Assembly (NCBI GenBank): GCA_965215105.1
Contig: OZ244051.1
Coordinates: 3,074,896 to 3,138,895, forward strand
Direction of reading: 5' to 3'
Source: Vicinamibacterales bacterium
GTDB lineage: Bacteria > Acidobacteriota > Vicinamibacteria > Vicinamibacterales > UBA8438
Length of the DNA: 64,000 bases
In this document: one piece after another, positions 1 through 64,000 of the stretch
How the letters are laid out: every line of letters starts with the position of its first letter
Numbering within the stretch: the stretch's first letter is position 1
Made by a program: the position numbers and the translations under genes
The notes under the pieces: model-generated
What the model was told of the DNA's origin: nothing
Databases searched by the model: none
What the model saw: only the letters and a program-made list of their open reading frames with translations

Positions 1-491
1 CACGAGCAGCGCGGCCGGCCCGGCGACGAGCATCACAACGGATCGCTCCGTCCCGGGGTCGAGTGACGGGATCTTCATGTGCTTCCGATCGACGAGTGCT
101 CCTTCCAGCCCCTTCGCTCGCCTTGCCGCTCTCTTGCCGTGGGGGCCGAGGCGAGCTCCCCGCGAACCCGATCCGGCCACTGCCTCGGGAACCATGAGGT
201 CGACGGGAATCCCATCCGGGCTCGACCACGCGCCGGGATGCTCCCCGAGCGAGAAGCCGCGCGCCTCGAGTAGTCCGGGCAGGAGGGGCTCGTCCGTCAG
301 CACTTCCGGCGCTACGCAGAAGTCGACGTCGTGGTGTACTCCGCGACAGCGAAGTCGGCGCGGCCGGTGTGGAGATAGATGGCCTGAGCACCGACGAGCA
401 CGAGCGCATCGAACTGTTCGGTCAGCGCATCGGCGGCGTCGAGCAGCGCAGTGCGGGCGCGGACGTACGGTGGCTCAAGACCGCCAGACAT
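1..491 (-). pseudogene. Nucleotidyltransferase-fold protein (AbiEii/GSU2403-like toxin); runs off the window edge and has an apparent frameshift
   Basis: ATG at 491 overlaps the upstream gene stop (475-477). Translation MSGGLEPPYVRARTALLDAADAL..LVGAQAIYLHTGRADFAVAEYTT hits TAG at 312-314. The motif continues in another frame as (H)DVDFCVAPEVLTDEPLL...IPVDLMVPEAV. The hG..x..T.DVDF nucleotidyltransferase motif spans the break near 320-335. Confidence 0.5.
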
Positions 492-1554
492 GCTCGTTCC
501 TCTTCATCCACGCCAGCATCTCTTCGCCCTGCGATGGTTCCCGGCCGGGTCCGGTCAGCAGGTCGACGGCGAGCTGGCTGGGGGCGACGCAGCGAAGACC
601 GTCTCGTTCGACCGTCCGATCGAAGACGACCGGGTCGAGAGGCTCGAGGAGCACCACGTTGGCGCCGGCTTCGGTCTCGCGGAGATCCAGGCCGTGGATG
701 GCCTGGCTCGGGTCGGTGACGTAGATGGCCGCCAGCCTTGCAGGCGCGATGGGGTCGAATCGCTGAGCCGCGAGAGCGCCGGTCGCGGCGTACGCGAAGT
801 TCATCGCGCGGAGCTTGTTCTCGAGGACCGGCAGGCCCCGCGGCTCAAGCACCGTGGTTGGCCTATTGGAGTCGGTCTGGTCGTAGTCCTCGGCCCACCG
901 GCGAATGGCGGCCTGCCAGTCGACCGTCGAGACGGCGCCGCGGACACGGGTCACGATTGCCTCTCGTTCGAGCAGGTCCAGCACGCGGGACAGGGTCGGC
1001 GCCGACGCGCCGGTCGATTGAGCCAGCTCGCGGACACCGTACGGAGGAGCTGTATCGATGATGGCCCTCATGGCTCGGGCGGCACCCCGACCCCGCAGGG
1101 ACCGGAGCTTGTGATCTCTTGGCCAGGGGTCGCGCTCGGCCCCGTCGGTGGAAACGAACAGCCCCGGCGCAGAGATCTCGATTCGGGCGTTGCCCGTGAT
1201 GTCGACGTAGCCGACCCCACGGGCGCGAAGCAGGGCCCGGGTGCGAGGGGAGAGATAGGCGGACCCCACAACGGGCACGGCGCGCGGCGATGTGTCGGCC
1301 GTGATCGTCGAGAGCCGCTCGACTGCCTGGAGAACGTCGCGCGGCTCGAGCGTTCGCTTGATCTCGACGGCAAGGACCGCGCTCGCGCCCCCTGGTGATG
1401 CGATCTCCGCCAGCAGATCGACGCGGTACCGACCGAGCGCTTCGGCCCGCCGGGCTTGGAGCGACCAGCCGGCCGGAATTCGGTCAGCCAGAAAGCGCTC
1501 GAGCTGGCGCTCGAGCTGCATTCCGGTCGGGGGCTGCTTGTCGGTCACAGGCAT
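475..1554 (-). CDS. AbiEi-like antitoxin/regulator with an N-terminal PD-(D/E)xK-like region and a winged HTH
   Basis: RYRVDLLAEI...LAVEIKR resembles a D..ExK nuclease core. GVRELAQSTGASAPTLSRVLDLLEREAIVTR is a wHTH. ATG at 1554 is preceded by GGAAGAGGA and chosen over the GTG at 1638. The gene overlaps the downstream nucleotidyltransferase gene. Confidence 0.65.
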   Translation of the reverse strand: MPVTDKQPPTGMQLERQLERFLADRIPAGWSLQARRAEALGRYRVDLLAEIASPGGASAVLAVEIKRTLEPRDVLQAVERLSTITADTSPRAVPVVGSAYLSPRTRALLRARGVGYVDITGNARIEISAPGLFVSTDGAERDPWPRDHKLRSLRGRGAARAMRAIIDTAPPYGVRELAQSTGASAPTLSRVLDLLEREAIVTRVRGAVSTVDWQAAIRRWAEDYDQTDSNRPTTVLEPRGLPVLENKLRAMNFAYAATGALAAQRFDPIAPARLAAIYVTDPSQAIHGLDLRETEAGANVVLLEPLDPVVFDRTVERDGLRCVAPSQLAVDLLTGPGREPSQGEEMLAWMKRNEHVWRS

Positions 1555-1584
1555 GAGATCCTCTTCCAGCGCGGCGTTCCGAGT

Positions 1585-1613
1585 ATTGTAGCGTTTCGGC
1601 ATGAGCGAAACAA
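1585..1613 (-). promoter_or_regulatory. Putative sigma70-type promoter for the AbiE-like operon
   Basis: On the minus strand: TTGTTT (1613-1608), a 17-nt spacer, then TACAAT (1590-1585). It sits in a locally AT-rich patch about 30 nt upstream of the RBS and ATG at 1554. Confidence 0.4.
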
Positions 1614-1660
1614 TCTGTTTCAAGAAACGACGTGTCACTCGAGTCCGAACCGACCGGGAG

Positions 1661-2066
1661 CGTGGCCAACGGGAGCCCCCTCAACCCGGCGCGCGACCCC
1701 ACTCGGCCTTCGAGGGACTGGCGGGCGAGACCGTCCTCCTTACGGACTCCTCACGGTGAACGACCGGCCGACGGTAGACGACGCCCGCGAGGTCGTCGTG
1801 ACGACGCTGACGGGCGGAGGCGACGCTCCGGATGCGCGACTGGATCAAGCAGAAACCGCCTGGGTGTCGGCGAGGGGTCGGGCGGCCGCATCGGCCGCAT
1901 CGGCTACGTGTACGGGCGAGCTGACCAAGGGAAACGACTTGCAACTCGACGCCGCGGTCGCGGAGCCCATGCGCCGCATCGGGGAGAATCCCCCGGCCCT
2001 GCCCGCGCCGCCCGCCGACGAGCGCCGGATCGTCACCGACTCCAACGGCGGGGATGGGAACCGTCA
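1661..2066 (+). pseudogene. Degenerate, internally deleted copy of the tricorn protease 3' end
   Basis: It aligns by eye to 6131-6976. The segment matching about 6363-6823 is missing, with the junction near 1914. There are small extra insertions: 10 bp tacggactcc at about 1741 and a 9-bp duplication gccgcatcg at about 1890. No intact reading frame remains. Confidence 0.8.
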
Positions 2067-2294
2067 AACGTCAGCGCCGCCTCTGCGCCACCCCAACGTG
2101 GCAATTCCTGCACCCGTCGGCGCTCGCCACCGGCGTTCCCCGTGCAACTCGGGCCGTTCCGCGTTTGGCCCCGTTCTTGCTCCGTGAAGCACCTCGTCCA
2201 CGGCCTGCCGGCCCCGGGTCGTTCTCGCGCCGCCGAGCACGCCGCACGCCCCGCACGCCGCAGGTGCGGAGTCGGGACGGCACCAGGAGCAGGA

Positions 2295-3320
2295 ATACAC
2301 GACTCCGCCTACAAGCTCTTGTTCTCGCGCCCGCGCATGGTCCGCGACCTGCTCGACGGCTTCGCCGCCCGAAGCTGGAGCGGCGTTTTCGACTTCGAGT
2401 CGCTGGCCCCCCTGCCCGCCAGCTTCGTCGGCCGGGAGCTCCAGCAGCGCCACGGCGACCTCATCTGGCGCGTCCGCTTCCGCAACGACCGCTGGCTCTA
2501 CCTGGTCCTGCTCCTCGAGTTCCAGTCCACCGTCGAACCGGCGATGGCGGTGCGCATCCTGGAGTACACCGCATTGCTCTACCGGCGGCTGGTCGCTCAC
2601 GGCGTGCTCCGAGAACACGGGGCCCTGCCGCCGGTGCTGCCCGTCGTCCTCTACAACGGCCGGCGGCGGTGGACGGCGCCGGTCGAGGTGACGAACCTGC
2701 TGGCGGCGGGAAGCGACGTGCTGGCGCCGTACCAGCCGTCGCAGCGATACTATGTTCTGGACGTGGCGCGCGCGCCGGACGCCGAACTGCCGGCGGGCAA
2801 CCTGGTGTCGGCGCTCATCGGTCTGGAGAAGACGCGCGACGCGGCGGGCCTGCGCGAGGCGCTGAAGGTGCTGTCCGACCTTCTGCGGAAACAGAAGGAC
2901 GATGCGTTGACGCAGGCTTTCGTGACGTGGCTGCACCAGGGGCTGCGGCATGCGGGTCGGCTGCCGGCGGACGGGGAGAACCCGTTGGCGCAGTTGCAGG
3001 AGACGCAGACGATGCTGGAAGAGACCGTGCGGGAATGGACGCGTGAATGGCTCGAGCAGGGCATCGCCCGGGGCATCGAGAAGGGCATCGAGCAAGGACG
3101 CGCCCAAGGCATCGAGCAGGGCCGCCAAGAAGAGCGAGCGCTGCTCTGCCGTCTGGCGGCCCGGAAGTTCGATGCCGGGGCCGCCGAGGGACTGGCCGCC
3201 GCCCTGGCCGGCGTCACCCACCCGGACCGCCTTGCGCGGGTCGGCGACTGGATCATCGAGTGCGCGACGGCGCCCGATCTGCTGGCCCGCGTCCGCGGCG
3301 ACAACGGGCCGGGCGGCTGA
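2295..3320 (+). CDS. Rpn/YhgA-like PD-(D/E)xK recombination-promoting nuclease (putative transposase), copy 1; canonical start codon is ATA
   Basis: AYKLLFSRPRMVRDLL, GDLIWRVRF...LYLVLLLEFQS (D...ExQ core) and a C-terminal GIEQG repeat with a DUF4351-like tail. The position homologous to the copy-2 ATG (7399) reads ATA at 2295-2297. Confidence 0.65.
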   Translation: MHDSAYKLLFSRPRMVRDLLDGFAARSWSGVFDFESLAPLPASFVGRELQQRHGDLIWRVRFRNDRWLYLVLLLEFQSTVEPAMAVRILEYTALLYRRLVAHGVLREHGALPPVLPVVLYNGRRRWTAPVEVTNLLAAGSDVLAPYQPSQRYYVLDVARAPDAELPAGNLVSALIGLEKTRDAAGLREALKVLSDLLRKQKDDALTQAFVTWLHQGLRHAGRLPADGENPLAQLQETQTMLEETVREWTREWLEQGIARGIEKGIEQGRAQGIEQGRQEERALLCRLAARKFDAGAAEGLAAALAGVTHPDRLARVGDWIIECATAPDLLARVRGDNGPGG

Positions 3321-3661
3321 GGCGCCGGCGGCGGGACCCGGCGGCGACGCGGCATCGCCGTCGAACGCGAACGGATCGCGCGTTGGGCGCCCCCGACGAC
3401 AGCTCACTTTTCGACGCGCACCCCCACCGGACCGTTCCCTCTTGCGGCCGGTACGACAACACCGCGGAGCGTGCGGTCGCGGCGCAGCTTCATCGCGGCG
3501 CAGCTTCAATCCGAAACCGGTTCGACAGTCGAGGGAGCTCCGCGGTCGCCCGCTGGTCGTCGGTGCCAGGAGATGAACGAAGCCGGTCGACCGCACGTCC
3601 AAACGGGCACGGAGCAGGAACGAAAACGGGGGCGCGGGGTCCAAACGTCCCAGGGGAAGAG

Positions 3662-6600
3662 ATGCGCTACTTCACCGCTACGCTGACGCTGCTGTTTTCG
3701 CTGGGCGCCACGCTCACGTGGGCCCAGATCGACGCCCGGATGCTGCGCTATCCCGACGTCTCGGAGACGCAGATCGCCTTCGTCTACGCGGGCGACATCT
3801 GGGTGGTGACCAAGGAGGGCGGCTCGGCCCGCAAGCTGAGCTCGCCGCCCGGGGAGGAGTCCTTCCCGCGATTCTCGCCCGACGGCGCGCAGATCGCCTT
3901 CAGCGGCAACTACAACGGCAACAACGACATCTACGTCGTGCCGACCCTGGGCGGCGCGCCGTTCCGCATCACGCACCATCCGGGCGACGACCGGGTCCTC
4001 GACTGGACGCCGGACGGCCGGGGCGTCCTCCTCGCCTCCAACCGGCGGAGCGGGCTGCCCTCCTTCCGGCAGATCTATCGCGTCGCGGCCGAGGGCGGTC
4101 AGCCCGAGCGGCTCGCCGTGCCGTACGGGGAGTTCGGCGCCCTGTCGCCCGACGGACGGCGCATCGCCTACACCCCGGAGACCCGCGGGTTCCGGACGTG
4201 GAAGCGCTACCGGGGCGGGGCGGCGCCCGAGATCTGGCTCCTCGATCTCGAGACGCTCGACGCCGAGAACGTCAGCGACAGCCCGGCCAACGACGCCCAG
4301 CCGATGTGGCACGGCGACACGTTGTACTTCCTCTCGGATCGCGGGCCGGCCCAGCGGTACAACATCTGGGCCCACGACCTGGCGACCGGCTCGAAGCGGC
4401 AGGTGACCACCTTCACCGACTTCGACATCACGTTTCCCGCCATCGGGCCGTCGGACCTGGTCTTCCAGGCCGGGGGCCGGCTCTTTCGCCTGGACTTGGC
4501 CACCGAGCGGGTCTCGGCGGTGGAGGTCGACGTGGTGACCGATCTGGCCGCCCTGGTGCCGCGCACCGCGGACGTGGCGAACCGCATCGCCTCGGCGGGG
4601 ATCTCGCCGACCGGGCAGCGCGCGGTGTTCGAGGCGCGGGGCGAGATCTTCACGGTCCCCGCCCGGCACGGCGCGGTTCGGAACCTGACCCACTCGTCGG
4701 GCGCGGCGGATCGATTCCCGGCCTGGTCACCCGACGGCCGGTGGATCGCCTCGTGGAGCGACAGCGGGGGCGAGTACGAGCTGACGCTGCATCGGGCCGA
4801 CGGCGCCGGCGAGCCGCAGGTCGTGACGGCGCTCGGACCGGGGTTCCGCTACCGGCCGTTCTGGGCCCCCGACAGCACCAAGCTCGCCTTCATCGACCAC
4901 ACGCAGCGCATCTACGTCTTCGACCGCGAGACCGGGGCGCTGACGGAGGTCGACCGGGGGCTGCACATGCTCCATGGCGCGCTGGCCGGCTTCGAGCTGA
5001 GCTGGTCGCACGACAGCCGCTGGGTCGCCTGGTCCCGGGGGCTCGAGACCACCAACAGCGCCGTCTTCCTCTTCGATACCGAGGCCGGAGAGCGGTTCCA
5101 GGTGACCTCCGGCTACTACAACGACTTCCGGCCGGTCTTCGACCCCGCCGGGAAGCACCTCTACTACTATTCGAACCGGACGCTCGCTCCGGTCTACTCC
5201 GATCTCGACGCCACCTGGGTCTACCCCAACGCCACGAACGTCGTGGCGGCGACCCTGCGCGACGACGTGCCGTCCCCCCTCGCGCCCCGAAACGACGAGG
5301 AGCCGGTGGCGGAGGACGACGACGAGGCCGAGCCCGGCGAAGAGGCAGCCGAGGAGGCGGACGACGACGGGCCCGGGTCGGACGGCGAGGACGACGCCGC
5401 GACGACGCCGCTCGACATCGACGTCGACGGCTTCGAGAGCCGGGCCGTGATGCTGCCGGTCGAGGCCGGGAACTTCGGCCGCCTGCGGGCGGTCGACGGC
5501 AAGGTCGTCTTCCACCGGAGACCGCACGCCGGCGGCGCCGGCGATCAGCCGAGCCCCATCGTCGCCTACGACCTCGAGGAACGGGAAGAGCAGACCATCC
5601 TGCCCGACGGAGACAGCTTCGAGATCTCGGCGGATGGAAAGAAGCTGCTCGTGTCGAACGAGCGATCGTGGGCGATCGTCGACGTCGCGCCGGGACAGAC
5701 CCTGGAAGACCGCCTGGCCACCAACGCGCTGACGATGACCCTCGACCCGCCGGCCGAGTGGCGGCAGATGTTCGACGAGGTGTGGCGCACCTATCGAGAC
5801 TACTTCTATGACGACGACCTGCACGGCCTCGACTGGAACGGACTGCGGGCGCAATACGGCGGCCTGATCGACCAGGCGGTCACGCGCTGGGACGTCAACT
5901 TCCTGATCGGGGAGCTCATCGGCGAGGTCAATGCGTCGCACACCTACGTCGGCGGGGGCGACACCGAGACGCCGCGTCGGCGTGGGGTCGGTCTGCTCGG
6001 CGTCGACTGGTCGCTGGAGAACGACGCGTACCGCATCGCCCGGATCGTGCGGGGCGCACCCTGGGACATCGAGGACCGATCTCCGCTCGACGAGCCCGGC
6101 GTCGACGTCGACAAAGGGGACTACCTGCTCGCCGTCAACGGGAACCCCCTCGACCCGGCGCGCGACCCGTACTCGGCCTTCGAGGGGCTGGCGGGCGAGA
6201 CCGTCCTCCTCACGGTGAACGACCGGCCGACGGTCGACGACGCCCGCGAGGTCGTCGTGACGACGTTGAGGAGCGAGGCGACGCTCCGGATGCGCGACTG
6301 GATCGAGCAGAACCGCCTGCGGGTCGACGACGCGTCGGGCGGCCGCATCGGCTACGTGTACGTGCCGAACACGGGGGTCCCGGGCCAGACCGAGCTGGTG
6401 CGGCAGTTCAACCACCAGCACGACAAGGACGGGCTGATCATCGACGAGCGGTGGAACGGCGGCGGCCAGTTGCCGGATCGCTTCGTCGAGCTGATGAACC
6501 GGGAGACGGTCGGCCACATCTACTTCCGGCACGGGGCGACCGCGCGTCACCCGACCATCACCCATCGCGGGCACAAGGCGATGCTGATCAACGGCCAGGC

Positions 6601-6976
6601 CGGTTCGGGAGGCGATGCGTTCCCGTGGTTCTTCCGCGAGATGGACGCAGGCGTCCTCGTGGGCGAGCGCACGTGGGGCGGCCTCATCGGCCCCGCCTCG
6701 GGACATCAGCTCATAGACGGCGGCTTCTACACCGCGCCGCCCGGGCGGCTCTACCGAAACGACGGACGGTGGTTCGCGGAAGGTCACGGGGTCGAGCCGG
6801 ACATCGCGGTGGCGGATCACCCCGGCGAGCTGGCCAAGGGGAACGACCCGCAACTCGACGCCGCCGTCGCGGAGCTCATGCGCCGGATCCGGGAGAATCC
6901 TCCGGCCCTGCCCCCGCCGCCCGGTGACGAGCGCCGGGTCGTCACCGATTCCAACGGCGGGAACGAGGACCGTTAG
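3662..6976 (+). CDS. Tricorn protease homologue (S41-type, beta-propeller + PDZ + peptidase), secreted
   Basis: MRYFTATLTLLFSLGATLTWAQ signal peptide. MLRYPDVSETQIAFVYAGDIWVV is a tricorn N-terminal signature. Repeated SPDG propeller motifs and a C-terminal DERWNGGG peptidase region are present. The upstream part of the 3047 ORF is discarded. Confidence 0.85.
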   Translation: MRYFTATLTLLFSLGATLTWAQIDARMLRYPDVSETQIAFVYAGDIWVVTKEGGSARKLSSPPGEESFPRFSPDGAQIAFSGNYNGNNDIYVVPTLGGAPFRITHHPGDDRVLDWTPDGRGVLLASNRRSGLPSFRQIYRVAAEGGQPERLAVPYGEFGALSPDGRRIAYTPETRGFRTWKRYRGGAAPEIWLLDLETLDAENVSDSPANDAQPMWHGDTLYFLSDRGPAQRYNIWAHDLATGSKRQVTTFTDFDITFPAIGPSDLVFQAGGRLFRLDLATERVSAVEVDVVTDLAALVPRTADVANRIASAGISPTGQRAVFEARGEIFTVPARHGAVRNLTHSSGAADRFPAWSPDGRWIASWSDSGGEYELTLHRADGAGEPQVVTALGPGFRYRPFWAPDSTKLAFIDHTQRIYVFDRETGALTEVDRGLHMLHGALAGFELSWSHDSRWVAWSRGLETTNSAVFLFDTEAGERFQVTSGYYNDFRPVFDPAGKHLYYYSNRTLAPVYSDLDATWVYPNATNVVAATLRDDVPSPLAPRNDEEPVAEDDDEAEPGEEAAEEADDDGPGSDGEDDAATTPLDIDVDGFESRAVMLPVEAGNFGRLRAVDGKVVFHRRPHAGGAGDQPSPIVAYDLEEREEQTILPDGDSFEISADGKKLLVSNERSWAIVDVAPGQTLEDRLATNALTMTLDPPAEWRQMFDEVWRTYRDYFYDDDLHGLDWNGLRAQYGGLIDQAVTRWDVNFLIGELIGEVNASHTYVGGGDTETPRRRGVGLLGVDWSLENDAYRIARIVRGAPWDIEDRSPLDEPGVDVDKGDYLLAVNGNPLDPARDPYSAFEGLAGETVLLTVNDRPTVDDAREVVVTTLRSEATLRMRDWIEQNRLRVDDASGGRIGYVYVPNTGVPGQTELVRQFNHQHDKDGLIIDERWNGGGQLPDRFVELMNRETVGHIYFRHGATARHPTITHRGHKAMLINGQAGSGGDAFPWFFREMDAGVLVGERTWGGLIGPASGHQLIDGGFYTAPPGRLYRNDGRWFAEGHGVEPDIAVADHPGELAKGNDPQLDAAVAELMRRIRENPPALPPPPGDERRVVTDSNGGNEDR

Positions 6977-7398
6977 CTGAACGCGGGTCCATGTGCGCAG
7001 GCTGGGGCAGATCCACCTCGCGCCGGGAGTTCGGGTGTCGTTGATTGAGCAGGGATCGCCGGATCCCCCTTGGTCCCTGCCCGGCACGCGTGGATTTGTC
7101 TTGTCCGACCGCGCGGGTGCTCGACAGTACCCTTGCGCCCCTTGCGCCCTCCAAGGTCCCCGGCACGTTGACGTCAACGCACCTCTGCGCCGCCCCGGCG
7201 TGGCAATTCCTGCACCCGCCGGCCCCCGCCACCGGCTCGTCCCATGCAACTCGGGCCGTTCCGCGTTTGGCCCCGTTCTTGCTCCCTGAAGCACCTCGTC
7301 CACGGCCTGCCGGCCCCGGGTCGCCCCCGCGACCCTCCGAGCGCGCCGCACGCCCCGCACGTCTCGGGTGTGGACTCCGGACGTCGCCGGGAGCACGA

Positions 7399-8495
7399 AT
7401 GCAGGACGCCGCCTACAAGCTCTTGTTCTCGCGCCCGCGCATGGTCCACGACCTGCTCGACGGCTTCGCCGCCCGAAGCTGGAGCGGCGTCCTCGACTTC
7501 GAGTCGCTGGCCCCCCTGCCCGCCAGCTTCGTCGGCCGGGAGCTCCAGCAGCGCCACGGCGACCTCATCTGGCGCGTCCGCTTCCGCGACGACCGCTGGC
7601 TCTACCTGGTCCTGCTCCTCGAGTTCCAGTCCAGGAGTCTGTGCCGTGAAACGGCGCGGATTCCTGGAGGGTTGGTTGGGCGCCCAGCGGAGCCGCAGGC
7701 GACGATGGGCGGGCTACCGTCGACCCAGCGATGGCGGTGCGCATCCTGGAGTACACCGCGCTGCTCTACCGGCGGCTGGTCGACCACGACGTGCTCCGAG
7801 AACACGGGGCCCTGCCGCCGGTGCTGCCCGTCGTCCTCTACAACGGCCGGCGGCGGTGGACGGCGCCGGTCGAGGTGACGAACCTGCTGGCGGCGGGGAG
7901 CGAAGTGCTGGCGCCGTACCAGCCGTCGCAGCGATACTATGTTCTGGACGTGGCGCGCGTGGCGGACGCGGACCTGCCGGCGGGCAATCTGGTGTCTGCG
8001 CTCATCGGTCTGGAGAAGACGCGCGACGCGGCGGGCCTGCGCGAGGCGCTGAAGGTGCTGTCCGACCTTCTGCGGAAACAGAAGGACGACGCGTTGACGC
8101 GGGCATTCGTGACGTGGCTGCACCACGGGCTGCGGCATGCGGGCCGGCTGCCGGCGGACGGGGAGGACCCGTTGGCGCAGTTGCAGGAGACGCAGACGAT
8201 GCTGGAAGAGACCGTGCGGGAATGGACGCGTGAATGGCTCGAGCAGGGCCGCGCCCAGGGCATCGAGCAGGGCCGCATCCAGGGCATCGAGCAGGGCCGC
8301 CACGAAGAACGGGCGCTGCTCTGCCGTCTGGCGGCCCGGAAATTCGACGCCGGGGCCGTCGAGGGGCTGGCCGCCGCCCTGGCCGGCGTCACCGACCCGG
8401 ACCGCCTTGCGCGCGTCGGCGACTGGATCATCGAGTGCGCGACGGCGTCGGAGCTGCTGGCCCGCGTCCGCGGCGACAACGGGCCGGGCGGCTGA
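7399..8495 (+). pseudogene. Rpn/YhgA-like nuclease, copy 2, interrupted by an 83-bp insertion
   Basis: MQDAAYKLLFSRPRMVHDLL...LLLEFQS is followed by a frame break. The remainder (MAVRILEYTALLYRR... to GDNGPGG) is in the ORF 7731-8495. Confidence 0.8.
7633..7715 (+). other. 83-bp insertion of unknown origin inside rpn copy 2
   Basis: Absent from copy 1, which reads gagttccagtcc|accgtcgaacc. It contains the hairpin gccgtGAAacggc and the 10-bp palindrome tgggcgccca. Its length is not a multiple of 3. Confidence 0.8.
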
Positions 8496-8977
8496 GGCGC
8501 CGGCGGCGGGGACCCGGCGGCGGCGCGGCATCGGCGTCGAACGCGACCGGATCGCGCGTTTGAGCGCCCCGACATCTTCTCACCTCTCGACGCGCACCCC
8601 TGCCCGACCGTTCCCCCTTGCGGCTTCTCGGACGACAACACCGCGGAGCGAGCGTCGTGGCGCAGCTTCAACCCAACCGGGCCGCTTGACGTCGATCTCC
8701 AGACGGAGCAGCACACCTCGTCGGGCGTGCGGCCCGCTGCTGAACCACGTGCAAGCGTTGGCGTCTCCCGAGAACGCTGTACCCCCGTTCGTGACGACCT
8801 CGACAGCCGGGAACCCGCGCCCGGCGGTCGACGCATTCGTCGTCGCCAACGTCGCTACGGGAGTCTGACCCCGAACTTCGTCTATCATGACGCCCGCGAG
8901 GTCAAGCCGGCGCTCGCCGGGGGCCTTGCGAGGAAGGCGTCTGGCAGTCAGCGCCAACACCGCGGGATGAGGTGCCG

Positions 8978-9082
8978 CCGGGAACGTCATGACCGTTGAT
9001 TCCAAGTCCCGAAGGACCGCCGCCGCACCGGACTTCCACATCGCGCGGTGCTACCGGGAACGTCATGACCGTTGATTCCAAG
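8978..9082 (+). repeat. 29-bp direct repeat (8978-9006 and 9054-9082) duplicating the SNF2 gene start region
   Basis: ccgggaacgtcatgaccgttgattccaag occurs twice, 76 bp apart. Each copy carries an ATG. Confidence 0.9.
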
Positions 9083-12000
9083 GGGCGCGAGCTCTTCATC
9101 GTCGACAACAGCGTCTCCGGCTGGACCGGACTCCGGTACCTGGAGGAGTGGTGCGGCATCGCGAAGGCGTTCGACATCGCGACCGGGTACTTCGAGATCG
9201 GCGCCCTGCTCACCCTCGACGGCAGATGGCAGGGACTCGACAAGATCCGCATCCTGATGGGGGCGGAGACGACCCATCGGACCCGGAAGGCCATTCTCGC
9301 CGCCGTCCGGGCGCAAGCGCTCGACAGGCTCGACGAGAGCATCGAGGAGGACAAGCAGCCGAACCCCTTCCTGCACGGGGTCCCTGCGATCCTCGACGCC
9401 CTCCGCTCCGGGCAGATCGAGTGCCGGGTCTACGACAAGGACAAGTTCCACGCCAAGGCCTACATCACCCACGCCAAGCTCGAGGTAGTGGGCGCCCAGG
9501 CGCTGGTGGGATCCAGCAACTTCACGCCGCCGGGTCTGACGAAGAACGTCGAACTGAACGTCCAGATCCAGAGCGCGCGCGAGGTCGCGCAGCTCCAGGA
9601 GTGGTTCGAGACGCACTGGCACGAAGCGAGCGACGTCACCGAGGCCGTCATCGAGGCGGTCTCGCGCCATACGCACCTGTACTCGCCGTTCGACGTCTGC
9701 GCGAAGGCCCTGCAGCAGTTCTTCCGGGGGCACGAGCTGACCGCGACCGAGTGGGACGAGAGACGGTCGCGCATGTTCCCGCACCTCGACCGCTATCAGA
9801 GGGAGGCGTACTGGGCGCTCATGAAGATCGCCCGGCAGCATCTCGGCGCGTTCCTCTGCGACGGCGTGGGCCTCGGCAAGACGTTCGTCGGTCTGATGCT
9901 GATCGAGCGGCTCGTCCTCCACGAAGGCAAGCGTGTCGCGCTGTTCGCACCGAAGGCAGCCAAGGAGGGAGTATGGGAGCCCCACCTGCGTCAGTGGCTC
10001 CCGCACATCGGCGGCGTCGGCGGTGGCGCGGACTTCAGCAATCTGGCCGTGTTCAGCCACACCGACCTCGGACGAAGGGGGGACTTCCCGGCGCGTTTCC
10101 GACGCATTGCGGAACTCGCCGACGTCGTCGTCATCGACGAGGCGCACCACTTCCGCAACCCCGGCCGCCGGGAGGACCCCGAAAAGGGAATCGAACCGTC
10201 GCGCTACTACCGCCTGTTCGATCTGCTCGACAACGCGGAACGCCCCAAGACCGTGTTCATGCTGACGGCCACGCCCATCAACAACCGCCTGAGCGACTTC
10301 CGCCACATGACCGAGCTCTTCACCCGTCGCGACGAGGCCTACTTCGCGCGCACGATCGGCGTGAACAACCTGCGGGCCCACTTCAACCAGATGGAGAAGA
10401 CACTTCGCAGCCGTGTCGGGCAGGACGCGGCGGACGCCGCGGAGCACATGACCGACGCTCAGGAGATCCTCCTGACCGACGAGATCTTCCGCCAGCTCGT
10501 CGTCCAGCGGAGCCGCGCGTACGCCCGCGAAAGCCAGATTCGCGAGCACGGCAAAGCGACGGCCTTCCCCGAGCGGAAGGACCCCCAGGTGGCGGCGTAC
10601 TCGATCCGCAAGACCTACGGACGGATACTCGACCTGTTCGAGAGGGCCTTCGCGAAGCAGAACCCGCTCTTCGCACTCCCGATGTACTACCCCCTGCATT
10701 GGTACCGGGGCCCGGACAAGAACATCGACGCGTTCGAGGAGAACCGCCAGAAACAGGTGGTCGGCCTCATCCGGACCAACTTTCTCAAGCGCTTCGAGAG
10801 CTCCGTCGCCGCCTTCGAGCTCTCCTGCGACCGCCTGCTCCGGAAGCTGCTCGCCTTCGTCGAGGTCCACAGCGAGAGCGCCGCCGAGAAGAAGCGCCTC
10901 GAGAGGTGGAAAGCACAGAATGCCGAGGTCCTGGGCTACGCCGTCCAGCGCCAGCTCGATCTCTGGGGCGAGGACGACACAGAGGGGGACGACGAAGACA
11001 TCGTTCCCCAGGAGATGCTCGAAGCCGTCGTGCGCCTCGACCGGGCCGAGTACGACGTCGAGGAGATGATGTCCGAGACCTTCCTCGACCTCGACCAGAT
11101 CGCGCAGTTCCTCGACGAGGCGCGGAAGTTCGAGCCGAAGCACGACGACAAGCTCCGGAAGCTCATCCGCCTTCTCAAGTCGAAGACGCTGGCCGACCGG
11201 AAGATCCTGATCTTCACCGAGTTCGCCGACACCGCCCGCTACCTCAAGCGTCACCTGGACTCGGCCGGTATCGAGGGCGTCGAGCAGGTGGACAGCGCCA
11301 CGAAGAAGAACCGTGCAGACGTCATCCAGCGCTTCGCGCCCTACTACAACGGCCTCTCCTCCCCGGAGCTCGCCGAGCACGGCCGCGAGGAGATCCGCGT
11401 CCTGATCTCCACGGACGTCCTCTCCGAGGGTCTCAACCTCCAGGACGCCTCGCGGATGATCAACTACGACATCCACTGGAACCCCGTGCGCCTCATGCAG
11501 CGCATCGGCCGGGTGGACCGGCGCATGAACCCCGAGATCGAGAAGCGGCTCGTCGCCGACCGTCCCGACGCGGCCGCCTCGCGCGGCAAGGTCTGGTTCT
11601 GGAACTTCCTTCCGCCCGAAGAGCTGAACGACATCCTCTCGCTCTACACGCGGGTCACGCAGAAGACGCTGCTGATCTCCGAAACGCTCGGCATCGAGGG
11701 CAAGAAGCTCCTCACTCCCGAGGACGACTTCAAGGCGCTGAAGGAGTTCAATCACGCCTACGAGGGCACGCGCACGGCCGTGGAGGACATGCACCTCGAG
11801 TACCAGGCGCTGCTCCAGGCCGACCCGGAGCTGGAGGCGCGCCTTGCCCGCTTCCCCGGCGCGATCTTCAGCGGCCGCGAGCGCGTGGTGAAGGGCGTGC
11901 GCGGTGTCTTCCTCTGCTACGCGCTCCCCGCCCTCGACAAGGAGAAGAACGAGTTCACCGAGGAGGCCGGCACCACCCGCTGGTACCTCTACGACCTCGA

Positions 12001-12214
12001 CCGCGCTACCATCCTCGACGAACCGGGCGAGATCGTCGCGAGCATCCGCTCGAAGCCCGAGACGCCCCGACGCTGCGCCATGGAAGAGCAGACGCTCCTC
12101 GACGTCCGCAAGCGGATCGAAAAGCACGTCAAGAACAGCTACCTGAAGCGCGTGGATGCCCCGGTCGGCGTCAAGCCGCGACTGCGCTGCTGGATGGAGC
12201 TGAACGAGAGCTGA
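9065..12214 (+). CDS. PLD(HKD) nuclease - SNF2 family helicase fusion
   Basis: FHAKAYITH...GSSNFT is an HKD motif. The SNF2 motifs DGVGLGKT, VVIDEAHHFRN, LTATPINN and NYDIHWNPVRLMQRIGRVDR are present. ATG at 9065 is preferred to the upstream TTG at 8996. Confidence 0.85.
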   Translation: MTVDSKGRELFIVDNSVSGWTGLRYLEEWCGIAKAFDIATGYFEIGALLTLDGRWQGLDKIRILMGAETTHRTRKAILAAVRAQALDRLDESIEEDKQPNPFLHGVPAILDALRSGQIECRVYDKDKFHAKAYITHAKLEVVGAQALVGSSNFTPPGLTKNVELNVQIQSAREVAQLQEWFETHWHEASDVTEAVIEAVSRHTHLYSPFDVCAKALQQFFRGHELTATEWDERRSRMFPHLDRYQREAYWALMKIARQHLGAFLCDGVGLGKTFVGLMLIERLVLHEGKRVALFAPKAAKEGVWEPHLRQWLPHIGGVGGGADFSNLAVFSHTDLGRRGDFPARFRRIAELADVVVIDEAHHFRNPGRREDPEKGIEPSRYYRLFDLLDNAERPKTVFMLTATPINNRLSDFRHMTELFTRRDEAYFARTIGVNNLRAHFNQMEKTLRSRVGQDAADAAEHMTDAQEILLTDEIFRQLVVQRSRAYARESQIREHGKATAFPERKDPQVAAYSIRKTYGRILDLFERAFAKQNPLFALPMYYPLHWYRGPDKNIDAFEENRQKQVVGLIRTNFLKRFESSVAAFELSCDRLLRKLLAFVEVHSESAAEKKRLERWKAQNAEVLGYAVQRQLDLWGEDDTEGDDEDIVPQEMLEAVVRLDRAEYDVEEMMSETFLDLDQIAQFLDEARKFEPKHDDKLRKLIRLLKSKTLADRKILIFTEFADTARYLKRHLDSAGIEGVEQVDSATKKNRADVIQRFAPYYNGLSSPELAEHGREEIRVLISTDVLSEGLNLQDASRMINYDIHWNPVRLMQRIGRVDRRMNPEIEKRLVADRPDAAASRGKVWFWNFLPPEELNDILSLYTRVTQKTLLISETLGIEGKKLLTPEDDFKALKEFNHAYEGTRTAVEDMHLEYQALLQADPELEARLARFPGAIFSGRERVVKGVRGVFLCYALPALDKEKNEFTEEAGTTRWYLYDLDRATILDEPGEIVASIRSKPETPRRCAMEEQTLLDVRKRIEKHVKNSYLKRVDAPVGVKPRLRCWMELNES

Positions 12215-12218
12215 GCCG

Positions 12219-13271
12219 ATGCCGACCGACCACCGCGAACGCCTCGCCGGCATCCGCCGCTTCGATCAACTCGTCGCCTACCTGCGCGACGAGCTCGGCT
12301 GGCCGATCGACTCGGACGACTTCGAGGAAGCGACCTTCGAGTACACGCCGGACGAGCTCGGGATCGACGCGAAGAACGCGGCCAAGATCCAGGAGATCAA
12401 GCGCCTGCGACCCCTCGCACCGGGCCAGCCCTGGGGCATCTTCTTCGTGAAGTTCGAACCGAAGCGCCTGCCCGTGGTGGCGCTGCGCCGCATCCTCGGA
12501 CGGGTGGCGCTCAAGAAGCGCGGCTCCGCCAACCCGTCCGAGCGCCAGGCCTGGGCCGCCGACGACCTGCTGTTCGTGTCGAACTACGGTGAGGGCGACC
12601 AACGGCGGATCGCCTTCGCCCACTTCTCGAAGCCGCGCGACGGCCACGACCTGCCGGCCCTGAAGGTGCTCGGCTGGGACAACCTCGACACGCCGCTCCA
12701 CCTCGACGCCGTAGCCAGCGAGCTGCGGGACCACCTCACTTGGCCCGACGACGAGAGCGACCCCGACGCCTGGCGCGACCACTGGCGCGCCGCGTTCACG
12801 CTGCGCCACCGCGAGGTCATCACCACGTCGAAGCAGCTCTCCGCGCGCCTGGCCGTGCTGGCGCGCGCCATCCGCGACCGCACCCGGACCGCGCTGGCCA
12901 TCGAGACCGAGACCGGCCCCCTCACGAAGCTCATGAACGCGTTCCGGACCGCGCTCGTCCACGACCTCGACGAGGCCGGCTTCGCCGACATGTACGCCCA
13001 GACCATCGCCTACGGCCTGCTCTCGGCCCGCATCACCGACCCCGGCCGGCGCACCGCCGACGACTTCGCCGCCCACCTGCGGACGAACCCCTTTCTCCGG
13101 GAGCTGATGGAGACCTTCCTCCATGTGGGCGGCCGCCGCCGCCCGGCCGGCGGACCCGGCATCGACTTCGACGAGCTGGGCGCCTCGGACGTCGTGGAGC
13201 TCCTCGACCGGGCCAACATGGAGGCCGTCGTCCGCGACTTCGGCGACCGGAACCCCCAGGAAGACCCGGTG
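12219..13271 (+). pseudogene. N-terminal remnant of a type ISP/IIG (PglX/DrmMI-class) N6-adenine DNA methyltransferase; catalytic domain deleted
   Basis: FADMYAQTIAYGLLSARI ... [12 protein letters not shown] ... RNPQEDPV matches the pre-catalytic helical region of this class. The sequence breaks exactly where the IHFYE.../NPPY domain should start. The frame changes at 13272-13275. Confidence 0.65.
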
Positions 13272-13275
13272 CGTG

Positions 13276-14019
13276 TCCGAGGAGGTCTGGGGCTTCCACA
13301 TCGGCGGCTATCAAGTTTGCCACAAATGGCTCAAGGACCGGAAGGGTCGCACGCTCTCGGACGAGGACGTCGTCCAATACCAGAAGATCGTCGTCGCCCT
13401 GAACGAGACCATCCGGATCATGACCGAGATCGATGAAATCATCGAAGCCCACGGCGGCTGGCCCGACGCGTTCCGGGCGGGTGCGCAGGCGGGTGCGCCA
13501 TCGCACGGGACCGCGGAGGTGCTCCCGTTCCGGCCGCGGACGGTCCAGCCCGCGCCGGAGGACCGCTACGTCACCTGCGTGCCCCTCGTCCCACTCAAGG
13601 CCGCCGCCGGCGCCTTCAGCGACCCGCAACACATCGACGATGACGACGTCGAGTGGGTATCCTTGGAGTCCGGCCGTCGCCTGCGCAAGGGTATGTTCGT
13701 CGCCCAGGTCGTCGGCAGGTCCATGGCGCCCGCGGTCCCCGACGGCGCCTGGTGCCTCTTCCGGGCGCCCGTCGAGGGTACGCGCCAAGGCAAGACCGTC
13801 CTCGTCCAGCTCCGCGACGCCGCCGACCCCGAGACCGGACAGCGCTACACCGTCAAGCGCTACGAGAGCCAAAAGGCGAAGGGGGCAACTTCTTGGCATC
13901 ACCAGAAGATCGTCCTCGAGCCCGTCAACCCGGACTTCGAGTCGATCGTGCTCACCGGCGCGGACGAAGACGAGCTGCGGGTGGTCGCAGAACTGGTCGA
14001 GGTGCTTGGAGGCCGATGA
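13276..14019 (+). CDS. Type ISP/IIG C-terminal motif fused to a LexA-like S24 peptidase domain
   Basis: [50 protein letters not shown] is the conserved C-terminal end of the class. It is followed by [13 protein letters not shown] (LexA-like cleavage-site region), [11 protein letters not shown] (Ser at 13720-13722) and YTVKRY (Lys). Internal ATGs near 13420 could give a standalone S24 protein. Confidence 0.6.
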
Positions 14020-17000
14020 GTGGCTCCGGAGCAGCTCGAACCGCGTCTGGAGCTGCTCCGCGAGGAGTACGTCCTCGTTCAGGCGTGGAAGAAGACCGCA
14101 TCCTACATCCGCTACCACAACTGGTTTTCCGACACGCTGGCCCTCGACCGAGCGGCCGTGAACCTGCCAACGTTTCTCGGCGAACTGCGCGAGCGTCTGC
14201 AGGCTCCGGAGACTTGGCGGAACGATCCGTTGCGCATCGTTCCGGCGCCGAAGAGGCAGCACTGGAGAGTGCGGGAAGGTGCGTGGGAGCCCGTCAAGGG
14301 AGCGCCCTCGGCGCGGCTTCGACCGCTCGCCCACGTCAGCTTGGAGGAGCAGGTGGTGGCGACGGCACTGATGCTCTGTCTCGCCGACCGGGTCGAGACT
14401 CGGCAGGGGGATCCGTGGCGGTCGGTACGTGATCCGGAATCGCGAAGGCAGGTGGTTTCCTACGGAAATCGGCTGTTCTGCGACGCCGTCGGTAGCGAAC
14501 TACGCCATCGGTGGGGATCGTCCAAGCTCTACCGAGCCTACTACCAGGACTACCGTACGTTCCTCTCCCGGCCGGAAATCGCGGCCGAGGCGGTACCGGC
14601 AGCGGAGGAAAAGCGTGTCTACGTCGTCCATGCGGATCTTCGGCAGTTCTACGACCGCGTCCGCCCGGATCTGCTTTCCGCAGCCATCGGCCGCGTTCGC
14701 CGCGACGGAGATAATGCCGGATTCTTCTCTCTGGCGGCGTCGGTGCTCGATTGGCGCTGGGATCCGCGTGATGGAAGAGACGTCCGGATCTACGCAGGGC
14801 AGGCGGAGCTGGAGGACTTCACGCGGGTGGCGTTGCCGCAGGGGCTCGTCAGCGCGGGCTTCTTCGCCAACGTCGCGCTCCTTTCGTTCGACGAAGCGCT
14901 GCGCGCGGCGATCGGGACCGAGATCGCTTTCGGGATCCGCTTGGTGGATTCGTGCCGGTACGTCGACGACTTGCGGATCCTCGTTGCCGTTGACCGGAAC
15001 TCCGCCACCTCGTCGGACGACCTTGAGACCGCCGTCTCCAGCGTCTCCAGATGGCTGAGCAGGGTGCTGCAAGAGCATGCGCCCGGTCTCGCGCTGTCCC
15101 CCGAGAAGACCCAGGCCGCAGCGCTTGGAGGCGACGAACGGCCGCTGGTGCGACAGAGCGCGAAGATGAACCGCATCCAGTCGGCGGTGTCGGGGGGATT
15201 CGACGCGCTCGGGGGCGAGGAGATCCTCGACGCCATCCAGGGGCTGATGCGCGCTCAGGAAGCACTCAGCGTCGGCGACGACAGCGGCTGGCGATTTTCG
15301 CCGGTTCCAGACGTCCGCAACGAGACGGTCGCCAGATTCGGCGCTGCCCGATATCGAACCACGTTCCGTTCCATCAGGCCGCTGCTCCAGGACGATGACA
15401 CGCCGGACGAGTCTGAGGTTGGAAGAGCCGATACCGCGGCTGGCGGGCGACTGCGGGTAGCGCGCACGCGGCGGGAGCTGGACGAGGATGCGAGGGCGTT
15501 TGCGCTGGGTCTGATTCAGCGGTGGATCGACGATCCGTCGAACGTCCGCCTGCTTCGGATCGGCCTGGATCTCTGGCCGGACGTGAAGCTGTTGCAGGAA
15601 GTCCTCTCATTGCTTCGTCCGTTCACGGAAACGGGGGGCCGTCGCAACGCCCCGAGGCGCGTCGCTTGGTACTGCCTCGCTGAAGTCCTGCGCGCAGGAG
15701 CCACGGAGACGGGCCTCGTGGCGGACACCGAATCGCTCCCAGCGGGGGTCGACGTGGGTCGCTACCGGGAGGAGCTCCGTAAGGAGGCCAGTCGCCTGGC
15801 GACGTTGCCCTGGCCGACCATTCCCTGGTACCTCCGACAGCAGGCACTGCTGTTCCTTGCCGCGTTCGATCCCGCCGGGGCGCCGGTCGTGCGCACGGGA
15901 AGAGCGCCGGAGACCAAGCACTACCGGGAGCTCATCCTATTCCTGCGCGGTGGACTGCACCCGCGACCGGCCTCGGAATTCGCCACTTTCGCGATCCTGG
16001 CTAGGCGCGCGTTCGTGGGTCGAGCACGCGCCGTCGAGCTGACGCGCCCGGCTCTCAATCCCTCGGAGAAGCGGCAGATCGCCCGGAGGGACCCGAGTTT
16101 CCTTCTCGAACTCATCCACGCGGAGACGCAGGGTCTACTCTTCGACGATCTTCCGGCGCGCGTGCGCGAGGATCTGTGCAGGATTACTGATAGTTCGGGC
16201 GGAGACTCTGGCACCTTGGCCGACGCGGTCCTGCGCTCTCATCCGACCGGCTCACTCCGCAACGAGCTCTCCCTTCTCCGCTTCGGGAGGGCTTTTCTCG
16301 AACAGTGGCGGCAGCAGGAGTCTCCGTCCGAGGTGATCACGCCAGGGCAGGTCAAGCTCAACGTCGCCGAGGACCACGGGGTCCCAGACGTAGAAGGCCT
16401 ACGGATAACGGGGAGTCTGGCCGACCCATCGGGGTCCCTGTACGAAGTGCCCGCATGGTGTGAAGCCGGCGAGCGGTGGCGCTTCCAGCTCGGATTCTTG
16501 CTGCGGTTCATCCTGTCGGGGCAGCCGGATTTCACGCGTCCGGTACGCCGGGCGAGTTGGAGAGAGACCGAATTGGCCTATCGTCCTGCCGAGAACCACT
16601 GGTACCAGCGGCTGTACGGCCTGTACAACGGGCAGCCGGCCTTCGGAGACGACTGGCTTCCGATCACGGACTGGACGGAAGGATTCCTCCTCGCCCTCCT
16701 GCGCTGGCCGCGGTGCCGTGCTTCCGAGGGGTTCCGTTGGGTCGAACAGGGCATCGAAGAGGCGAGGACGCAGATTGGCCGGAGGATCGCCGCCCTCGAG
16801 AAACGTCGCGGCAGCGCTACCTGCGCGTTGATCCTGCCGCTGCCGGCCAAGCGACCGACCGCCACGAACGCGAATCGACCGTTACGCGCCTGCGTGGTCC
16901 AGGCGGCCGTTCCGGCGGCCGACGACTTTCGGCACACCGACCTGGCGCTCAACGAGTCCGCAATTCGGCGAAGACACCGCAATCACCTGTCGGCGGCCCT

Positions 17001-17757
17001 CGCAGCCGTGGAACGCATGCTGGCCCTGCGGGAGACGCACAAGGAAAGCGAAGGGCGGCTCGATTGGCTGATTCTACCCGAGCTTGCCGTCCATCCGAAT
17101 GACGTTCGTACTCATCTGGTTCCTTTCGCACGGGCTCACAGGGCGCTGATCCTCACCGGGCTGACCTATGAGGAGGTTCTGGTGGGGCAACCGCTGGTCA
17201 ACTCAGCTCTGTGGATCATTCCGGAGTGGTCGGACGCCTACGGGCTGCAGATCAGGACTCGCCGTCAGGGGAAGGCGCATCTCGCCCCGAATGAGCAGGC
17301 GTTCAACGGAGCTGGCGCCCGTATCCTGCAGGGCTTTCGGCCCTGCCAGTGGTTGATCGGCTATCCGTGGTCTGACGCGGAGGATGCCCAGCCTGCCTGG
17401 CTGACGGCGGCCGTCTGCTATGACGCGACGGATCTTGGTCTTGCTGCGGATCTCAGGGATGAGTCGGATATACTGGCGATCCCGGCGCTCAACCAAGACG
17501 TCAAGACGTTCGACCAGATGGCCCTGGCGTTGCACTACCACATGTTCCAGCTCGTGGTCGTCGCCAACAACGGGCAGTACGGCGGGAGCAACGCCTATTG
17601 GCCGAGGAAAGATGTTGTTGTCAGGCAGGTCTTCCATACCCATGGACAGCCGCAGGCCTCGATCTCGTTCCTCGAAATCGATGACATCGGCGCATTTCTG
17701 GAGCGCCACGACGGAGCCGACTGGAAGCATCCGCCTGCAGGTCTGAACCGTCGCTGA
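14020..17757 (+). CDS. Reverse transcriptase - nitrilase (C-N hydrolase) fusion, DRT1/UG1-like
   Basis: RT motifs: RLRPLAHVSLEEQVVATALMLCL, VVHADLRQFYDRV, LPQGLVSAGFFANVAL, YVDD (14959-14970) and LSPEKT. Nitrilase triad context: LILPELAV, QGKAHLAP and AAVCYDATD (Cys at 17416-17418). The GTG start directly abuts the upstream TGA (14017-14019). Confidence 0.85.
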   Translation: MAPEQLEPRLELLREEYVLVQAWKKTASYIRYHNWFSDTLALDRAAVNLPTFLGELRERLQAPETWRNDPLRIVPAPKRQHWRVREGAWEPVKGAPSARLRPLAHVSLEEQVVATALMLCLADRVETRQGDPWRSVRDPESRRQVVSYGNRLFCDAVGSELRHRWGSSKLYRAYYQDYRTFLSRPEIAAEAVPAAEEKRVYVVHADLRQFYDRVRPDLLSAAIGRVRRDGDNAGFFSLAASVLDWRWDPRDGRDVRIYAGQAELEDFTRVALPQGLVSAGFFANVALLSFDEALRAAIGTEIAFGIRLVDSCRYVDDLRILVAVDRNSATSSDDLETAVSSVSRWLSRVLQEHAPGLALSPEKTQAAALGGDERPLVRQSAKMNRIQSAVSGGFDALGGEEILDAIQGLMRAQEALSVGDDSGWRFSPVPDVRNETVARFGAARYRTTFRSIRPLLQDDDTPDESEVGRADTAAGGRLRVARTRRELDEDARAFALGLIQRWIDDPSNVRLLRIGLDLWPDVKLLQEVLSLLRPFTETGGRRNAPRRVAWYCLAEVLRAGATETGLVADTESLPAGVDVGRYREELRKEASRLATLPWPTIPWYLRQQALLFLAAFDPAGAPVVRTGRAPETKHYRELILFLRGGLHPRPASEFATFAILARRAFVGRARAVELTRPALNPSEKRQIARRDPSFLLELIHAETQGLLFDDLPARVREDLCRITDSSGGDSGTLADAVLRSHPTGSLRNELSLLRFGRAFLEQWRQQESPSEVITPGQVKLNVAEDHGVPDVEGLRITGSLADPSGSLYEVPAWCEAGERWRFQLGFLLRFILSGQPDFTRPVRRASWRETELAYRPAENHWYQRLYGLYNGQPAFGDDWLPITDWTEGFLLALLRWPRCRASEGFRWVEQGIEEARTQIGRRIAALEKRRGSATCALILPLPAKRPTATNANRPLRACVVQAAVPAADDFRHTDLALNESAIRRRHRNHLSAALAAVERMLALRETHKESEGRLDWLILPELAVHPNDVRTHLVPFARAHRALILTGLTYEEVLVGQPLVNSALWIIPEWSDAYGLQIRTRRQGKAHLAPNEQAFNGAGARILQGFRPCQWLIGYPWSDAEDAQPAWLTAAVCYDATDLGLAADLRDESDILAIPALNQDVKTFDQMALALHYHMFQLVVVANNGQYGGSNAYWPRKDVVVRQVFHTHGQPQASISFLEIDDIGAFLERHDGADWKHPPAGLNRR

Positions 17758-17840
17758 TTGCCCTTGAGGGTCAAGAATGCCACTGTTTTCCACAGCAGGG
17801 GCGTCGCGGGTCTGAACATGAGATCATCGGGAGGTTCGTC

Positions 17841-20800
17841 GTGACAACCTTCGCCGCTGGCGCGCGCCGCTTGCCGCTCCACCACGTCACCATCCGCGTC
17901 CCCTGGCACGACGGGGGCTGGACCGGGAAGGTGTGCGCCCGACCGCTGGACAACTCGAGCTGCCTGATCCTGCCCCGCATCGGCGAGGGCCGGCGCGACG
18001 ACGTGGAGACGCGTTGCGCGGGCCGGCGGCTCGACGAGCTCGACCGCGCCGACCTGCCACCCTGCGTGAGCGAGCGCGTCTCGTTCATGGCGCCCTTCGC
18101 GTTCCCGCGGACGATGACGCACCCTTACACGGAGTTCTACCCCGAGACCTACGGGCACTTCGCACCCACCCCCTTCGTGCAGCCGGCGTACTCCGCTGCC
18201 TGCGTGCCCTTCCGATGGGTGCTGCGCGAGAAGGTCGAGGGGAGCCCCAAGGACGACGAGATCGGGATCGCCGATCGTCTGAAGATCGGCTGGTTGCCCG
18301 AGCGCGAGCCCGAGATCCACAATCACCGGGGCCATCAGGTCGATACCGCCTGGGTCCAGGAGCGCGGGAACCAGCTCGCGCTGCTCGACACCTTCTTCGG
18401 CGCGCTCCGACCCCAGGAGTCGCTCTGCTTCTTCTATGCCAAGCGCACCCCGCTCTCCGAACAGTCCCGACGCGTGATCGTCGGCGTGGGCCGCGTGCTT
18501 TCCGTGGGCGACGCCACGGAGTACGCATACAAGGTCGAGAACCCGCCGCTCCAATGCGTGCTCTGGGAGCGCAACGTTGGCCACTCCGTCCGACCCGGCT
18601 TCGCGGACGGCTTCCTCTTCCCCTACCGGGAGGCGTTGGAGCTCGCCGACCGCGAGAGGGTCGACCCCGAAGAGTTCGTGGCCTTCGCTCCCGACGAGCA
18701 CTTCGACGCCTACTCCTACGGCTCGGAGCTCCTGACCCACGATGGCGCCGTGGCGTCCCTCGTGGCCTGCGCGGCGGCGCTGCACCGGATCCGCGACCGG
18801 ATAGAGGGACCGTGGGACGAGGCGCTCGCCTGGATCGACACGCAGCTCAACCGCCTGTGGAAGGCGCGCGGCGCGTTCCCCGGCCTCGGCTCGGCGCTCT
18901 CCGCGTTCGGCTACGAGTGGGGCTTCCAGCACGGGAGCCTGCTCGCCTACGAGATCGAACTGCTGCGAGAACGAGACGGCGGCGACCCGTGGGTGCTCGT
19001 GGAAGCCGTGATGGATGCACCCGGGAAGCTCGGCGGCCCCGTGGCGAAGCTCCTCACCGACGGTCTGTGCAGGGGCTGGAAGCGCCTCGCCGACGAGCGG
19101 CGGGCCCTGCTCCAGCTCCTCGGCCGTTGCGCCGTCTCGGAGGATCAGGCGCTGCGCTTCTACGACACTACGGCACGGGCGGAGGCCGGCATCGAGGCCT
19201 GCGACGCCGAGTTGCTGCGCAATCCGTACCTCATATTCGAACGCGACCGGCGCGCCGCCGACCCCATCGCCTTCGGCGCGGTGGACCGGGGCCTGTTCCC
19301 GGATGAGGCGGTGCGGGAGCAGTTCCCCGTGCCGAAGCCGAGTTTCATCGAAGACCCGGCCGACGAACGGCGGGTGCGCGCACGCGTCGTGGACCTCCTG
19401 GAACACGCGGCGGGCGAAGGCCACACGCTGCTTCCCAGGAGCTGGGTCATCCGCAGGGCGCGGGAGCACGCGCTCCAGCCGCCGTGCCCGCTCGGCGAGA
19501 ACGTGCTCGACGCCTGCGAGGAGAGCTTCGATCCGGTGATCGCGCGCGTCGCGACGCGCGCGGGCGAGCCCGCCTACCAGGTGGCGCGGCTCGTAGAGTG
19601 CCGCAAGATCATCCGCCGCGAGGTGCTCGGTCGGAAGAGGGGAAAGCCGCACGCGGCCGATCACGAGTGGCGTGGGCTGGTAGACGCGGGGCTCGATGAG
19701 CCGCTGCCCGCGTATCCCGAAGAGCGCGAGCTGGAGAAGCGTGCGCGGCGCGAGAAAGCTACCGCGCTCGAGCAGCTCTTCCGCTCGCGGCTCTCCGTGC
19801 TGATCGGGCCGGCGGGGACGGGCAAGACGACGCTGCTACGGATGCTCTGCTCGCTTCCCGGCCTCGCCGAGAGAGGGCTGATACTCCTCGCCCCCACGGG
19901 CAAGGCCCGCGTGCGACTGGAAGAACAGACCCGCATGCGAGGCGCCGGCCAGACGCTGGCGCAGTTTCTGATCCGGCGGCAGCGCTACGACGGGAAGACC
20001 GGCGCCTACTTTCCCAAGCCCAGGGCGCCTCGCTGCGGTGACTACCGGACCGTGATCGTGGACGAGTGCTCGATGCTCACCGAAGAGCAGCTCGCCGCGC
20101 TGATCGACTCGCTCAGCAACGTCGAGCGGCTCGTGCTCGTCGGCGATCCGCGCCAGCTTCCGCCGATCGGGGCCGGCCGTCCGTTCGTGGACATCGTTCG
20201 AGGGCTCGAGCCGGAGAACGTCGAGTTGGTCTTTCCGCGCTGCGGGCCGGGCTATGCCGAGCTCACGATCTCGCGACGCCACCAGGGCGAGGCCCGGGCC
20301 GACGTGCTCCTGGCATCGCACTTCAGTGGACGGCCGCTCGATCCTGCCGCAGACGCCGTGCTGGACGAGGGCGAGGAAAGAACGGACGGACGACTGCGGC
20401 TCGTGCGCTGGAACCACCCGGAGGAGCTTCAGGAGAAGCTCGTTGCCGAGCTGGTCCAGACCCTCGGGCTCGCCGGACCGGACGACGAACTGGGCTTCGA
20501 GGAATCGCTGGGCGGCGCGCGCCGCGGGGACAACCCGTGGGCCTTCTTCTTCAACCGGTTCGGCGACAACTCGGGAGCCGCCGCGCAGGCGGAAACCTGG
20601 CAGATGCTCTCGCCCCGGCGCGCCGGGCTCGTTGGGGTGGATGCACTGAACCGCACCCTCCAGACCCGGTTCCGGGTGAAGGTTCGCGAGCTCGCCGAGA
20701 CGGAGGGGTGGGGCCGCAAGGTGCCGCGGCCCTTCGGCCCGCAGACGCTCCTCTACGGCGACAAGGTCATCAACGTCATCAACCAGCGCCGGCGCGACGT

Positions 20801-21662
20801 CTGGCCGAAGCCGGCGGACGAGGCCTACCTCGCCAACGGAGACATCGGCATCGTCGTCGGGCAATACAAGTACCAGAAGAGCAAGTTCAGGGGCCTGCCG
20901 CGGAAGCTCGAGGTCGAGTTCGCGGGGCAACTGGGCCCCAAGTACGGGTTCCACCCCGGCGAGTTCGGAGACGAAGGGCGCAACCCGCTCGAGCGGGCCT
21001 ACTGCCTGACGGTGCACAAGACCCAGGGCAGCGAGTTCGGCGTCACCTTCGTCGTGCTCACCAACCCGTGCTGGCTGCTCTCACGCGAGCTCCTGTACAC
21101 GGCGCTGACCCGCCACAAGGACCGGCTGGTCATCCTGCACGAGGGCCCGCTCGTCGAGTATCGCCGCTATGCGGGCAACCAGCACTCGGAGATCGCCCGC
21201 CGCATGACGAACCTCTTTGCGGATCCGTTGCCGCGCGAAGTAGCCGTCGACGCCCGGCAACGCTTCCTCGAGGCAGGGCTCATTCATCGAACCGAGCGCG
21301 GTGACCTCGTGCGCTCGAAGTCGGAGCTGGTCATTGCCGACAAGCTTCACGCCCGCGGGATCGAGTACGCCTACGAGCAGCCTCTCGTCCTGCCCAACGG
21401 TCGCACGCGTTACCCGGACTTCACGATCGCGGATCACGCGCGGGGCGTGACCTTCCACTGGGAGCATCTCGGCATGGTCGACGACCCGGGGTACAGAGCC
21501 CGATGGGAGAGGAAGCGTGCCGAGTACCTGGAGTGCGGAATCGAGCCTCACGAGAACGGCGGGGGCCCGGACGGCACGCTGATCGAGACCCGCGACGAGC
21601 CGGGCGGGGGGCTGGACGCAGCGGCGATCGCGTCGGTGATTGACGAAGTGATTCTGGGTTGA
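17841..21662 (+). CDS. SF1 (RecD/AAA_30-like) helicase with a large unassigned N-terminal region and a C-terminal PD-(D/E)xK (Vsr/DUF559-like) nuclease motif
   Basis: GPAGTGKTT, VIVDECSM, VLVGDPRQLPPIGAG, TVHKTQGSEF and LYTALTRHKDRLVIL are helicase motifs. The C-terminus reads RSKSELVIADKLHARGIEYAYEQPL...YPDFTI...FHWEHLG. GGGAGG lies 6 nt before the GTG at 17841. Confidence 0.8.
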   Translation: MTTFAAGARRLPLHHVTIRVPWHDGGWTGKVCARPLDNSSCLILPRIGEGRRDDVETRCAGRRLDELDRADLPPCVSERVSFMAPFAFPRTMTHPYTEFYPETYGHFAPTPFVQPAYSAACVPFRWVLREKVEGSPKDDEIGIADRLKIGWLPEREPEIHNHRGHQVDTAWVQERGNQLALLDTFFGALRPQESLCFFYAKRTPLSEQSRRVIVGVGRVLSVGDATEYAYKVENPPLQCVLWERNVGHSVRPGFADGFLFPYREALELADRERVDPEEFVAFAPDEHFDAYSYGSELLTHDGAVASLVACAAALHRIRDRIEGPWDEALAWIDTQLNRLWKARGAFPGLGSALSAFGYEWGFQHGSLLAYEIELLRERDGGDPWVLVEAVMDAPGKLGGPVAKLLTDGLCRGWKRLADERRALLQLLGRCAVSEDQALRFYDTTARAEAGIEACDAELLRNPYLIFERDRRAADPIAFGAVDRGLFPDEAVREQFPVPKPSFIEDPADERRVRARVVDLLEHAAGEGHTLLPRSWVIRRAREHALQPPCPLGENVLDACEESFDPVIARVATRAGEPAYQVARLVECRKIIRREVLGRKRGKPHAADHEWRGLVDAGLDEPLPAYPEERELEKRARREKATALEQLFRSRLSVLIGPAGTGKTTLLRMLCSLPGLAERGLILLAPTGKARVRLEEQTRMRGAGQTLAQFLIRRQRYDGKTGAYFPKPRAPRCGDYRTVIVDECSMLTEEQLAALIDSLSNVERLVLVGDPRQLPPIGAGRPFVDIVRGLEPENVELVFPRCGPGYAELTISRRHQGEARADVLLASHFSGRPLDPAADAVLDEGEERTDGRLRLVRWNHPEELQEKLVAELVQTLGLAGPDDELGFEESLGGARRGDNPWAFFFNRFGDNSGAAAQAETWQMLSPRRAGLVGVDALNRTLQTRFRVKVRELAETEGWGRKVPRPFGPQTLLYGDKVINVINQRRRDVWPKPADEAYLANGDIGIVVGQYKYQKSKFRGLPRKLEVEFAGQLGPKYGFHPGEFGDEGRNPLERAYCLTVHKTQGSEFGVTFVVLTNPCWLLSRELLYTALTRHKDRLVILHEGPLVEYRRYAGNQHSEIARRMTNLFADPLPREVAVDARQRFLEAGLIHRTERGDLVRSKSELVIADKLHARGIEYAYEQPLVLPNGRTRYPDFTIADHARGVTFHWEHLGMVDDPGYRARWERKRAEYLECGIEPHENGGGPDGTLIETRDEPGGGLDAAAIASVIDEVILG

Positions 21663-21791
21663 CGCTCCTGCGAACTTCGACGGCGACTCCCAAACGCGGC
21701 CAACTGTGAGGGGCAGTGGACCGATCGGGTGTCGAAGAGCCGAGTCGAGGCGCCGGAGCGATTGACGCGGCGCGAAGTACGGAGGGCACGC

Positions 21792-22052
21792 ATGCGAGAG
21801 CGAAGCATCGGGATTCAGGAACTCCACGCGAACCTGGGTAGGTGCCTGGATGAGGTCCGGCGCGGCACGACTCTTTTCCTGACGGATGGCAAGCATCGGG
21901 TGGCTCGCCTCATCCCGGAGCCCGACGCGGCCGTCTCGGGGGGCGGACTTCCCATCGCCTGGAGCGGGCGCCGGCTGAAGAAGACCAAGCCGAGGGCCCG
22001 CCTGCGCGGTGGGGGCAGCATGGCCGACATCGTCAGGGAGAACCGCCGGTGA
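21792..22052 (+). CDS. Phd/YefM-type antitoxin
   Basis: MRERSIGIQELHANLGRCLDEVRRGTTLFLTDGKHRVARLIP. GGAGGG RBS is present. A 4-nt GTGA overlap joins it to the PIN gene. Confidence 0.75.
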   Translation: MRERSIGIQELHANLGRCLDEVRRGTTLFLTDGKHRVARLIPEPDAAVSGGGLPIAWSGRRLKKTKPRARLRGGGSMADIVRENRR

Positions 22053-22489
22053 CGCTGCTCTACCTGGACACGAGCGCGCTGTTCAAGCGCTACGTCGAGG
22101 AGGCCGAGTCGGAGGCGCTGCTCGGCCGGATCGAAGACGCCCCGGCGGTGGGCACGGCCTTGATCACGCGGGTCGAGGTGGCGGCCGCGCTGGCGAAGGC
22201 GGTGCGTGATGATCGCATGCCGTCCTCGGAAGCGCGCGAGGCCGAGAGCGATTTCCTCGACGACTGGGCCGACTTCACGAGAATCGGATTGACGGACGAT
22301 GTGGCGGCGCGCGCTGGCCGCCTCGCGTGGAAGCACGACCTGCGAGGCTACGACGCCGCGCAGTTGGCGGCCGCGCTCGCATGGCGCGAGGCCACCGAAG
22401 ACGCGGAGGACCAGGTCGTGTTCGCCTGCTTCGACAACGATCTGCGCCGGGCGGCTGCGGCGGAGGGCCTCGAGACGTGGCCGGCATGA
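22049..22489 (+). CDS. vapC: PIN-domain ribonuclease toxin VapC
   Basis: LLYLDTSALFKRYVEE carries the N-terminal acidic residue. RGYDAAQLAAAL and VFACFDNDL are typical PIN motifs. Confidence 0.8.
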   Translation: MTLLYLDTSALFKRYVEEAESEALLGRIEDAPAVGTALITRVEVAAALAKAVRDDRMPSSEAREAESDFLDDWADFTRIGLTDDVAARAGRLAWKHDLRGYDAAQLAAALAWREATEDAEDQVVFACFDNDLRRAAAAEGLETWPA

Positions 22490-22639
22490 TCGCTGCCGAT
22501 GTGTGGTGCCGGGCGGTTACATGCTGTTGTTGCCGCCCCGCGCGGCGGGACGTATCCCGCTGTCTGGACCGCGCCGCTCGCTGCTCGATGCCTGCCGTCG
22601 TGGATGTGGCCGTCGTCCGCGGTATCCGCTTGGCCGACC

Positions 22640-23689
22640 TCAGAACGTGGCGATCGGGTTGATCGGCGACCCGGTGCCGCGCGTGGGCAGCGGGGCCGCA
22701 GTCAGCAGGAACTCGTACCGGTTCAGCGAGGCGGCCACCTCGCCCACGGCCTCGAGGTCCAGATTGTCGAACAGCGGCATCCCCAGGTAGATGAGCGCGA
22801 ACCGGTGGAGCGGGCGGGGACCGAGGTCGTCCGCCACCGTCACGGCCGGGTCGGCGTCGGCCGGCGCCATGTCCTGGGCGGCCTCGCCCCCCAGTATCGC
22901 GATGTCCCGCTCCCTGAGCCACGGAATGGCCGACGCGTGCAGGCCGGCTGCCGCGTTGGCCACGTCCCAGGGACCGACCTCGGCGCGCCGGGCCCAGCGG
23001 CCGGTGCGGATGACCACCACGTCGCCGGCGGAGACGGTCACCGCCGTCGCCGCCTCCCAGGCCTCGATGTCCTCGACGCGGATCGGCGTGCCGGGCTCCA
23101 GGTAGGGCACGTTCCGGAACCGCGCCATGTCGATCAGCACGCCTCGCGTGACGATGCCCGACTTGGCGTTGTGCACGGTGTTCCTGGCGTGGCCGCCCCG
23201 CGCCGCGACCTCGGCGGGATCCGGCCGGTAACCGTTGTAGGTCACGCCCTCGCCGATGAAGTTGTGGTTCAGGAAGTCGCGGTGCGTGTGGATGAACCCG
23301 TGGTACGAGACCCGGATCTCGTCGGCGGTGATCCCGAGCGGCGTGACCTGGTACGGCCGCGGGCCGTCGATGGCCGCCTCGGTCTCGGCGTCGCGCGCGA
23401 GCGAGACGGAGATGCCCTCCCGCACGAGGGCGGCGGCCTGCCTGCGCTTGGCCGGCGTGATGAGGTTCAGGGTGCCCCTCTCGTCCTCGGCGCCCCACCG
23501 GCCCCAGTTCGTCAGCTCCTGCTTCCACCGCTCGACGTCCGCCAGCGTGACCCGCTGTCCGCCGGCGGCCGGTGCCGAGCCCGGCTGGAAGCCCGGGGAG
23601 CGGGCGGTCTGCCCGAGCAACGGCACCGCCACGACACCCGCCAGCGCGACCAACACAGCCAGACTCGATCGTCTCTTGGTTGTTCCCAT
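22640..23689 (-). CDS. Cyclase-family protein (kynurenine formamidase-like), secreted
   Basis: MGTTKRRSSLAVLVALAGVVAVPLLG signal peptide preceded by GGGAGGGACC. GTLNLITP and HGFIHTHRDFLNH are cyclase-like motifs. Confidence 0.7.
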   Translation of the reverse strand: MGTTKRRSSLAVLVALAGVVAVPLLGQTARSPGFQPGSAPAAGGQRVTLADVERWKQELTNWGRWGAEDERGTLNLITPAKRRQAAALVREGISVSLARDAETEAAIDGPRPYQVTPLGITADEIRVSYHGFIHTHRDFLNHNFIGEGVTYNGYRPDPAEVAARGGHARNTVHNAKSGIVTRGVLIDMARFRNVPYLEPGTPIRVEDIEAWEAATAVTVSAGDVVVIRTGRWARRAEVGPWDVANAAAGLHASAIPWLRERDIAILGGEAAQDMAPADADPAVTVADDLGPRPLHRFALIYLGMPLFDNLDLEAVGEVAASLNRYEFLLTAAPLPTRGTGSPINPIATF

Positions 23690-23882
23690 TGGTCCCTCCC
23701 TGGTGCCGCCCCGTGGTCGATCGCGGCTCCGCGACCCGGAGCCCGAGACGTCCTCCACCGATCGGATCAGACCATTGAACGGTTCCCGGTCCCGCGCTCC
23801 TCACTCCGCGAGGCGCCGTCCCGATGATAGCCCGTCCGACAGTTTGCTCTGCGCGTCGGCGGCGTCGAGCGGCGCCGCGCGA

Positions 23883-24605
23883 GCCCTGCCGCCGGTGCTG
23901 CCCGTCGTCCTCTACAACGGCCGGCGGCGGTGGACGGCGCCGGTCGAGGTGACGAGCCTGCTGGCGGCGGGGAGCGAAGTGCTGGGGCCGTACCAGCCGT
24001 CGCAGCGATACTATGTCCTGGACGTGGCGCGCGCGGCGGACGCGGACCTGCCCGCCGGCAACTTGGTGTCTGCGCTCATCGGTCTGGAGAAGACGCGCGA
24101 CGCGGCGGGCCTGCGCGAGGCGCTGAAGGTGCTGTCCGACCTTCTGCGGAACAGAAGGACGACGCGTTGACGCAGGCGTTCGTGACGTGGCTGCACCGGG
24201 GGCTGCGGCATGCGGGCCGGCTGCCGGCGGACGGGGAGGACCCGTTGGCGCAGTTGCGGGGGGACGCAGACGATGCTGGAAGACGCCGTGCGGGAATGGA
24301 CGCGTGAATTGCTCGAGCAGGGGCGCGCCGAAGGCATCGAGAAGGGGCGCGCCGAAGGCATGGAAGAGGGCATCGAGAAGGGGCGCGTCCAGGGCATCGA
24401 GCAGGTCCGGCACGAAGAGCGGGCGCTGCTCTGCCGTCTGGCGGCCCGGAAATTCGATGCCGGGGCCGCCGAGGGGCTGGCCGCCGCCCTGGCCGGCGTC
24501 ACCGACCCGGACCGCCTTGCGCGCGTCGGCGACTGGATCATCGAGTGCGCGACGGCGGCCGACCTGCTGGCCCGCGTCCGCGGCGACAGCGGGCCGGGCG
24601 TCTGA
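23883..24605 (+). pseudogene. Rpn/YhgA-like nuclease, copy 3; 5'-truncated with two indels
   Basis: Homology to copy 2 begins abruptly at ALPPVLPVVLYNGRRRW. There is a 1-bp loss in ggaaacag at about 24151 and a 1-bp gain in ttgcgggggg at about 24258. The C-terminal part is in the ORF 24210-24605. Confidence 0.8.
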
Positions 24606-24728
24606 GGGACCAGCGCGCCAGGCGCCTCCCGCGCGTGGGCGCGGCCTGCTCGCCGCCGTCCTCACTGCGGACCGAGAGCACGAATCCCGGCTGGAAGGCG
24701 CCAACGGGAACGGGCGAGGATCGAGACC

Positions 24729-25616
24729 ATGCTCACGCTGCTGCCGGACGAGAGAACGTGGCTCGAGCGATACCGGGAAGCGATCAGGCGGGAATGCCCG
24801 GGCGCGGTGCGGGATCTCCTGGTCTACGGTTCGAAGGCACGGGGGGACGCTCACGAGGACAGCGACATCGACATGCTCGTGATCGTGAAGAAGGGCCACG
24901 AGCACGTGACGAACCGGCTGAACGACATCGCGGACGACCTCGCGGTGACGGCGAACGCCGCACCGTCCGCGATCGCACTGACCGAAGACGAGTGGGGGCG
25001 CATGAAGGAGCTGAGACTGCCGTTCCAGCGGAATGTGGAACGGGACGCGGTCTCGGTGTTCTCCGGCCCGATCGAGGAGAGAGGACGGACACGGAGAACG
25101 CACGGCGAGCCGAGCCGGCGGCGGACGGGGTCACCGGCGACGCGAAGCGGAGGGCAGGCCGGCGAGGAGCGCCCGATGAACAAGGAAGCGGTGCTGGCCG
25201 AATGGGGAAGCGCGGCGGATGCGCTGATCGATACGAGGGTGATGAGGGAGCAGGGGCGCGTCAAGGGCACGATCTCTCGGGCCTACTACGCCATCCTGCA
25301 CGCGGCCAGGGCCGCACTGCTCGTCCACGACGTGAGCATGTCGAGCCACGAAGCGGTACGGAAGAAGTTCGGCGAGCACGTCGTGAAGAGAGGCGGGATC
25401 GAAAGGGAATGGGGCAGGATGCTGCACCCCAGCGCCAGGCAGCGGCAACTGGCGGACTACGGAACCTCGACGACGATCAGGTTCACCGAGCAGGACGCCG
25501 ACTCGGCGGCGGACAACGCGGAGAAGTTCGTGCAGCGCACGCGGGGCTATCTGCTGGCGGCGGGGTTGACCGAACGAGAGCTCGATAGCGTCGTCGACGA
25601 ATCGCTTCCGAGCTGA
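24729..25616 (+). CDS. MNT nucleotidyltransferase and HEPN domain in one open frame (type VII TA-like)
   Basis: The N-terminus YGSKARGDAHEDSDIDMLV is an MNT motif. The C-terminal helical part (ISRAYYAILHAARAALL...RQRQLADYG) is HEPN-like. No stop codon lies between them. An internal ATG at 25176 with GAGGAG upstream could also start HEPN separately. Confidence 0.65.
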   Translation: MLTLLPDERTWLERYREAIRRECPGAVRDLLVYGSKARGDAHEDSDIDMLVIVKKGHEHVTNRLNDIADDLAVTANAAPSAIALTEDEWGRMKELRLPFQRNVERDAVSVFSGPIEERGRTRRTHGEPSRRRTGSPATRSGGQAGEERPMNKEAVLAEWGSAADALIDTRVMREQGRVKGTISRAYYAILHAARAALLVHDVSMSSHEAVRKKFGEHVVKRGGIEREWGRMLHPSARQRQLADYGTSTTIRFTEQDADSAADNAEKFVQRTRGYLLAAGLTERELDSVVDESLPS

Positions 25617-25811
25617 CGCCAGGCGATATCGGGACTCTCGCCGGCCCGCCGAACGAGAGCCGGCGCGCTCCCGCCGCCGCAGCCTGTCCAGATCGAGATG
25701 GCGGCTTGCGGGTGTCGCCGCACCACCCATTGCGGATTGCCGTGCAGGCTCCTAGCTAGAATGGACTTCCGACCCCGGTCGGAAACCGCGTTCGCACCGA
25801 GGAGGCCCCGG

Positions 25812-27257
25812 ATGACGACGACGCGAAACCGGCGGCGGACGTTCCCCTGGCAGATCGTGCTCACCACGGCGGTCGCGGCCCTCGCCGCGCTGCCGGCCCC
25901 GGCGGCCGCGCAGGCCGCGGCCACCGACGAGGTCACGTTCACGCGCGACATCGCCCCCATCCTCCAGCGGAGCTGTCAGAAGTGCCATCAGCCGAACTCG
26001 CTGGCGCCGATGTCGCTCATCGACTACGAGGAGGTGCGGCCCTGGGCCCGCGCCATCAAGCTGCGCACGGGGCTGCGCGACAAGCCGGGGGTGATGCCCC
26101 CGTGGTACATCGAGAAGAACATCGGCATCCAGCGGTTCAAGGACGACCCGTCGCTGAGCGACGAGGAGGTCGCCCTGATCGCGCGGTGGGCCGACAACGG
26201 CGCCCCGCGGGGGAATCCCGCCGACCTGCCCCCGCCGGTGCCGTTCATCGACGTCGACCAGTGGGAGATCGGGCAGCCCGACCTGATCGTGTCGTCGCCG
26301 AGCTTCGAGGTGGCGGGTGACGCGCCCGACTGGTGGGGCTCGATCGGCGAGGTGCCGACGGGGCTGACCGAGGACCGCTACGTCGCCGCGATGGAGTACA
26401 AGGAGGTCACCGAGTCGAGCGTGGGCGAGACCCGCAACACGGTGGGCGGCCTCTTCGTGGTGCACCACGCCACCCTCGGCGTCACCGACCCCAACCCCGA
26501 CGAGAACGAGGACGATCCGCTGGCCGCGCAGCGCCGCTGGCCGACCCACGAGGTGGGGCGCAACGCCGACGTCTTCGACCCCGAGGCGGGCAAGATCATG
26601 AAGGCGGGGTCGAGTCTGCAGTTCAACTCGATGCACCTGCACGCGAACGGGGCGGACACGCGGGCCCACCTCGACGTCGGCTTCAAGTTCCATCCCCGCG
26701 GCTACGAGCCGACCCGGAAGTGGGTGCGGATGTCGTTCGGCAACGGCGTCGACCTCGACATCGAGGCGATGGACCCCGACCAGCAGATGGAGGCGTACTT
26801 CACCCTGCCGGAGAACACGCTGATCACCATCTTCGAGCCCCACATGCACGCGCCGGGCGTGCGGATGTGCCTCGACGCCATCTGGGGGCACCACGTCCAG
26901 ACGCTGAATTGCGCCGGCTACGACCACAGTTGGGTGCGGGTCTACAACTACGCGGACGACGCGGCGCCGCTGCTGCCGAAGGGCACCATCCTCCGGATGA
27001 CCGGCTACTTCAACAACTCGCCGTCGAACCCCAACGTGCCCGATCCGCGCAACTGGTCGGGCGGCGGACACCGCTCGGTCGACCAGATGTTCATCAACCT
27101 GATGCGCGGGGTCTACCTGACCGACGAGGAGTTCGCGGCGGAAACGGCGAAGCGGCGCGAGGTCCTCGGGCTCGCCGACGGCGAGGTGGTCCTCGGCTGT
27201 CCGCTCTGCGGAACGCTGAAGCTGGCGCCGGCCGACAACGCCGGAGGCGGACAGTGA
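25812..27257 (+). CDS. Secreted cytochrome c-domain (CxxCH) protein with a possible copper monooxygenase-like C-terminal region
   Basis: Signal peptide, then FTRDIAPILQRSCQKCH. Later H-x-H motifs are MHLHANG and EPHMHAPGVRMC. The functional assignment is tentative. Confidence 0.6.
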   Translation: MTTTRNRRRTFPWQIVLTTAVAALAALPAPAAAQAAATDEVTFTRDIAPILQRSCQKCHQPNSLAPMSLIDYEEVRPWARAIKLRTGLRDKPGVMPPWYIEKNIGIQRFKDDPSLSDEEVALIARWADNGAPRGNPADLPPPVPFIDVDQWEIGQPDLIVSSPSFEVAGDAPDWWGSIGEVPTGLTEDRYVAAMEYKEVTESSVGETRNTVGGLFVVHHATLGVTDPNPDENEDDPLAAQRRWPTHEVGRNADVFDPEAGKIMKAGSSLQFNSMHLHANGADTRAHLDVGFKFHPRGYEPTRKWVRMSFGNGVDLDIEAMDPDQQMEAYFTLPENTLITIFEPHMHAPGVRMCLDAIWGHHVQTLNCAGYDHSWVRVYNYADDAAPLLPKGTILRMTGYFNNSPSNPNVPDPRNWSGGGHRSVDQMFINLMRGVYLTDEEFAAETAKRREVLGLADGEVVLGCPLCGTLKLAPADNAGGGQ

Positions 27258-27415
27258 GAGCCGCGGCCGGGCGCGGCGGGACTCTCGAAGACCGCCCGGT
27301 GCGCGGCGGTCCGTTCCGCGGGACGGTGAGAGCCCCGGCCGGCGGCGGGACTCTCGAAGACTGCCTGATGCGCGGCGGACCGCTCCGCGGGACGGTGAGA
27401 GCCCCGGCCGGCGGC
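27254..27415 (+). repeat. Tandem repeat of 72/69-bp unit, 2.3 copies, spanning a gene junction
   Basis: Units start at 27254, 27326 and 27395, each beginning gtgagagcc. Confidence 0.9.
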
Positions 27416-28312
27416 AGCAGGGCCATTTCGGCGACGGCCGTACTCCTCGCCGGGCTTCTCGTCGTCCTCGCCGTGCACGACGCTGGGGCACAGGGTGCCC
27501 GCCGCGCCTACGACTTCGGCCAGGAGGTCGTGCCGGCCTACGAGGGCTGGGAGCAGAACCCGGACGGCTCGTTCAACCTGGTGTTCGGGACGATGAACCG
27601 GAACTGGGAGGAGGAGCTGCACATCCCCATCGGCCCCGACAACAACATCGAGCCCGGGGGGCCCGACCGGGGGCAGCCGACCTGGTTCCTGCCGCGGCGG
27701 AACCGCTTCCTCTTCCGCATCCGGGTCCCGGCCGACTTCGGGGACAAGGAGCTGGTGTGGACGCTCACCAGCCACGGCGAGACGAAGCGTGCCTACGGCA
27801 CCCTGAAGCCCGACTACTACATGGACGACAACGTCCGCATGGCGAACAACGGGGCCGGCGTCTCCGGCGAGCTGTTCAAGAACGTGGCCCCGACGCTGGA
27901 GGTGCCCGGCGAGTCGACGCGAACCGTGAAGGCGAACGTGCCCGTCACCCTGACCGCGGTCGCGCACGACGAGGACGAGTTGCCGAGGCGGCGGCGCATG
28001 CGCCCCGTCGACCCGGGCCGCCCCACGAGCCTGACGCCGATCGCCGCCACCGGCCTCCGGCTGTCGTGGTTCGTTTACCGGGGGGCGGTGCCGGTGACCT
28101 TCGACCCGGTGCAGACCAAGGTCTGGGAAGATACGCGGGCCAACTCGAACTCGCCGTGGGGCGCGGGCTGGGAGACGCCCGAGCCGCCCCGGGACAACGA
28201 GTGGATGGTGCAGGCGACCTTCACGGAGCCCGGCACCTACGTGCTGCGGTGCATCGCCCACGACGGGGGCCTGGCGACCTACGAAGACGTCACGTTCGTG
28301 GTGACGGAGTGA
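27368..28312 (+). CDS. Secreted hypothetical protein, partner of the upstream cytochrome c protein
   Basis: The region after RAISATAVLLAGLLVVLAVHDAGAQG looks like a signal peptide. The coding-like sequence runs to FVVTE. The start is ambiguous (ATG 27368 or GTG 27395) because it lies in the tandem repeat. Confidence 0.6.
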   Translation: MRGGPLRGTVRAPAGGSRAISATAVLLAGLLVVLAVHDAGAQGARRAYDFGQEVVPAYEGWEQNPDGSFNLVFGTMNRNWEEELHIPIGPDNNIEPGGPDRGQPTWFLPRRNRFLFRIRVPADFGDKELVWTLTSHGETKRAYGTLKPDYYMDDNVRMANNGAGVSGELFKNVAPTLEVPGESTRTVKANVPVTLTAVAHDEDELPRRRRMRPVDPGRPTSLTPIAATGLRLSWFVYRGAVPVTFDPVQTKVWEDTRANSNSPWGAGWETPEPPRDNEWMVQATFTEPGTYVLRCIAHDGGLATYEDVTFVVTE

Positions 28313-28411
28313 GGCGTTCGTGGTGACGGCGTGACAGGCGTCGGAGAGTAATGCAGCTCGCACGAGCGGCGTCCGTGGTGACGACGTGAGGCGTTCGTGG
28401 TGACGGCGTGA
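28293..28411 (+). repeat. Four copies of a 20-bp motif cgt(t/c)cgtggtgacg(g/a)(a/c)gtga that reiterate the gene 3' end and stop codon
   Basis: Copies lie at 28293-28312 (the true gene end), 28315-28334, 28370-28389 and 28392-28411. There is a 22-bp period within pairs and a 77-bp period between pairs. Confidence 0.9.
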
Positions 28412-28450
28412 AGCGGAGGCCGACTGCAGGCCTGCAGCCTGCGTCGCGGC

Positions 28451-29770
28451 CTATGTACCGCTCCGGTCCGCGAAGCGAGCCTCCATCTCGCGCCTCACCT
28501 CGACGGCCATCCCGCTCGGGTCGATCTCCACGTCGCCCCACCTCACGACCTCGCCCGCGCCGATGGCCCGCTTCAGGGTCACCCCGTGGGCGAGGCCGAT
28601 CGGCAGGGCCCCGCGTTCCAGCGACGCCCGCGCCGGCAGCAGCTTCCCGTAGACGGTGAACCCGCCCTCGCCGTCGAGCACCTCCCCCGCGGCGAGATCG
28701 CGCTTCGCCGTCGCCGACACGTCGCCGACGAAATCGCGCGCAGCGCCGGTCGGCTTCCCGAGCAGCCCGGCCGCGAGGACCGACACGTTCAGCTCGAGCC
28801 CGATGAGGTGGAACGGCTTGTACATGGCCGAGTACCGGCCCGAGGCGTCGGTGTTCATGCCGTACTGCCGGAAGCAGCCCGCGGTGTAGTCGTTGGGCGC
28901 CTCGACGACGACGTAGACGCCCCAGCGCAGATCGCCGGGCACCGGCCGGCCGTCGCGCTCGAGCGACGACACCACCTCGACCTGCCCCTTGTGGTGGAGC
29001 TGGCCGCCGGCCTCGGCGGGCCGCAGCACGTGCGCGAGGTCGTCCCGGCCGCAGGGGGGGAACCGCAGGCCGTCGGGTGCGGGCGTGAGGCCGGTCGCGT
29101 TGGCGATGGCGGCCATCTCGATGGCCGACTTCGTGCCGTCCAGGAACGAGTTGAACATGCGGCTGTTCATGCCCGCCGCCCGCGCCTCCTCGGCGGTCAG
29201 CCCGTAGTGGTCCCACACCGTATCCGGCGTCGAGGCGTGGTACGACGGCAGGTACTTGGTGCCCTTCCCCGCCGCCACCACGTCGAAGCCGCACGCGCGC
29301 GCCCACTCCACGAGCTCGCACGTCAGGGCGGGCTGATCGCCGTAGGCCATCGTGTAGACGACGCCGGCCGCGCGCGCCTCGGCCGCCAGCAGCGGCCCCG
29401 CCAGCACGTCGGCCTCGACGTTGACCATCACGATGTGCCGCCCCGCCGAGCATGCCGCGCGCGCGTGCGCGATGCCCGACGCGGGGTCGCCGGTCGCCTC
29501 GACGACGACGTCGACGGCGTCGTCGCGCACCATCTCGATCGCGTCGTCCGTGAACCGCGTCTCGGCGATGCGTGCACCCGTCCAGCCGACGGCGCGGCAC
29601 GCGGCGCGCGCGCGGTCCGGATCGAGGTCCGCGATCGCGCGCACTTCCAGGCCGGTCGTCGACGGGATCTGGCTCAGGAACATCGAGCCGAACTTGCCGG
29701 CGCCGATCAGGCCCACCCGCACCGGCCGGTCGGCCGCGGCACGCGCGCGCAACTCGTCCCATAGATACAT
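28451..29770 (-). CDS. NAD(P)-binding oxidoreductase with a C-terminal SAF-like domain (homoserine dehydrogenase-like fold)
   Basis: VRVGLIGAGKFGSMF is a Rossmann motif. The length and the C-terminal region GEVLDGEGGFTVYG fit SAF-containing dehydrogenases. Confidence 0.65.
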   Translation of the reverse strand: MYLWDELRARAAADRPVRVGLIGAGKFGSMFLSQIPSTTGLEVRAIADLDPDRARAACRAVGWTGARIAETRFTDDAIEMVRDDAVDVVVEATGDPASGIAHARAACSAGRHIVMVNVEADVLAGPLLAAEARAAGVVYTMAYGDQPALTCELVEWARACGFDVVAAGKGTKYLPSYHASTPDTVWDHYGLTAEEARAAGMNSRMFNSFLDGTKSAIEMAAIANATGLTPAPDGLRFPPCGRDDLAHVLRPAEAGGQLHHKGQVEVVSSLERDGRPVPGDLRWGVYVVVEAPNDYTAGCFRQYGMNTDASGRYSAMYKPFHLIGLELNVSVLAAGLLGKPTGAARDFVGDVSATAKRDLAAGEVLDGEGGFTVYGKLLPARASLERGALPIGLAHGVTLKRAIGAGEVVRWGDVEIDPSGMAVEVRREMEARFADRSGT

Positions 29771-29781
29771 CGCGTCCCCGT

Positions 29782-30576
29782 TCAGACCGTCGCGCCCGCG
29801 CGCACGAGCTCGGCGAGGCAGTCGTCGCCCAGCGGCTCGATGGGCGCGAAGTCGCGGTGGGCGATCCACGCCGCGCGCTTGAACCGGCGGATGTGGTTGT
29901 CGACGTGACACAGCGAGAGGTAGACGATGCTGCGGCCGAACGGGCTGATGTTCGGCGGGCTCGCGTGCACGAGGGTCGAGGCGAAGACGATGATGCTGCC
30001 CGGCGGCCCCGTCGGGGCCACGCAGCCGCCCCGCTCGGCGAGGCGGGTCACGGTGGCGCGGTCGAGGGTCCACAGCGGGTAGCTCGTCGTCTCCAGATCG
30101 TGGCCGGCCTCGAACACCCCCTGCCGGTGGCTCCCGGGCAGGAACAGCAGCGGCCCGTTGGCGGCGGTCACCTCGTCGAGGAACACCGCGATGTTCATGG
30201 CCCTCGGCTCGGGCATCTCGTCGTCGCGGTGCCACGTGCCGAAGTCCTGGTGCCACTGCCACACCTCGCCGTCGAACGCGGCCTTGGCGTTCACCTTGTA
30301 CTGGTGCATGTAGACCGGGCCGCCGACGAGCTGCATCACCGGCTCGACGAGGCGCGGGTGGCGCCCGAGGCGGCGGAACGCCTCGTTGTAGGTGTGGGCC
30401 GCGAACGCGGTGCGGGCGACGCCGCTCGACTCGCGCCACACCTCCTGGCGGTCGAGAGCGTAGACCTCGTCGGCGGCGGCCCGCAGCACCGCCGCCTCGT
30501 CGGCCGAGAACCGCGAGGGGAAGAACAGGTAGCCCTGCTCCTCGAACCGGGCGATCTCCTCGGGGGTCAGCTTCAT
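29782..30576 (-). CDS. Phytanoyl-CoA dioxygenase (PhyH)/ectoine hydroxylase-like Fe(II)/2OG oxygenase
   Basis: LTPEEIARFEEQGYLFF, WQWHQDF (HxD) and LVHASPPN (distal His). GAGGAGGAG RBS is present. Confidence 0.8.
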   Translation of the reverse strand: MKLTPEEIARFEEQGYLFFPSRFSADEAAVLRAAADEVYALDRQEVWRESSGVARTAFAAHTYNEAFRRLGRHPRLVEPVMQLVGGPVYMHQYKVNAKAAFDGEVWQWHQDFGTWHRDDEMPEPRAMNIAVFLDEVTAANGPLLFLPGSHRQGVFEAGHDLETTSYPLWTLDRATVTRLAERGGCVAPTGPPGSIIVFASTLVHASPPNISPFGRSIVYLSLCHVDNHIRRFKRAAWIAHRDFAPIEPLGDDCLAELVRAGATV

Positions 30577-30803
30577 GACGGCTCCTCCTCGGGGTCAGGA
30601 ACTCGAGCCGGCACCGCCCCACCCGGCTCGGGCATCCTGCTCCGCCCCCCGGACGCGTACACTGTAGGCCATGACGAGCCCATGGACCGTCACCAAGTTT
30701 ATGCGGAACGGCCTGCCACGCGAACGCGCAACGAACGAGATCGACCGTTGGGGCGTGACCGCGATACCACGATGACCGCCCGAGAATCAGGAGCGACGCA
30801 CGG

Positions 30804-31538
30804 ATGCCCGCACTGACCGACTACCGCGTCCTGACGTTCGACTGCTACGGCACCCTGATCGACTGGGAGTGCGGCATCTGGGATGCGCTGCAGCCCGTGA
30901 TCATGCGCAACCCGGGCAGCGGCGTCACCCGCGACGCCGGCCTCCGCGCCTTTGCGCAAAGCGAGAGCCGGCAGGAGCAGGCCACGCCGGGCCTCCGCTA
31001 TCCGGAGCTGCTCGCGCGCGTGCACCGGCGCATCGCCGACAGCCTGGACCTGCGGACGGACGACGACCTCGACGCGGCCTTCGGCGCCTCCGTGCCGCAC
31101 TGGCCGGCGTTCCCGGACACCGCCGACGCCCTGCGCGTCCTCAAGCGACACTACCGCCTCGTCATCCTGTCCAACGTGCACCGCGACGGCATCGCCGCCT
31201 CGAACCGGAAGCTCGGGGTCGAGTTCGACGCCGTCTACACCGCCGAGGACATCGGGTCGTACAAGCCGGCCGACGCCAACTTCGAGTACATGCTGGGCCG
31301 CCTGAAGTCCGACCTGGGGCTGGAGCGGCCGGACGTGCTGCACACCGCGCAGAGCCTGCACCACGACCACGCGCCGGCGAACCGGTTCGGTCTCGCCAAC
31401 GCCTGGATCGACCGGCAGCGGCTGTCGGAGGGCGGAAGCTGGGGCGCCACGGAGCGCGTCGAGCCCATGCCGTCGACGGACTTCGTGTTCTTCTCGATGG
31501 GCGAGATGGCGCAGGCCGTGGCGGCCGCACGGCCATAG
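30804..31538 (+). CDS. HAD-superfamily hydrolase (haloacid dehalogenase type II-like)
   Basis: LTFDCYGTLIDWE, LVILSNV and SYKPADANF. Confidence 0.8.
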   Translation: MPALTDYRVLTFDCYGTLIDWECGIWDALQPVIMRNPGSGVTRDAGLRAFAQSESRQEQATPGLRYPELLARVHRRIADSLDLRTDDDLDAAFGASVPHWPAFPDTADALRVLKRHYRLVILSNVHRDGIAASNRKLGVEFDAVYTAEDIGSYKPADANFEYMLGRLKSDLGLERPDVLHTAQSLHHDHAPANRFGLANAWIDRQRLSEGGSWGATERVEPMPSTDFVFFSMGEMAQAVAAARP

Positions 31539-31631
31539 CGCGGACGTCGGCGCTTCAGCGATCGTCCGAGAGAGACACCCTCTTCGTCAGGTCCACTCGA
31601 CGCCTCTACGAAGTGCGCGCCCCGGCCTGCC

Positions 31632-32240
31632 TCAGAACGGCGGCTTCCAGACGGCGGCAAGGTCGAGCGAGAACCCCGGCAGGACCGTTTCGCCGGTGAC
31701 GACGTCGGTGCGCGGTTCGAGGCTGCCGTCGGCACGGTAGATGGCGACCTGCCGCCGAGCGGGATCGATGAGCCAGCCGAGGCGGGCGCCGTTGGCGCGG
31801 TACTCCTCCATCTTTCGCCGGGCGGCCGCACGAGAGTCGGACGGCGAGAGCAGCTCGATGACGAAGTCGGGGCACAGCGGCAGGAATCGCTCCTTGTCCT
31901 CGGGAGAGAGCCCGGCAAGCCGGCTGCGGAGGACCCAGGCCGCGTCCGGTGCACGCACCGCGCCGTTGGGAAGCTCGAAGCCGGTCGAGGAATCGAAGGC
32001 GACGCCGGTCCCATCCTCTTCGGCCCAGCGATAGAGGGCGCCGAACAGGAGACCGTTCCGCGCCCCCGTTTCCCCGCCGGCGGGCGTCATCACCGCGATG
32101 CTCCCTTCCGCGTTGCGCTCGATCCGCACGTCGCGATTCAGTTGGCAGAACTGGAAGAACTGCTCCCGGCTCATGTCGATGGCAGGGGCCATGTGCAGCT
32201 CGAAGGCCGCCGGGCCGGGCCGCTGATGGAGGACCGCCAT
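31632..32240 (-). CDS. Uma2 (DUF820) family endonuclease
   Basis: FFQFCQLN...RIERNAEGSIAVMTP and PDFVIELLSPSD match the family pattern. Confidence 0.8.
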   Translation of the reverse strand: MAVLHQRPGPAAFELHMAPAIDMSREQFFQFCQLNRDVRIERNAEGSIAVMTPAGGETGARNGLLFGALYRWAEEDGTGVAFDSSTGFELPNGAVRAPDAAWVLRSRLAGLSPEDKERFLPLCPDFVIELLSPSDSRAAARRKMEEYRANGARLGWLIDPARRQVAIYRADGSLEPRTDVVTGETVLPGFSLDLAAVWKPPF

Positions 32241-32525
32241 GACCTCAGGCTACCGCACGAGCTTCGCGGGAATCAACGGCGCCGGACTGCCCGCGGGCGT
32301 TCGCTACCATGGAGAGCGCTGGGAGCCCGTGGCGAGAGTCCCCGCTGCATTCGAGCGGCGATGCACTCCTCCTGACGGCGTTGTTCGCCAGTTGCATATG
32401 CCCAATATGTGCGCCCCCTCATGCTTGTCAGGCAGGTGCCTCGGCCGTTTGCTGGCCCCTTCCGGCGCGGCGCAACGCGAGGTCACCACGGGCTCCCAGG
32501 CACGCGACCCTTGGCGCCATCCCGG

Positions 32526-33593
32526 TCAACGGGCCGCTCCACCGGTCGCGGCGACGAGCCTCGCCGCGACCGTGGAGAGGCCCAGCCGGTGATCGTCCGG
32601 GTCGATCCAGCGCGCGGCGTCCTCGCGGACCGCGGCCGGCCGGGACTTGAGGCGGACGTAGACCGGCTCGACGTCGAGGTCGTAGTGGGTGAACGCGTGG
32701 CGGAAGACGTCGGCGGCGCGGATCTCGTCGACGAGGCCGGCATCCACGCCGCTCTCGTCGAGGAATCCGTCCACCGTCTCGCGGGCGTCGCGGTCCGGCG
32801 GCGACCAGAGGCCACCCCAGATGCCGGCGGGCGGGCGCCGCTCGACCAGACAGGCGCCGTCGGGGTCCACGAGCACGAAGAACCGGCGCCGCTCCAGGCG
32901 GCGGGGGCGGCGCGGCGCGGCTTCCGGATATCGCTCCGGATCCCCCGCGGCGAAGGCCAGGCAGCCGGCGCGCACCGGGCAGTCGCCGCAGCGCGGCCTG
33001 CGGCGGCGGCACACCGTCGCCCCGAGGTCCATGACGGCCTGGGTGTAGTCGGCCGCGCGGTCCCGCGGGGTGTGCGATTCCGCGAGCCGCCACAGCTCGT
33101 CGAGGGTCGCGGTCGACGACACCGGGCCGGGGACCCGGTGGCGGCGCGCCAGCACGCGCTTGACGTTGCCGTCCAGGATCGGCGCCCGCCGGTCCCAGGC
33201 CTGGGCCACGATGGCGGCGGCGGTGGAACGACCGATGCCCGGCAGGGCCCGCAGCGCCGCCTCGGTGTCGGGGAACGTCCCGTCGTGCTCTCCGACGACG
33301 ATGCCCGCAGCGCGGTGCAGATGACGCGCGCGCGCGTAGTAGCCGAGGCCGCTCCACAGGTGCAGCACGTCGTCGAGGTCGGCCCGCGCCAGGGTCCCCA
33401 CGTCGGGGAAGCGGGCCGTGAACCGATCGAAGTACGGCGCGACCGTGCCGACCTGGGTCTGCTGCAGCATGACCTCGGCCACCCACACCCGGTACGGCGT
33501 GCGCTCCCGCTGCCACGGCAGGTCCCTGCGGCCATGAACCTCCCACCACGCGAGCAGACGGAGGGCGAAAGAACGGGCGGCGGCGGAGGCCAT
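32526..33593 (-). CDS. mutY: A/G-specific adenine DNA glycosylase MutY
   Basis: LLAWWEVHGRRDLPWQ, VWVAEVMLQQTQV, LGYYARARHLH, a Cys cluster CRRRRPRCGDCPVRAGC, and a NUDIX-like C-terminus. Confidence 0.9.
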   Translation of the reverse strand: MASAAARSFALRLLAWWEVHGRRDLPWQRERTPYRVWVAEVMLQQTQVGTVAPYFDRFTARFPDVGTLARADLDDVLHLWSGLGYYARARHLHRAAGIVVGEHDGTFPDTEAALRALPGIGRSTAAAIVAQAWDRRAPILDGNVKRVLARRHRVPGPVSSTATLDELWRLAESHTPRDRAADYTQAVMDLGATVCRRRRPRCGDCPVRAGCLAFAAGDPERYPEAAPRRPRRLERRRFFVLVDPDGACLVERRPPAGIWGGLWSPPDRDARETVDGFLDESGVDAGLVDEIRAADVFRHAFTHYDLDVEPVYVRLKSRPAAVREDAARWIDPDDHRLGLSTVAARLVAATGGAAR

Positions 33594-33822
33594 GGGCTGC
33601 GTCACCCCGACGGCACCCGCGCCGGCGCGAAGTGCTCGACGACGGGGCAGGGAACCGCCGGCGGGGTCGGCCGTCTCTGCGCCACCCTCGGCCGGGTCTC
33701 GACGTCGCGGACGCGGAACCGGCCGGCGCATTCTCGCACCGGCCGACGCCGAAGGCCGGCTCGGCGAGCTGTTCGCCTACGCCGGCAACCACGGCATCGC
33801 GGCGTTTCAGCCATGGGCCGCG

Positions 33823-34536
33823 TCACTCCATCATCACCCGCGCCAGCGCCGCGAAGTCCTCGACGACGAGGTCCGGCTGGTGCGGCGAGCCGCCGAAGGG
33901 GCGTCGCCGCCGGTCGATGAACGCGGTGCGCATGCCGGCCGCCTTCGCGCCGATGCAGTCGAACGCGTGGTTGGCGACGAAGAGCACGCTCGAGGGGTCG
34001 GCGTCGAGTCGCTCGCAGGCCGTCGCATAGGTCGCGCGGTGCGGCTTGAAGTAGCCCGCCTCCTCGACCGAGATGACCGCGTCGAAGTCGAACCCGATGT
34101 GCGGCCGGGCCGCTTCGAGCATGTCGCGGTCGCCGTTCGAGAGGATCGCGAGGCGGTACCGTCCGCGCAGCCGTTCGAGCGCCTCGATCACGTCGGGGAA
34201 CGGCTTGAGCCGCTCGATGCAGCCGACCAGCCAGCGCACCTCGTCGCGGGTGTGGTCGATTTCCGCGCGGCGCATGACCTGCGACACCGCGCGGTGGCCG
34301 ATCTCGCGGTAGGACGTGTGGCCGCGGTCGCACAGCGAATCGATCATCGAGTCTTCGAAGTGCGTGCGCCGCCACCAGGTGACGAACCGGTGGGGATCGC
34401 CGCGCCAGCCCTTGCCGGCCAGGAACGGCGTCACCATCTCGGTCAGCCCGCCCTGCATGTCGACGATGGTGCCGTACTGGTCGAACATCAGGGTCGAGAC
34501 CCTGCTGCGCGGGAGACCGGCCGGGTCGAGGCTCAT
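33823..34536 (-). CDS. HAD-superfamily hydrolase (haloacid dehalogenase type II-like)
   Basis: LMFDQYGTIVDM, LAILSNGD and YFKPHRATY. GAAGGAGAA RBS is present. Confidence 0.8.
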   Translation of the reverse strand: MSLDPAGLPRSRVSTLMFDQYGTIVDMQGGLTEMVTPFLAGKGWRGDPHRFVTWWRRTHFEDSMIDSLCDRGHTSYREIGHRAVSQVMRRAEIDHTRDEVRWLVGCIERLKPFPDVIEALERLRGRYRLAILSNGDRDMLEAARPHIGFDFDAVISVEEAGYFKPHRATYATACERLDADPSSVLFVANHAFDCIGAKAAGMRTAFIDRRRRPFGGSPHQPDLVVEDFAALARVMME

Positions 34537-34629
34537 CGCGTTCTCCTTCTCCTCCGCTGCGCGGCGCAGTCACCGCGCAGACGCCCGCGTCCGCCAGGAA
34601 CGGCAGCACCGCCGGAATCGCGTTCGCCA

Positions 34630-35907
34630 TCAGGCGCGCGGGCGCACTCGGCGCCGCGTCGCCGCCGCGTCCTCGAGGAGCGGCAGCACCGCGGGGGTCG
34701 CGTCCGCCATCAGGCGGGTCAGGTACGCGTCGTCGCCCCGACGGCCCGGGTAGTGCAGGCCGGCCCCCGCATCGAGCAGCAAGCGGACGACCTCGACGTA
34801 GGCATCGGCCCGGTCCCGCGCGCCGCCGGAGTAGCGCGCGCCGTGCACCGCCCACCCGAGCGGCGAGCTGTCGTGGCACGCATCGAAGACGTCGAGCGGC
34901 GCGCCGGCCTCCAGCAGCAGGCGGGCGTTGTCGGGCTGGCCGAACCACGCGGCCTGATGCAGCGGGGTCCCCTCGTCGAGCCCCGTGGCGGTGAGATCCG
35001 CACCCGCGGCAATGAGCAGCGCTACGGGGGCGGTACCGGTTCTCCCGGCCACGTCGGCGAGCAGGCGGTCCTCTTCCGGGTTGCCGGTGCGCGCGCAACC
35101 CGGGTGCGCCTCGAGCAGGCGCCGCGCCTCGTCGAGCTCACCACCGACGACGGCCACGGCCAGCCGGTCGGCGGGGGCGAGGGTGGTGTCGGCCCCGCGC
35201 TCCGCCAGCAGGCTCGCCAGCTCGGAGAACCCGCGGCGCGCGGCGTGGGCGTAGGCGGTCTTCCCGCCCGCGGTGCGCGCGTCGATGTCCGCGCCGTGGT
35301 CCAGCAGACGCCGCACCGCGCCGGCGCGCCGGCGCCGCGCCGCCACGTGAAGCGGGGTCTCGGCGGCGGCGCCCGCCCGCGCCGTCAGGTCCGCACCCGC
35401 CTCGAGCCGGCGCGCGAGCTCCGCGTCGCCGTCCGGGCCGTAGTCGTCGTCGAGGAACTCGTGCAGGCTCGGCTCTGCCCGAGCCCCGCCGGGGGCGAGG
35501 CCCATCTGCGCGAACGCCGCGAGGTTGTCCCACTCTGCCCACGCCTCGACGAGACGTCCCGCCTCGAGGCGGTAGACGGCGAGATAGCGGACCCGCACCG
35601 GCCGGCCGGTGGGGGCATGGTCGCCGAAGGGCCCGGTCTGGGTGCCGGTGAGCAGATGGCGCGCGGCGACGCGGTCGCCCTCGGCGACGAGGTCCTCGAC
35701 CGTCTCCCGCGCGTCGGGGAAGGTGAGGTACTCGTTGCGGAGGAACCACTTGAGATCGTCCCGGCTGCGCACCCCCGGCTCGCCGGCCGCGTCGCTGTGC
35801 CGGACGAACTCCGGGGCCACCAGACGGTCCAGGGCGTCCCAGTCCTGCGCGTTGACGGCGTCGACGAACGCCAGGACGATCCGCTTGTTGCGGTCCGAAT
35901 CGCTCAT
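34630..35907 (-). CDS. SnoaL-like (ester cyclase) domain fused to ankyrin repeats
   Basis: The N-terminus NKRIVLAFVDAVNAQDWDALDRLVAPEFVRH is SnoaL-like. Repeated TPLH..A......V..LL..GAD motifs are ankyrin repeats. Confidence 0.75.
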   Translation of the reverse strand: MSDSDRNKRIVLAFVDAVNAQDWDALDRLVAPEFVRHSDAAGEPGVRSRDDLKWFLRNEYLTFPDARETVEDLVAEGDRVAARHLLTGTQTGPFGDHAPTGRPVRVRYLAVYRLEAGRLVEAWAEWDNLAAFAQMGLAPGGARAEPSLHEFLDDDYGPDGDAELARRLEAGADLTARAGAAAETPLHVAARRRRAGAVRRLLDHGADIDARTAGGKTAYAHAARRGFSELASLLAERGADTTLAPADRLAVAVVGGELDEARRLLEAHPGCARTGNPEEDRLLADVAGRTGTAPVALLIAAGADLTATGLDEGTPLHQAAWFGQPDNARLLLEAGAPLDVFDACHDSSPLGWAVHGARYSGGARDRADAYVEVVRLLLDAGAGLHYPGRRGDDAYLTRLMADATPAVLPLLEDAAATRRRVRPRA

Positions 35908-35917
35908 TGCGCGACGC

Positions 35918-37000
35918 TCACACCAGATAGCGGGCTACCGCCGCCTCGTCCCAGTCCATGCCGAGGCCGGGCCCGCGCGCGGTGACCGCGCCGTCCACCA
36001 CCCGCGGCGGGTCGGCGAGGACGGCGCCGGCGAGGTCCAGGTACTCCAGGTAGTGGGCCAGCGGCGTCACCGGCAGGACGTGGGCGCTGGCCTCGATGAA
36101 GAGGTGGCTGGAGACCGGCACGCTGGCCGCCTCGGCCTGCCCCATCGCGCGCAGCCAGCCCGTCACTCCCCCGATTTTCATGATGTCCGGCATGCAAAGG
36201 TCGCAGGCCCCGGCCGCGAGGGCGCGGGCCATGTCGTGCCCGAACCACCAGTTCTCGCCGGTCTGGACGGGGACCGGAGACGCCTCGCGGATACGCGCGT
36301 GGCCGGCGAGGTCCTCGGCCGGCACCGGCTCCTCGACCCATTCGAGGTCGAACCGGGCCAGCGCGCGGATGCGCCGCAGGGCCTCGGGCGCGGTCAGCGA
36401 CTGGTTGTAGTCGACCATCAGCCGCACGTCCGGCCCGACGATCTCGCGCACCCCGGCGACCCTCGCCTCGTCCCACGCCAGATCGCCGACCCCGATCTTG
36501 ATCTTGATCGCGCGAAAGCCCTGCTCGACGCTCCGCTCCAGCGCGGCCCGGTCCGCCGCCGGATCGACGATGCCGAAGCTGTCGTAGGCCGGCACCGGCT
36601 TCGCCTGCCCCCCGAGCAGCTCGACCACCGGCCGCCGCTGCGCGCGCCCCTGCAGGTCCCACAGGGCCATGTCGAGGCCCGACAGGGCCATGCCGACGAG
36701 CCCCTGGCGCCCCATCAGGCGGAAGCGCGCGGCCAGGTCGTCGTACACCCCCGCGGGAGAAGCCGCGCGTCCCCGCACGACCTCCTCCACGTCCTCGAGA
36801 AACGCCTTCAGCGCCCGTAGCGTGAGCGTGGTGTACCCGAAGACGTAGGCCCTGCCGACCGGCCCCTCCTCCGAGGCGACGTCCACCAGCAGGAGCGGCG
36901 AGACCGGGATGTCGCCCGACGCGGTGCGCAGCGGCCGCGCCAACGGTGCGGCGACGGCGCGCGCCGTCAGCGCGCGTATGGTCAGAGCGGACTCGAGCAT
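35918..37000 (-). CDS. Mandelate racemase/muconate lactonizing enzyme family (enolase superfamily)
   Basis: IKIKIG, LMVDYNQ, LEWVEEP and DLCMPDIMKIGG. Start taken at MLESALTI. Confidence 0.8.
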   Translation of the reverse strand: MLESALTIRALTARAVAAPLARPLRTASGDIPVSPLLLVDVASEEGPVGRAYVFGYTTLTLRALKAFLEDVEEVVRGRAASPAGVYDDLAARFRLMGRQGLVGMALSGLDMALWDLQGRAQRRPVVELLGGQAKPVPAYDSFGIVDPAADRAALERSVEQGFRAIKIKIGVGDLAWDEARVAGVREIVGPDVRLMVDYNQSLTAPEALRRIRALARFDLEWVEEPVPAEDLAGHARIREASPVPVQTGENWWFGHDMARALAAGACDLCMPDIMKIGGVTGWLRAMGQAEAASVPVSSHLFIEASAHVLPVTPLAHYLEYLDLAGAVLADPPRVVDGAVTARGPGLGMDWDEAAVARYLV

Positions 37001-37235
37001 GACAGGCTCCGTAGCGGTCGTCGTTCGTTCCACGCCCGAGGACGTCGCGGACCGCCCACGCAGACGATACGCCGGGGCTGAACGAAGGTCAACGCAGGCC
37101 GGCGACCGCGTCCAGCCGCCCGTCGCAACGGCCCCGCCGCGTTCGACCGCCCCAATGGACCGATTCCGCCCGGTTGGCGGTAGACTCCCATCGAGCGGCG
37201 TCGCGACAATCCCGCGCGCCGCGGGAGGCAAGGCG

Positions 37236-39317
37236 ATGACGATTCCCGGTACCATCCTCGCAGGACCCCGTCGGCGGCTCGGCGTTTGCATGCTGCTCGC
37301 GCTGTTCCTCACGGCGGCTGGCGCTTCCGGCCAGGACGACGGCCGGCGCCACCTGGCCCTCGACGACTACCTCTCTTGGGAGACGGTCGGCAATCCCCGC
37401 ATCTCGCCCGACGGCGAGACCGTCGTCTACGAGCGGCGCTTCGTCGACCCGGTGGCCGACGGCGTCCGCAGCGAGCTGTGGGTCATCGGCGCCGACGGCT
37501 CGCGGAACCGGTTCCTCACCGAGGGCGCCGGTCCCCGGTGGTCGCCGGACGGCACCCGCGTCGCCTTCACGCGGTCGGGCGAGCCGCGGGGGTCGCAGAT
37601 CTTCGTCCGGTGGATGGACGCCGAGGGTGCCGAGAGCCAGATCACGCGGCTCGAGAACCCGCCGTCCCAGATCCGGTGGGCGCCCGACAGCGGCTCGCTC
37701 GCCTTCCGCGCGGTCGTCGCGCCCCCGCCCGACCCGGCCTGGGACATCGACATGCCGAGGGCACCGGAGGGCGCCGACTGGACGGCGCCGCCCCGCATCG
37801 TGACCCGGCTCGGCTACCGCCGCGACGGGTCCGGCTACACCCCGGCCGGCTACCGCCACATCTTCGTGGTCGACGCGGCCGGCGGCACGCCGCGTCAGGT
37901 GACGAGCGGCGACTTCCACCACGACAACCCGCGGTTCACCCCGGACGGCGGCGGCATCGTGTTCTCCGGCCTGCGGGAGCCGGACGCGGAGTACGCCTGG
38001 CGGCAGTCCGAGGTCTACCGGGTCGACTTGGCGACGCGCCAGATCATCGCCCTGACCAGCCGCGACGGCCCCGACGGCGGCGCCGTCCCCTCCCCCGACG
38101 GCCGCGCCATCGCCTACACCGGCATGGACCACACCACCGACACCTACCGCGAGGAGGGCCTCTACGTGATGGCCGCCGACGGCTCGGGGCCCCGGGTCGT
38201 CGCCACCGAGATGGGACGGCGCCCCGGCATCGTGGGCTGGGCCGGGGACGGCAGCGGCGTCTACCTGAACGCGCAGCTCCGGGGGACGAGCAACCTCCAC
38301 TTCGCCTCGGTCGACGGCGAGGTCCGGCAGGTGACGAGCGGCAACCACATGCTCTCGGTGTCGTCGGTCAGCGGCAACGGCGTCGCGGTCGGCGTCGTGT
38401 CCAGCTACCACGTGCCGGGCGACCTCGTGGCCTTCGACGTCGACGATCCGGCGTCGATCCGCACCCTGCACCGCACCAACGCCGGGCTCCTCGCCGACGT
38501 GCGCCTGGGCGACGTCGAGGAGATCTGGTATCAGTCGCCGGACGGGCTCGACATCCAGGGATGGATCGTCAAGCCGCCGGACTTCGACCCGGCGAGAGAG
38601 TACCCGCTCATCCTCCGCATCCACGGCGGCCCCCACGCGATGTACAACGCCGGGTTCGACTTCAAGAACCAGGACCACGCGGCGAACGGCTACGTGGTGC
38701 TGTACACGAACCCGCGCGGCAGCAGCGGCTACGGCAGCGCGTTCGGCAACGCCATCAAGAACGCCTACCCGGGGGAGGACTACGACGACCTGATGGCGGG
38801 GGTGGACGAGGTCATCTCGCGCGGCTACGTCGACGAGCGCAACCTGTTCGTGTACGGCGGCAGCGGCGGGGGCGTGCTGACGTCGTGGATCGTCGGCCGC
38901 ACCGGGCGGTTCACGGCCGCCGTGGTCAAGGCGCCGGTCACCAACTGGCTGAGCTTCGTCGGCACCACCGACGGGTCGGGCTGGTACCGCAACTTCGAGA
39001 AGCTGCCCTGGGAGGACCCCGAGGAGCACCTGCGGCGGTCCACCCTGATGGTCGTCGGCAACGTCACCACCCCGACCCTGCTGATGACCGGCGAGCGCGA
39101 CCTGCGGACGCCGATGGAGCAGACCGAGCAGTACTACCGGGCCCTCAAGCTGCGCAAGGTGCCGACCGCGATGATCCGGCTGACCGACAGTTGGCACAGC
39201 CGCAGCTCGCCCCCGACCAACTTCCTGCGGGTGCAGCTCTACCTGCGGCTGTGGTTCGAGCGGTTCATGGTGGGCGGCGCGGCGGCCACCGACCAGAACG
39301 ACCAGGAGCTTCAGTGA
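37236..39317 (+). CDS. S9 family serine peptidase (prolyl oligopeptidase/acylaminoacyl-peptidase-like), secreted
   Basis: Signal peptide, SPDG propeller repeats, the nucleophile elbow VYGGSGGG, and a C-terminal D..H context. Confidence 0.8.
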   Translation: MTIPGTILAGPRRRLGVCMLLALFLTAAGASGQDDGRRHLALDDYLSWETVGNPRISPDGETVVYERRFVDPVADGVRSELWVIGADGSRNRFLTEGAGPRWSPDGTRVAFTRSGEPRGSQIFVRWMDAEGAESQITRLENPPSQIRWAPDSGSLAFRAVVAPPPDPAWDIDMPRAPEGADWTAPPRIVTRLGYRRDGSGYTPAGYRHIFVVDAAGGTPRQVTSGDFHHDNPRFTPDGGGIVFSGLREPDAEYAWRQSEVYRVDLATRQIIALTSRDGPDGGAVPSPDGRAIAYTGMDHTTDTYREEGLYVMAADGSGPRVVATEMGRRPGIVGWAGDGSGVYLNAQLRGTSNLHFASVDGEVRQVTSGNHMLSVSSVSGNGVAVGVVSSYHVPGDLVAFDVDDPASIRTLHRTNAGLLADVRLGDVEEIWYQSPDGLDIQGWIVKPPDFDPAREYPLILRIHGGPHAMYNAGFDFKNQDHAANGYVVLYTNPRGSSGYGSAFGNAIKNAYPGEDYDDLMAGVDEVISRGYVDERNLFVYGGSGGGVLTSWIVGRTGRFTAAVVKAPVTNWLSFVGTTDGSGWYRNFEKLPWEDPEEHLRRSTLMVVGNVTTPTLLMTGERDLRTPMEQTEQYYRALKLRKVPTAMIRLTDSWHSRSSPPTNFLRVQLYLRLWFERFMVGGAAATDQNDQELQ

Positions 39318-41677
39318 TGTCTGTGACCAGGAGATGCACTGGGGCGGCCGCCGCCGCAGTCCTGACGGTGGCCGGCGCCGCGTGGGCGCAGTCGGCGGCC
39401 GAGATCGGACCGCAGGCGGCGTTGAACGCGATGGGCATCGTGGGGTACGCCGACCGGATGAGCGTGGCGCCGGGCGAGACGATCCGGTTCATGGTGAGCA
39501 GCGAGCTGCCCACGTACCGGGCCGAGATCGTCCGGCTGATCCACGGCGACGCGAACCCGAACGGGCCGGGCATCAAGGAGGAGCTGGTCGAGGCGCCGGC
39601 CAACGGCGACTATCCGGGCCGGCGCCAGGAGCTGCCGCTCGGCTCCTACGTGACGGTGCCGGACGCGGCGCCGCTGCGGCTCGGCGGCAGCTTCACGATC
39701 ACCGCCTGGATCGCGCCGACGCGGCCCGGGGTCGTCGGCTGGGTGGGCGAGCCCGGCGCGCAGGGCGTGGTGACGAAGTGGGCGGCGGACCGCGGATACG
39801 GCCTGATGATCGACGAGCAGGGGCGGCTGTCCCTGTGGCTCGGCGCAGCCGACGGCGAGGTGGCGCGGGTGGCGGCCGAGCCGGCCCTGCGGCGCTGGAC
39901 GCCGGCGATCCCGGGGGCCGGCCGGCCGCGGCCGCACGGCGTGCCGACACAGTGGTACTTCGTGGCCGCGACCTTCGACGCCGACACCGGCGGGGTGACG
40001 CTGTACCAGGAGCCGCTCGACCTCTACGCGAACGACCCGACGCGGGTCGTGGTGGAGCGGACGACGCCGGTGCGGGCGCTGGCGACCCCCGACGAGCCGT
40101 TGCGGATGGCGGCTTTCGGGACCGGCGACGGCGACGTGGCCGGGCATTACAACGGCAAGATCGACAACCCGCGCATCTACGCGCGGGCGCTGAGCCCGGC
40201 CGAGGTGGAGGCGGTCGCGGCCGGCGCGGGACCGACCGACGCGGTGGCGGCGTGGGACTTCGCGGCCGACATCGCGACCGACCGGGTGAGGGACACCGGT
40301 GGGAGCGGGCTCGACGGCCGCACCGTGAACCTGCCGACGCGGGCGGTGACGGGCCACCTGTGGGACGCCACCGAGATGGACTACCGGCGCGCGCCCGAGC
40401 AGTACGGGGCGATCCACTTCCACGACGACGACCTCCTGGACGCGGGGTGGGAGGTCGGCTTCGCCTTCGAGGCGCCGGCCGACCTGCCGAGCGGCGTGTA
40501 CGCGGCGCGGCTGCGGACGATAACGAGCGAAGACTACGTGCCGTTCTTCGTCAGGCCGCCGCGCGGCGCCGCCACCGCGAACATCGCGTTCCTGGCCCCG
40601 ACCGTCAGCTACCTCGCCTACGCCGGGACCGGCGGCACCGGCTTCCAGCCGATGAGCCTGTACTCGACGCATACCGACGGCAGCGGGGTCGCCTACTCGT
40701 CGCGGCTCCGCCCCATCACCAACATGCGCCCGAAGATCGACACGCGCAACCCGTGGCAGTTCATGGCCGACACCCACCTCGTCGACTGGCTCGAGGTCAA
40801 GGGCTTCACCGTCGACGTCGTCACCGACCACGACCTGCACGCCGAGGGGGCGGCGCTGCTCGAGCCCTACAACGTCGTGCTGACCGGCACCCACCCGGAG
40901 TACTACTCGTGGGAGATGATGCAGGGGATGCGGTCGTACCTCGAGCAGGGCGGCCGGCTGATGTACATGGGCGGCAACGGCTTCTACTGGGTGACCCCGG
41001 TCGACCCCACCGGGACCTTCATCGAGGTGCGGCGGCGCGACGGCACCGAGCACTGGCAGGGGGCGCCGGGCGAGAGCCACCACAGCCTGACCGGCGAGCC
41101 GGGCGGGCTGTGGCGCTTCCGGGGCCGGGCCCCGCAGTGGCTGGTGGGGGTGGGTTTCACCGCGCAGGGGTTCGACCGGAACTCCCCGTACCAGCGGACG
41201 CCGGACAGCTTCGCCCCCCGGGTCGCCTTCATCTTCGAGGGCATCGGCGACAACGAGCTCATCGGCAACCACCCGTCGCTGGTGCTCGACTTCGGGGCGG
41301 CGGGGTCGGAGCTCGACCGCGTGGACCTCGCCCAGGGTTCGCCGCCCCACACGCTGGTGCTGGCGCGGTCGTTCGGCCACTCCGACGCCTACCAGCACGT
41401 CATCGAGGAGGTGAACACGAGCAACTCCGAGCAGGGGGGCACGGTCAACCCGCTCGTCTACGCCGACATGGCCTACGTGGAGTACCCCAACGGGGGCGCG
41501 GTGTTCTCGACGAGCTCCATCGCGTGGAGCGGCAGCCTGTCGTTCAACGACTACGACAACAACGTCTCGCGGCTGACCGAGAACGTGCTGCGGCGCTTCG
41601 CCTCGGACGAGCCGCTGCCGGGGCCGACGGGGGCGTCCACGGAGGGCGAGGCCGACGCCGCCGGTGGCGGGCGATGA
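39317..41677 (+). CDS. N,N-dimethylformamidase large-subunit-like protein (LamG-like + GATase1-like domains), secreted
   Basis: Signal peptide with TGATG start/stop overlap. FTITAWI and YNGKIDNPRIY are LamG-like. MYMGGNGFYW is also present. The family call is from memory only. Confidence 0.55.
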   Translation: MSVTRRCTGAAAAAVLTVAGAAWAQSAAEIGPQAALNAMGIVGYADRMSVAPGETIRFMVSSELPTYRAEIVRLIHGDANPNGPGIKEELVEAPANGDYPGRRQELPLGSYVTVPDAAPLRLGGSFTITAWIAPTRPGVVGWVGEPGAQGVVTKWAADRGYGLMIDEQGRLSLWLGAADGEVARVAAEPALRRWTPAIPGAGRPRPHGVPTQWYFVAATFDADTGGVTLYQEPLDLYANDPTRVVVERTTPVRALATPDEPLRMAAFGTGDGDVAGHYNGKIDNPRIYARALSPAEVEAVAAGAGPTDAVAAWDFAADIATDRVRDTGGSGLDGRTVNLPTRAVTGHLWDATEMDYRRAPEQYGAIHFHDDDLLDAGWEVGFAFEAPADLPSGVYAARLRTITSEDYVPFFVRPPRGAATANIAFLAPTVSYLAYAGTGGTGFQPMSLYSTHTDGSGVAYSSRLRPITNMRPKIDTRNPWQFMADTHLVDWLEVKGFTVDVVTDHDLHAEGAALLEPYNVVLTGTHPEYYSWEMMQGMRSYLEQGGRLMYMGGNGFYWVTPVDPTGTFIEVRRRDGTEHWQGAPGESHHSLTGEPGGLWRFRGRAPQWLVGVGFTAQGFDRNSPYQRTPDSFAPRVAFIFEGIGDNELIGNHPSLVLDFGAAGSELDRVDLAQGSPPHTLVLARSFGHSDAYQHVIEEVNTSNSEQGGTVNPLVYADMAYVEYPNGGAVFSTSSIAWSGSLSFNDYDNNVSRLTENVLRRFASDEPLPGPTGASTEGEADAAGGGR

Positions 41678-41754
41678 CGCCCGCGCGCGGCTGAAAAGGA
41701 CGCCAGCCTGCCGAACAACCGGCATCGCCGGGGATGACGCCCCACGCGCGCGGC
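41661..41754 (+). repeat. Direct repeat with 60-bp period reiterating the stop-codon region of the upstream gene
   Basis: gatgacgccc...gcgcgcggc occurs at 41673-41691 and again at 41733-41754. Confidence 0.8.
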
Positions 41755-41770
41755 GGGCGAGGCCGAACCG

Positions 41771-43117
41771 ATGTACCAGGTCGAGGCGTGGTCGGCGCTG
41801 CGTAGGGCCCGGCGCGACGCGGGCGGGGGCCCGGGCTGGCGGCACGTCAGCGGCACCGTCTGGGCGCTCGGCTTCACGAGCCTCTTCACGGACGTCTCGT
41901 CCGAGATGGTGGCGACGGTGCTGCCCGTCTACCTGGTGCTCTACCTCGGGTTGACGCCCTTCCAGTTCGGCATCGTCGACGGGCTCTACCACGGGGTGAC
42001 GGCGCTGCTGCGGCTGGCCAGCGGCGTCGCCGTGGACCGGACCGGCCGCTCGAAGGAGATCGCGTTGGCGGGCTACGGCGCCTCGGCGACATCGCGGCTC
42101 GCCATGCTGGCGGCCGGCGCCTCGTGGCCGCTCATCGCCGGCGTCGTGGCGTTCGACCGGGCCGCCAAGGGCGCCCGCGCGGTACCGCGCGACGTGCTCA
42201 TCTCGCTGAGCAGCCGTCGCGACAGCCTCGCCACGGCCTTCGGCGTGCACCGGGCCCTCGACAGCGCCGGCGCCATGCTGGGGCCGCTGGTCGCGCTCGG
42301 CATACTCGGCGCGCTCCCCAACGCCTTCGACGTCGTCTTCGTCGCCAGCTTCAGCGTGGCCGTCGTCGGCCTCGGCGTGCTGCTGCTCTTCGTCGACAAC
42401 GCCGAACGCCCTTCCGCACCGGCCCCGGCGCCCCTCGCCGTTGCGCCCCTCACCGAGGGGCGACCTCACGGCTTGTCGAGTGGACACTCCGCCGGTCCGC
42501 CGGCGCCCTCGGGGCGCGGTGCAACGCGGGCCATCATCACGGGCATCCTGCGCGTCCCCGGCCTGTTGCGCCTCACCGTGGCGGCGACGCTGCTCGCCGC
42601 CGCCACGGTGAGCGACGGCTTTCTCTACCTGCTGCTGCAGCGTGAGGCCGGCTTCAGTCCTGGCCTGTTCCCGCTGCTCTACGTCGGCACGTCGGGCTGC
42701 TATCTGGCGCTCGCGGTGCCGGCCGGCGGGTTGGCGGACCGCATGGGGCGGCGGCGCGCGTTCCTCGCCGGCTACGGGTTGCTCGCCGCCGCCTACCTGA
42801 CTACCATGCAGTCGGGGATCGGCCTTCCGGGAGTCACGGCCTGCCTCCTGCTGCTGGGGGCCCACTACGCGTTGACCGACGGCGTGCTGATGGCGTTCGC
42901 CAGCGGCCGGCTGCCGGCTGAGCGGCGCGGCAGCGGACTGGCGCTGCTCACGACCGCGGCCGGCCTCGCCCGGCTGATGGGCTCGGTCGGGTTCGGCGCG
43001 CTCTGGACGCGATACGGCGCCGGGACGGCAGTGCCCGTGTTCCTGATCGCCCTCGCGGCGGCGGTCGCGGCCGGGGCGGTCCTTCTGCGGGACACGGGCG
43101 GCAAGGGCGAACGATGA
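41771..43117 (+). CDS. MFS transporter
   Basis: Multiple hydrophobic segments. FTDVSSEMVATVLPVYL and DRTGRSK loop motifs are present. Confidence 0.8.
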   Translation: MYQVEAWSALRRARRDAGGGPGWRHVSGTVWALGFTSLFTDVSSEMVATVLPVYLVLYLGLTPFQFGIVDGLYHGVTALLRLASGVAVDRTGRSKEIALAGYGASATSRLAMLAAGASWPLIAGVVAFDRAAKGARAVPRDVLISLSSRRDSLATAFGVHRALDSAGAMLGPLVALGILGALPNAFDVVFVASFSVAVVGLGVLLLFVDNAERPSAPAPAPLAVAPLTEGRPHGLSSGHSAGPPAPSGRGATRAIITGILRVPGLLRLTVAATLLAAATVSDGFLYLLLQREAGFSPGLFPLLYVGTSGCYLALAVPAGGLADRMGRRRAFLAGYGLLAAAYLTTMQSGIGLPGVTACLLLLGAHYALTDGVLMAFASGRLPAERRGSGLALLTTAAGLARLMGSVGFGALWTRYGAGTAVPVFLIALAAAVAAGAVLLRDTGGKGER

Positions 43118-44316
43118 CGGCTCCGACCGACGATCGGCGGAACGGGCACGCGGCCCGCCGGCCGGTCGAGGCACCGGCGAACCGGCGCACGCCGCCCCGC
43201 GTCGTCGCCTTCGCGCTCCTGTGCGCGGCCTCGCTCGCCCTGGCCGTCGGCTACGCCTGGTGGTCGGCGGCACGACAGGCGGAATTCGTCCGGCACGTCT
43301 CCCTGCCGCCGATCGACAGTCTGGCCGAGGTCGATGCGCCGCCCGCAGCGGCACCGTCCGCACCGCCATCGGCAACGCCGAGCGACCGCACGGCGGCGCC
43401 CCCCACGCCCGTCGCCCGGTCGCCGAAAGATCGGTCCGTTCTCCTGCGCCACACGGGGCTCGACGAGAGCTTCGGCGTGGCCAGCGTCGAGCGGCTGGGC
43501 GAGGCCGGCGGGGGACGTCGCGCGACGCCGCTGCGCTGCGACCGGGTCGACTTCGCCGGGGAGCGGGGCGTCTGCCTGACGACCGACCGCTTCTACACGA
43601 CGCACGCGATCATGGTGTTCGACGGCGCGTTCGAACCGCTGCACCGGCTTCCGCTGCACGGCGTCCCCAGCCGCGTCCGCCTCGCGCCCGGCGGCCGGCT
43701 GGCCGCGGTGACGGTGTTCGTCTCCGGCCACTCGTATCTCGACGAGGGCTTCTCGACCGAGACGAGCATCGTCGATACCTACTCCGGCGAGCGGCGGGTC
43801 GCGAACCTCGAAGAGCTCCAGGTGTACCGGGACGGCGCACCGTTCCGCGCGATCGACTTCAACTTCTGGGGCGTCACCTTCGCGGCCGACGGCGACCGGT
43901 TCTACGCCACCCTGGGCACCGCGGGGACGACGTACCTCGTCGAGGGACGCGTCTCGACGCGCCGCGCGGACGTCGTGGTCGAAGGCGTCGAATGCCCGTC
44001 GCTGTCGCCGGACCAGAGCCGCATCGTCTTCAAGAAGCGCCTGCCCCTCGCGGCCGGGCTCGGGTGGCGGCTCCACGTCATGGACCTGCGGTCGCGCGCG
44101 GTCACGCCGCTCGCCGAGCTCCGGTCGGTGGACGATCAGGCCGAGTGGCTGGACGACTCGACGGTCCTGTACGCGATCCCCGACCCCTCCGCACCCACCC
44201 CGATGGTGACCGACGTCTGGCAGGTCGAGGCGGACGGCGGCGGCGCGCCGGAGCTGCTCCTCGAGGGCGCTTCGTCGCCGGCCGTGCTCCGGCAGGCCGT
44301 GCGGCTCGGGCCATAA
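43114..44316 (+). CDS. Membrane-anchored TolB-like beta-propeller protein
   Basis: N-terminal TM segment VVAFALLCAASLALAVGYAWW. PD40-like motif CPSLSPDQSRIVFKK. ATGA overlap with the MFS gene. Confidence 0.6.
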   Translation: MTAPTDDRRNGHAARRPVEAPANRRTPPRVVAFALLCAASLALAVGYAWWSAARQAEFVRHVSLPPIDSLAEVDAPPAAAPSAPPSATPSDRTAAPPTPVARSPKDRSVLLRHTGLDESFGVASVERLGEAGGGRRATPLRCDRVDFAGERGVCLTTDRFYTTHAIMVFDGAFEPLHRLPLHGVPSRVRLAPGGRLAAVTVFVSGHSYLDEGFSTETSIVDTYSGERRVANLEELQVYRDGAPFRAIDFNFWGVTFAADGDRFYATLGTAGTTYLVEGRVSTRRADVVVEGVECPSLSPDQSRIVFKKRLPLAAGLGWRLHVMDLRSRAVTPLAELRSVDDQAEWLDDSTVLYAIPDPSAPTPMVTDVWQVEADGGGAPELLLEGASSPAVLRQAVRLGP

Positions 44317-44322
44317 TGACCC

Positions 44323-44733
44323 ATGGCTGAGAGACCGACCGACATCCCGCGCGGCGCGCGCGCCCCGGGCTACCCCCGCGCCCCCGGACATCGCGTCGCC
44401 TTCGTGCCCCGCCACGTCCGCGTGCGCGTGGCCGCGAGCGGGACCGAGATTGCCGCGACCACCGACGTCGTGGCGCTCGAGGAGAAGGGATACCCGACGC
44501 GCTACTACCTGGCCCGCGACGGCGTCGACATGTCCCGCCTGGAAAAGACGGGCAAGACGACGTTCTGCCCCTTCAAGGGGCTGGCCACCTACTACGTGAT
44601 TCGCGGCCCCGAAGGCGAGACTCGCGACGCCGCGTGGAGCTACGAGCAGCCGTATCGCGAGGCCGAGCTCGTGCGCGACCGCCTCGCGTTCGATGCGGAC
44701 GCGGTGGAAGAGACGGTCGGCTCGACACCGTGA
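44323..44733 (+). CDS. DUF427 domain protein
   Basis: YPTRYYLARDGVDM, CPFKGLATYY and AWSYEQP. Confidence 0.75.
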   Translation: MAERPTDIPRGARAPGYPRAPGHRVAFVPRHVRVRVAASGTEIAATTDVVALEEKGYPTRYYLARDGVDMSRLEKTGKTTFCPFKGLATYYVIRGPEGETRDAAWSYEQPYREAELVRDRLAFDADAVEETVGSTP

Positions 44734-44845
44734 CGGGGGTGGCCGCGGTGGTCGAGGCGCCGTCACGAACGGGCTGAGCGAGAGCGGCGCCACCGACGGA
44801 TCGGGCCGGGCACCGGCCGCGCGCCCCGCGTGAGAGAATCCGTCG

Positions 44846-45559
44846 GTGCGCTTCGCGACGACGCGCTGGAGCCTGGTGCTCGCGGCCGGCGCCGGTTCGT
44901 CCGAACGGGCCGATCGAGCGCTCGCGGAGCTGTGCGCCGACTATTGGCATCCGCTCTACGCCTACGTGCGGCGGCGCGGCTACGACCCCGACGACGCGTG
45001 CGACCTCACCCAGGCCTTCTTCGCGCGACTCATCGAGCAGCGCAGCATCGCGGCCGCGGACCCCGTGCGCGGGCGGTTCCGCAGCTTCCTGCTCACCTCG
45101 ATGAAGAACTTCCTGGCCAGCGAGTGGCGGCGGGAGTCGGCGGTCAAGCGCGGCGGCGGCGCGGACGTCGTGTCCATCGACGCGACCGATGCCGAGAGCC
45201 GCTATCTGGTCGAGCCGGCCGACAACTGTACGCCCGAGGCGGAGTACGACCGGCGCTGGGCGATCGCCTTGATCAGGCGGGCGGTCGACGACGTGCGGCG
45301 CGTCTACGCCGACCGGGGGCAGCTCGAGGTCTTCGACACTCTCAAGACGTACCTGGCCGCCGACGTCGGCGACGTGCCCTACGACGAGCTGTCCCGGCGG
45401 CTCGATCGGAGCGAGGCGGCCCTGCGGACGGCGCTGTCGCGGCTGCGCGCGCGCTGGCGGACGCGGCTGCGCGAGGTCGTCGCGGAGACCCTGCAGGAGC
45501 AGCGCCTGATCGACGACGAGCTCGCCCATCTCGTCCGGGCCCTCGCGCCGCCCCCGTAA
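44846..45559 (+). CDS. ECF-type RNA polymerase sigma factor (kinase-associated type)
   Basis: GTG start. N-terminal TTRWSLVLAA. LCADYWHPLYAYVRRRGY and DLTQAFFARLIE. The sigma4-like region is VPYDELSRRL. Confidence 0.75.
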   Translation: MRFATTRWSLVLAAGAGSSERADRALAELCADYWHPLYAYVRRRGYDPDDACDLTQAFFARLIEQRSIAAADPVRGRFRSFLLTSMKNFLASEWRRESAVKRGGGADVVSIDATDAESRYLVEPADNCTPEAEYDRRWAIALIRRAVDDVRRVYADRGQLEVFDTLKTYLAADVGDVPYDELSRRLDRSEAALRTALSRLRARWRTRLREVVAETLQEQRLIDDELAHLVRALAPPP

Positions 45560-45737
45560 GGAAACCGTGCAGGAGCAGCGCCTGGTCGACGACGAGCCCG
45601 CCCACCTCGTCCGGGCCCTCGCGCCGCCCCGTAACCGTCGACGTGCACCGGCGCCTGTAACGACCTGTGGCGGCGCCGCTTGGCTCGCTCGGTTCGACCG
45701 CCGAACCGGTGACGTGGACCGGCGCCTGTAACGACCC
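45491..45737 (+). repeat. Two successive tandem duplications (76-bp and 71-bp periods) of the sigma gene 3' end and downstream spacer
   Basis: 45491-45559 matches 45567-45634, including the TAA. gtgcaccggcgcctgtaacgacc (45643-45665) matches gtggaccggcgcctgtaacgaccc (45714-45737). Confidence 0.9.
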
Positions 45738-45761
45738 GCGGGGAATCGCGTAGCAATCGAC

Positions 45762-47229
45762 ATGACCGATACCCGAACGTGTCCGGAATGCCACGCCGAG
45801 ATCCCGGCCGACGCGCCGCCGGGGGTCTGCCCCCACTGCGCGTTGCGCGCGGGGCTCCGCCCGGAGACCGCCGCCGAGCCCGCCCGCGTACCGGCCGCGC
45901 CGAGCCCCGAGGAGCTGAGCCGCCGGCTCCCCGACCTCGACGACTTCGAGCTCATCGGCCCCGGCGGCATGGGGACCGTCTACCGGGCGCGGCATCGCCC
46001 CCTCGACCGTCCCGTCGCGGTCAAGGTGCTCCACGCCCACCTGCAGGACGACGCGTCGTTCGCCGAGCGGTTCACCCGCGAGGCGCGGACGATGGCGCGC
46101 CTCGACCATCCCCACATCGTCCGGGTCTACGACTTCGGTCACCGCGAGGGCCTCTACTACCTGGTGATGGAGCTCGTCGACGGGGTGAGCCTGCGGCAGG
46201 CCCTGGCCGACGGCGGGTTCACCCCGGCCGAGGCCCTCGCCGTCGTGCCGCGGATCTGCGAGGCCCTGCAGTACGCGCACGACCAGGGGGTGGTGCACCG
46301 CGACATCAAGCCCGAGAACATCCTGCTCGACCGGTCGGGCTCGCCGAAGATCGTCGACTTCGGCCTGGCCTTGCTGACGAAACCGGCCGCCGGGACCCGC
46401 CTCACCCGGCAGGCCCGCGTGCTCGGCACCCCGCACTACATGGCGCCCGAGCAGATCGAGCGCCCCGCCGAGGTGGACCACCGCGCCGACATCTACGCCC
46501 TCGGCGTCGTCTTCTACGAGATGCTGACCGGCGAGCTGCCCATCGGCCGCTTCCCGCCGCCGTCGCAGAAGGTCGAGGTCGACGTGCGGCTCGACGAGGT
46601 CGTGCTGCGCACCCTCGAGAAGGAGCCGCGCCGGCGCTACCAGCAGGCGCGCGAGCTGAGCCGCGACGTCGAGCAGACGGCGCGCGGAACCGGCGCGCGG
46701 CGTCATCGCGACCGACCCTCGGACCAGGGCTGGACGCCCACCCGCGGGGGGCGGCGGCGCAGCCCGCGGCGGCGTCCCGACTTCGAGTACCGTTCGACGC
46801 GCACCGTCTGGGGCCTGCCACTGATCCACATCGCCCACGACGCCGGCGGCGAACGGATGGCGCTGGCGCGGGGCATCGTCGCGATCGGCGACATGGCGGT
46901 GGGGCTGGTGGCGATCGGCGGGGATGAACGTCGGCGTCATCAGCCTCGGGGGCCTCGCCGCCGGCCTCTTGCTCGCCATCGGCGGCATGGCGTTCGGCGG
47001 GTTCGCGGTGGGCGCCCTCGCGTTCGGCGTGGTGGCCACCGGTGCGAGTGCGGGGTCGATGCTGGACCTGTCCACCCAAACGATGCAGTGGGCGTCGTTG
47101 GCCGCCTGGGCATTGGCCACCGCCGTGGTGACGGCAATCGTGGCGGGACTGATAATCTGGTGGCGGGATGCCGGAGACGGCGAGTCTCCCATGGAGCGCG
47201 ACGACGCCGAGAGGAAACGAGAACGATGA
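45762..47229 (+). CDS. Ser/Thr protein kinase with an N-terminal zinc-ribbon and a Gly/Ala-rich TM C-terminus; apparent +1 frameshift at 46920-46923
   Basis: CPECHAEIP..CPHC, GGMGTVYRA, VAVKVL, HRDIKPENILLD and DFGLA. The TM repeat GIVAIGDMAVGLVAIGG continues as MNVGVISLGGLAAGLLLAIGGMAFGG in the ORF 46924-47229. Confidence 0.75.
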
Positions 47230-47372
47230 AGAAACGACCGGACGAGGCTGAGCAGCCGGAGGCGCAGGCGAACTGGATGCCGTTCGTCGACCTCGCCTGA
47301 AGAAACGACCGGACGAGGCTGAGCAGCCGGAGGCGCAGGCGAACCGCCTGGACGCGTTCGCCGACTTCGGCC
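47227..47372 (+). repeat. Tandem duplication with 71-bp period starting at the kinase stop codon
   Basis: tgaagaaacgaccggacgaggctgagcagccggaggcgcaggcgaac occurs at 47227 and at 47298. Confidence 0.9.
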
Positions 47373-47481
47373 GACCGCCATCGCCGGCGTTTCCGAACTT
47401 CAAGTCGGCCTCTTGCGAAGCCTTTGCGCACGCGGAGCAGACCCACATCCGCCGTCAACCCCGATCACGCCGACTGACGAC

Positions 47482-47880
47482 ATGACAACCGTACGACTCT
47501 ACGAAGCCGCGTTCCCGTTCGCCGACGACGTCCTGGCTTTGCCGGTCGAGGACATCGACCGGGTCGCGACCTGGTACGGCGAGAGGTTCCGTCTCGTCGA
47601 GGTCGAGCGCCGCGACCACCCCGTGCCCACCGTGATTCTGGAGCGCGACGGCGTGCGAATCGGCTTCGCCGTCAACGGCGGCGACCCCGGCAACGAGGGC
47701 GCCGCGATCCGGGTGACGGACATCCGCCGGGCTCGCGACGAGCTGGAGGCCAACGGCGTCGAGACCGCCAACTGGCGCGTGGACGAACGGGACGGGGAGA
47801 AGTACCAGGTGTTCTTCGTGGTCGCGCCGGACGGCCTCTGCTACTACTTTCACCAACTCCTTGGCCGCGCCGACGAGTAG
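47482..47880 (+). CDS. VOC/glyoxalase-bleomycin resistance family protein
   Basis: About 130 aa with a beta-alpha-beta-beta-beta-like pattern. FAVNGGDPGNEGAAIRV and YQVFFVVAPDGLCYYF. Confidence 0.6.
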   Translation: MTTVRLYEAAFPFADDVLALPVEDIDRVATWYGERFRLVEVERRDHPVPTVILERDGVRIGFAVNGGDPGNEGAAIRVTDIRRARDELEANGVETANWRVDERDGEKYQVFFVVAPDGLCYYFHQLLGRADE

Positions 47881-48001
47881 GCCCGAGCCGGCCGTTGCGC
47901 CCGCGGAGCGCATGACCGAAAGACGCGGCAAGTGTCGACCGGGCACGTTGTCGGCGTCCTCGACCACGGGAGCCGGCGCCGGGCCCGGTCGTGAGCGCCG
48001 C

Positions 48002-48705
48002 ATGCCGCCTCCACGCATCCTCCTGATCTTCGCCCATCCGGACGACGAGAGCTTCATCGCCGCCGGGCTGGTGCGCGGCCATGCCGATCGGGGCGCTCGA
48101 ACCGCGCTCGTGACCGCGACCCGCGGCGACGCCGGACGCGTGGGCGATCCGCCTCTGTGCGACCGGGCAGAGCTGCCGGCCGTCCGCGAGGCCGAGCTCC
48201 GCCGGGCGGCCGCCGTCCTCGGCATCTCCCACGTGCAGTTGCTCGACTACCGCGACAAGCACCTGGCGGAGGCCCCGGCGAACGCCGTGCGTGAAGCCCT
48301 GGTCCGCCGCATCCGAGGGCACCGACCGCACGTGGTGATCAGCTTCGATCCCGACGGGATGAACGGCCATCCCGATCACGTCGCCATCGCCCGGTTCACG
48401 ATCGACGCGGCCGTGGCGGCGGCCGATCCGCGGTGGATGGACGGGGCGGGGCGGCCGTACCGCGTGCCGCGCCTTCTCTGGACCACCCCGGTTCTGCCGT
48501 GGGAGGTGACCCGGCCGCGGCACCTGGACCGCGAACCCGGCGTCGACTTCGTGGTCAACGTGGCGGCGCAGCGGGCGGCGAAGGCAGCCGCGTTGCGAGC
48601 CCATCGCACGCAGCACGTCCCGATCGACCGCTGCTTCTTCAGCAAGCCGGACGTCGACCGAATCCTGAGCGTCGAGGTGTTCAGGCAGGCGTGGGGCCCG
48701 CCGCT
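48002..48705 (+). CDS. PIG-L/LmbE family deacetylase; native 3' end and stop apparently lost
   Basis: ILLIFAHPDDESF, TRGDAG and HPDHVA. Family-like sequence ends near VEVFRQAWGPPL. The frame then stays open to 49234, antisense to the ATPase gene. Confidence 0.7.
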
Positions 48706-49867
48706 GACCCGTTCACCCCCGAACTCGGCCAGACCCACGAGGCGCGTGGTGGCGTCAGGCGCTTTCTCGGTGAGCCAGACCTCGTCGCGGTTCAAGCTGT
48801 TCAGCAGGGACGTGTCGTGGGAAGTGTTGAGCCCCGCGGGTATTGGTCAGGGGATCCTGGAAGATCTCGATCAGGCGGGCCGAGAGCCGGGGATGGAGGC
48901 TCGCGTCGATCTCGTCGAGCAGGAGGATCCGGCCGAATCTGAGCGCCGCGAACGCAGGACCGATCAGACGGAACCAGGTCCGGGTTCCGGCAGATTCTTC
49001 CTCCAGATCGAAAGTGACCGGTTCACCTTCTCCGCGATGCACGAGACCAAGGCGACGACGAGGTCCACCGGGGCGCCCGGAGTCCTCTTCGCTGATCATC
49101 AAATCGTCGATTCCCGGATCCGCAAAGCGAAGCAGGTCCAGGACACGCCTTGGATCCTTGACGGCTGGTCGCTCCTCCGGCGTACCAAAGAGACTCGGCT
49201 GATCGGCCTCATCTGTCTCGACGAGCAAGCGTAGCGTGGGGTCGAGAGGATGCACGCCACCGGCCCCAGGAAACCGTCTCCTTCGGAGCCCCAGGACACG
49301 CATTCTGGCCAGCGATTGCCCGACGTGTGCGAAGTCAGTACCGCTTACTCGCCGGCCAGCGGAGAGCGCCAACGTCGTTGAGGTCAGCAGGTCCCGTATT
49401 CCCCGGGTGCCGTCGAGGCCGCGGCGATAGTCGATTTCACTCCTGCGGCGCGTGAAGAGGTTTCGCCGTCGTCCTTCCGGATAGCTGTCCAAGCTCTCGA
49501 AAAGGACGGCCGAATCGTCCACTTCGAGCCGGTACCCATATCGGACGCCCTTGGCGACCAGATCCAGATCGAACTCCGATGGAGAGACCGGCCCGTTGCC
49601 GAGCCGGTGAGCATCGCGCGGAACGCAGTCCTCCCAGCTTCGAAGCGATGTGGCGACGGCCATCGAGAGCCACGCCAAAGCGTCCAGCACGTTGGACTTG
49701 CCCGACGCGTTGGGCCCGTAGATTCCGGCGACGGTCAGGACGCGCTCCGAGAGGCCGTCGAACCCGCGCGTCGCCGCGCGATCCTCGTCGACGGCGATCA
49801 TCGACAGATCCACCGGCTCGAGAATCGAACGGTGGTTGGCGACCCGGAATCGCAGCAGCACGAACAC
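48700..49867 (-). pseudogene. AAA_21/ABC-type ATPase (abortive-infection-like); frameshifted and 3'-truncated
   Basis: GTG start. Walker A GPNASGKSN and Walker B LLLDEIDASLHP. After GAQ the frame breaks at about 48825-48832. The expected TSHDTSLLNSLNRDEVWLTEK...LAEFGGERV is in another frame and then runs into the antisense of the PIG-L gene. Confidence 0.7.
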
Positions 49868-50011
49868 AGTTTAGCGCAGAACGACATTTTCTCGCCGGTT
49901 CCCGTCGAAGTCGTGCAGAATTGAGTATGAAGGCGCAAAACAGGAGACCTCACGCCCTGCACCGACAGCTCGCGCGGAGCACCTGACGACCACAGTGAGT
50001 CGCTTCATCCC

Positions 50012-51505
50012 ATGCAAACAAGAACCAGCGAGAACAGCCCCCTCTGCATCGCCGCGGTGACCCCGGGGGACGGCCAGGGCCGGATCGGCATCACCCTGTG
50101 TCCCGGCAAGATGAATCCGGACGGAATCTCGGGGCCGTGGGCGCGCAACCTGGACACCGACCTCGACGCGATTCGAGACTGGGGAGCGACCGCAGTGGTC
50201 AGCCTGGTCACCGACCGGGAAATCGATTTCCTGAGGGTGCCTGATCTCGGCGAGGCGGTGCGCGAGCGGCACATGGAGTGGTGGCACACGCCGATACCGG
50301 ACGGGGAACCGCCGGACCCCACCTTCGAACGGCGGTGGGCGGTGGCGAGCGAGGCCATTCGGGACCGGCTGCGCCTGGGGTTCGACGTGCTCGTCCACTG
50401 CAAGGGGGGCCTGGGCCGGGCCGGGACCGTCGCCGCCCGCCTGCTGGTGGAGCTGGGGGCTCGCCCGGACGATGCGATCCGCCGCGTGCGCGAGGTTCGG
50501 CGGGGAGCCATCGAGAACGAGGCCCAGGAAGCCCACGTGGCGAGGTGCCGGCGGCGGCCGCCCGCAGTTCCGCCCCGGAACGCCGACAGCGGCGAAGACC
50601 GCGCGCTCGGGGCCTTCCTCGGCCTCGCGGTGGGCGACGCGGTGGGGACGACGCTCGAGTTCTGCCCCCGCGACACCGCGCCGCGCCTGGAGGACATGGT
50701 CGGCGGCGGCCCGTTCAATCAACCGCCCGGCGGGTGGACCGACGACACCGCCATGGCGCTGGCCCTTGCCGACAGCCTCGCGGCCACGAGGACGCTCGAC
50801 GTCCGCGACCTGATGGATCGCTTCGTCCGATGGTGGCGGCGCGGCGACTACTCGCACACCGGCGAATGCGACGACATCGGAAACACCACCCTCGATGCGC
50901 TCGACCGCTACCGGCAGACCGGCGATCCGCTCGCGGGCTCGACCGATCCGGGCAGCGCGGGCAACGGGTCGCTCATGCGGCTCGCCCCGGTCGCCCTCCG
51001 GTTCTGGAACGACAGGCCGCGGCTGATCGCGACCGCTGCCGAGCAGTCCCGGACGACCCATGGGGCCCAGGAAACGGTGGACGCCTGCCGGGCGTTCGCA
51101 GAGCTGCTCGCCGACGCCATCGCGGGGTCGCCGCGCGCGGCCGTCCTGGCTTCGAGGCCATTCAAGGGGGCCGAAGCGATCGCCCGAATCCTGGCCGGCA
51201 GTTGGCGGGGACGGGCGCGGGACACGATCAGCTCCAGCGGATACGTCGTGCACACGCTGGAAGCGGCCATCTGGTCGGTCGCCCGCACCGGGAACTTCCG
51301 CAACGCCGTGCTGCTCGCGGCCAACCTGGCCGACGACGCGGACACCGTAGCGGCGGTTGCGGGCCAGCTCGCCGGCGCCCTCTACGGCCTGAGCGGTATC
51401 CCCGAACCCTGGCTGGAACGCCTCGTTTGGAGGGATCGACTCCTGGCGGCGGGGCAGCAACTGGTCGAGGAATCGGTCGCCGAGCGGGAGGAGGGTGACG
51501 GGTAG
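50012..51505 (+). CDS. Cys-based phosphatase (HCx5R, DSP/CDKN3-like) fused to an ADP-ribosylglycohydrolase domain
   Basis: VHCKGGLGRAGT is the P-loop. ARH motifs are GAFLGLAVGDAVGTTLEF, GGWTDDTAMALALA and DDADTVAAVAGQLAGALYG. Confidence 0.8.
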   Translation: MQTRTSENSPLCIAAVTPGDGQGRIGITLCPGKMNPDGISGPWARNLDTDLDAIRDWGATAVVSLVTDREIDFLRVPDLGEAVRERHMEWWHTPIPDGEPPDPTFERRWAVASEAIRDRLRLGFDVLVHCKGGLGRAGTVAARLLVELGARPDDAIRRVREVRRGAIENEAQEAHVARCRRRPPAVPPRNADSGEDRALGAFLGLAVGDAVGTTLEFCPRDTAPRLEDMVGGGPFNQPPGGWTDDTAMALALADSLAATRTLDVRDLMDRFVRWWRRGDYSHTGECDDIGNTTLDALDRYRQTGDPLAGSTDPGSAGNGSLMRLAPVALRFWNDRPRLIATAAEQSRTTHGAQETVDACRAFAELLADAIAGSPRAAVLASRPFKGAEAIARILAGSWRGRARDTISSSGYVVHTLEAAIWSVARTGNFRNAVLLAANLADDADTVAAVAGQLAGALYGLSGIPEPWLERLVWRDRLLAAGQQLVEESVAEREEGDG

Positions 51506-51694
51506 CAGCAGCGCCACGACCGGTATCCAGACCGTCGCATGCACAAGCCGTTACCTTGGGAGCGACTCGCCCGCGGCGGTCATCCCGGCCGCGTCGCCCG
51601 GCGGCACTCGGTACGTCCTCAAGGCCAGGACCCACTGGCGAACCGTGCGCTGACCGGCTCTCGCAACCGGAGCCGGACGCGCACCCGAGAAGCG

Positions 51695-52768
51695 CTACTC
51701 CGGCGCCGGCAGGTAGGCGAGCCGGTCGCCTCGGTACGACCCCAGCCACAGCTCGTCGCCGATGCGGAGCGCGGTGGTCGACGAGATGAACCCGTCCATG
51801 GCCGGTTGCACCAGGATGCGCTCGACCTCGAGGGTCTCGGGGTCGATGGCCGCGACGTTGCTCGTCTCCAGGGTCGGCTCGCGGGGGTCGGTGATGGAGT
51901 TGCCGTCCCTGTCGGTGTGGCCGGCCGCGTAGATGACCGAGCCGTCGAGGGCCTTGCGCAGGTTGTCGGGCCGGAAGCCGAGGTCGATGACGTCCTTCCG
52001 CACCGGCTCGACGCCGCGCGACAGGCGGGTCAGCTTCTCCTCGGCCCAGCCGGCGATGTAGAGGGTCTCGCCGTCCTCGGACACCTCGATGCCGTTCGGG
52101 GCGGTGTCCTCGCTCTCGGGCAGCACCGCCCAGCCGCTGTCGGCCTGCCACTCCCACACCCCGATGCCGGCGTTGGTGGTGGCGAAGCCGCCGCCGGGCA
52201 GGGCGACCACCGAGTTGAGGCGGGCGCCGTCGGGGGCGACCGCGCACCCGGTCCAGGCCAGGGTCGGCGGACCGTCGCCGGCGTCGACCTCGAAGAACTC
52301 GATCGACTCGCGGGAACCGTGATGGACGACCAGCAGGGTGTGGGCGTCGCCGGACCCTGGCGCGAGGTAGAGCCCGTGATACACGGACCCGGCGGGGTCC
52401 GCGAGGTCCAGCGGGCCGGGACAGTCGGGCCAGGCCTCGGCGTCGAGCCGCGACTCGCTGTCCGGGGTCGGGAACAGCACGGTCGCGGTCTTGTCGCTCA
52501 CGTTCACGAGGTTTATGCGGCCGCCATCGCGAGCGCCGGAGACGATGGCCCACTCGGCGCCGGGAACGACGACGATGTCCTCGGGGCTGACCATGTCGCA
52601 GATGAACCGCACGTCGCCGACCGGGTCGCAGGGGTGCTCGCCGGTGACCGCGAACTGCGGCGGCTCCGGCGCGGCGTCGGCTTCAGGCTCCGGCGCGGGC
52701 TCCGGGGCGCCGCAGCCCAACGTGACCATCGTGACCAACCCCAACGCCGCCAGCTTCGCCTCGCTCAT
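51695..52768 (-). CDS. Lipoprotein, SMP-30/arylesterase-like beta-propeller
   Basis: Lipobox VTLGC. NGIEVSEDGETLYIA-type propeller motifs. GGGAGGA RBS is present. Confidence 0.6.
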   Translation of the reverse strand: MSEAKLAALGLVTMVTLGCGAPEPAPEPEADAAPEPPQFAVTGEHPCDPVGDVRFICDMVSPEDIVVVPGAEWAIVSGARDGGRINLVNVSDKTATVLFPTPDSESRLDAEAWPDCPGPLDLADPAGSVYHGLYLAPGSGDAHTLLVVHHGSRESIEFFEVDAGDGPPTLAWTGCAVAPDGARLNSVVALPGGGFATTNAGIGVWEWQADSGWAVLPESEDTAPNGIEVSEDGETLYIAGWAEEKLTRLSRGVEPVRKDVIDLGFRPDNLRKALDGSVIYAAGHTDRDGNSITDPREPTLETSNVAAIDPETLEVERILVQPAMDGFISSTTALRIGDELWLGSYRGDRLAYLPAPE

Positions 52769-52832
52769 GACGTCCTCCCGAATCGAATGGCGAACAGGAT
52801 ACCACCGGGCCGCGCACGGCGCCTCCCGGAGG

Positions 52833-54263
52833 TCAGTCCGCTCCCCGCACGCATCCCAGCCGGGCCGCGGCGCCGGCGCTCACCAGCACCACCAGTCCGC
52901 CCAGGACGAGGAGAGGAACGAGCGCGCGACGAGCGACGTCGGCCGGTCCTTCGTCCACGAAGCTGAAGACCGGTACGTCGGGGAGCACCCCGGCGTCCAT
53001 TTGCTCGCTGGCGAGGATCGCCGGCACGAAGAACTGCCGCCACTCCTCGGCGAACGCGCGCACCTGCGACTGGAAGCGGGCGAAGCGCGCGTCGCCGGTC
53101 CCCGCCGCGTCGACGAGCACCTCCTGGGCCAGGAGGGCCGGCGAGAGGAAGCGATAGCGGCGCACCACCGCGACCTGGTCGGCGCGGCGCGCGTCGTGCA
53201 CCGCCGTCACCTCCTCGAGGCGGCTGTTCACGGCGTCGGTGGCGGCCCAGGCGAGGGCGCCGAGGCCGGGCTCTTCGGCCACCACCCCGTCCGCCATCTC
53301 CGGGTGGTCCTCCAGGTACCGCGCGAGCAGCTCGCTGCGGCGGTTGACGGCGTCGTTCGAGGCCTCGCGCTGGGCGGTGATCATCTCCACGCGGGACGGG
53401 AGCGGGTGCAGCAGCCCCGCCGCGATGTTGACGGCGGCCGGCAGCACCACCACGAGGACGAGCCACGCCCCCACGAGGGCGGTGGCGTTCCAGGCCGAGG
53501 ACCGTCGCAGGCCGTTCACCCACGCCGCGAGCGCGAACCAGAAGAGCGCGTACACCGTCACCGTGGCGCACCAGAGGAGCACCCGGCCGGGCGAGCCGAA
53601 GCCCCCGGTGGCGAGGATGCCGAGCAGCGAGACCGCCGCGGCCAGCCCCACCACGAGGACCGCCCGGAACGCGAGCTTCGCGAGCACCACGTCGCGCGCC
53701 GACACCGGCTGCGACAGCATCAGGGCCAGCGTCCCCTGCTCGCGCTCCTCCGAGAGCACGTTGTAGCTGAGGGCGAGGACGAGCAGCGGCAGCAGATAGA
53801 CGGTCACGAAGGCGAGGTCGAAGCGCCCGACCATCAGGTTGAGGGGGTTCTCGACCTCCCCGTTCTGCTGGAAGGTCGCCTCGTTGGTGTAGATGCTGAC
53901 GTCGTAGTAGTACGGGAGGAGATCGCTCTGCCCCACCGCGAGGGCGGTCAGGGGCCCCGGCTCGAGCACCGTGGTGCGGGCGCCCCGGGCCCCGCCGAGG
54001 ACGTTGGGGGCGCGAGGGTCGCGGAAGGGCGACGACGGCTGCCCGCCGTTCGCGATGTCGGCCAGCTCCTGCTCCAGGGCTTCGACGCGTTCCGCGTTGC
54101 CGGTCAGCGCCGCCTCCACCGTCCGCTCCTGGAAGCGCGCCCAGGCCATGCCGTTGGCCAGGGCGTAGACGAAGAGGACGGCGAAGACGCCGAGCACGAC
54201 GCGCAGCGCCCGGTCGGCCGCGAGAAGGCGCCACTCGTTCCGCACGACGATGCGCAGGGTCAT
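52833..54263 (-). CDS. ABC-2 type permease (DUF3526-like)
   Basis: MTLRIVVRNEWRLL, SEEREQGTLALMLSQPVS, and multiple TM segments. Confidence 0.75.
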   Translation of the reverse strand: MTLRIVVRNEWRLLAADRALRVVLGVFAVLFVYALANGMAWARFQERTVEAALTGNAERVEALEQELADIANGGQPSSPFRDPRAPNVLGGARGARTTVLEPGPLTALAVGQSDLLPYYYDVSIYTNEATFQQNGEVENPLNLMVGRFDLAFVTVYLLPLLVLALSYNVLSEEREQGTLALMLSQPVSARDVVLAKLAFRAVLVVGLAAAVSLLGILATGGFGSPGRVLLWCATVTVYALFWFALAAWVNGLRRSSAWNATALVGAWLVLVVVLPAAVNIAAGLLHPLPSRVEMITAQREASNDAVNRRSELLARYLEDHPEMADGVVAEEPGLGALAWAATDAVNSRLEEVTAVHDARRADQVAVVRRYRFLSPALLAQEVLVDAAGTGDARFARFQSQVRAFAEEWRQFFVPAILASEQMDAGVLPDVPVFSFVDEGPADVARRALVPLLVLGGLVVLVSAGAAARLGCVRGAD

Positions 54264-54265
54264 GG

Positions 54266-55678
54266 CTACGCCACCTCCGCGCGCTGCACGCGCCTCGCGG
54301 CGAGCAGCCCCGCGCCGGCCAGCCAGAGCCCCAGCACGAGGAGCGACAGGATCCGGTTGCCGAGGACCCACCCCAGCGTCGGCGCGTCGTACTGCAGGGG
54401 CGGCACCTCCGCCCAGAGCTCGGGCCCGGCGGCGTACGAGAAGTCGCCGCTGCGGGAGTTCTCGGCGAGGTCGAGGTTCATCTGCCGCATCATGTCGCGG
54501 CGGTACGCCTCGGCCGCGGTCGCGAAGTGCCGGTGCTGCTCGACGTCGGTGCCGGCCAGCCCCATCGAGAGCGTGCGCACCGCCAGCAGCGGCGCCGCCA
54601 CCGCGAGGGCCTCGTGCACCACGCCCTGCCGCTCGAAGGTGTCCCACAACGCGCCGTAGTTGCGGTCGAAGATGCGGTTCCCGAACTCCTCGCTCTCCTG
54701 CAGGTAGAGCCCCACGTCGTTGACCGGCAGGTCCTCGGCCCGCTCGACGCCGTACTCCGCGAGGAGGCTCTGGCTGAACGCGGCCCGGTCCGGGCGCTCG
54801 ATGCCCTCGACGCCGGCGGCCATCTCCTGCTCGAGGGTGTGGGCGAACTCGACCGCGGACGGCGTGGGATGGATCCACTTCGACAGGTCCACGGCGGCCC
54901 GCGGGGCCACCAGCCCGTTCACCACCCAGACCCCCAGGAGAACCACCAGCGCGGTGCGCGCCGAGCGGGCCCAGGCCGACACGGCCAGCCCCAGCCCCAC
55001 GAACGCGCCGAAGTAGGCCAGGTAGACGCCGGCCAGGACCGCGCCCCGGGCCAGGGGCGACGCCGCCGGACCGGTGCTGCCGACCACGAGCGCGGCCGCG
55101 CCGACCACCGCCGCCGGCACCAGCAGCAGCGCGAGCGCGCCGGCCACGCCCAGGGCCTTGCCCACGGCCAGCTCGCGCCGGCCGATGCCGGTGGCCAGCA
55201 ACTGGCGCAACGTGCCCTGCTCCCGCTCGCCGGCCAGCGCCCCGAACGTCAGCAGGATGATGAGCAGCGGCACCAGGTTCTGCAGAACCTGCGCCGCCGT
55301 CAGGGCCCCCACGCGCTGGGCGCCCGTCGCGTCCTGGGCCGGGCGCATGAGGAAGTCGTTCTGCCGGTGGGCCTCCAGCCACACCGACGTGCCCGTGTAG
55401 GGGTCCACGCCCTCGTCGACGAACGACAGGGCGAGGCGGGGCTTGAACGCGTAGATGCCGTAGTGAGCGGCCGAATGGGGGTTCTTCTCGCCCTGCGACT
55501 CCCAGTGGTCGCGGGCGGTGGCCTGCGCGGCCGCGAGCTCCTCCTGCGCCTGGCGCGCCTGGACCCAGCCGTGTCCCAGCGAGACCAGGAGCAACGCCCC
55601 CACCAGGGCCGCGCACCAGCGGAAGCGGCCGTCCCGGACCACGTCGGTGAACTCCTTCCGCGCGATGTGCTTGATCAT
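54266..55678 (-). CDS. ABC-2 type permease (DUF3526-like)
   Basis: MIKHIARKEFTDVVRDGRF, AGEREQGTLRQLLATG, and multiple TM segments. Confidence 0.75.
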   Translation of the reverse strand: MIKHIARKEFTDVVRDGRFRWCAALVGALLLVSLGHGWVQARQAQEELAAAQATARDHWESQGEKNPHSAAHYGIYAFKPRLALSFVDEGVDPYTGTSVWLEAHRQNDFLMRPAQDATGAQRVGALTAAQVLQNLVPLLIILLTFGALAGEREQGTLRQLLATGIGRRELAVGKALGVAGALALLLVPAAVVGAAALVVGSTGPAASPLARGAVLAGVYLAYFGAFVGLGLAVSAWARSARTALVVLLGVWVVNGLVAPRAAVDLSKWIHPTPSAVEFAHTLEQEMAAGVEGIERPDRAAFSQSLLAEYGVERAEDLPVNDVGLYLQESEEFGNRIFDRNYGALWDTFERQGVVHEALAVAAPLLAVRTLSMGLAGTDVEQHRHFATAAEAYRRDMMRQMNLDLAENSRSGDFSYAAGPELWAEVPPLQYDAPTLGWVLGNRILSLLVLGLWLAGAGLLAARRVQRAEVA

Positions 55679-55853
55679 CGATGACTCCCTGCCCCGCAAA
55701 CGTCGCCGCAGGAGCTTCGCCCCGGCGGGACTCCAACGTGACCGTAAGGTCGCGCCGCGACATCGAAGGTCGCGCCACGGCCGCCGATGGCCGCCCGACA
55801 GCTTTCCGGGACGCCGCACCGCGCCACGGCGCGGACGCCTTCACCAGTCGCGA

Positions 55854-56618
55854 CTACTCGTGCATGTGCTCCAGGTAGATGCGCTCGAGATCGGCGTGGC
55901 CTATCTCGTCCGTGCTCATCTCGGTGACCAGGCGCCCGTGCCGCATGATGCCGACGCGGGTGCCGGTCTCCTTCGCGCGAAACAGATCGTGGGTCGCCAT
56001 CAGCACCGCGACGCCGCGGTCCCGGAGCCGCTCGAGCAGCTCCGAGAACTCGTTCGAGGCCTGCGGGTCGAGGCCCGACGTGGGCTCGTCGAGCAGCAGC
56101 GCGCCGGCTTCCTTGGCGATGGCGATGGCGATGCCGACCTTCTGCCGCATGCCCTTGGAGTACTCCGACACGCGCTGACCGACCGCGTCGGGGGGCAGTC
56201 CCGCGCCGACGAGGATGTCGGTCAGCCGCTCCGGGGCCAGCGACCCCGTACCGCCCAGGGCGGCGAAGTACTCCAGGTTCTCCAGGCCGCTGAGGTTGCG
56301 GTACAGCATGACCTGCTCGGGGACGTAGGCCAGCCGCCGCTTCGACTCCAGAGGCTCGGCTGCGACGTCGAGGCCCATCACCCGCACGCTCCCCGCCGTC
56401 GGCTCGAGAAAGCCCAGGAACAGGTGAATGGTGGTCGTCTTGCCGGCGCCGTTCGGGCCCAGCAGGCAGTAGATCTCCGACGGCCCGACGCGGAGGTCGA
56501 GGCCGGTGACGGCCTCCGTGCTTCCGTAGCGCTTGGACAGCCCTCGCGCTTCGAGAACGGGCGCCGACGCGCCGGCCGCATCCGCGAACGGCGCGTCCAT
56601 CGTCACAGCTTCGCTCAT
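55854..56618 (-). CDS. ABC transporter ATP-binding protein
   Basis: GPNGAGKTT, the signature YSKGMRQKV, and Walker B LLLDEPTSGLD. Confidence 0.85.
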   Translation of the reverse strand: MSEAVTMDAPFADAAGASAPVLEARGLSKRYGSTEAVTGLDLRVGPSEIYCLLGPNGAGKTTTIHLFLGFLEPTAGSVRVMGLDVAAEPLESKRRLAYVPEQVMLYRNLSGLENLEYFAALGGTGSLAPERLTDILVGAGLPPDAVGQRVSEYSKGMRQKVGIAIAIAKEAGALLLDEPTSGLDPQASNEFSELLERLRDRGVAVLMATHDLFRAKETGTRVGIMRHGRLVTEMSTDEIGHADLERIYLEHMHE

Positions 56619-56828
56619 GGATCTCGATCGGGCCCCCCGGATGGACCACCGGGACTCCCTCCTCCAACTAAAGAGATAAAGCGGAACCGCCGGCGCGCCA
56701 TCGGCACGTCGACACAACCATGCAAGGAGCTGGTCGGAAACCGTCGCCTGCGGCTCGAGTTGCCGCCCGACCAACCCCGTGCCAGGCGTCAGCACCTTGC
56801 GGCGCCCACCTGGGGTGCCGGCGAGTGG

Positions 56829-57098
56829 TCAGGCGGGAGGCGCCCGGGAGGCGTTCCCCTCGATCTCCGCGGCGCGGGCATGCCCGGGCGCATGCGCACG
56901 AGGGCTGCCGCCGGCCGCCGGGTCGGGGTGCTCGTGGACGTTGGAAGCGATGAGCGGCGAACCCTGGACGTGGCACAGGACGCAGGTGTCGTCGCGTCCG
57001 TCCGCCTCGTCGTGGAAGTGAGGCGCCGCCGCAAGAGCCAGCAGCGCAAGCGCGCCGACCGCACCCCACTGCGACAGCCTCGACCCACATCGCCGCAT
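56829..57098 (-). CDS. Small secreted His/Cys-rich protein (possible metal-binding), first gene of the ABC-2 operon
   Basis: MRRCGSRLSQWGAVGALALLALAAAPHFHDEADGRDDTCVLCHV...HEHP. Only composition and position support this call. Confidence 0.35.
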   Translation of the reverse strand: MRRCGSRLSQWGAVGALALLALAAAPHFHDEADGRDDTCVLCHVQGSPLIASNVHEHPDPAAGGSPRAHAPGHARAAEIEGNASRAPPA

Positions 57099-57251
57099 AA
57101 GAGCCTTGTAGCGCGTTCGCGCGACCGCGTCAAGGGCAACCGGCGCTCCGACGCCGGCCGAACGGTCCGGGCATCCCGCAGGGACCCGCGGCCGGCCGGT
57201 CCGGGGCGAGCGGCGGGGAGCGGCCGGCGCCGCGGATGAGATAATCCGGCG

Positions 57252-58532
57252 ATGCGCCATCTCCCGCTCACGAGACGCCAGCTCCTGCGGAGCGCCGCCG
57301 CCGGCATTGCCGTGACCGCTTCGCGCCCGACCGCCGAGACCGCCGCGAGGACGACCGCGCAGGACGCGCCGGGGCCGTACGGGGCAGGCGTGCTGCCGCC
57401 CGGGGTCCGCTCGCGCTTCGTCGCCGGCGTCAACGGCATCCGCATGCACGTGCTCGAAGCGGGGTCGCGGACCGGCGCGCGCGCGGGCGTGCTGCTGCTG
57501 CACGGCTTCCCCGAGCTCGCCTACAGTTGGCGGCGGCTCGTGCCGGCCCTCGCGGCCGAGGGCTACCACGTCATCGCGCCCGACCTGCGCGGCTACGGCC
57601 GCACCGACGGCACCGGCGTCGACTACGACGACGACCTGCGCCCGTTCCGGATGCTGAACGAGGTGCGGGACATGCTCTCGCTGGTGTCGGCGTTCGGCTA
57701 CCGGCAGGTCCACCTCGCCGGCCACGACTTCGGGTCGCTGGTGGCGTCGTGGTGCGCGGTGGCGCGGCCCGACGTCTTCCGCTCCGCCGTCCTCATGAGC
57801 GCGCCGTTCGGCGGCACCGCGACGCTGCCCTTCGACACCGCCGACGCGCCGACGGCGCCGGGCGACGCTCCCGCCGCCGACATCGACGCCGATCTGGCGA
57901 GCCTGGAGCCGCCTCGCTGGCACTACCGCCGCTTCTACGCCACCCGCGGGGCCAACGACGACCTGTGGCGGGCGCCGCAGGGCGTGCACGACTTCCTGCG
58001 CGCCTACTACCACATGAAGAGCGGCGACTGGAGCGGCAACCGCCCCGAGCCGCTCCGCGAGTGGTCGGCGGCCGAGCTGGCCCGGTTGCCCCGCTACTAC
58101 GTCCTCGACCTCGGCCGAGGCATGGCCGAGAGTGTGGCCGAGCACATGCCGTCGGCGGCCGAGATCGCCGCCGGCGAGTGGCTGCCCGACGACGAGCTGC
58201 GGGTCTACAGCGCCGAGTACGAGCGGACCGGGTTCCAGGGCGGGCTGCAGTGGTACCGCAGCGTGGCCTCGGTGTCGTCCATCTTCGGCGGCGGCATCAA
58301 CGCCGACCTCCAGGTCTTCGCCGGGCGCACCATCGACCAGCCGTCGATGTTCATCGCGGGGGCGCGCGACTGGGGCATCCACCAGCGCCCGGGCGCGCTG
58401 GAGCGCATGGACGGAACCGCATGCACCGACCTGCGCGGCCTCCACCTGCTCGACGGCGCCGGCCACTGGGTGCAGCAGGAGCGGTCGGCCGAAGTCAACC
58501 GGCTCGTGCTCGACTTCCTGCGCTCGTTCTGA
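57252..58532 (+). CDS. Alpha/beta hydrolase (epoxide hydrolase-like) with a Tat-type signal
   Basis: TRRQLLRSAAAG, LLLHGFPELAYSWR, GHDFGS and GAGHWVQQE. Confidence 0.8.
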   Translation: MRHLPLTRRQLLRSAAAGIAVTASRPTAETAARTTAQDAPGPYGAGVLPPGVRSRFVAGVNGIRMHVLEAGSRTGARAGVLLLHGFPELAYSWRRLVPALAAEGYHVIAPDLRGYGRTDGTGVDYDDDLRPFRMLNEVRDMLSLVSAFGYRQVHLAGHDFGSLVASWCAVARPDVFRSAVLMSAPFGGTATLPFDTADAPTAPGDAPAADIDADLASLEPPRWHYRRFYATRGANDDLWRAPQGVHDFLRAYYHMKSGDWSGNRPEPLREWSAAELARLPRYYVLDLGRGMAESVAEHMPSAAEIAAGEWLPDDELRVYSAEYERTGFQGGLQWYRSVASVSSIFGGGINADLQVFAGRTIDQPSMFIAGARDWGIHQRPGALERMDGTACTDLRGLHLLDGAGHWVQQERSAEVNRLVLDFLRSF

Positions 58533-58686
58533 CGACGCACGGCAGGCCGCGGCCGGACTGCGGTCCCGGCACCCACGCGCGGCAGGGATGCTCCCCGGCC
58601 CGAGCGTCATCGCGGTCACGCCCCGACGGAACCCGGAACGAGCCCTTCGCGTTGACGCCGGTACGACCAGGTGCTACTTTGCACTC

Positions 58687-58962
58687 ATGACGATGAAGTC
58701 CTCGGTCTCGCTCACCGACGAGCAATACGCGTTCGCCAGGACCCTGGTGGACACCGGACGCTACTCCAGCGTCAGTGCCGTGCTGCAGCAGGGCCTCGAT
58801 CTGCTTCGCGGTCGGCTCGATGGCGAGGAGCTGGAACGCGCCGCGTTGCGCGAGCTTCTCGCCCGTCGGCGGGAGGGCGAGTTCGTTCCCGCGGAAGAGA
58901 TGGACCGCCGGCTGTCCCGCGTCATCGCCGCGAAGCGCCGCTCGCATGGACTTCCGTCTTGA
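58687..58962 (+). CDS. parD: ParD/CopG-type ribbon-helix-helix antitoxin
   Basis: SVSLTDEQYAFARTLVDTGRYSSVSAVLQQGLDLL. It overlaps the toxin gene. Confidence 0.75.
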   Translation: MTMKSSVSLTDEQYAFARTLVDTGRYSSVSAVLQQGLDLLRGRLDGEELERAALRELLARRREGEFVPAEEMDRRLSRVIAAKRRSHGLPS

Positions 58963-59293
58963 ATTCTCGGCAGAGGCCGAGCGGGACTTGGAGCTGATCT
59001 TCGACCATCTGTTCGACAGCTACCGCCGCCTTGGCGAACCGCTGGAAGACACGCTCGATCACGCGGCGGCGCGGGTCATGGGCGTTCGCGCAGCCGCGAA
59101 CCGCATCCCGACGGCGCCGTACAGGGGCAAGAGCCATGAGGACATTCTGCCAGGTCTGCGGCACCTGACCATCGACCGGGCGATCTACTGGTTCGACGTC
59201 GACGAAGGGCGCCGGACCGTCCGCGTGCTGGCGGTGTTCTTCGGCGGGCAGGATCACGTCCGCCGCATGCTGCGCCGACTTCTTGAAGACTGA
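58946..59293 (+). CDS. parE: RelE/ParE family toxin
   Basis: FSAEAERDLELIFDHL and IYWFDVDEGRRTVRVLAVFFGGQDH. Confidence 0.75.
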   Translation: MDFRLEFSAEAERDLELIFDHLFDSYRRLGEPLEDTLDHAAARVMGVRAAANRIPTAPYRGKSHEDILPGLRHLTIDRAIYWFDVDEGRRTVRVLAVFFGGQDHVRRMLRRLLED

Positions 59294-59462
59294 ACCGCAA
59301 TGCGAACGCGGCGCAGCGAGAGAGTCACGGCCCTCAGGCTCCGGTCCCGAGACGGTGTCCAGCCGCATCGGGTCCTCCGCCCGCGCAACTTTCGCCCACG
59401 CGACATCCGCCCTTCACCGTGACGTCGTACGGTTCTCCCAGCATCGTTGCAGGAGGTGTCGG

Positions 59463-60079
59463 ATGATTCGTCTTACGTCGAGGAGGATTGCAGCGGCGCT
59501 CGCCCTCGCCGCCGTGCTGGGGGCGGCCGGCGCAACAAGGGCCCAGAACGCCACCACCGGAACACTGGGCGGCGTCGTGCGCGACGCGCAACTGGGGGTG
59601 CTGCCGGGCGCGAGCGTCGTCGCCGTCCACGCCCCGACGGGAACGCGATACGAGGCCTTCACCCGCGCCGACGGCCGGTTCGACCTGCTGAACGCCCAGG
59701 TCGGCCCCTACGACCTCGAGATCGCCCTGAGCGGCTTCGGCACGCGGGCGTTGTCGGGCGTCGTCGTCACCCTCGGCGAGGCGACCGAGGTCCCGGTGAC
59801 CCTGCAACTCGCCACCATCACCGAGACCGCGGAGGTCACCGCGGAGGCGAGCGCCGTCGCGGACGGGCACGACGGCCGGGGTCGAGTCGGACGTCATCGA
59901 GACCCTGCCGACCCTCGAGCGCAACCTCCAGGACTTCGCGCGCACCACGGAGCGGCCGCTACGTCTACAGCCTCAACACGCCGGCCCGGCCCGGGTTCAC
60001 CGGCGACCGCTTCACGCGCGACGACCTGCGGAGCCGCTGGCAGGCCCAACTGGGGGTGCGCTACTCGTTCGGGCGGTAG
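59463..60079 (+). pseudogene. TonB-dependent receptor remnant (N-terminal carboxypeptidase-regulatory-like domain + plug start + last beta-strands only)
   Basis: Frame 1 has a signal peptide and GGVVRDAQLGVLPGASVVAVH...GRFDLLNAQVGPYDLEI. Frame 2 has VESDVIETLPTLERNLQDFARTT. Frame 3 ends RWQAQLGVRYSFGR*. The deletion junction is near 59951-59960. Confidence 0.7.
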
Positions 60080-60322
60080 GTAGCGTCGCCCGGATCGGTG
60101 TCGAGCCAGGCCCAAAACCGTCGCCTGCGGCTCCGCTCGCCCCCGACCTGCGCCACCTCCGACCGAGTGCCCAGGGATCCGGACCTGACCCCACCCGTCT
60201 TGCGCTGCTCCCCCGGCGATGTCCCGAACCGCGCGCACGTCGCCGCCGCCGACCGCCGTGACGGCCGCCCGAACTGCCATGCCTCTGTGCGGAGCCCTCA
60301 ACGACGGCAGGGTTTATCGTGC

Positions 60323-61137
60323 ATGACCGTGACGCTGGCCGCACACAGCTTGACGGCGGTGACACGCGGAGTCTACTCTTGCTGCCCATTCTGCGTTGCG
60401 ACGCAGTCCAAGGAGATTGCCGATTTGTTCCGATCGCTCGCCGTCCGTGCACTCAAGTACTCGTCGTGTCTCTGCCTCGCTCTCGTGCTCGGCTTGGGCT
60501 CGCCAATCTCGGCTCGATCCCAGCCGGCGACGCCGACACCCGCCTTGGACGGCCTCTTCCTCCCGCTCGGCGGCGGCCTGTCGGCAGAGGTGCGAGGGGC
60601 GATTGCCGAGTCGGTTCAGCGAGGTGGCGTTCCCGCGGGCGTGATCAGATCCCGCCGCGTGGCGATCGACTTCGCCCTCCTCGGCGAGCGGGTGCGGGGT
60701 CTCCTCGGTCGTCCCGAGGCCGACCCCGTTCAGGACCAGGCGCCGCTCGTCCTCAACTTCTTCGACGACGCCTCGGTCGAGGTCCTGGTCGACGCCGTAG
60801 AGCCCGCCGTCCTCGGAAACGGGTACGTGGTGTCCGGATCGCTCCCGGGTCAGCCGGGCAGCGTCGTTCTCGTGGTGCACGCCGACAGCAACGATCGGGT
60901 CACCGCCGTGTCGGGGTCGGCCTCCACGGCAGACGGCTCGTTCCGCGTGTCCACCATCGGCGGGGGCACGTACTCCATCGAAGAGATCGACGCCACCGTC
61001 CCCTGGGTCGACGGTGTTCTGCCGGACGAACCGGAATCGGCCGATCCTCCGCCGCCTCCGTCGCCGGACGCCGGCGGCGCGGCGTTCTCGCTGGTCGATC
61101 CGGCGCTGTCGGCCGCTTCGTCGGGCGTTTCGGATAT
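60323..61137 (+). pseudogene. Secreted zinc metalloprotease (reprolysin/M12B-like), 5' part, interrupted by the IS
   Basis: Signal-like LKYSSCLCLALVLGLGSPISARS, with an alternative TTG start at 60425. The pro-domain-like region ends ...SSGVSDI at the IS target site. Confidence 0.65.
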
Positions 61138-62427
61138 CACTAGTGTCCCACATTTTTGGCGATTTTAGGCCCACGTCAGCGACAACTGGGGGTCGGGAGG
61201 GTCAGAACCCGGTGGCGACGGCGTCGTGAGAAGATCCAGGAGTGGCCGACGTTCAAACAGGTTGAGCTGGAGCACCTGCAGCATCTTGTAAAGGCTCCAA
61301 CTCACTCGCATGAGGAACTTGAGATACGCCAACAGCAGGTACATGCACATCGCCACCCACAACTGCGTCAAGACCGCGTTCTTCGACCGGCCCACGAACC
61401 GCTTCACCTTCAGATGTTGCTTGATCCACTTGAAAAACAGCTCGATCTGCCATCGCGATTTGTAGATGTCCGCAATCGTCTTCGCCACCCACGTCGTGTT
61501 GTTGGTCACGAATACGTACCGATTCTTCGTTTCCGGGTCCTTATAGACCACCCGTCGCAGCGGCTCACCATATGCCTTGCGGCCCCGAGCGCTCGTCAGC
61601 TCCATCGTCTCGTCGCTGATGACCCCGGTCCCGGGGCGGACGGCGTGCGCTTTCGTGACCCGATACCGCACGCCCCGCTTCAGGCGCGTCACAAAGGTCA
61701 CGCCCCGCGCCTGCAACTGATGGAACCACTTGAAGTCCAGATACGCGCGGTCCGCCACGACCACGCTGCCGGCCGGAAACTCCCAGATGCGGGCCGCCGT
61801 GACGTCGGCGGTTTTGCCGTCGGTCACCCTGACGAAGGTCGGCAGATGGCCGCCGTGATCCAGTCCGACGTGCAGCTTGACGGCCGCCTTCGTGCGTCGA
61901 AACGACGCCCACGGGAAGACCGACAGACACAAGTCGATGGTGGACGCATCGACGGAGTACAACTTGTTCCTGAACCGAAAGCCGTGCCTCGGCGCGCGTT
62001 CCTGGCAGCGGCTCAACAGGCGTCCGAACAACGCTTCGTAGAGGGTGTACGGCTGCTCGGTGTTGACCCGCGCCAGCGACGAGCGGCTGACCACCGTCCT
62101 CACGCCGAGGTGATAGAGCTTGCGCCCCTGGGCGCTGAGGTTGCTCACGATGTCCCGCAGGCTCTGTCGGCCCGTCAACTGCGCCACGCCGAGGGCCACG
62201 AACTGCGCCCAGCGGCTCATGACGCGCAGCCCCTGGCCGCACTGGTGCTCGCGCGCCTCGGCGTCGAATTCATGTCTCGGAAGGAACCTGAGGAGTTGCG
62301 CGAAGACTGTGTTATGATGGGCCACGGCTTGGATCTCCTGTCTTTTGAATGACTTGAGGGCCAAATCATTCTACCAGATCTGGAAGGTTCAAGCCGCCTC
62401 TATTTGAAGGTGTGTGGGACAGTAGTG
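61138..62427 (-). mobile_element. IS4-family insertion sequence, 1290 bp
   Basis: The 15-bp terminal inverted repeats are cactagtgtcccaca and cactactgtcccaca (14/15 match). The 9-bp target-site duplication ttcggatat lies at 61129-61137 and 62428-62436. It is visibly less GC-rich than its flanks. Confidence 0.9.
61165..62325 (-). CDS. IS4-family DDE transposase (DUF4372-type N-terminus)
   Basis: (V)AHHNTVFAQLLRFLPRHEFD, VADRAYLDF and YKSRWQIELFFKWIKQHLK (the Y-R-E-K signature). GTG at 62325 is preferred. The track starts the ORF at a TTG at 62364. Confidence 0.85.
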   Translation of the reverse strand: MAHHNTVFAQLLRFLPRHEFDAEAREHQCGQGLRVMSRWAQFVALGVAQLTGRQSLRDIVSNLSAQGRKLYHLGVRTVVSRSSLARVNTEQPYTLYEALFGRLLSRCQERAPRHGFRFRNKLYSVDASTIDLCLSVFPWASFRRTKAAVKLHVGLDHGGHLPTFVRVTDGKTADVTAARIWEFPAGSVVVADRAYLDFKWFHQLQARGVTFVTRLKRGVRYRVTKAHAVRPGTGVISDETMELTSARGRKAYGEPLRRVVYKDPETKNRYVFVTNNTTWVAKTIADIYKSRWQIELFFKWIKQHLKVKRFVGRSKNAVLTQLWVAMCMYLLLAYLKFLMRVSWSLYKMLQVLQLNLFERRPLLDLLTTPSPPGSDPPDPQLSLTWA

Positions 62428-64000
62428 TTCGGATATCGACGTGCTGGTCCTGTACACGCCCGCCGCAGCGGCGTACGCGGGGGGCAAGGCCACCATGCGC
62501 GCTGAGGTCGAGCGACTGTTCGGGGAGACCAACGCGGCGTTCAGGAACAGCGGCGTATCCGCGCGCGTCAGTGGTTGGACGCGGGCGGTGTCGTACCTAG
62601 AGCGTCAGGACGTGGGCGCTGATCTTGACCTCCTTGAGGACAAGTTCGACGGCTACCTCGACGATGTTCATTCGATGCGTTCTGATCTGGGCGCCGATCT
62701 CGTCCATCTCCTCGTTGCGTTCACCCCGATGTCGTCGTCCGACGGCCGTATCACTTGCGGCATCGCCAACCTCGGCCCGCACCCAAGCGCAGCGTTTGGA
62801 GTTACGCTCTTCTATCCCCCGTGCGAATATACGTTCACCCACGAACTCGGTCACAACCTCGGTCTCCGCCACGATCGTTACGAGAATTTCACGTACGGCA
62901 GTTCTCGGACTGCGCACATCCCGTACGCGTACGGCTACAGCAACGCCGAGACCTTCAGTCCGGCGGCCGGCGGGCAGTGCTGGCACACCGTGATGGCGTA
63001 CGAGACGCACTGCCTCGACGTCCCTTGGCCGTTTGCCACCCCAGTTCTCCAGTTCTCGAGTCCGTACCGCCGGCATCCGTCGTCTGGCGAACCCTTGGGC
63101 GTCTTGGGCGAGGTGGAGACCTACAGCGTCTACGGCCCAGCGGACGCCGCGCGCGCTCTGGAGCTCACCCGCGCCCAAGTTGCAGCGTACTACCACCGGC
63201 CCGACCCACCGAGCATCACCGGGGTCGATCTCGCGGTCTCGCCGGGTACCGTGTCGGTACGTGTCGGTCTCCCCGGTGGTCGTCGACGTCGGCGAATCCG
63301 TGTTCGTGCAGGCGTCGGTCGCCAACCTCGGCGCCGGGTTCGTCAGCTCGTCCAGGGTGTTCTTCTGGAGTCGGTACGACGAGTCGGGCGCCGAGTGGGT
63401 CCGCCGTGCATCGCGGACGCCCGGCGGGCTCTCCGCCGGCTCGTCGAAGACGGTTTCATGGCGGGGAACCGGCGGAACCAGCCCGGGCGCGGAGTTCTGG
63501 GCCGTTTGCATCGGCGCCGACAACGACGTGGCCCCCGACAACGACTGCGGCGTGGCTGCCGAGACTGTCGTGATCCGCGACCCCGACGCCATCGACGGTG
63601 GCGAGTTGGTCGCCGACTCATCAGGCGACCTTGCCGTCGGCACCACCGGCGAGATCGAGTTCACGGTCAACGACATAACCGGTGAGGAGTTCCAGATTCA
63701 GCCGCACTGGTTCCTGCTGGGCTACGAGCCGGTCGACGAGGTCGTTTGGGGGGAGATCTCGCGCTGGAGGTGCTTCGAGGACGTGCGGAGTGACTGTTGG
63801 AACGACGACGGCACGGAGAACACCGACGCCGACTGGGACTGGGGCCCGCGTGCCTGGGGATTCGGTTCCGACGGGTCGTTCCTTGCCCTCCTCGGTCTCG
63901 AAGCGTACTCCTGGTCGGACGCCGACAAGTGGCGGTTCACGTTCGGGGAAGCCACCACCGCCAGCGAAGAACCTGACGCCGAGATCACTTGGCGCTTCGG
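62428..64000 (+). pseudogene. Zinc metalloprotease, 3' part (catalytic domain + CARDB-like domain); frameshifted, continues past the window end
   Basis: (SDI)DVLVLYTPAAAAY and the zincin motif HELGHNLGLRHD. After a 10-bp duplication at 63250-63269 the sensible frame shifts to VSPVVVDVGESVFVQASVANLGAG..., which stays open to 64000. Confidence 0.75.
63250..63269 (+). repeat. 10-bp tandem duplication (cgtgtcggta / cgtgtcggtc)
   Basis: Read directly from the sequence. Removing one unit restores VSPGTVSVSPVVVDVGES in a single frame. Confidence 0.85.

Follow-up and report, generated by a model that had tools for sequence, protein, structure and literature searches.

A conserved four-gene block with restriction, DRT1, and PDC-S68 genes in a Vicinamibacterales bacterium

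Layout and flanks of the block

Four genes on the same (+) strand, here called A to D, occupy 9065 to 21662 of the window (the whole 64,000-nt stretch that was analyzed). This 12.6-kb block contains a PLD+SNF2 gene (A), a methyltransferase remnant ending in an S24 module (B), a DRT1 gene (C), and a PDC-S68 gene (D). The ORFs and junctions listed in the first-pass annotation are exact: the TGA of A (12212-12214) and the ATG of B (12219) are separated by a 4-nt gap (GCCG, 12215-12218), the TGA of B (14017-14019) abuts the GTG of C at 14020, which has a GGAGG 8 nt upstream, and the stop codon of C (17755-17757) is followed by an 83-nt gap (17758-17840) with a GGGAGG (17829-17834) before the GTG of D at 17841. 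The count of four ORFs stands for A, C, and D, which are single frames, but not for 12219-14019; reading this region as one ORF was rejected, as it comprises two frames of one broken methyltransferase gene.

Domains and families were assigned from profile matches (Pfam, PADLOC, NCBIfam, and PDB), reading frames from GC3, and the deletion in B from blastn. The Pfam and PADLOC runs agree with the domains initially proposed (PLD-SNF2 helicase, methyltransferase remnant with S24, RT-nitrilase, and SF1 helicase-nuclease). Because the family matches are strong and full length and the opposite-strand ORFs failed the GC3 test, the A-D ORFs are not GC-rich shadow ORFs.

DNA homology to the block in other phyla (blastn) defines a shared cassette at 9047-21665 (+), with edges 18 nt upstream of A and 3 nt downstream of D. 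The window is 90.8% identical to locus L001 over 9047-13270 and 88.7% identical to L002 over 17805-21665, and cross-phylum nucleotide identity of the cassette is ~90%. The GC content is 0.673 in the cassette versus 0.704 and 0.714 in the flanks.

The Rpn-like repeats and toxin-antitoxin genes first noted around the block are present. Transposase_31 copies (Pfam) lie at ~1700-3460, ~6170-8640, and ~23790-24615. The left Rpn/YhgA copy (6171-8637, +; repeat families D1-D8, D10, and D17) is part of a segmental duplication of ~1700-3460, and the right, partial copy (23790-24615, +; repeat families D1, D2, D4, D5, and D9) is 76-95% identical to the left copies. Between them are the cassette, a toxin-antitoxin pair, and a cyclase gene. 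The pair, a Phd/YefM-like antitoxin and a PIN toxin (21729-22489, +; Pfam), is directly 3' of the cassette and outside it, since homology to other loci stops at 21665. In four other loci (L082, L172, L174, and L177), TrwC relaxases, Rep/Par genes, or integrases adjoin the cassette, and IS insertions or deletions in B, C, or D are common (L002, L016, L081, L082, L084, L104, L164-166, and L174).

Gene A and the broken methyltransferase gene

Gene A (9065-12214, +) encodes an intact protein of 1,049 aa with a PLD (HKD) nuclease domain and an SNF2-type ATPase (Pfam PLDc_2, ResIII/SNF2, and Helicase_C; PADLOC C3a139 "HKD+Snf2," 1e-58), in which the HAKAY/GSSNF, GLGKT, and DEAHH motifs are present. 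Along its whole length it shares 89-90% identity with its counterparts in L001, L002, L016, and L082, and at the 90% identity level it falls in a cluster of 414 members. Assignments to DrmD (133 bits versus a cut-off of 610 for DISARM_DrmD) and to phospholipD_antiphage were rejected because the matches are far under the NCBIfam cut-offs. Class 1 DISARM (DrmA, DrmB, DrmC, DrmD, and DrmMI) likewise combines an SNF2 helicase and a PLD nuclease with a large N6-adenine methyltransferase, but its DrmA/DrmB (DUF1998/MZB) core is absent from the window.

The coding signal (GC3) of gene B is in frame 0 to ~13260 and in frame +1 beyond. The 5' part (12219-13270, +) codes for roughly the first 350 aa of a Type ISP/IIG-like methyltransferase: intact homologues share 87% identity with it over their residues 1-348, and PADLOC REase_MTase_IIG matches it weakly. 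The frame then leaves register and reaches a stop at 13434-13436. At the junction (13268-13270), 2,117 nt are absent relative to L001 (7132-9248), as determined by blastn against L001, L002, L005, and L016 and from the junction sequences. The deletion shifts the frame and takes out the N6-methyltransferase domain completely and the specificity domain almost completely; the initial description of B as a methyltransferase remnant was thus correct. The 3' part (13271-14019, +), in frame +1, encodes the last ~55 residues of Type_ISP_C followed by a LexA-like S24 autoprotease (Pfam Type_ISP_C and Peptidase_S24), and the source annotation places a 199-aa S24 protein (P0156, start 13420) here. The S24 landmarks are KAAAG (13597-13611), the serine of GRSMAP (13714-13731), and the lysine of TVKRY (13849-13863), with the AAA, Ser, and Lys positions invariant in alignment A2.

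Intact homologues of B are Type ISP-like N6-methyltransferase/specificity proteins of ~1,300 aa with S24 at the end, such as L005:6080-9997 (N6_Mtase, Eco57I, Type_ISP_C, and Peptidase_S24), and intact B matches the PADLOC Type IIG model REase_MTase_IIG at 2.5e-161. They share N6_Mtase/Eco57I and Type_ISP_C with Type ISP enzymes (LlaGI/LlaBIII) and with the "Type IIG" proteins of PADLOC/REBASE, and gene A, as an ATPase motor plus nuclease, resembles Type ISP enzymes in their N-terminal half. These similarities suggest a split Type ISP-like restriction-modification module with A as its motor/nuclease half: B would provide methyltransferase and target recognition and A the SNF2 motor and PLD nuclease, the two presumably acting as one enzyme. 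Such a module would differ from Type ISP in being divided between two polypeptides, in having PLD and SNF2 where Type ISP enzymes have Mrr and their motor/coupler, and in the C-terminal S24 of B. In the window, modification and targeted restriction are almost certainly lost, because the catalytic and specificity domains of B are deleted. The intact genes A, C, and D most likely each still function by themselves.

Judging from where it occurs, the S24 domain is not a partner of the reverse transcriptase. Locus lists were limited to the best 80 of 148 and the best 80 of at least 520, and their loci are related by descent, so all frequencies from them are rough; among the best 80 S24-centered loci, the module is carried by HsdR in 38, B-type methyltransferases in 21, helicase-MZB proteins in 4, and a canonical Type ISP enzyme in 1, and DRT1 is downstream in only 3. 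The module shares with LexA, UmuD, and lambda CI a Ser-Lys dyad and an Ala-Gly-type site (KAAA/G) just upstream. Cleavage may be triggered by RecA* and expose a ...AA-COOH degron of the ClpXP type, in which case restriction would be switched off after DNA damage. For Type I enzymes, it is established that proteolysis alleviates restriction once DNA has been damaged (PMC12707154). The difference from ClpXP-dependent EcoKI alleviation and from LexA-type autoproteases is that the protease module is here fused to the restriction protein; that it is cleaved in a RecA-dependent way and that a degron is thereby exposed are predictions. Translocating restriction enzymes tagged with S24 appear to be an undescribed lead, as no paper describing S24-restriction protein fusions was found in the searched literature.

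The DRT1 and PDC-S68 genes

Gene C (14020-17757, +) encodes an intact 1,245-aa DRT1 (UG1; class 3 UG/Abi reverse transcriptase plus nitrilase), with a full-length match to PADLOC Drt1a (1,234 bits) and matches to RTasNitrilase (4.7e-59) and Pfam RVT_1. It aligns end to end (residues 5-1244, E 1.2e-122) with the solved "Defense-associated reverse transcriptase 1" (PDB 9yfd; PMC13275509), keeping YVDD (14959-14970), candidates for the nitrilase Glu, Lys, and Cys (17074-17091, 17266-17283, and 17410-17427), and the conserved C terminus. Invariant residues in alignment A1 support the assignment, and the end-to-end alignment places the priming serine ambiguously. GC3 is 0.78, versus 0.87-0.92 in the adjoining genes. 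By homology to the solved enzyme, gene C would be expected to make protein-primed, template-free ssDNA adducts, to form dormant filaments, and to kill the infected cell through its nitrilase (abortive infection). The solved homologue protects as a single gene in experiments (PMC13275509). Gene C differs from DRT type 1 as described in that there is no drt1b neighbor and in that its subclade habitually lies between an S24-ended restriction gene and PDC-S68, a link that is not mentioned in PMC13275509 or PMC9226505. Elsewhere, one DRT1 locus (L033) sits behind DpdE/DrmD-like, DrmMI-like, and helicase-MZB genes.

Gene D (17841-21662, +) encodes an intact protein of 1,273 aa that matches the PADLOC candidate PDC-S68 over its full length (1,507 bits). 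An N-terminal region of ~620 aa precedes a RecD2/Dda-like SF1B core (GTGKT, 19815-19829; VDECSM, 20058-20075), which is matched by NCBIfam RecD2 (3e-56), by RecD2, RecD, and T4 Dda in PDB, and by Pfam AAA_30, UvrD_C_2, and SH3_13; the C terminus contains a putative PD-(D/E)xK-like nuclease (YPDF...WEHLG, 21411-21473). The product is a RecD/Dda-like 5'-3' helicase with a putative nuclease tail. No mention of PDC-S68 was found in the literature searched. In PADLOC it is modeled as a candidate system of one gene, whereas close D families (74-91% identity) lay directly 3' of a restriction gene or DRT1 in 6/6 sampled cases and were never solitary. Distant homologues are solitary on plasmids or only loosely near DISARM.

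Conservation and separability of the modules

Closely spaced genes in the order A-B-C-D are also found in other bacteria, among them Acidobacteriota, Alpha- and Gammaproteobacteria, and Nitrospira. Among the best 80 DRT1 loci, A (8/80), B (11/80), and D (11/80) are the only neighbor families of DRT1 that recur. Six loci (L002, L005, L008, L018, L028, and L032, from five phyla or classes) are complete, and L001 and L016 have A-B-C with a stub of D. Identities range over 58-90% for A, 57-85% for C, and 48-94% for D; A/B and B/C have gaps of 0-4 nt or overlap, and C/D have gaps of ~10-120 nt. Since the same order, strand, and small gaps are found in distant phyla, the adjacency is not due to chance. 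The first-pass annotation knew of no described system with this arrangement, and we likewise found no such paper in the searched literature. Its interpretation is partly supported: for the most part, each gene corresponds to a separately described standalone unit (C to DRT1, D to PDC-S68, and intact B to Type IIG restriction-modification, with A-B found alone or before other systems), which argues against a single integrated system.

With a probability of roughly 0.6, the block represents a mini defense island that is anchored by restriction genes, moves horizontally, and consists of three separable modules (A-B, C, and D) that travel together and are probably cotranscribed. Mobility is supported by the relaxase, Rep/Par, or integrase genes beside some copies, by the ~90% nucleotide identity between phyla, and by the lower GC of the cassette. 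The package is found in many phyla, yet the methylase here lacks 2.1 kb, so a conserved composite island is the probable reading and one new four-part machine is improbable; because B is broken, such a machine could not be operating in the window. Interdependence of an S24-tagged methyltransferase, an RT-nitrilase, and two helicase-nucleases would fit the conserved order, the translational coupling in at least eight loci from several phyla, the B/C junctions that abut or overlap by 4 nt, and the lack of a description in the searched literature. However, all subcombinations occur (AB, ABD, ABC, CD, C alone, and D alone), the components decay independently, B has no S24 in L008, L032, L167, and L172, HsdR is the main carrier of the S24 module, unrelated known systems also occupy the slot 3' of A-B, and DRT1 is autonomous in experiments (PMC13275509).

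The mobile-island reading must accommodate the old, tight packing of the genes and an order kept with D subtypes 48% apart and C down to 57%. This conservation exceeds a one-off hitchhike and fits selection for co-function. Two further observations count against the mobile-island reading: the absence of solitary genes among the six close D families and the retention of D or its stub in 13/18 loci of the window DRT1 subclade (≥74% identity).

A narrower functional link, between C and D, is plausible because published DRT1 activation requires a phage Dda-type SF1B helicase, and D belongs to the same helicase family. DRT1 is locked in dormant filaments by its ssDNA adducts, and a host-encoded Dda/RecD-like helicase-nuclease, D, would act on these adducts, triggering or tuning DRT1 or freeing it from dependence on phage Dda, with A-B an unrelated anchor. 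Besides the match of the D core to RecD2, RecD, and T4 Dda and its place directly 3' of DRT1 in the window subclade, this is consistent with C-D pairs lacking A-B (L003, L021, and L072) and with a constant C-D order despite allele shuffling (L032 and L087 share D at 94% but C at only 59% identity). We nevertheless consider the pairing unlikely. D stubs adjoin intact C in L001, L010, L016, and L025, indicating that C is kept without D, and D directly follows A-B or HsdR with DRT1 absent in L089, L090, L167, L172, L175, and L177, while distant D relatives are solitary. Furthermore, ~80% of the best 80 DRT1 loci, including the experimentally active one (PMC13275509), lack A, B, and D, as do all those below 57% identity. 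That DRT1 is linked to a Dda-like helicase in particular clades appears to be an undescribed lead.

Alternatively, D could assist restriction enzymes that translocate with ATP, either by guarding against antirestriction or by processing the DNA ends that restriction generates, with DRT1 an occasional insert between the restriction genes and D. In close families, D begins directly after B or HsdR-S24 or overlaps its stop codon (L085, L089, L090, L167-173, L175, and L177-179), and the B-D slot is empty or holds a 202-aa protein, a 697-aa protein, or DRT1. This role is doubtful in view of the C-D pairs that have no restriction gene at all, the distant D homologues that are solitary or loosely near DISARM, and the single-gene PADLOC model.

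In the mobile-island reading, the A-B operon would carry at its 3' end a cargo slot for different autonomous second-line systems, here DRT1 and D. A-B is solitary in some genomes and elsewhere precedes Gabija (L105 and L112), a CBASS cyclase (L146), a PDC-S37/Hhe-like protein (L114), PDC-M33A (L099), or D without C (L089, L090, L167, L172, and L177). Restriction loci with embedded abortive-infection genes are exemplified by EcoprrI-PrrC and by variable genes between hsdS and hsdR; in the case of PrrC, the effector is held latent by the restriction enzyme. The A-B loci are likewise ATP-dependent restriction operons with a fixed slot, here after A-B, for varied second-line genes. Such an arrangement may provide layered defense, with restriction first and abortive infection second. 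The S24-HsdR loci also have a variable defense-gene slot, located between hsdS and hsdR.

Gene identities and the deletion in gene B

The four large frames of the block, A to D, are codirectional on the plus strand, and every junction between them is exactly as the first-pass annotation had stated. The TGA stop of A (12212 to 12214) is followed four bases on by the ATG of B at 12219; the TGA of B (14017 to 14019) abuts the GTG of C at 14020, with a GGAGG 8 nt upstream; and C ends at 17757, leaving 83 nt, with a GGGAGG at 17829 to 17834, before the GTG of D at 17841. Because the genome has a GC content of about 70%, long shadow ORFs are plentiful; only the A to D frames pass the GC3 test, and all of them have strong family matches. 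Long ORFs on the opposite strand (e.g., 8987 to 12253) were rejected as GC-rich shadows by GC3. The block would be transcribed as one transcript; a scan of the region gave no sigma-70-like sites, and terminator-like sites were scarcer than in shuffled sequences, a result neutral on this point.

Gene A (9065 to 12214, plus strand; 1,049 aa) encodes a fusion of a PLD/HKD nuclease domain and an SNF2-type ATPase, and its HKD, GxGKT, and DEAH motifs are all intact. Its best PADLOC match is the uncharacterized “HKD+Snf2” model C3a139, and it falls well short of the curated cutoffs for DrmD and for an anti-phage PLD protein. Membership in DISARM was rejected on its score of 132.6 bits on DISARM_DrmD, for which the cutoff is 610, and a core of DrmA helicase plus DrmB (DUF1998/MZB) is absent from the domains of A to D.

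Gene B (12219 to 14019) had been described as a methyltransferase remnant, and it is one produced by a deletion. Judged by GC3, its coding frame runs in one frame to about position 13260 and then in the +1 frame, and DNA alignment to the cassette in other genomes places positions 9047 to 13270 and 13268 to 17713 on either side of a missing 2,117 nt that correspond to positions 7132 to 9248 of the related locus L001. Intact homologues are about 1,305 aa long and comprise an N-terminal region, an N6_Mtase/Eco57I domain, a complete Type_ISP_C specificity domain, and a C-terminal Peptidase_S24 domain (as in L005); they match the PADLOC REase_MTase_IIG model at 2.5e-161. Of the protein, the window retains the N-terminal ~350 aa on one side of the deletion and, on the other, the final ~55 aa of the specificity domain plus the S24 module, and the two sides are out of frame with each other. 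The N6-adenine methyltransferase domain, present in L005, falls within the deleted 2,117 nt and gives no Pfam match in B of the window, and only positions 290 to 341 of the 342 in the Type_ISP_C profile are left of the target-recognition domain. Since both the catalytic and the specificity domains are gone, the restriction anchor of the cassette is almost certainly dead here. A microhomology-mediated deletion at a shared CCGGT was considered, but the exact junction does not fit. A separate internal deletion in B of L084 again leaves the S24 end intact. In two cassettes that are otherwise intact, a gene for a DUF1016/YhcG PD-(D/E)xK nuclease lies between A and B (L028:4927-6057 and L090:5436-6587).

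Together, A and B would constitute a split Type ISP-like enzyme. Canonical Type ISP enzymes carry nuclease, motor, methyltransferase, and specificity functions in one polypeptide, whereas A and B are separate even in intact relatives.

Gene C (14020 to 17757, plus strand; 1,245 aa) is assigned by sequence to DRT1. It matches PADLOC PDLC03745 (Drt1a) at 1,233.8 bits, with residues 4 to 1242 on positions 4 to 1176 of the 1176-position profile, and the PDB entry 9yfd_A (“Defense-associated reverse transcriptase 1”) with an E value of 1.2e-122 (residues 5 to 1244 against 10 to 1227). The reverse transcriptase YxDD motif is kept (CRYVDDLR, aligned to CRYVDDIR with D324/D325 of the studied enzyme), and Y314 to D317 are invariant in the alignment of C homologues. 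The nitrilase that had been proposed as the fusion partner was recovered with the PADLOC RTasNitrilase model (4.7e-59, residues 804 to 1243) but not with Pfam CN_hydrolase, which gave no match. The nitrilase candidates E1021, K1085, and C1133 are invariant in the same alignment and the C terminus is conserved; C1133 is probably equivalent in position to the catalytic C1116 of the studied DRT1. The priming S402 of that enzyme is aligned, in a gapped stretch, to G393 of C, with an invariant S391 (QSAVSGGF) two residues off.

Gene D (17841 to 21662, plus strand; 1,273 aa) belongs to PDC-S68, a PADLOC single-gene candidate, with 1,506.7 bits on PDLC05065 over residues 12 to 1271. The core of the protein, an SF1B helicase, most closely resembles RecD2, RecD, and T4 Dda (RecD2 TIGR01448, 3e-56); it has both a Walker A (GTGKT) and a Walker B (VDECSM) motif, and from motifs the last ~130 residues look like a putative PD-(D/E)xK-type nuclease. 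No family match was obtained for the first ~620 residues; an AlphaFold2 model of the N-terminal 645 aa, built from a 24-sequence alignment, was discarded (pLDDT 45.8, pTM 0.33). No mention of PDC-S68 was found in the searched literature. A, C, and D are full length and likely functional, and each part of the block can be assigned to a kind that is already known or catalogued.

Recurrence of the array and the slot behind restriction genes

The survey around DRT1 covered 80 loci (the best 80 of 148), one genome per species, with 10-kb flanks; the surveyed loci are related by descent, frequencies come from best-N lists, and many loci are MAGs with possible indel errors. Six of these 80 carry the full A-B-C-D array, with order and strand constant and spacing minimal, in Acidobacteriota (L002), Alphaproteobacteria (L005), Gammaproteobacteria (L008), Woeseiaceae (L018), Nitrospira (L028), and Acidobacteriia (L032). 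A-B-C followed by a D stub is found in L001 and L016 and an intact C-D without A-B in L003, L021, and L072, while in L074 D lies behind a split C and an A stub. Clustering of flanking ORFs in the best 80 of 148 loci returned A, B, and D as the only recurrent DRT1 neighbor families (8, 11, and 11 loci, respectively). D or a D stub lies directly downstream in 13 of the 18 loci with a DRT1 that shares 74% identity or more with that of the window and D in only 4 of the 62 others (57 to 70% identity) among the best 80 of 148; below 57% DRT1 identity, none of these loci has a trace of D or S24. The association of DRT1 with D is clade specific, and because the array also recurs, the adjacency of A to D is not a matter of chance within an island.

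A fully interdependent four-part system, as the first-pass annotation had envisaged, is very unlikely. Co-occurrence of the four genes is not obligatory, since every subcombination exists (AB, ABD, ABC, CD, C alone, and D alone), and DRT1 is autonomous in experiments: alone it protects Escherichia coli by protein-primed, template-free synthesis of single-stranded DNA (ssDNA), with dormant filaments and a nitrilase effector (PMC13275509). The earlier description of reverse transcriptase-nitrilase fusions as single-gene defenses agrees with this and with the roughly 80% of DRT1 genes, among the best 80 of 148 loci, that lack all three partners A, B, and D. The sole reported DRT1 neighbor is Drt1b, a small membrane protein found in ~18% of cases (PMC13275509; PMC9226505).

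The most attractive rival, a functional pair of C and D, is possible yet on balance doubtful. DRT1 activation requires a phage Dda-type SF1B helicase, which does not suffice by itself (PMC13275509), and D combines a helicase of this kind with a putative nuclease and is retained beside the DRT1 subclade of the window; however, D is found without C, and C is found without D. Whatever its role, a DRT1 subclade that habitually sits beside a host Dda/RecD-like helicase-nuclease offers a ready-made system for studying DRT1 activation.

In all six of the sampled close D families (74 to 91% identity), D immediately follows a restriction gene or DRT1. Their arrangements are a truncated C and then D (L164 to L166); A-B, a 697-aa protein, and D (L167 to L171); A-B, a 202-aa protein, and D, on replicons with Rep/Par/TrwC genes (L172, L173, and L177 to L179); A-B(IS)-S24-C-D (L174); and HsdM-HsdS-x-HsdR(S24)-D (L175). 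A-B-D without C is also found in L089 and L090. Distant D homologues (31 to 52% identity) are solitary on Rhizobium and Vibrio plasmids, and one in Bacillus cereus stands alone ~1 kb upstream of a DISARM operon. That D serves as an accessory of the restriction genes is unlikely. The 202-aa ORF between B and D (L172/L177) was considered as a split-off S24 module and rejected (hhalign probability, 0.1). A rearranged locus, L017:4820-17453, has a 33%-identical D homologue upstream of DRT1 on the opposite strand and an S24-less B-type methyltransferase downstream of DRT1, with STAND/NACHT-like ATPases close by and no A.

Other systems occupy the same place elsewhere. Directly after A-B we found Gabija GajA/GajB (L105 and L112), a CBASS-type cyclase (L146), a PDC-S37/Hhe-like helicase-nuclease (L114), a PDC-M33A-like gene (L099), and, in some genomes, nothing recognizable. 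Loci with an S24-bearing HsdR have a comparable variable slot between hsdS and hsdR, and DRT1 itself lies behind a DISARM/Dpd-like set in L033 and behind a helicase-MZB-S24 protein in L050. Since the slot after restriction genes holds such varied systems, DRT1 and D are two among several alternative tenants behind restriction-type operons, and the 3′ end of a restriction operon serves as a slot in which abortive-infection systems can be exchanged. The best-supported reading of the block, to which we give a probability of about 0.6, is that of a mobile, restriction-anchored mini defense island of three separable modules, in which restriction would form the first defense layer and DRT1 and D the second.

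The S24 module and its carriers

The Peptidase_S24 domain at the 3′ end of B (Pfam, 1.4e-6) has the Ser-Lys dyad, with the serine of GxSM and the lysine of TVKR both invariant in the alignment of S24 modules. A (K/R)AAA(G/S) motif is invariant across S24 carriers ~40 residues before the serine, where LexA has Ala-Gly; this correspondence is a pattern match only. By these features the module is classed as LexA-like. A profile search with it returned 2,269 database proteins.

In a survey of 80 metagenome loci centered on the module (the best 80 of at least 520), the carrier is a Type I HsdR subunit in 38, a B-type methyltransferase in 21, a helicase-MZB (DUF1998) protein in 4, a canonical single-chain Type ISP enzyme in 1 (L095), and unclassified in 16. 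C and/or D lie downstream in only 7 of these 80 (of at least 520), with DRT1 in 3 of the 7, and S24 is missing from B of L008, L032, L167, and L172. With these carriers, the rarity of DRT1 downstream, and B genes without S24, the domain is a feature of translocating restriction proteins and not a partner of the reverse transcriptase; a role as dedicated DRT1 partner was rejected by the same survey. Modules 64 to 80% identical to that of the window end HsdR, 1,835-aa single-chain Type ISP, and ~2,000-aa helicase-MZB proteins (L118:6947-10492, L095:4988-10495, L159:4475-10492, and L175:6453-10004). No description of S24 fusions to restriction translocases was found in the searched literature, and such S24-tagged translocases, the cross-phylum array, and the DRT1-PDC-S68 linkage all appear to be new.

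LexA cleavage fragments present a degron. By analogy with these fragments and with restriction alleviation, which is ClpXP dependent (PMC12707154), RecA*-stimulated self-cleavage of the module may expose an ...AA-COOH end that would lead to removal of the restriction protein after DNA damage. The occurrence of such a C-terminal module on Type I, Type ISP, and related translocases suggests a built-in, damage-responsive switch for restriction alleviation. A wired two-layer immune unit, in which this switch ends restriction and D fires the DRT1 nitrilase, goes further than a set of genes that travel together and is quite unlikely. On that account, S24 on split-ISP, HsdR, single-chain Type ISP, and helicase-MZB proteins would be a switch triggered by RecA*-ssDNA; when DNA is damaged or restriction fails, its self-cleavage would expose the ...AA-COOH degron and stop restriction. 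Defense would then pass to the genes downstream, with D, as a host-encoded Dda-like helicase-nuclease, stripping the ssDNA adducts that keep DRT1 filaments dormant so that the nitrilase fires. If true, this would provide an endogenous DRT1 trigger and tie restriction failure to abortive infection.

Mobility, decay, and surroundings of the cassette

The mobility contained in our preferred reading, the mini defense island, is apparent at the DNA level. The cassette of this high-GC genome shares ~90% DNA identity with its counterparts in MAGs of Binatia or Acidobacteriota, and the homology begins 18 nt before A and stops 3 nt after D. Its GC content is 0.673, against 0.704 and 0.714 in the flanks, and GC3 of C is distinctly below that of neighboring genes. 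Relaxases, Rep/Par genes, integrases, and IS elements adjoin the cassette in other genomes. Alleles have been shuffled, as D of L032 and L087 is 94% identical while C is only 59% identical, and D falls into two subtypes 48% apart. Components decay frequently and independently, B, C, or D being interrupted by IS elements or shortened by deletions. Annotation tools would list DRT1, PDC-S68, a stray HKD-SNF2 gene, and an “S24 peptidase” separately, although the locus is in fact a single cassette that recurs across phyla and that has, in this copy, a broken restriction anchor.

At the left edge, an exact 29-bp direct repeat (CCGGGAACGTCATGACCGTTGATTCCAAG) occupies positions 8978 to 9006 and 9054 to 9082. 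The sequence next to the ribosome site and the opening six codons of A are thereby duplicated 76 nt ahead of the true start; of the two copies, it is the upstream one that lines up collinearly with other genomes (L001 and L082). The arrangement resembles the scar of a small insertion or duplication.

The block does lie between Rpn-like repeats, as had been noted. Three copies of an Rpn/YhgA-like Transposase_31 repeat, 76 to 95% identical, are found at ~1700 to 3460, ~6170 to 8640, and ~23790 to 24615. The first two also take in the 3′ end of a tricorn-protease-like gene and thus point to a segmental duplication; the second and third bracket the cassette, a toxin-antitoxin pair, and a cyclase gene. 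A Phd/PIN pair (21729 to 22489) is one toxin-antitoxin-type neighbor; another, just right of the third repeat, is a single ORF (24729 to 25616) in which an MNT-like nucleotidyltransferase domain is fused to a HEPN domain.

An IS transposase with DUF4372 and DDE_Tnp_1 lies at 61165 to 62364 on the minus strand in a low-GC stretch (0.625), and an IS with the same Pfam pair interrupts DRT1 in the decayed cassette of L081. An ORF at 50012 to 51505, adjoined by a low-GC dip at 49 to 50 kb, fuses a “Swiss Army Knife” dual-specificity phosphatase (PTP-SAK) to an ADP-ribosylglycohydrolase. Downstream of an unannotated 519-aa ORF (25698 to 27257), positions 27273 to 27410 and 28293 to 28411 hold a 69-bp unit repeated in tandem (93% identical) and, nearby, a 42-bp repeat pair, 77 nt apart; both kinds of repeat look intergenic.

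Follow-up and report, generated by a model that had tools for sequence, protein, structure and literature searches.

Scar of a single internal deletion in the methyltransferase-specificity gene of a two-gene PLD-SNF2 module in a Vicinamibacterales bacterium

Positions 12219-14019 of the window (the whole stretch of 64,000 nucleotides that was analysed) are the scar of a single internal deletion in a methyltransferase-specificity gene. The first 350 codons and 2 nt of the gene are found in 12219-13270 and the last ~248 codons in 13271-14019, shifted one base out of frame. The locus has the features of a pseudogene formed by internal deletion, with collinear ends, a single breakpoint, loss of essential motifs and reproduction in independent data, and it is a decayed member of an already known type of system. 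For the locus as a whole, the explanation that we consider probable is that the scar lies in a self-contained two-gene module which is now both restriction-minus and modification-minus, within an eroding defence island. The features are listed in Table 1.

Table 1. Features of the deleted gene and its neighbours, in window coordinates
Feature	Position	Strand	Remarks
76-bp duplication at the 5' end of the PLD-SNF2 gene	8971..9082	+	36-nt block present twice: 8971-9006 and 9047-9082
PLD(HKD)-SNF2 nuclease-motor gene, 1049 aa	9065..12214	+	coding body intact
5' remnant of the methyltransferase-specificity gene	12219..13270	+	350 native codons + 2 nt; family-specific N-terminal region
Deletion junction	13270..13271	+	~2.1-2.2 kb (3n+2) missing; crossed by contigs of X1, X2, X3, X4, X7 and by L081
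Out-of-frame tail of the remnant ORF	13271..13436	+	55 non-native residues; stop TGA 13434-13436
3' remnant, original frame	13273..14019	+	end of Type_ISP_C, linker, LexA-like S24 domain
Possible 199-aa S24-only ORF	13420..14019	+	called by the gene caller on an independent contig (P0157)
DRT1a (UG1 reverse transcriptase-nitrilase)	14020..17757	+	intact; PADLOC Drt1a, E 0
PDC-S68 (RecD-like SF1 helicase candidate defence gene)	17841..21662	+	intact; PADLOC, E 0

Extent and inheritance of the deletion

The deleted interval was mapped by alignment to full-length homologues. Comparison by blastn with about 30 homologous loci shows a common break, where the left homology runs to 13270 and the right homology begins at 13271-13278, and the interval between the two breakpoints measures 2015-2228 nt in the homologues. 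In 19 of 25 homologous loci the length of this interval is 3n+2, which accounts exactly for the frame change at 13270/13271. The earlier note had described the gene as cut down to its termini with a change of frame, and the mapped breakpoint and the missing 3n+2 interval bear this out. The match is not due to chance because amino acid identities of 85-90% flank one base-precise breakpoint on both sides. No microhomology or repeats could be inferred at the breakpoints when 15 homologues were compared, and a scan of 8700-14200 for promoters and terminators rendered no candidate.

The intact protein belongs to the Type ISP/IIL-like N6-adenine class and has a length of ~1170-1340 aa across the family. 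Relative to the 1339-aa homologue P0155, the lost segment consists of residues 352-1092 (741 residues), including ILDPATGTG and VIGNPPY. The Pfam matches N6_Mtase, MmeI_Mtase and Eco57I are found at residues 349-666 of an intact homologue and Type_ISP_C at residues 763-1143. The Type_ISP_C match covers profile positions 1-341 in intact homologues (E ~1e-77), and positions 1-289 of the 342 are deleted here, a loss of ~85% of the target-recognition domain. A [ND]PP[YFW] motif is present in 69 of 70 full-length homologues, but all six frames of 12219-14019 lack both [NDS]PP[YFWH] and the SAM-binding motif I, and when the 741 lost residues were searched by tblastn in the complete 64-kb window the best E was 1.4. 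The statement in the earlier note that no catalytic motif is left is thereby confirmed.

Compared with residues 1-351 of full-length homologues, the 5' remnant has 85-90% identity and one private substitution, and it ends with NPQEDPV directly before the conserved IHFYEHFL that starts the N6_Mtase domain. Its open reading frame (12219-13436) encodes 405 aa, of which 350 are native and 55 unrelated. The 3' remnant holds the last ~52 Type_ISP_C positions (13273-13425), a linker and the S24 domain (13597-13995), and its stop codon (14017-14019) abuts the start of DRT1a. In the corresponding protein P0002, residues 50-101 match Type_ISP_C positions 290-341 of 342 (Pfam, E 8.6e-11) and residues 159-291 match Peptidase_S24 (Pfam) with 28.4-29.5 bits, above the cut-off of 23.3. 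In the PADLOC Type IIG model of 1096 positions, the N-terminal part corresponds to positions 153-254 and the C-terminal part to 1014-1075. The S24 domain carries a cleavage-site-like AAAG (13597-13617), GRSM with its serine (13714-13731) and TVKRY with its lysine (13849-13866). We take GRSM, TVKRY and AAAG to align with S119, K156 and A84-G85 of LexA, respectively. By its sequence, the 3' remnant is a member of the S24 family with a predicted Ser-Lys dyad and Ala-Gly site in a Peptidase_S24 fold.

The deletion is real and is inherited in at least two strains. The junction is crossed by contigs from five independent short-read assemblies in three studies, one from 2019 (X1), one from 2024 (X2, X3 and X4) and one from 2025 (X7), with 0-1 differences from the window, and also by the ENA contig L081. 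This support comes from assembled contigs with depths of 2-29x, so that an intact allele may still be present in a minority of the population. At ≥95% identity, no contigs with loose ends at 13270/13271 were found in the five assemblies. An intact allele would read ...GAAGACCCGGT on into CATCCACTTC..., and the undeleted continuation CATCCACTTCTACGAG... is seen only in relatives, at 90-95% identity. In genome and metagenome collections, 160 loci were compared, and the closest intact relative among them has ~90% nucleotide identity. One strain (X1, X6 and L081) has the same junction but differs by one SNP and by a private, in-frame deletion of 981 nt in DRT1a (15745-16725), corresponding to 327 codons. 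The earlier note had called for a check of the junction in read-level data; independent contigs reproduce 13270/13271, and the missing catalytic domain was not recovered in any of the five assemblies.

The intact module and related systems

In its intact form the module consists of the PLD(HKD)-SNF2 nuclease-motor (1049 aa) and a second, methyltransferase-specificity protein, in which an N-terminal region specific to the family is followed by a gamma-class N6-adenine methyltransferase and a target-recognition domain of Type ISP type. A LexA-like S24 tail is present in about half of the family members. Among 54 metagenome loci with sufficient room, 51 have a full-length methylase gene in a single frame and none has an N-terminus joined to a C-terminus. 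The possibility raised in the earlier note, that an N-terminus followed by the C-terminal motif and S24 might be a natural in-frame architecture, was looked for and does not hold, and the same census rules out a programmed frameshift or a naturally short architecture.

PLD-SNF2 lies directly upstream of the methylase in 52 of the 54 loci, which suggests a specific pairing of the two proteins. The genes upstream of the pair in six homologous loci are unrelated (PhoX, PD40, PIN and cadherin-like), and in the window the pair has a YhgA-like gene, an unknown gene and a tricorn protease as neighbours. Six further lineages (L003, L010, L014, L018, L067 and L160) have methylase lesions caused by insertions of IS630, IS4, IS1634 or IS3 or by deletions. 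PLD-SNF2 is uninterrupted in all of them, and every one of these lesions destroys or precedes the recognition domain. No experimental study of a two-gene module with PLD-SNF2 and a Type ISP-like methylase was found, nor, in the literature that was searched, any account of S24 tails on restriction enzymes.

Several known systems resemble the module in part. The Type ISP enzymes LlaGI and LlaBIII (PDB 5ffj, 4xqk) have the same methyltransferase and C-terminal specificity domain as the intact homologue (phmmer E 6e-24 to 5e-26 over residues 423-895; Pfam Type_ISP_C E 1.2e-77) and likewise an ATP-dependent SF2 motor and a nuclease. However, a Type ISP enzyme is one polypeptide, whereas the window, like 52 of 54 homologous loci, has two separate genes. 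The nuclease is Mrr-like PD-(D/E)XK in Type ISP but PLD/HKD here, where the motor is SNF2-like, and the methylase here has a family-specific N-terminal region of 350 aa and often an S24 tail. The window lacks four marks of Type ISP: a single polypeptide, the gamma-class methyltransferase motifs (SAM-binding motif I and NPPY), a complete Type_ISP_C and an Mrr-like nuclease. The best match of the intact protein among solved structures is the Type IIL enzyme DrdV of the MmeI family (PDB 7lo5/7lvv; E 1.1e-30, residues 339-886), and MmeI_Mtase (Pfam) also matches the intact methylase-specificity protein, as in Type IIL. In DrdV and MmeI a PD-(D/E)XK nuclease is part of the N-terminus and no motor is required, unlike the system here, in which a separate PLD-SNF2 gene provides both nuclease and motor and the N-terminal region gave no fold match (AlphaFold2 pLDDT 66, pTM 0.46; no Foldseek match in PDB at E ≤0.001, top TM ~0.2). 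Type I restriction-modification systems have three subunits with recognition in a separate HsdS. They belong to another protein family, but their r-m- mutants with an intact HsdR resemble the state described here.

In MANTIS, or Gao_RL (MtsA-D), MtsC is an N6-adenine methylase whose specificity domain guides a second protein, the PLD-nuclease/SF2-ATPase effector MtsD, and this system serves, by analogy only, as the working model for the window. MANTIS also requires the AAA+ ATPase MtsA and MtsB, and neither the window nor the homologues have such genes next to the pair. In the BREX-related Type-2 BR systems the effector is a Swi2/Snf2 helicase with an HKD endonuclease at its N-terminus, accompanied by an N6-methyltransferase; these systems are defined by a DUF499 AAA+ ATPase and have a DUF3780 gene in 98% of cases (PMC12839542). 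PLD-SNF2 has the HKD-Swi2/Snf2 fusion, but DUF499 and DUF3780 are absent from the window and beside the homologues examined. DISARM class 1 (DrmD SNF2, DrmMI and DrmC PLD) likewise brings together SNF2, PLD and N6A-methylase parts. Matches to DrmD on the C-terminal half of the helicase are weak in PADLOC and NCBIfam (132 bits against a cut-off of 610 in NCBIfam), neither DrmA nor DrmB (DUF1998) is present between 7045 and 21662, and the methylase does not match DrmMI. Membership of DISARM, Type-2 BR and MANTIS is ruled out because the defining additional genes are absent.

State of the nuclease-motor and the remnants

The statement in the earlier note that the adjacent PLD-SNF2 gene looks intact stands, with a qualification concerning its 5' end. 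The gene is collinear with its homologues from end to end, with one private change at otherwise invariant columns, and dN/dS is 0.12-0.25, equal to that between intact homologues. Pfam finds PLDc_2 (NgoFVII-type HKD nuclease) at residues 84-208, followed by ResIII, SNF2-rel_dom and Helicase_C, and PADLOC gives a match to 'HKD+Snf2' (E 1.1e-58). The motifs HAK (aa 129-131), GSSN (149-152), GLGKT (269-273), DEAH (358-361), TATP (401-404) and QRIGRVDR (812-819) are invariant across 18 homologues. The structure model is poor (pLDDT 52.7).

The earlier note regarded the loss of the methylase as a loss of protection, with the nuclease tolerated without modification, inactive or re-purposed. It was right that the methylase is gone, but ~85% of the recognition domain is gone as well. 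The deletion took the whole catalytic domain (DPATGTG and NPPY) together with this part of the recognition domain and shifted the frame. Because recognition was removed along with methylation, the module is most likely r-m- rather than an active nuclease without protection, and since it would be r-m-, the nuclease-motor would be harmless rather than "tolerated". By analogy with related systems, PLD-SNF2 likely depends on its methylase partner for targeting; with no partner to load it onto DNA it would do no harm, and its gene would simply not have decayed yet. Type I hsdS/hsdM mutants are likewise r-m-, in that HsdR is intact but cannot find DNA, and the cell is viable. In related motor-nuclease systems the target is set by the methylase subunit, and deletion of MtsC in MANTIS is non-toxic and abolishes restriction (bioRxiv 10.64898/2026.09.23.753747). 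DRT1a and PDC-S68 would in this scheme be independent neighbours in a defence island that the lineage erodes by deletions.

The absence of relaxed constraint on PLD-SNF2 and on both remnants fits a recent deletion and a continued function equally well, and the dN/dS and private-substitution tests have no power to tell a recent deletion from constrained remnants. An r-m- module is not the only explanation for an intact nuclease-motor gene in a viable host. The qualification above concerns the duplication at the 5' end, where the repeated 36-nt block holds the ribosome-binding region, the ATG and the first six codons of PLD-SNF2. The first ATG (8989) opens an out-of-frame stretch of 28 codons with a stop at 9073-9075 that overlaps the real start at 9065. 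This decoy start might divert ribosomes, so that PLD-SNF2 is tolerated through poor production and the duplication is a second, compensatory lesion. Both the duplication and the upstream reading frame are seen directly; the leader is single-copy in 13 homologues, and the duplication is fixed, with 0 differences, in the contigs of all four runs examined. However, the second copy retains the same context of at least 11 nt upstream of its ATG, so translation can start there, and termination 8 nt past the real ATG may allow re-initiation. Metatranscriptome runs contain only short pieces, from relatives. Poor production is on balance an unlikely explanation.

The remnants themselves might be functional and kept by selection, as a free S24 protein of UmuD' type, as an N-terminal fragment bound to PLD-SNF2, or as both, re-wired with the reverse transcriptase. 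The gutted gene can give only the 405-aa product, whose 350 native N-terminal residues may have kept the ability to bind PLD-SNF2, and, possibly, the 199-aa S24-only protein. In each remnant the native frame is still open, private changes number 0-1 and dN/dS resembles that of intact copies; the S24 ORF was called by a gene caller and ends where DRT1a starts, the Ser/Lys dyad and the AAAG site appear intact, and S24 tails adjoin DRT1a or PDC-S68 in several other loci. On the other hand, the deletion does not preserve the frame, and in DNA with 70% G+C an open frame counts for little as evidence. The ATG of the S24-only ORF, 14 nt upstream of the stop of the remnant ORF, has no clear Shine-Dalgarno sequence, while a GGAGG of its own precedes the GTG start of DRT1a by 7 nt. 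In a search for free-standing S24 proteins, the short database proteins with Type_ISP_C and S24 could not be distinguished from gene-call fragments. The loss of 327 codons of DRT1a in one strain likewise speaks against selection for an S24-DRT1a unit.

Of the 34 loci with enough room downstream, only 2 have DRT1a behind the methylase (2 of 18 S24-type and none of 16 non-S24-type loci), and the suggestion in the earlier note of re-purposing together with the downstream reverse transcriptase thus finds no support. DRT1a is a full-length DRT type 1 protein (positions 5-1176 of 1176 in the PADLOC profile PDLC03745), and one source (PMC13275509) presents DRT1 as a stand-alone defence system. PDC-S68 covers positions 4-1219 of 1221 in its PADLOC profile and has the Pfam domains AAA_30 and UvrD_C_2. 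Selection on the remnants is quite improbable in our view. A more elaborate form, to which we attach little weight, is that the deletion freed the 199-aa S24 protein while the N-terminal part holds PLD-SNF2 as an adaptor; a methylation-based restriction module would thereby have become an accessory that responds to DNA damage (RecA*) and serves the adjacent reverse transcriptase and helicase defences.

PLD-SNF2 could also still be an active restriction nuclease if a related methylase-specificity protein elsewhere in the ~6.9-Mb genome both protects the chromosome and targets the enzyme. The gene shows no decay, as described above, but its own partner adjoins it in 52 of 54 loci, which speaks for specific pairing, and no DNA methyltransferase domain was found by Pfam in the 39 predicted ORFs of the window that were scanned; a partner acting in trans is very unlikely. 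It is hardly credible that misassembly produced the junction, or that most of the population carries an intact allele, even though the window may come from a metagenome-assembled genome and the inspection covered contigs, not raw reads, because the five assemblies agree without loose ends and two distinguishable strains share the junction.

Implications for the module and its hosts

The deletion in the methylase is ordinary gene decay and, on its own, a pseudogene, yet it is also a tidy natural knockout and amounts to a natural experiment on a widespread two-gene module of PLD-SNF2 and a Type ISP-like methylase. The lineage has come through at least two strain splits, and is present in samples of three studies, with its nuclease-motor gene intact although the middle of the methylase-specificity gene is lost, and at least six other lineages have methylase-only lesions that likewise remove the recognition domain. 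Taken together, these lineages lead to the prediction that, in this family, the methylase partner directs the nuclease to its target, in the manner of Type I systems and MANTIS. The locus also displays a stepwise deletional erosion of a defence island in one population, first in the methylase and later in DRT1a of the sister strain. If the nuclease is targeted by the methylase partner, such systems could be lost or re-specified without death of the host.

Loss of the catalytic interval from a methyltransferase gene

The earlier note described a methyltransferase gene reduced to its two ends with a change of frame, and the alignment to full-length homologues that it proposed places the loss at a single breakpoint, 13270/13271. 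Genome collections searched with the C-terminal remnant gave 80 loci. In close relatives the PLD-SNF2 gene, a nuclease-motor gene, is followed by an ORF of 1305-1342 amino acids; its 351 N-terminal and ~248 C-terminal residues are 74-90% and 64-79% identical to the two pieces in the window. In blastn comparisons of window 12000-14400 with the relatives' loci, left homology stops at 13270 in all loci but one and right homology restarts at 13271-13278. The gap between these breakpoints is 2015-2228 nt in uninterrupted homologues and has the form 3n+2 in 19 of 25 loci. Because the left remnant stops two bases into a codon, a loss of 3n+2 bases gives exactly the observed frame change, and a sequencing error is unnecessary as an explanation.

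The conserved CATCCACTTCTACGAGCACTTCCT (IHFYEHFL) runs on beyond the left breakpoint in the homologues, which are conserved also immediately before the right one, and no bases common to both breakpoint ends can be inferred from them. The lesion is a blunt deletion inside the gene; an exchange at a cassette boundary was rejected. The missing interval corresponds to residues 352-1092 of P0155, a full-length homologue of 1339 amino acids, and carries ILDPATGTGTFL and VIGNPPYS there. The N6_Mtase, MmeI_Mtase and Eco57I matches (residues 349-666) lie in the lost interval, as does most of Type_ISP_C (residues 763-1143). The catalytic motif is missing as first reported: [ND]PP[YFW] is found at the expected interval in 69 of 70 full-length homologues and in no frame of 12219-14019. 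A search of the 64-kb window with the lost 741 residues gave no match (best E 1.4). The 3' remnant carries the final 52 positions (290-341 of 342) of the Type ISP C-terminal specificity domain, then Peptidase_S24 (Pfam). PADLOC aligns the two remnants with positions 153-254 and 1014-1075 of a Type IIG model with 1096 positions.

A second scan, with the N-terminal remnant as query and thus unbiased as to the C-terminus, gave 80 metagenome loci, and the 54 in which 3.6 kb or more follows the start of the gene were counted. A full-length single-frame gene is present in 51, either with an S24 tail (24 loci) or ending just past the specificity domain (27 loci), and three are disrupted in other ways. 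The N-terminus is joined to the C-terminus in none of the 54, which rules out the alternative named in the earlier note, that N-terminus, C-terminal motif and S24 form a conserved natural architecture.

The same LexA-like S24 domain is found C-terminally on many unrelated defence enzymes (L026-L072 among the loci collected), with a conserved PL..LkAAAG.F site, GxSMxP and TVK. The carriers include Type I HsdR, a Type III Res-like protein, YprA/ArmC-like helicases of ~1975 amino acids, DUF2075-type ATPases and Eco57I-like methylases. A literature search found no paper on LexA-like S24 tails of defence enzymes.

Features of the locus, its surroundings and other loci (L numbers; other positions refer to the window)
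Feature	Position	Comment
5' methylase remnant ORF	12219-13436	Conserved protein, then 55 low-complexity residues, TGA stop
3' methylase remnant	13273-14019	One base out of frame with the 12219 ORF
PLD(HKD)-SNF2 gene	9065-12214	Neighbour of methylase remnants
DRT1a reverse transcriptase-nitrilase	14020-17757	Full-length neighbour
PDC-S68 RecD-like helicase	17841-21662	Full-length neighbour
YhgA/Rpn-like (Transposase_31) gene	7045-7878	Directly 5' of defence island
Fused nucleotidyltransferase-HEPN protein	24729-25616	3' of island
Uma2-family putative endonuclease	31632-32240	3' of island
TonB-dependent receptor remnant	59283-60083	Only CarboxypepD_reg start kept
IS4-type DDE transposase	61165-62364	Close to receptor remnant
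IS630-, IS4/IS701-, IS1634-, IS3-like insertions in methylase	L003:8245-9473, L014:8117-9453, L067:7540-8630, L077:7448-9614, L010:6652-7952	
IS-like insertions in DRT1a	L004:13924-15060, L014:11527-12846	
S24-tailed enzymes (examples)	L026:6977-10531, L033:4607-10534, L057:7292-10501, L061:8096-10513, L047:8012-10456	

The two-gene family and its natural lesions

PLD-SNF2 lies directly upstream of the methylase in 52 of the 54 loci with room. The genes farther upstream differ by locus and are unrelated (PhoX, PD40, PIN, cadherin-like), and downstream DRT1a is found in 2 and PDC-S68 in 9 of 34 loci. This constant adjacency among varying neighbours indicates a self-contained pair of nuclease-motor and methylase-reader. 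Among solved structures, the methylase-reader is closest to Type IIL DrdV (7lo5, E 1e-30) and Type ISP LlaBIII and LlaGI, and in its mode of working the pair seems to resemble a Type ISP enzyme that has been split and whose nuclease is of the HKD type. It belongs to none of the named systems considered. Type ISP enzymes are one polypeptide with an Mrr nuclease, and the pair has neither feature; the BREX-related Type-2 BR has DUF499 and DUF3780 (PMC12839542), both missing here; MtsA and MtsB of MANTIS do not accompany the pair, nor do DrmA and DrmB of DISARM, and the DrmD score of 132 bits falls short of the cut-off of 610. The family occurs widely; a literature search found no experimental study of PLD-SNF2 with a methylase-reader. 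Genomes assigned to different phyla by their labels (Vicinamibacterales, Spirochaetia, Binatia and others) show a synonymous divergence of only 0.15-0.25 in PLD-SNF2 (L001-L017 against window 9065-12214), which points to a recent horizontal spread of the module.

The methylase is interrupted by IS630-, IS4- or IS1634-type insertions in L003, L014, L067 and L077 and by an IS3 insertion in L010, and has deletions in L018 and L160; the IS-interrupted loci represent several species-representative genomes. Each lesion falls within the recognition domain or ahead of it, and PLD-SNF2 is uninterrupted in each locus except L077, where it is cut down to its last ~98 codons. The opposite case, a truncated PLD-SNF2 with an intact methylase, was seen once (L141).

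Independent deletions that begin within PLD-SNF2 and end within the methylase or the S24 tail occur in L007, L016, L042 and L048 (~position 10000), and L042 has PLD-SNF2 residues 24-75 fused to S24 residue ~128. These loci came from the C-terminal query, so their kept 3' end is an ascertainment effect.

Consequences for the PLD-SNF2 partner

The nuclease was initially regarded as left unprotected. The methylase is indeed lost, but the recognition domain that serves as reader is lost with it. Type I hsdM and hsdS nulls lose restriction without toxicity. MANTIS behaves in the same way: a separate N6A methylase, through its specificity domain, directs a PLD-nuclease/SF2-ATPase effector, and every MtsC deletion is reported to abolish restriction with no toxicity (bioRxiv 10.64898/2026.09.23.753747). 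By analogy, a deletion that takes out methylase and reader together would leave PLD-SNF2 as a harmless orphan. The lesion in the window would be of this harmless kind, and the module is probably restriction-minus and modification-minus beside an intact, harmless PLD-SNF2. The natural lesions in the family agree with this reading.

The description of PLD-SNF2 as intact holds for its body, which is complete in length, retains all invariant motifs (H129-x-K131, GSSN, GLGKT, DEAH, TATP, QRIGRVDR) and at columns invariant elsewhere shows a single private change, where most intact homologues have more. Its dN/dS of 0.12-0.25 is like that between intact copies. The lack of decay fits a recent deletion, though the power of these tests is low. 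The description needs qualifying at the 5' end. Homologues have a single copy of a 36-nt block that holds the ribosome-binding region, the ATG and six PLD-SNF2 codons; at window 8971-9082 two copies are spaced 76 bp apart with a unique 40-nt insert between them, and this duplication is fixed in 4 of 4 runs examined. The upstream copy is a decoy start: the native leader now leads into an out-of-frame 28-codon reading frame with its stop over the true ATG (9065). Attenuated expression of PLD-SNF2 is a conceivable but unlikely result; since the second copy retains its own start context, the duplication is taken as a possible attenuator and not a knockout.

That the remnants are functional, in particular a 199-aa S24-only ORF from the ATG at 13420, is improbable. 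This ORF was called by a gene caller and retains the AAAG site and Ser/Lys dyad, but it has no clear ribosome-binding site, and the adjoining DRT1a has its own GGAGG and is itself partly deleted in a sister strain. Protection in trans by another methylase, in place of a harmless orphan, seems very improbable.

Inheritance of the deletion

Contigs of the short-read runs X1 (2019 study), X2, X3 and X4 (2024 study) cross 13270/13271 (Logan), with neither gaps nor loose ends at the junction and with 0-1 differences. A 151-nt contig of X7 (third study, 2025) also crosses it, and the ENA metagenome contig L081 encodes an identical 405-aa product. The junction is thus reproduced, and an assembly artefact is scarcely credible when independent short-read assemblies from three studies carry it. 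This evidence comes from assembled contigs only, and a rare intact allele may occur alongside the deletion; the undeleted continuation (CATCCACTTCTACGAGCACTTCCTC after 13270) was restricted to relatives' contigs with 90-95% identity (X8).

L081, X1 and X6 represent the sister strain, with a common synonymous SNP (12770 C>T) and a private in-frame 981-nt deletion in DRT1a (window 15745-16725, ~residues 576-902) that is absent from X2, X3 and the window, where DRT1a is intact. Because the sister strain also has the methylase deletion, this deletion is older than the strain split and stably inherited.

A defence gene killed by deletion is an ordinary event. The locus adds a natural knockout, clean and inherited and consistent with targeting by the methylase, and it shows a defence island eroding stepwise by deletions inside one population.

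Follow-up and report, generated by a model that had tools for sequence, protein, structure and literature searches.

Within a 64,000-nucleotide window of a Vicinamibacterales genome (contig OZ244051.1), which constitutes the whole stretch of DNA analysed here, we identified the open reading frame at 13273-14019 as the 3' end, still intact, of a disrupted gene for a type IIG-like N6-adenine methyltransferase (MTase) of ~1,280-1,340 aa terminated by a peptidase S24 domain. The original prediction of a dedicated regulator of the neighbouring reverse transcriptase (RT)-nitrilase is not upheld, the frame being the C-terminal end of the internally deleted upstream MTase gene. The S24 piece itself is a portable module under purifying selection, found on three kinds of enzymes. 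It is probably a C-terminal regulator of restriction-type enzymes that cleaves itself in the manner of LexA, possibly upon a RecA* trigger, and the window would keep a vestigial gene remnant of it. In this genome the S24 feature is thus a gene remnant of little consequence, while the pattern that it discloses, a predicted LexA-type self-cleaving domain transferred to the C-terminal ends of three large, mutually unrelated anti-phage enzyme families, is apparently undescribed.

In the sequence, no stop codon interrupts this frame between 13108 and the TGA at 14017-14019. As predicted, the translation of 13123-14019 matched two Pfam profiles in one frame: Type_ISP_C (PF18135, E 8.6e-11, 41.9 bits), limited to profile positions 290-341 of 342, and Peptidase_S24 (PF00717, E 1.4e-6, 28.4 bits, for a curated cut-off of 23.3). 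The first match, which represents the last ~50 residues of Type_ISP_C, marks the native C-terminal tail of the MTase (13273-13473, forward strand, as for all features given below), which extends to ...HGGWPDAF and in which the Type_ISP_C motif that had been cited indeed begins at 13285. A variable linker follows (13474-13563), composed of weakly conserved columns in our alignment of close homologues (alignment A1) and including residues 73-83 with an AlphaFold2 pLDDT <50. It leads to the portable LexA-type S24 module (13564-14016), delineated by the PF00717 match, the invariant Ser and Lys, the fold and the alignment with LexA. The cleavage-site motif AAAG (13600-13611), the Ser of GRSM (13720-13722) and the Lys of TVKRY (13855-13857) were all found inside the module, where the original prediction had placed them. 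The GTG at 13273, with an AGGAAG at 13258-13263, is a possible restart codon. Homologues combining Type_ISP_C and Peptidase_S24 were sought as well, yielding 2,765 matches with both domains in most of the best 120, and our literature search found no publication of this architecture, which had been put forward as undescribed.

The restriction-enzyme motif and the S24 domain are therefore both present as announced, but here they are the leftover of a deleted gene and reflect no purposeful joining. Upstream lies the 5' remnant of the type IIG-like MTase gene (12219-13271, 351 codons, detected with the PADLOC REase_MTase_IIG profile and blastn), which is 84% identical to residues 1-351 of an intact relative (L087) and beyond which reading continues out of register until a stop at 13434-13436. 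The REase_MTase_IIG profile (1096 positions) is split between two frames, with positions 153-254 in one and 1014-1075 in the other, and tblastn with the L087 protein similarly placed residues 1-351 in one frame and 1061-1342 in another. At the nucleotide level (blastn), window positions 12151-13270 correspond to L087 1901-3020 and positions 13272-14099 to L087 5250-6080. At the deletion junction (13270-13272), a single nucleotide stands in place of 2,229 nt present in the L087-type gene; this net loss of 2,228 nt shifts the frame and eliminates the catalytic domain of the MTase together with most of Type_ISP_C. The window ORF consequently lacks the N6-adenine methyltransferase catalytic domain, present in the intact L005 and L087, as well as a complete Type_ISP_C domain, of which positions 1-341 are present in L087. 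With regard to whether the homologues are full-length methyltransferases, the intact relatives are MTase-S24 proteins of 1,274-1,342 aa (L005, 1,274 aa; L019, 1,299 aa; L101, a 1,291-codon open frame; L087, 1,342 aa) that carry N6_Mtase/Eco57I, the full Type_ISP_C and S24. The S24 domain is an optional add-on to the MTase, because L064-type MTases stop right after HGGWPGAF; the intact L064 enzyme (1,124 aa, without S24) ends with ...EIDEVIEQHGGWPGAFTTGRTTEGGA and its stop. The remnant ORF presents no decay, with 248 open codons and all catalytic residues kept, and is called vestigial because the enzyme has been lost, not because the module is damaged. Other relatives are broken too, and sequencing frameshifts are a possible cause, many contig names looking long-read. 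A programmed frameshift or phase-variable tract was rejected, as the breaks vary in position and type (IS, indels, deletions) from one locus to the next; no slippery or repeat sequence common to the broken loci was seen at the recurrent break region.

The MTase tail is homologous to the C-terminal target-recognition domain of the Type ISP enzymes LlaGI and LlaBIII and of the 7lo5 adenine methyltransferase, the profile of alignment A1 matching 5ffj (1.8e-13), 7lo5 (3.2e-9) and 4xqk (3.5e-8) among solved structures. To our knowledge, none of the solved Type ISP-like enzymes carries an S24 domain, which is also what the chain lengths and alignments of these matches indicate. Unlike Type ISP enzymes, which are single polypeptides, the present system has its helicase and nuclease (SNF2 and PLD/HKD) on a separate upstream protein, and the window keeps Type_ISP_C profile positions 290-341 only. 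This HKD(PLD)-SNF2 helicase gene (8996-12214; Pfam PLDc_2, ResIII, SNF2-rel_dom and Helicase_C; PADLOC 'HKD+Snf2' C3a139, 197 bits) is the first of the host defence operon and lies upstream of the MTase in >30 related loci. Embedded in the operon is a full-length Drt1a (14020-17757; PADLOC Drt1a, 1233.8 bits over residues 4-1242; Pfam RVT_1), the UG1 RT-nitrilase of DRT1 systems (Drt1a ± Drt1b), followed by a PDC-S68-type RecD-like helicase (17841-21662; PADLOC PDC-S68, 1506.7 bits), which normally takes third place in the HKD-SNF2/MTase system and on which the literature search returned no paper. PDC-S68 comes after the MTase in four relatives (L004, L046, L064, L083) and after Drt1a in five others (L089, L090, L101, L115, L165), and the parent operon order is HKD-SNF2 helicase, MTase with or without S24, optional Drt1a, then PDC-S68 helicase. 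The slot behind S24 is variously filled by PDC-S68, a Gabija-like pair, a ThsB-like TIR protein or a MORC-like ATPase, and clustering of the downstream ORFs for a conserved partner gave only PDC-S68, in two loci. A promoter and terminator scan of 8500-22200 found nothing above shuffles and is uninformative in such G+C-rich DNA.

The coupling between the S24 frame and Drt1a, on which the original prediction had also relied, is confirmed. The junction (14008-14022) comprises a GGAGG at 14008-14012 and the TGA at 14017-14019, which abuts the Drt1a GTG at 14020-14022, the PADLOC Drt1a profile aligning from residue 4 of the protein that starts at this GTG. Stop/start coupling is kept in relatives: S24 lies directly upstream in 12/80 Drt1a loci, with a GTGA overlap in 8 of those 12, an adjacency far above chance that also recurs behind HsdR-like genes (L018, L113), hence in two host types. 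Such a conserved junction is what would be expected if the 248-aa tail-S24 product were a working stand-alone, UmuD-like protein whose RecA*/ssDNA-triggered self-cleavage licensed the RT-nitrilase, the pair being held together by translational coupling. The intact remnant ORF with its plausible GTG and Shine-Dalgarno sequence points the same way, as do a relative in which only the last 13 S24 codons remain ahead of Drt1a (L091) and the presence of S24 in 6/7 loci where the MTase family stands directly ahead of Drt1a, although most sampled MTases of this family have none. We nevertheless consider this explanation unlikely. Most S24 modules occur without Drt1a, HsdR-like and DruE-like proteins carrying the same module with no RT nearby, and reciprocally 68/80 Drt1a relatives have no S24 upstream, several of them overlapping MmeI/Eco57I-type MTases devoid of it. 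Where the two do meet, S24 belongs in most loci to a >1,200-aa enzyme and not to a free protein. An apparent family of ~245-aa 'MPEEVW...' tail-S24 proteins was rejected: its 'M' stems from a GTG start that the gene caller placed at the Val of GVPEEVW, and upstream the homology to the MTase goes on, either in another frame or across IS elements, which identifies its members as broken genes. Unlike published DRT1 (a single gene with an optional Drt1b), an S24 ORF adjoins Drt1a here; yet a lone DRT1 gene confers robust immunity, and the only partner reported for it is Drt1b, a transmembrane protein that adjoins ~18% of drt1 genes (PMC13275509). The S24 ORF is not Drt1b, since it matched neither Drt1b nor any other DRT component in PADLOC and Drt1b is a transmembrane protein. 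One ancestral insertion followed by recombination within S24 can account for the enrichment. A functional tie between S24 and Drt1a is possible as a minority reading, because the junction turns up behind both MTase and HsdR-like hosts and far more often than chance would give; the module of the window, its enzyme lost, is most likely vestigial, and at most its translation, from the possible GTG 13273 restart, would bring ribosomes to a Drt1a start that has a GGAGG of its own.

What the module does in intact enzymes is suggested by its conservation. The catalytic Ser and Lys, which lie in G(R/K)SM and TVKRY (alignments A1 and A3), are invariant in 30 close homologues (A1) and in 20 modules from four host contexts sharing 39-76% identity (A3). 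At the cleavage site, the Ala-Ala is invariant and the Gly at least 90% conserved (A1), and the Ala-Gly pair is nearly invariant across the four host contexts, with AAT or AAS in a few stand-alone relatives (A3). Among relatives, whether HsdR-like, DruE-like, MTase or stand-alone, PF00717 scores 28-35.6 bits. In a BLASTP alignment to LexA of E. coli, GRSM fell on GMSM (Ser119) and TVKR on TVKR (Lys156), and AAAG lay one residue off register with VAAG; at the motif level, the Ala-Gly site corresponds to LexA VAA|GEP and lambda CI QA|GMF. A fold search was needed because the single-sequence search of solved structures returned nothing relevant and the module profile reached LexA and lambda CI among PDB sequences at weak E-values only (0.03-0.2). 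In an AlphaFold2 model of medium confidence (mean pLDDT 76.5), on which the LexA-type fold assignment rests, the best Foldseek matches in the PDB were a lambda CI C-terminal fragment including the cleavage site (2ho0), LexA (1jhf, 1jhe, 8trg) and UmuD, with TM-scores of 0.56-0.71 on target length. The top 32 matches were all lambda CI, LexA or UmuD, RecA-bound LexA among them, with probabilities of 0.99-1.00 for the first 28 and of 0.93-1.00 for those to UmuD. With its profile match above cut-off and its predicted LexA-like fold, the S24 region thus behaved as originally anticipated.

By these traits the module resembles the C-terminal domains of LexA, lambda CI and UmuD (MEROPS family S24): it shares with them PF00717, the GxSM and TVKR motifs that hold a Ser-Lys dyad, an Ala-Gly site located shortly before these in a loop of the form (V/L)PL..AAG, and a beta-rich predicted fold whose closest structures are 2ho0, 1jhf, 8trg and 8gmt. 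It departs from them by an insertion (..DPETGxRY..) ahead of the Lys strand and by its position, at the extreme C-terminus of MTase, HsdR-like or DruE-like proteins of 1,200-2,000 aa and without an N-terminal DNA-binding domain. LexA, lambda CI and UmuD C-terminal domains dimerise and bind the groove of the RecA filament, and Type I and ISP-like enzymes work by cooperation of two motors. The module might accordingly serve for dimerisation or RecA-filament docking only and never cleave, the LexA-like motifs being retained for structure or binding, and the RecA-bound structures 8trg and 8gms among the fold matches would suit such a role. We regard this as improbable, since an invariant Ser and Lys with a nearly invariant Ala-Gly over four host contexts is the pattern of an active protease, and since in the few stand-alone relatives with AAT or AAS it is the site that varies while Ser and Lys do not. 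At the sequence level, none of the hallmarks of a self-cleaving LexA-type domain is missing from S24.

The module is shared well beyond the MTases. The same ~155-aa S24 module, 60-75% identical, ends HsdR-like type I restriction subunits (16 loci, with HsdM and HsdS in the same type I operons) and DruE-like helicases (6 loci). Searching 1.84 billion representative proteins yielded 183 matching clusters at E<=1e-30, in which the module almost always forms the very C-terminus, and ~1,100 clusters at E<=1e-10. Our literature search brought up no description of an S24 fusion to HsdR, Druantia or type IIG proteins. In a neighbour-joining tree of the module the host classes are intermixed, and dN/dS amounts to 0.12-0.28, pairs across host classes included, with saturated synonymous sites. 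That the coding segment matters mainly as DNA, a homology patch at the 3' ends of defence genes through which downstream cargo (Drt1a, PDC-S68, Gabija-like, TIR) is swapped by recombination, would fit the intermixed tree, the very different cargo directly behind the stop codon, the S24-Drt1a junction common to MTase and HsdR-like hosts and hybrid junctions such as that of L003, but is very unlikely and at most a side effect of a functional domain, since these dN/dS values indicate selection on the protein and not on nucleotides and since, at 60-75% amino-acid identity, the copies have drifted too far apart as DNA for homologous recombination to be efficient at present.

We therefore return to the reading of the module as a self-cleaving regulator of the enzymes that carry it. 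In intact proteins, it would act like the C-terminal domain of LexA, lambda CI or UmuD and dimerise; once triggered, most likely by a RecA-ssDNA filament arising from DNA breakage or phage DNA replication, its Ser-Lys dyad would cut AAA|G just upstream, detaching the S24 domain and altering the oligomeric or active state of the enzyme. As this cut would remove the S24 core only, regulation needs an extra assumption, namely dimerisation, autoinhibition or an exposed degron. In the version that we prefer, this would amount to built-in restriction alleviation, the motor or restriction activity being turned down when the cell's own DNA is damaged. A proteolytic, DNA-damage-linked alleviation that avoids self-restriction is described for EcoKI HsdR, through ClpXP (PMC4231737, PMC11109961), and may be a functional analogue for HsdR-S24 and MTase-S24. 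In EcoKI an external protease degrades HsdR, whereas the protease proposed here would be built in and make a single cut at a LexA-like site. A wider role, in which S24 would be a portable RecA* DNA-damage sensor on at least three enzyme classes (type IIG-like methyltransferase, HsdR, DruE), switching them post-translationally by self-cleavage and perhaps coordinating restriction with a coupled second-line or abortive defence (DRT1, PDC-S68, Gabija-like), appears to us rather doubtful. If RecA filaments do trigger the module as they do for LexA, lambda CI and UmuD, restriction-type defences of many environmental bacteria would be coupled to a DNA-damage signal at the protein level, with bearing on the avoidance of self-restriction (restriction alleviation) and on the coordination of defences with the SOS response. 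In one lineage, a single-gene DRT1 (Drt1a) has inserted directly behind the S24 codons, and in this genome the net 2,228-nt deletion and frameshift have removed the MTase core, leaving an N-terminal stub and a tail-linker-S24 piece.

A LexA- or phage-repressor-type transcription factor was ruled out by the missing N-terminal (winged) helix-turn-helix DNA-binding domain, the domain search finding no HTH family match upstream of S24, a region made of the Type_ISP_C tail and the linker. Database names such as 'SOS-response repressor LexA' for homologues are automatic mislabels. The loci compared here also reveal that DRT1 frequently lies within restriction-like operons and is translated together with them.

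On the forward strand of the window, domain and profile searches placed an HKD(PLD)-SNF2 helicase gene (8996-12214, +) upstream of an ORF starting at 12219 (+), whose product aligned with the N-terminal part of type IIG restriction-methyltransferases (positions 153-254 of 1096 in the PADLOC profile). A second frame, uninterrupted between 13108 and a TGA at 14017-14019 (+), matched positions 1014-1075 of the type IIG profile and then Peptidase_S24, and was followed by Drt1a, a UG1 RT-nitrilase (14020-17757, +, 1233.8 bits), and by a PDC-S68-type RecD-like helicase gene (17841-21662, +). In Pfam searches, this second frame covered Type_ISP_C positions 290-341 of 342 (E 8.6e-11), and its Peptidase_S24 match (28.4 bits) exceeded the curated cut-off of 23.3. 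The S24 domain of the original prediction was thereby recovered, and all the motifs it had quoted were present in the sequence (AAAG at 13600-13611, Ser at 13720-13722, Lys at 13855-13857), together with the TGA directly abutting the Drt1a GTG at 14020. A GGAGG lies seven bases upstream of this GTG. At this locus, the sole S24 call of the NCBI annotation is a 199-aa protein (P0008) starting at MTEIDEII. Left of the defence operon, we also observed two YhgA/Rpn-like Transposase_31 ORFs (1632-3320 and 7731-8495, both +), with a Tricorn-like protease gene between them (3047-6976, +; PD40, Tricorn_C1, PDZ_Tricorn and Peptidase_S41).

The origin of the S24 ORF was revealed by comparison with L087, a metagenome contig carrying the closest intact relative found. 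Two clean blastn blocks (window 12151-13270 against L087 1901-3020, 82.8% identity; window 13272-14099 against L087 5250-6080, 80.1% identity) imply that a single base stands in place of 2,229 nt, so that 2,228 nt net were lost and the frame changed; the window gene has lost its catalytic domain and most of its recognition domain. These alignments show the S24 ORF to be the 3′ end of a deleted methyltransferase gene, a pseudogene fragment. The L087 product (1,342 aa) combines N6_Mtase/Eco57I, a complete Type_ISP_C (positions 1-341) and Peptidase_S24 by Pfam. Further intact fusions in L005 (1,274 aa) and L019 (1,299 aa), and a 1,291-codon open frame in L101, confirmed that full-length methyltransferase homologues of this architecture exist. 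Members of this methyltransferase family that lack S24 end right after HGGWPGAF (L064, 1,124 aa), so that the restriction-enzyme motif, proposed to be joined to the S24 domain, does share its frame but is the native end of the deleted methyltransferase, S24 being an optional C-terminal addition.

A family of small proteins, first suggested by the short lengths (193-431 aa, with both Pfam domains in most) of the best 120 of 2,765 database matches, was rejected, as gene contexts revealed methyltransferase genes broken by IS elements (L001, L165) or frameshifts (L004, L169, L027, L142). Homology upstream of these short ORFs runs on in another frame, and the apparent start Met of MPEEVW stems from a GTG, at the Val of GVPEEVW, that was taken as start codon. 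Since many contig names look like long-read assemblies, sequencing errors may account for some of the frameshifts; the 2.2-kb deletion of the window is not of this type. P0109 (238 aa, from a Pseudomonadota MAG) carries an independent deletion that mirrors that of the window and joins, in frame, the ~35 N-terminal methyltransferase residues (MPDTDHRAALKEIRTFPSLVRYLRDEMGWPI...) to ...TIRIMQEINEVIEQHGGWP and S24. In locus L003 (9870-10080), the methyltransferase ORF ends in ...HHAVSLKEVNYLFPLYLSQT and a stop, and an ORF comprising the tail and S24 restarts 70 nt on (MESSAISNRTREISTIFPLY...), the Type_ISP_C motif thus being present twice, as if two different methyltransferase alleles had been joined.

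With the S24 ORF as seed, a survey of genomes combined with ORF and tblastn analysis recovered the same ~155-aa module elsewhere, 60-75% identical to that of the window, with a 27-residue stretch close to its start and VIAELVEVL at its end. The module ends not only methyltransferases, but also 16 HsdR-like type I restriction subunits (~1,180-1,260 aa; HSDR_N, SNF2, T1R_D3-like and S24 by Pfam, with hsdM or hsdS upstream) and six DruE-like helicases (~1,960-2,040 aa; DEAD, Helicase_C, MZB and S24 by Pfam), and occurs in ~265-aa stand-alone proteins (41-48% identity). Methyltransferase and HsdR-like hosts were intermixed in a quick NJ tree built from a short alignment with no bootstraps. Module dN/dS values of 0.12-0.28, pairs across host classes included, indicate selection on its protein. 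When 1.84 billion representative proteins were searched exhaustively, 183 clusters matched with E<=1e-30 and 1,108 with E<=1e-10, with the module almost always at the extreme C-terminus; the internal modules of P0127 (810-963/1166), P0156 (1159-1311/1490) and P0135 (301-454/651) may reflect read-through into the next gene. In our literature searches, no paper described fusions of S24 to type IIG, HsdR or DruE proteins; what appears to be new is this architecture and its distribution, the S24 family and its chemistry being known already. Among individual loci, L025 carries two modules 3 kb apart (6929-7396 and 10001-10468, each 63% identical to the window's), a PHP and DNA_pol3_alpha (DnaE-type polymerase) gene overlaps the end of the DruE-S24 gene in L026 (8309-9691), and Eco57I-like methylase, DarT and Macro-domain (DarG-like) genes lie immediately upstream of DruE-S24 in L031 (22-4548).

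Alignments across all module contexts revealed an invariant Ser and Lys and a conserved Ala-Ala-Gly, with AAT or AAS as exceptions in a few stand-alone relatives. The AlphaFold2 model (pLDDT 76.5) matched the lambda CI cleavage-site fragment, LexA (including its RecA-bound form) and UmuD, in line with the fold originally predicted. In BLASTP against E. coli LexA (UniProt P0A7C2), GRSM paired with GMSM, TVKR with TVKR, and a 13-residue stretch of the module with LLPENSEFKPIVV, AAAG being offset from VAAG by one residue. The module shares S24 with LexA-type repressors but is devoid of a DNA-binding domain, and is therefore not such a repressor. In the intact enzymes, it would self-cleave at AAA|G, probably stimulated by RecA-ssDNA filaments, altering the enzyme state with removal of the S24 core alone. 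Our preferred reading is a restriction alleviation built into the enzyme, analogous to the degradation of HsdR by ClpXP, and this general pattern of S24 on defence enzymes deserves experiment.

ORF and domain analysis of the surveyed loci placed the methyltransferase after HKD-SNF2 in >30 of them, with PDC-S68 next in L004, L046, L064 and L083. Drt1a lies between MTase-S24 and PDC-S68 in the window, L089, L090, L101, L115, L142 and L165, and after PDC-S68 in L130. IrrE-like Peptidase_M78 genes recur beside S24-bearing genes (L009 5323-6468, L004 14764-15912, L166 10310-11299), paired with DUF4411 in the latter two.

A survey seeded with the Drt1a N-terminus yielded 80 loci, of which 69 had 400 nt or more of sequence upstream. 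S24 directly precedes Drt1a in 12 of the 80 (ten among these 69; L093 and L095 reach the contig edge), with a GTGA stop/start overlap in eight. Moreover, L018 has HsdR-S24 followed by a degraded Drt1a N-terminus, at a junction homologous to the one in L087; an HsdR-like gene, an S24 remnant and Drt1a occur together in L113; and in L091 all that is left of S24 in front of Drt1a is its last 13 codons. The coupling is thus inherited and recurrent, not a coincidence of the window genome, which upholds the translational coupling of the original prediction. However, its model of S24 as a switch for the RT-nitrilase is the minority reading, and several findings speak against a dedicated partnership: 68 of the 80 Drt1a relatives have no S24, and some Drt1a starts overlap by 4 nt the stop of S24-less MmeI/Eco57I-type methyltransferases of 1,300 and 1,428 aa (L106 2102-6004, L132, L114 1718-6004, L133). 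Conversely, the S24-seeded searches showed Drt1a in just one of the MTase-S24 loci examined (L165), and the slot after S24 is variously taken by PDC-S68, a Gabija-like pair, a ThsB-like TIR protein, a MORC-like ATPase or unrelated genes. Drt1a has been described as a self-sufficient single-gene system, with the transmembrane gene drt1b neighbouring ~18% of drt1 genes and an S24 partner going unmentioned (PMC13275509).

Drt1a seems to be repeatedly located at the 3′ end of large methyltransferase genes. For the S24-Drt1a junction, the simplest account is that Drt1a was inserted once or a few times behind a gene ending in S24, and that descent and recombination within the module then spread the arrangement. 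The window remnant is most likely vestigial, as no enzyme is left to regulate and Drt1a has its own ribosome-binding site. In L169/L170 (8772-11890), the slot that Drt1a has in the window is filled, 6 nt past the S24 stop, by a GajA-like (DUF2813/AAA_15, 612 aa) and UvrD-like (427 aa) pair.

Follow-up and report, generated by a model that had tools for sequence, protein, structure and literature searches.

The 1245-aa open reading frame analyzed here is an intact member of the DRT1 family, a reverse transcriptase (RT) fused to a nitrilase, and is a real but ordinary find. DRT1 was reportedly first described by Gao et al. in 2020. The gene lies in a window of 64,000 nucleotides from a Vicinamibacterales bacterium (contig OZ244051.1, positions 3,074,896 to 3,138,895 of the forward strand). 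We put the probability at about 0.85 that its product is a complete, probably working DRT1 (UG1, class 3 UG/Abi) for defense against phages, with a mechanism proposed by homology to a characterized enzyme. From the same homology we infer how the protein works biochemically and that it acts against phages. The only unusual aspect is the context, a cross-phylum clade in which DRT1 is often packed between a methyltransferase-S24 gene and PDC-S68. A protein in which Pfam labels only RVT_1 can be annotated as a predicted, defined single-gene anti-phage system, and homology identifies its catalytic residues, among them the predicted site of DNA attachment, S391.

Family assignment and domain map

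The PADLOC model Drt1a PDLC03745 aligns residues 4-1242 with positions 4-1176 of its 1176 (E = 0, 1233.8 bits), and a second Drt1a model, PDLC02171, reaches 429 bits (E = 9.8e-129). The chain of the DRT1 cryo-EM structure, 9YFD_A, was matched by phmmer over residues 5-1244 against 10-1227 (E = 1.2e-122), with an identity of ~36% across the RT region and ~39% across the nitrilase region. Residues 196-367 exceed the gathering cutoff of Pfam RVT_1. The DRT1 family comprises 793 clusters at 50% identity. The first-pass annotation had named the gene a DRT1/UG1-like RT with a C-terminal nitrilase domain; the Drt1a score of 1234 bits, the nitrilase fold and the retained catalytic residues bear this out.

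All UG/Abi models besides Drt1a and UG5-nitrilase score 47 bits or less. UG5-nitrilase gives 95 bits for the nitrilase part only (residues 999-1221), and the PADLOC model RTasNitrilase matches the nitrilase domain with E = 4.7e-59. Membership in UG5-large/DRT11 was rejected, as UG5-nitrilase misses the RT and RT_UG5_small yields only 17.6 bits. A group II intron RT/maturase was likewise dismissed (TIGR04416, 26.8 bits against a cutoff of 300), the likeness in fold being confined to the RT core, as were a retron (retron St85 model, 19.4 bits against a cutoff of 235) and DRT2 (Drt2 HMM, 17 bits). The earlier assignment had been made dependent on the RT not clustering with group II intron, retron or DGR RTs; judged by model scores, it does not cluster with them.

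The open reading frame was confirmed as first described, with its extent, strand, GTG start and length, and its translation contains no internal stops. The start is found at the same position in homologues, and the length compares with 1243-1260 aa in relatives. Every feature of DRT1 that can be tested by sequence or structure is present, except for the optional drt1b. This transmembrane partner is absent from both flanks, because 0 nt separate drt1 from the upstream gene and 83 nt from the 1273-aa PDC-S68 gene downstream; drt1b occurs in ~18% of DRT1 loci (PMC13275509).

Table 1. Features of the drt1 locus. Positions are those of the whole window; residue numbers, here and in the text, refer to the 1245-aa protein unless 9YFD is named
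Feature	Position	Strand	Residues	Remarks
HKD(PLD)-nuclease + Snf2 helicase gene	8996..12214	+		First cassette gene; Pfam PLDc_2, ResIII, Helicase_C
Methyltransferase-S24 remnant	12219..14019	+		~1305-aa Type ISP/IIG-like N6-methyltransferase-TRD-Peptidase_S24 gene
Shine-Dalgarno-like GGAGG	14008..14012	+		7 nt 5' of GTG; read from sequence
drt1 (drt1a) ORF	14020..17757	+	1245 aa	GTG start, TGA stop; ORF list and translation
RT domain	14020..15129	+	~1-370	N-terminal extension plus fingers/palm
Motif A D206	14635-14637	+	206	Codon; RT domain
Motif B PQG..AN	14836-14871	+	PQG 273-275, AN 283-284
YVDD	14959-14970	+	314-317
Priming loop	15130..15468	+	~371-483	Bears invariant motif IQxx[VI]SG[GP]xD
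S391	15190-15192	+	391	Codon; predicted covalent DNA attachment site, inside priming loop
Alpha-helical repeat domain	15469..16809	+	~484-930	AF2 and alignment to 9YFD
Nitrilase-superfamily domain	16822..17754	+	~935-1245
Nitrilase tetrad	17080-17082, 17272-17274, 17293-17295, 17416-17418	+	E1021, K1085, E1092, C1133
C-terminal lid WKHPPAG	17722-17742	+		Includes K1236 and A1240
Spacer to next gene	17758..17840	+		83 nt; GGGAGG Shine-Dalgarno at 17830-17835
PDC-S68 candidate defense protein	17841..21662	+	1273 aa	SF1B (RecD2/Dda/Pif1-type) helicase core

Catalytic residues and proposed mechanism

Conservation was scored in 91 diverse representatives (30-57% identity) and, separately, in 64 genome loci. 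On these alignments, every residue that was functionally tested in the model enzyme is conserved in the window protein. K1236 is kept in 86/91 and A1240 in 88/91 representatives, the other key residues in 90-91/91, and the values for the genome loci are 63-64/64.

The RT motifs noted at first reading were all found again: FYD (210-212), PQG with AN, YVDD and LSPEKT (359-364). FYD had been taken as motif A. It is present, but the catalytic aspartate is D206 in the sequence ADL (91/91) and not D212, which is kept in 86/91 homologues and is a glycine in 9YFD. The aspartates D206, D316 and D317 are conserved in all 91 homologues and all 64 genome loci; D316 and D317 align with D324 and D325 of 9YFD, and K363 is invariant. 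Comparison of a predicted model with DRT and AbiK structures, as had been proposed, was done with an AF2 model of residues 1-940 (pLDDT 88.8), which in Foldseek matches structures of group II/G2L4 RT, AbiA, AbiK, DRT4, DRT2 and DRT9.

The ~450 aa between the RT and the nitrilase, at first left unassigned, can now be read as two parts, a priming loop that is disordered in part and, after it, the DRT1 alpha-helical repeat domain (9YFD alignment, AF2; PMC13275509). Residues ~456-483 form a low-confidence, probably disordered insertion (pLDDT 53-55 at 460-480); in 9YFD, residues 382-478, the priming-loop equivalent, are unresolved in the structure (PMC13275509). The AF2 model is almost wholly helical across 484-770 and 816-928, and this region is continuously aligned with the alpha-helical repeat domain of 9YFD; a Pfam search of it returned no family match.

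S391 is invariant in the 91 representatives and the 64 genome loci. When 9YFD residues 302-569 were added with MAFFT --add, the priming serine S402 fell on S391; phmmer pairwise alignment alone set it on G393, two residues off. The spacing from the IQ motif to the priming serine is two residues shorter than in 9YFD. Because of the profile-guided alignment together with the invariance, we take S391 as the equivalent of S402. The question of template and primer, which had been left open, is answered for the DRT1 family by template-free, serine-primed synthesis (PMC13275509), and the invariance of S391 across 91 clusters supports serine priming as general in DRT1.

The C-terminal domain is predicted to fold as a nitrilase-superfamily enzyme. 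Its AF2 model (residues 935-1245; pLDDT 89.3, pTM 0.91) had 98 Foldseek matches in the PDB at E<=1e-3, and the best 50 of these 98 are all nitrilase-superfamily enzymes; its neighbors include amidases, nitrilases, Nit3 and Lnt (E down to 1e-10). A search of the domain with Pfam CN_hydrolase PF00795 gave no match even at E<=1. A lack of CN_hydrolase similarity had been named as evidence against the assignment; the fold and the catalytic residues are those of the nitrilase superfamily despite the missing PF00795 match. The motifs read earlier, LPELAV (1019-1024), GKAHLAP (1084-1090) and VCYDATD (1132-1138), are all in place. The residues of the Glu-Lys-Cys triad suggested from them are present, but the set is a tetrad, E1021/K1085/E1092/C1133, conserved in 90-91/91.

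In the alignment of the nitrilase domain with 9YFD residues 929-1227, C1133 pairs with C1116, K1236 with K1219 and A1240 with A1223. K1219 and A1223 belong to the C-terminal lid and are essential for activity in the model enzyme (PMC13275509). The pseudoknot-stabilizing residues R1210 and Y1215 of 9YFD align to E1228 and G1232. As these contacts are not kept, the details of filament and domain swap may differ.

The studied DRT1 adds short DNA tails to one of its own serines without a template (Neville et al., Nat Struct Mol Biol 2026, PMC13275509). By homology, the RT of the window protein would need no RNA template and would prime from the Ser391 hydroxyl in the flexible post-palm loop, so that the protein comes to bear a short single-stranded DNA tail, semirandom and A-rich. 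The covalent DNA adducts would then drive assembly via the nitrilase domains into tetramers and subsequently filaments. In the filament, the C-terminal tail (K1236, A1240) is predicted to close over the neighboring nitrilase active site, and this lid on the tetrad would keep the effector ready yet inactive. When a phage infects, the nitrilase would be freed, leading to abortive infection. In the case of T4, the studied DRT1 is not activated without the Dda helicase (PMC13275509).

The window protein is only ~36-39% identical to the characterized DRT1, from which the mechanism is carried over. The proposal would extend this mechanism to a divergent, high-GC, environmentally widespread DRT1 subfamily.

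Genomic context and alternative readings

drt1 sits inside a horizontally mobile defense cassette in the order HKD-Snf2, methyltransferase-S24, DRT1 and PDC-S68 helicase. The first gene matches PADLOC "HKD+Snf2" (E = 1.1e-58), and orthologues with 75-90% identity stand 5' of DRT1 in 11 loci. The methyltransferase-S24 gene has suffered a ~2120-bp frameshifting internal deletion, with its junction at 13270/13271 in the junction alignment; the fragments in the window match residues 1-351 and the C-terminus only, whereas in the intact homologue, at L001:4080-7997, the domains N6_Mtase, Eco57I, Type_ISP_C and Peptidase_S24 are all present. Because of this deletion, the gene is a pseudogene here. 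PDC-S68 was recognized by PADLOC (E = 0) and by NCBIfam RecD2 (E = 3.2e-56), and in the PDB it matches RecD2 (3e1s, E = 3.5e-22) and Dda (3upu, E = 2.6e-7). Copies of DRT1 with 65-84% identity occur in MAGs of Binatia, Acidobacteriota, Gemmatimonadota, Nitrospirota, Proteobacteria, Spirochaetia and Planctomycetota. The defense-island setting plays a supporting role only with respect to the predicted anti-phage activity.

PDC-S68 lies directly 3' of DRT1 in 13 of the 32 assessable close relatives. Among 31 close-relative loci, seven have both neighbors, four the S24 gene only, six S68 only and 14 neither; in the clade under 64% identity, almost none has the S24 gene or S68. Where the neighbors are present, the S24 gene ends 0-3 nt before DRT1 begins or runs 4 nt into it, and the DRT1 stop mostly overlaps the S68 start by 4-11 nt, so the 83-nt spacer of the window is not conserved in the junction survey.

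This tight coupling could mean that DRT1 does not act alone in this lineage. DRT1 would then belong, as a fourth and functionally integrated part, to a co-transcribed HKD-Snf2/methyltransferase-S24/SF1B-helicase system and would, by itself, fail or act differently; for example, PDC-S68 would act on the DRT1 ssDNA adducts as phage Dda is thought to, or S24 would sense them. Such a translationally coupled module, with a host Dda/RecD2-type helicase or a LexA-like S24 sensor reading or remodeling the adducts, seems unlikely to us; if real, it would wire a restriction-type first line to an RT-nitrilase abortive-infection second line. The pairing of DRT1 with S68 is kept at only ~48% S68 identity (L018, L021, L029, L030, L057) and without the upstream restriction-modification-like genes (L003, L021, L056), and the SF1B core of S68 is of the same type as the T4 helicase required for DRT1 activation. 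However, the cassette also exists without DRT1: only 3/80 S68-centred metagenome loci contain it, and in several of them the methyltransferase-S24 gene abuts S68 with no DRT1 between. Added to the frequent lack of both neighbors are S68 remnant fragments beside an intact DRT1 (L001, L010, L016, L027) and the GC3 of DRT1, which is 0.78 against 0.89-0.95 in the neighbors and thus suggests a separate origin. For the model DRT1, one gene suffices for defense (PMC13275509). In the window, drt1 appears to be an optional insert of the cassette that is sufficient in itself and not a part that depends on the others. That DRT1 is repeatedly nested between methyltransferase-S24 and a Dda-like helicase offers a testable clue to its trigger.

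As the neighboring methyltransferase gene is decayed, the island may be eroding, and DRT1 could itself be a decaying, non-functional relic. Interrupted or frameshifted DRT1 genes do occur in other genomes (L016, L026, L063, L065, L023, L055), but the uninterrupted frame of normal length and the retention of all invariant catalytic residues make a relic very improbable here. Hardly credible is a template-dependent RT, as in class 2 DRT2/DRT9, retrons and DGRs, with its RNA inside flanking or overlapping coding sequence. The RT core fold does resemble group II intron, G2L4, DGR and retron RTs, and an RNA embedded in coding sequence could escape inspection of the sequence alone. The locus has no room for an ncRNA, such as the structured template found next to the genes of class 2 UG/Abi RTs (DRT2, DRT3, DRT9) and retrons: as the first-pass annotation had stated, the gene abuts coding sequence, the upstream TGA (14017-14019) being followed directly by the GTG, and no obvious template RNA precedes it. 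An Rfam search of 8000-23000 returned no match at E<=1. The flanks of drt1 vary among homologues, so no RNA partner is conserved with the gene, and the retron, group II and DRT2 models score far under Drt1a. For a complete DRT1, which remains our reading, the absence of a template RNA is expected.

Comparison with known systems

The window protein shares with the DRT1 of 9YFD the full-length architecture of RT, priming loop, alpha-helical repeats and nitrilase; the RT aspartates, priming serine, nitrilase tetrad and lid K/A are kept. Like most DRT1 loci, it has neither an ncRNA nor a drt1b partner. It differs in that it best matches PDLC03745 and not PDLC02171 at its ~36-39% identity, carries an extra ~23-residue charged, disordered insertion (456-483), lacks the pseudoknot contacts and has the shorter IQ-to-serine spacing. 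Its gene, unlike that of the model, is found in a high-GC genome, nested between the methyltransferase-S24 gene and the PDC-S68 helicase.

UG5-large/DRT11 from Sinorhizobium meliloti likewise belongs to the class 3 UG/Abi RTs and has a nitrilase fused to its C-terminus; it needs its RT as well as its nitrilase, gives an Abi-like phenotype and forms a minimal system of one protein (PMC13436386). Its RT belongs to another cluster, and only the nitrilase part of the window protein is matched by the UG5 model.

The class 1 UG/Abi proteins AbiK, AbiA and Abi-P2 (PDB 7R06, 8OZ7, 7R08) have protein-primed, template-independent DNA synthesis in common with the predicted activity, and an RT plus helical fold (Foldseek E 1e-7 to 1e-4 over 530-770 columns). 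They have no nitrilase effector, another oligomer architecture and negligible sequence similarity (AbiA HMM, 14 bits).

In retrons (e.g. Eco2, Ec78, Ec83), as proposed for DRT1, non-genomic DNA made by the RT holds a toxic effector dormant until phage infection. Retrons use a dedicated ncRNA as template and primer and usually separate effector proteins, whereas the window gene has no ncRNA and combines RT, effector and predicted DNA attachment site in one polypeptide; Neville et al. call DRT1 "a minimal retron" (PMC13275509).

A full-length DRT1 reverse transcriptase with a nitrilase domain

The reverse transcriptase (RT) gene proposed in the first-pass annotation is an ORF on the + strand with a GTG start and 1245 codons followed by TGA. 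A Shine-Dalgarno sequence precedes the GTG, and the start codon directly adjoins the TGA that ends the upstream ORF (0-nt gap). All claimed RT and nitrilase-context motifs were found (table). FYD had been read as motif A; the motif is present, but the catalytic motif-A aspartate is the invariant D206 and not the aspartate of FYD.

Features of the window and of compared loci (positions of loci L016 to L074, from other genomes or metagenomes, are their own)
Feature	Position (nt)	DRT1 residues	Remarks
YhgA-like (Transposase_31) ORF	1605-3320		upstream of cassette
YhgA-like (Transposase_31) ORF	7650-8495		upstream of cassette
HKD-Snf2 gene	8996-12214		first in shared order
Methyltransferase-S24 gene			~1305 aa; N6-methyltransferase, Type ISP specificity domain, C-terminal Peptidase_S24
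Methyltransferase-S24 remnant	12219-14019		frameshift junction 13270/13271
GGAGG	14008-14012		ahead of DRT1 GTG
TGA of upstream ORF	14017-14019
DRT1	14020-17757	1-1245	+ strand
FYD		210-212
PQG...AN		273-284
YVDD		314-317
LSPEKT		359-364
LPELAV		1019-1024
GKAHLAP		1084-1090
VCYDATD		1132-1138
PDC-S68	17841-21662		1273 aa; SF1B RecD2/Dda/Pif1-type helicase core
PDC-S68 C-terminus	21230-21662		~145 aa
PIN-domain ORF	21854-22489		just downstream of PDC-S68
Nucleotidyltransferase-HEPN fusion	24606-25616		just downstream of PDC-S68
Split DRT1, L016	8001-12900
Split DRT1, L026	8010-13077
Split DRT1, L063	3516-10743
Split DRT1, L065	8010-12989
S68-like helicase, L017	2838-6473		- strand
S68-like helicase, L074	1578-5081

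We place the gene in the known DRT1 (UG1) family as a new member; it is intact and belongs to a subfamily that has diverged from the characterised enzyme. The assignment to a DRT1/UG1-like RT with a nitrilase domain is supported by a full-length family match, an end-to-end alignment and the nitrilase fold. The PADLOC Drt1a model spans residues 4-1242 (E=0, 1233.8 bits). The runner-up RT models were UG5-nitrilase (95 bits, confined to the nitrilase part), UG21 (47 bits) and UG6 (37 bits), and the group II intron and retron models scored far under their cutoffs (26.8 vs 300 and 19.4 vs 235). A PDB sequence search returned a single match, chain A of the cryo-EM structure 9YFD, 'Defense-associated reverse transcriptase 1'; residues 5-1244 align to its residues 10-1227 (E 1.2e-122), with identities of ~36% in the RT region and ~39% in the nitrilase region. 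With residues 1-1200 as query, the family comprises 793 clusters at 50% identity (E<=1e-3); a separate search at E<=1e-10 gave 1390 proteins, including the identical sequence in NCBI/ENA.

Pfam recognised RVT_1 alone (residues 196-367). In the isolated regions 903-1245 and 401-902, neither CN_hydrolase nor any other Pfam domain was found at E<=1; hence, we compared folds. The AlphaFold2 model of residues 935-1245 (pLDDT 89.3, pTM 0.91) gave 98 Foldseek matches at E<=1e-3 with TM ~0.5-0.6; the best 50 are all nitrilase-superfamily enzymes, and the superfamily members matched include amidases, Nit3, formamidase, beta-alanine synthase, Lnt, nitrilase 4 and cyanide dihydratase. The Foldseek PDB copy, with a cut-off of April 2026, does not contain 9YFD. 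When a profile of the C-terminal domain was searched against PDB sequences, 9YFD was the only significant match; NAD+ synthetase 5kha aligned at the PEL motif with E=0.5.

The model of residues 1-940 (pLDDT 88.8, pTM 0.92) consists of an RT core, a loop and, over 484-770 and 816-928, an extended stretch of helices. This stretch is DRT1's alpha-helical repeat domain and explains the ~450 aa previously left unassigned. Loop residues 456-483 are partly of low confidence and lie inside the stretch equivalent to the unresolved residues 382-478 of 9YFD. The AlphaFold comparison suggested in the first pass gave Foldseek matches to AbiA, UG15/DRT4, AbiK, DRT2 and DRT9. The RT core also matches group II/G2L4 RTs; the alignments to AbiA, UG15/DRT4 and AbiK are longer.

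Cassette context and distribution

Many homologues share the gene order of the window, namely HKD-Snf2 (nuclease-helicase), methyltransferase-S24 (Type ISP-like), DRT1 and PDC-S68 (helicase), with tightly packed genes that either leave spacers of 0-3 nt or overlap by 4-11 nt. In the window, the methyltransferase-S24 gene is a pseudogene because the loss of ~2120 bp, not a multiple of three, shifts the frame; the missing stretch holds the methyltransferase and the greater part of the specificity domain. The fusion of a LexA-like S24 autoprotease domain to a Type ISP/IIG-like methyltransferase-TRD is unusual in itself. The C-terminus of PDC-S68, with the motifs RSKSE...YPDF...WEHxG, matches PADLOC PDC-S69 (E 9e-5) and resembles a nuclease-type domain fused to the helicase. 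We found no paper mentioning the name PDC-S68.

Is DRT1 tied to its neighbours? Given the co-occurrence counts, we rejected an obligate DRT1-S68 system. Among 31 close relatives with both sides assessable, 7 have both neighbours, 4 the S24 gene only, 6 S68 only and 14 neither; members of the clade under 64% identity almost all lack both. Only 3/80 S68-centred metagenome loci contain DRT1. Several S68-centred loci have HKD-Snf2 and a methyltransferase-S24 gene directly adjoining S68, sometimes with an ATGA overlap, and the DRT1-free three-gene cassette recurs in metagenomes (L079, L115, L123, L130) with overlapping stop and start codons. We read the three-gene cassette as the base unit, into which DRT1 is inserted as an optional, self-contained element. 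Each of the two S68 subclades (~80% and ~48% identical to S68 of the window) is found with as well as without DRT1, which implies that DRT1 was gained or lost repeatedly. GC3 is 0.78 in DRT1 vs 0.89-0.95 in HKD-Snf2, the methyltransferase fragment and S68 (window G+C ~70%), which is consistent with a separate origin of DRT1 from the surrounding cassette. That DRT1 and the Dda-like helicase are functionally linked is improbable, and the data do not require it. Readthrough of the S24-gene stop codon into DRT1 was considered because this TGA is in frame with the DRT1 GTG in the window and in those relatives whose gap is 3 nt. We dropped this reading since in other relatives the two genes overlap by 4 nt and out of frame. 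HKD-Snf2, methyltransferase-S24 and PDC-S68 may themselves form an undescribed split Type ISP-like defence system.

Loci L017 and L074 have distant S68-like helicases (28-33% identity) in the vicinity of DRT1. Their arrangement differs: they lie upstream of DRT1, one of them on the other strand. This could reflect defence-island clustering or a looser association. In the window, the YhgA-like ORFs may lie at the boundary of a mobile island, and the PIN ORF and the nucleotidyltransferase-HEPN fusion extend the defence/toxin island.

MAGs with homologues at 65-84% identity belong to Binatia, Acidobacteriota, Gemmatimonadota, Nitrospirota, Alpha-, Gamma- and Deltaproteobacteria, Spirochaetia, Brocadiaceae and Opitutales. 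Several contig names (the SB066x bins) suggest sponge-microbiome MAGs. Across the loci L001-L029, from many phyla, DRT1 shares 65-84% aa identity with the window and the cassette neighbours up to ~90%. Such identity over a wide range of phyla indicates horizontal spread of DRT1 and cassette by recent transfer. In four loci (table), the DRT1 frame is split by insertions of 1.1-3.5 kb, presumably mobile elements, and it is frameshifted in L023, L055 and L059; inactivated DRT1 is thus common. The main added value of the present analysis lies in residue-level annotation, the distribution across phyla and the recurrent operon context.

Template, primer and conserved residues

As the first pass had noted, no obvious template RNA region precedes the gene. 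The spacing is 0 nt on the upstream side and 83 nt on the downstream side; in relatives the neighbouring genes are 3 nt away or overlap, and among homologues the flanking sequence is not conserved along with the gene. Rfam gave no match at E<=1 in window 8000-23000. The locus thus leaves no space for an ncRNA, which is what DRT1-family biochemistry predicts. Promoter and terminator scans of 7000-24000 gave counts at or below shuffled expectation.

The template/primer question, left open in the first pass, is answered for the DRT1 family by published biochemistry (Neville et al. 2026, PMC13275509). The model enzyme synthesises A-rich, semirandom DNA without a template, primed by S402, to which the DNA stays covalently bound. 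The adducts lead to assembly of tetramers and filaments, and in the filaments swapped C-termini occlude the nitrilase site. For T4, activation of this enzyme requires the Dda helicase. Abortive infection needs both RT and nitrilase activities, and the membrane partner drt1b accompanies only ~18% of drt1 genes (PMC13275509); it is absent at the window DRT1 locus.

S391: Pairwise phmmer aligned S402 to G393. When the 9YFD segment was added to the family alignment, S402 coincided with S391, and 9YFD showed an insertion of 2 residues. S391 lies within the motif IQxx[VI]SG[GP]xD, invariant in 91/91 full-length representatives (30-57% identity) and 64/64 genome-encoded homologues (48-100%). Hence, S391 is the predicted DNA attachment site.

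Catalytic and C-terminal residues: The RT aspartates D206, D316 and D317 are each present in 91/91 representatives. In the nitrilase domain, E1021 and K1085 are found in 91/91, and E1092 and C1133 in 90/91; towards the C-terminus, K1236 is found in 86/91, and P1239 and A1240 in 88/91. R1210 and Y1215 of 9YFD, in contrast, have lost their equivalents in the window DRT1. The window protein has all the sequence determinants of the family biochemistry, from which we infer its own activity. In the model enzyme, D324N/D325N, C1116A, K1219A and A1223F abolish defence (PMC13275509), and the conserved RT, nitrilase and C-terminal residues of the window DRT1 are the counterparts of these sites.
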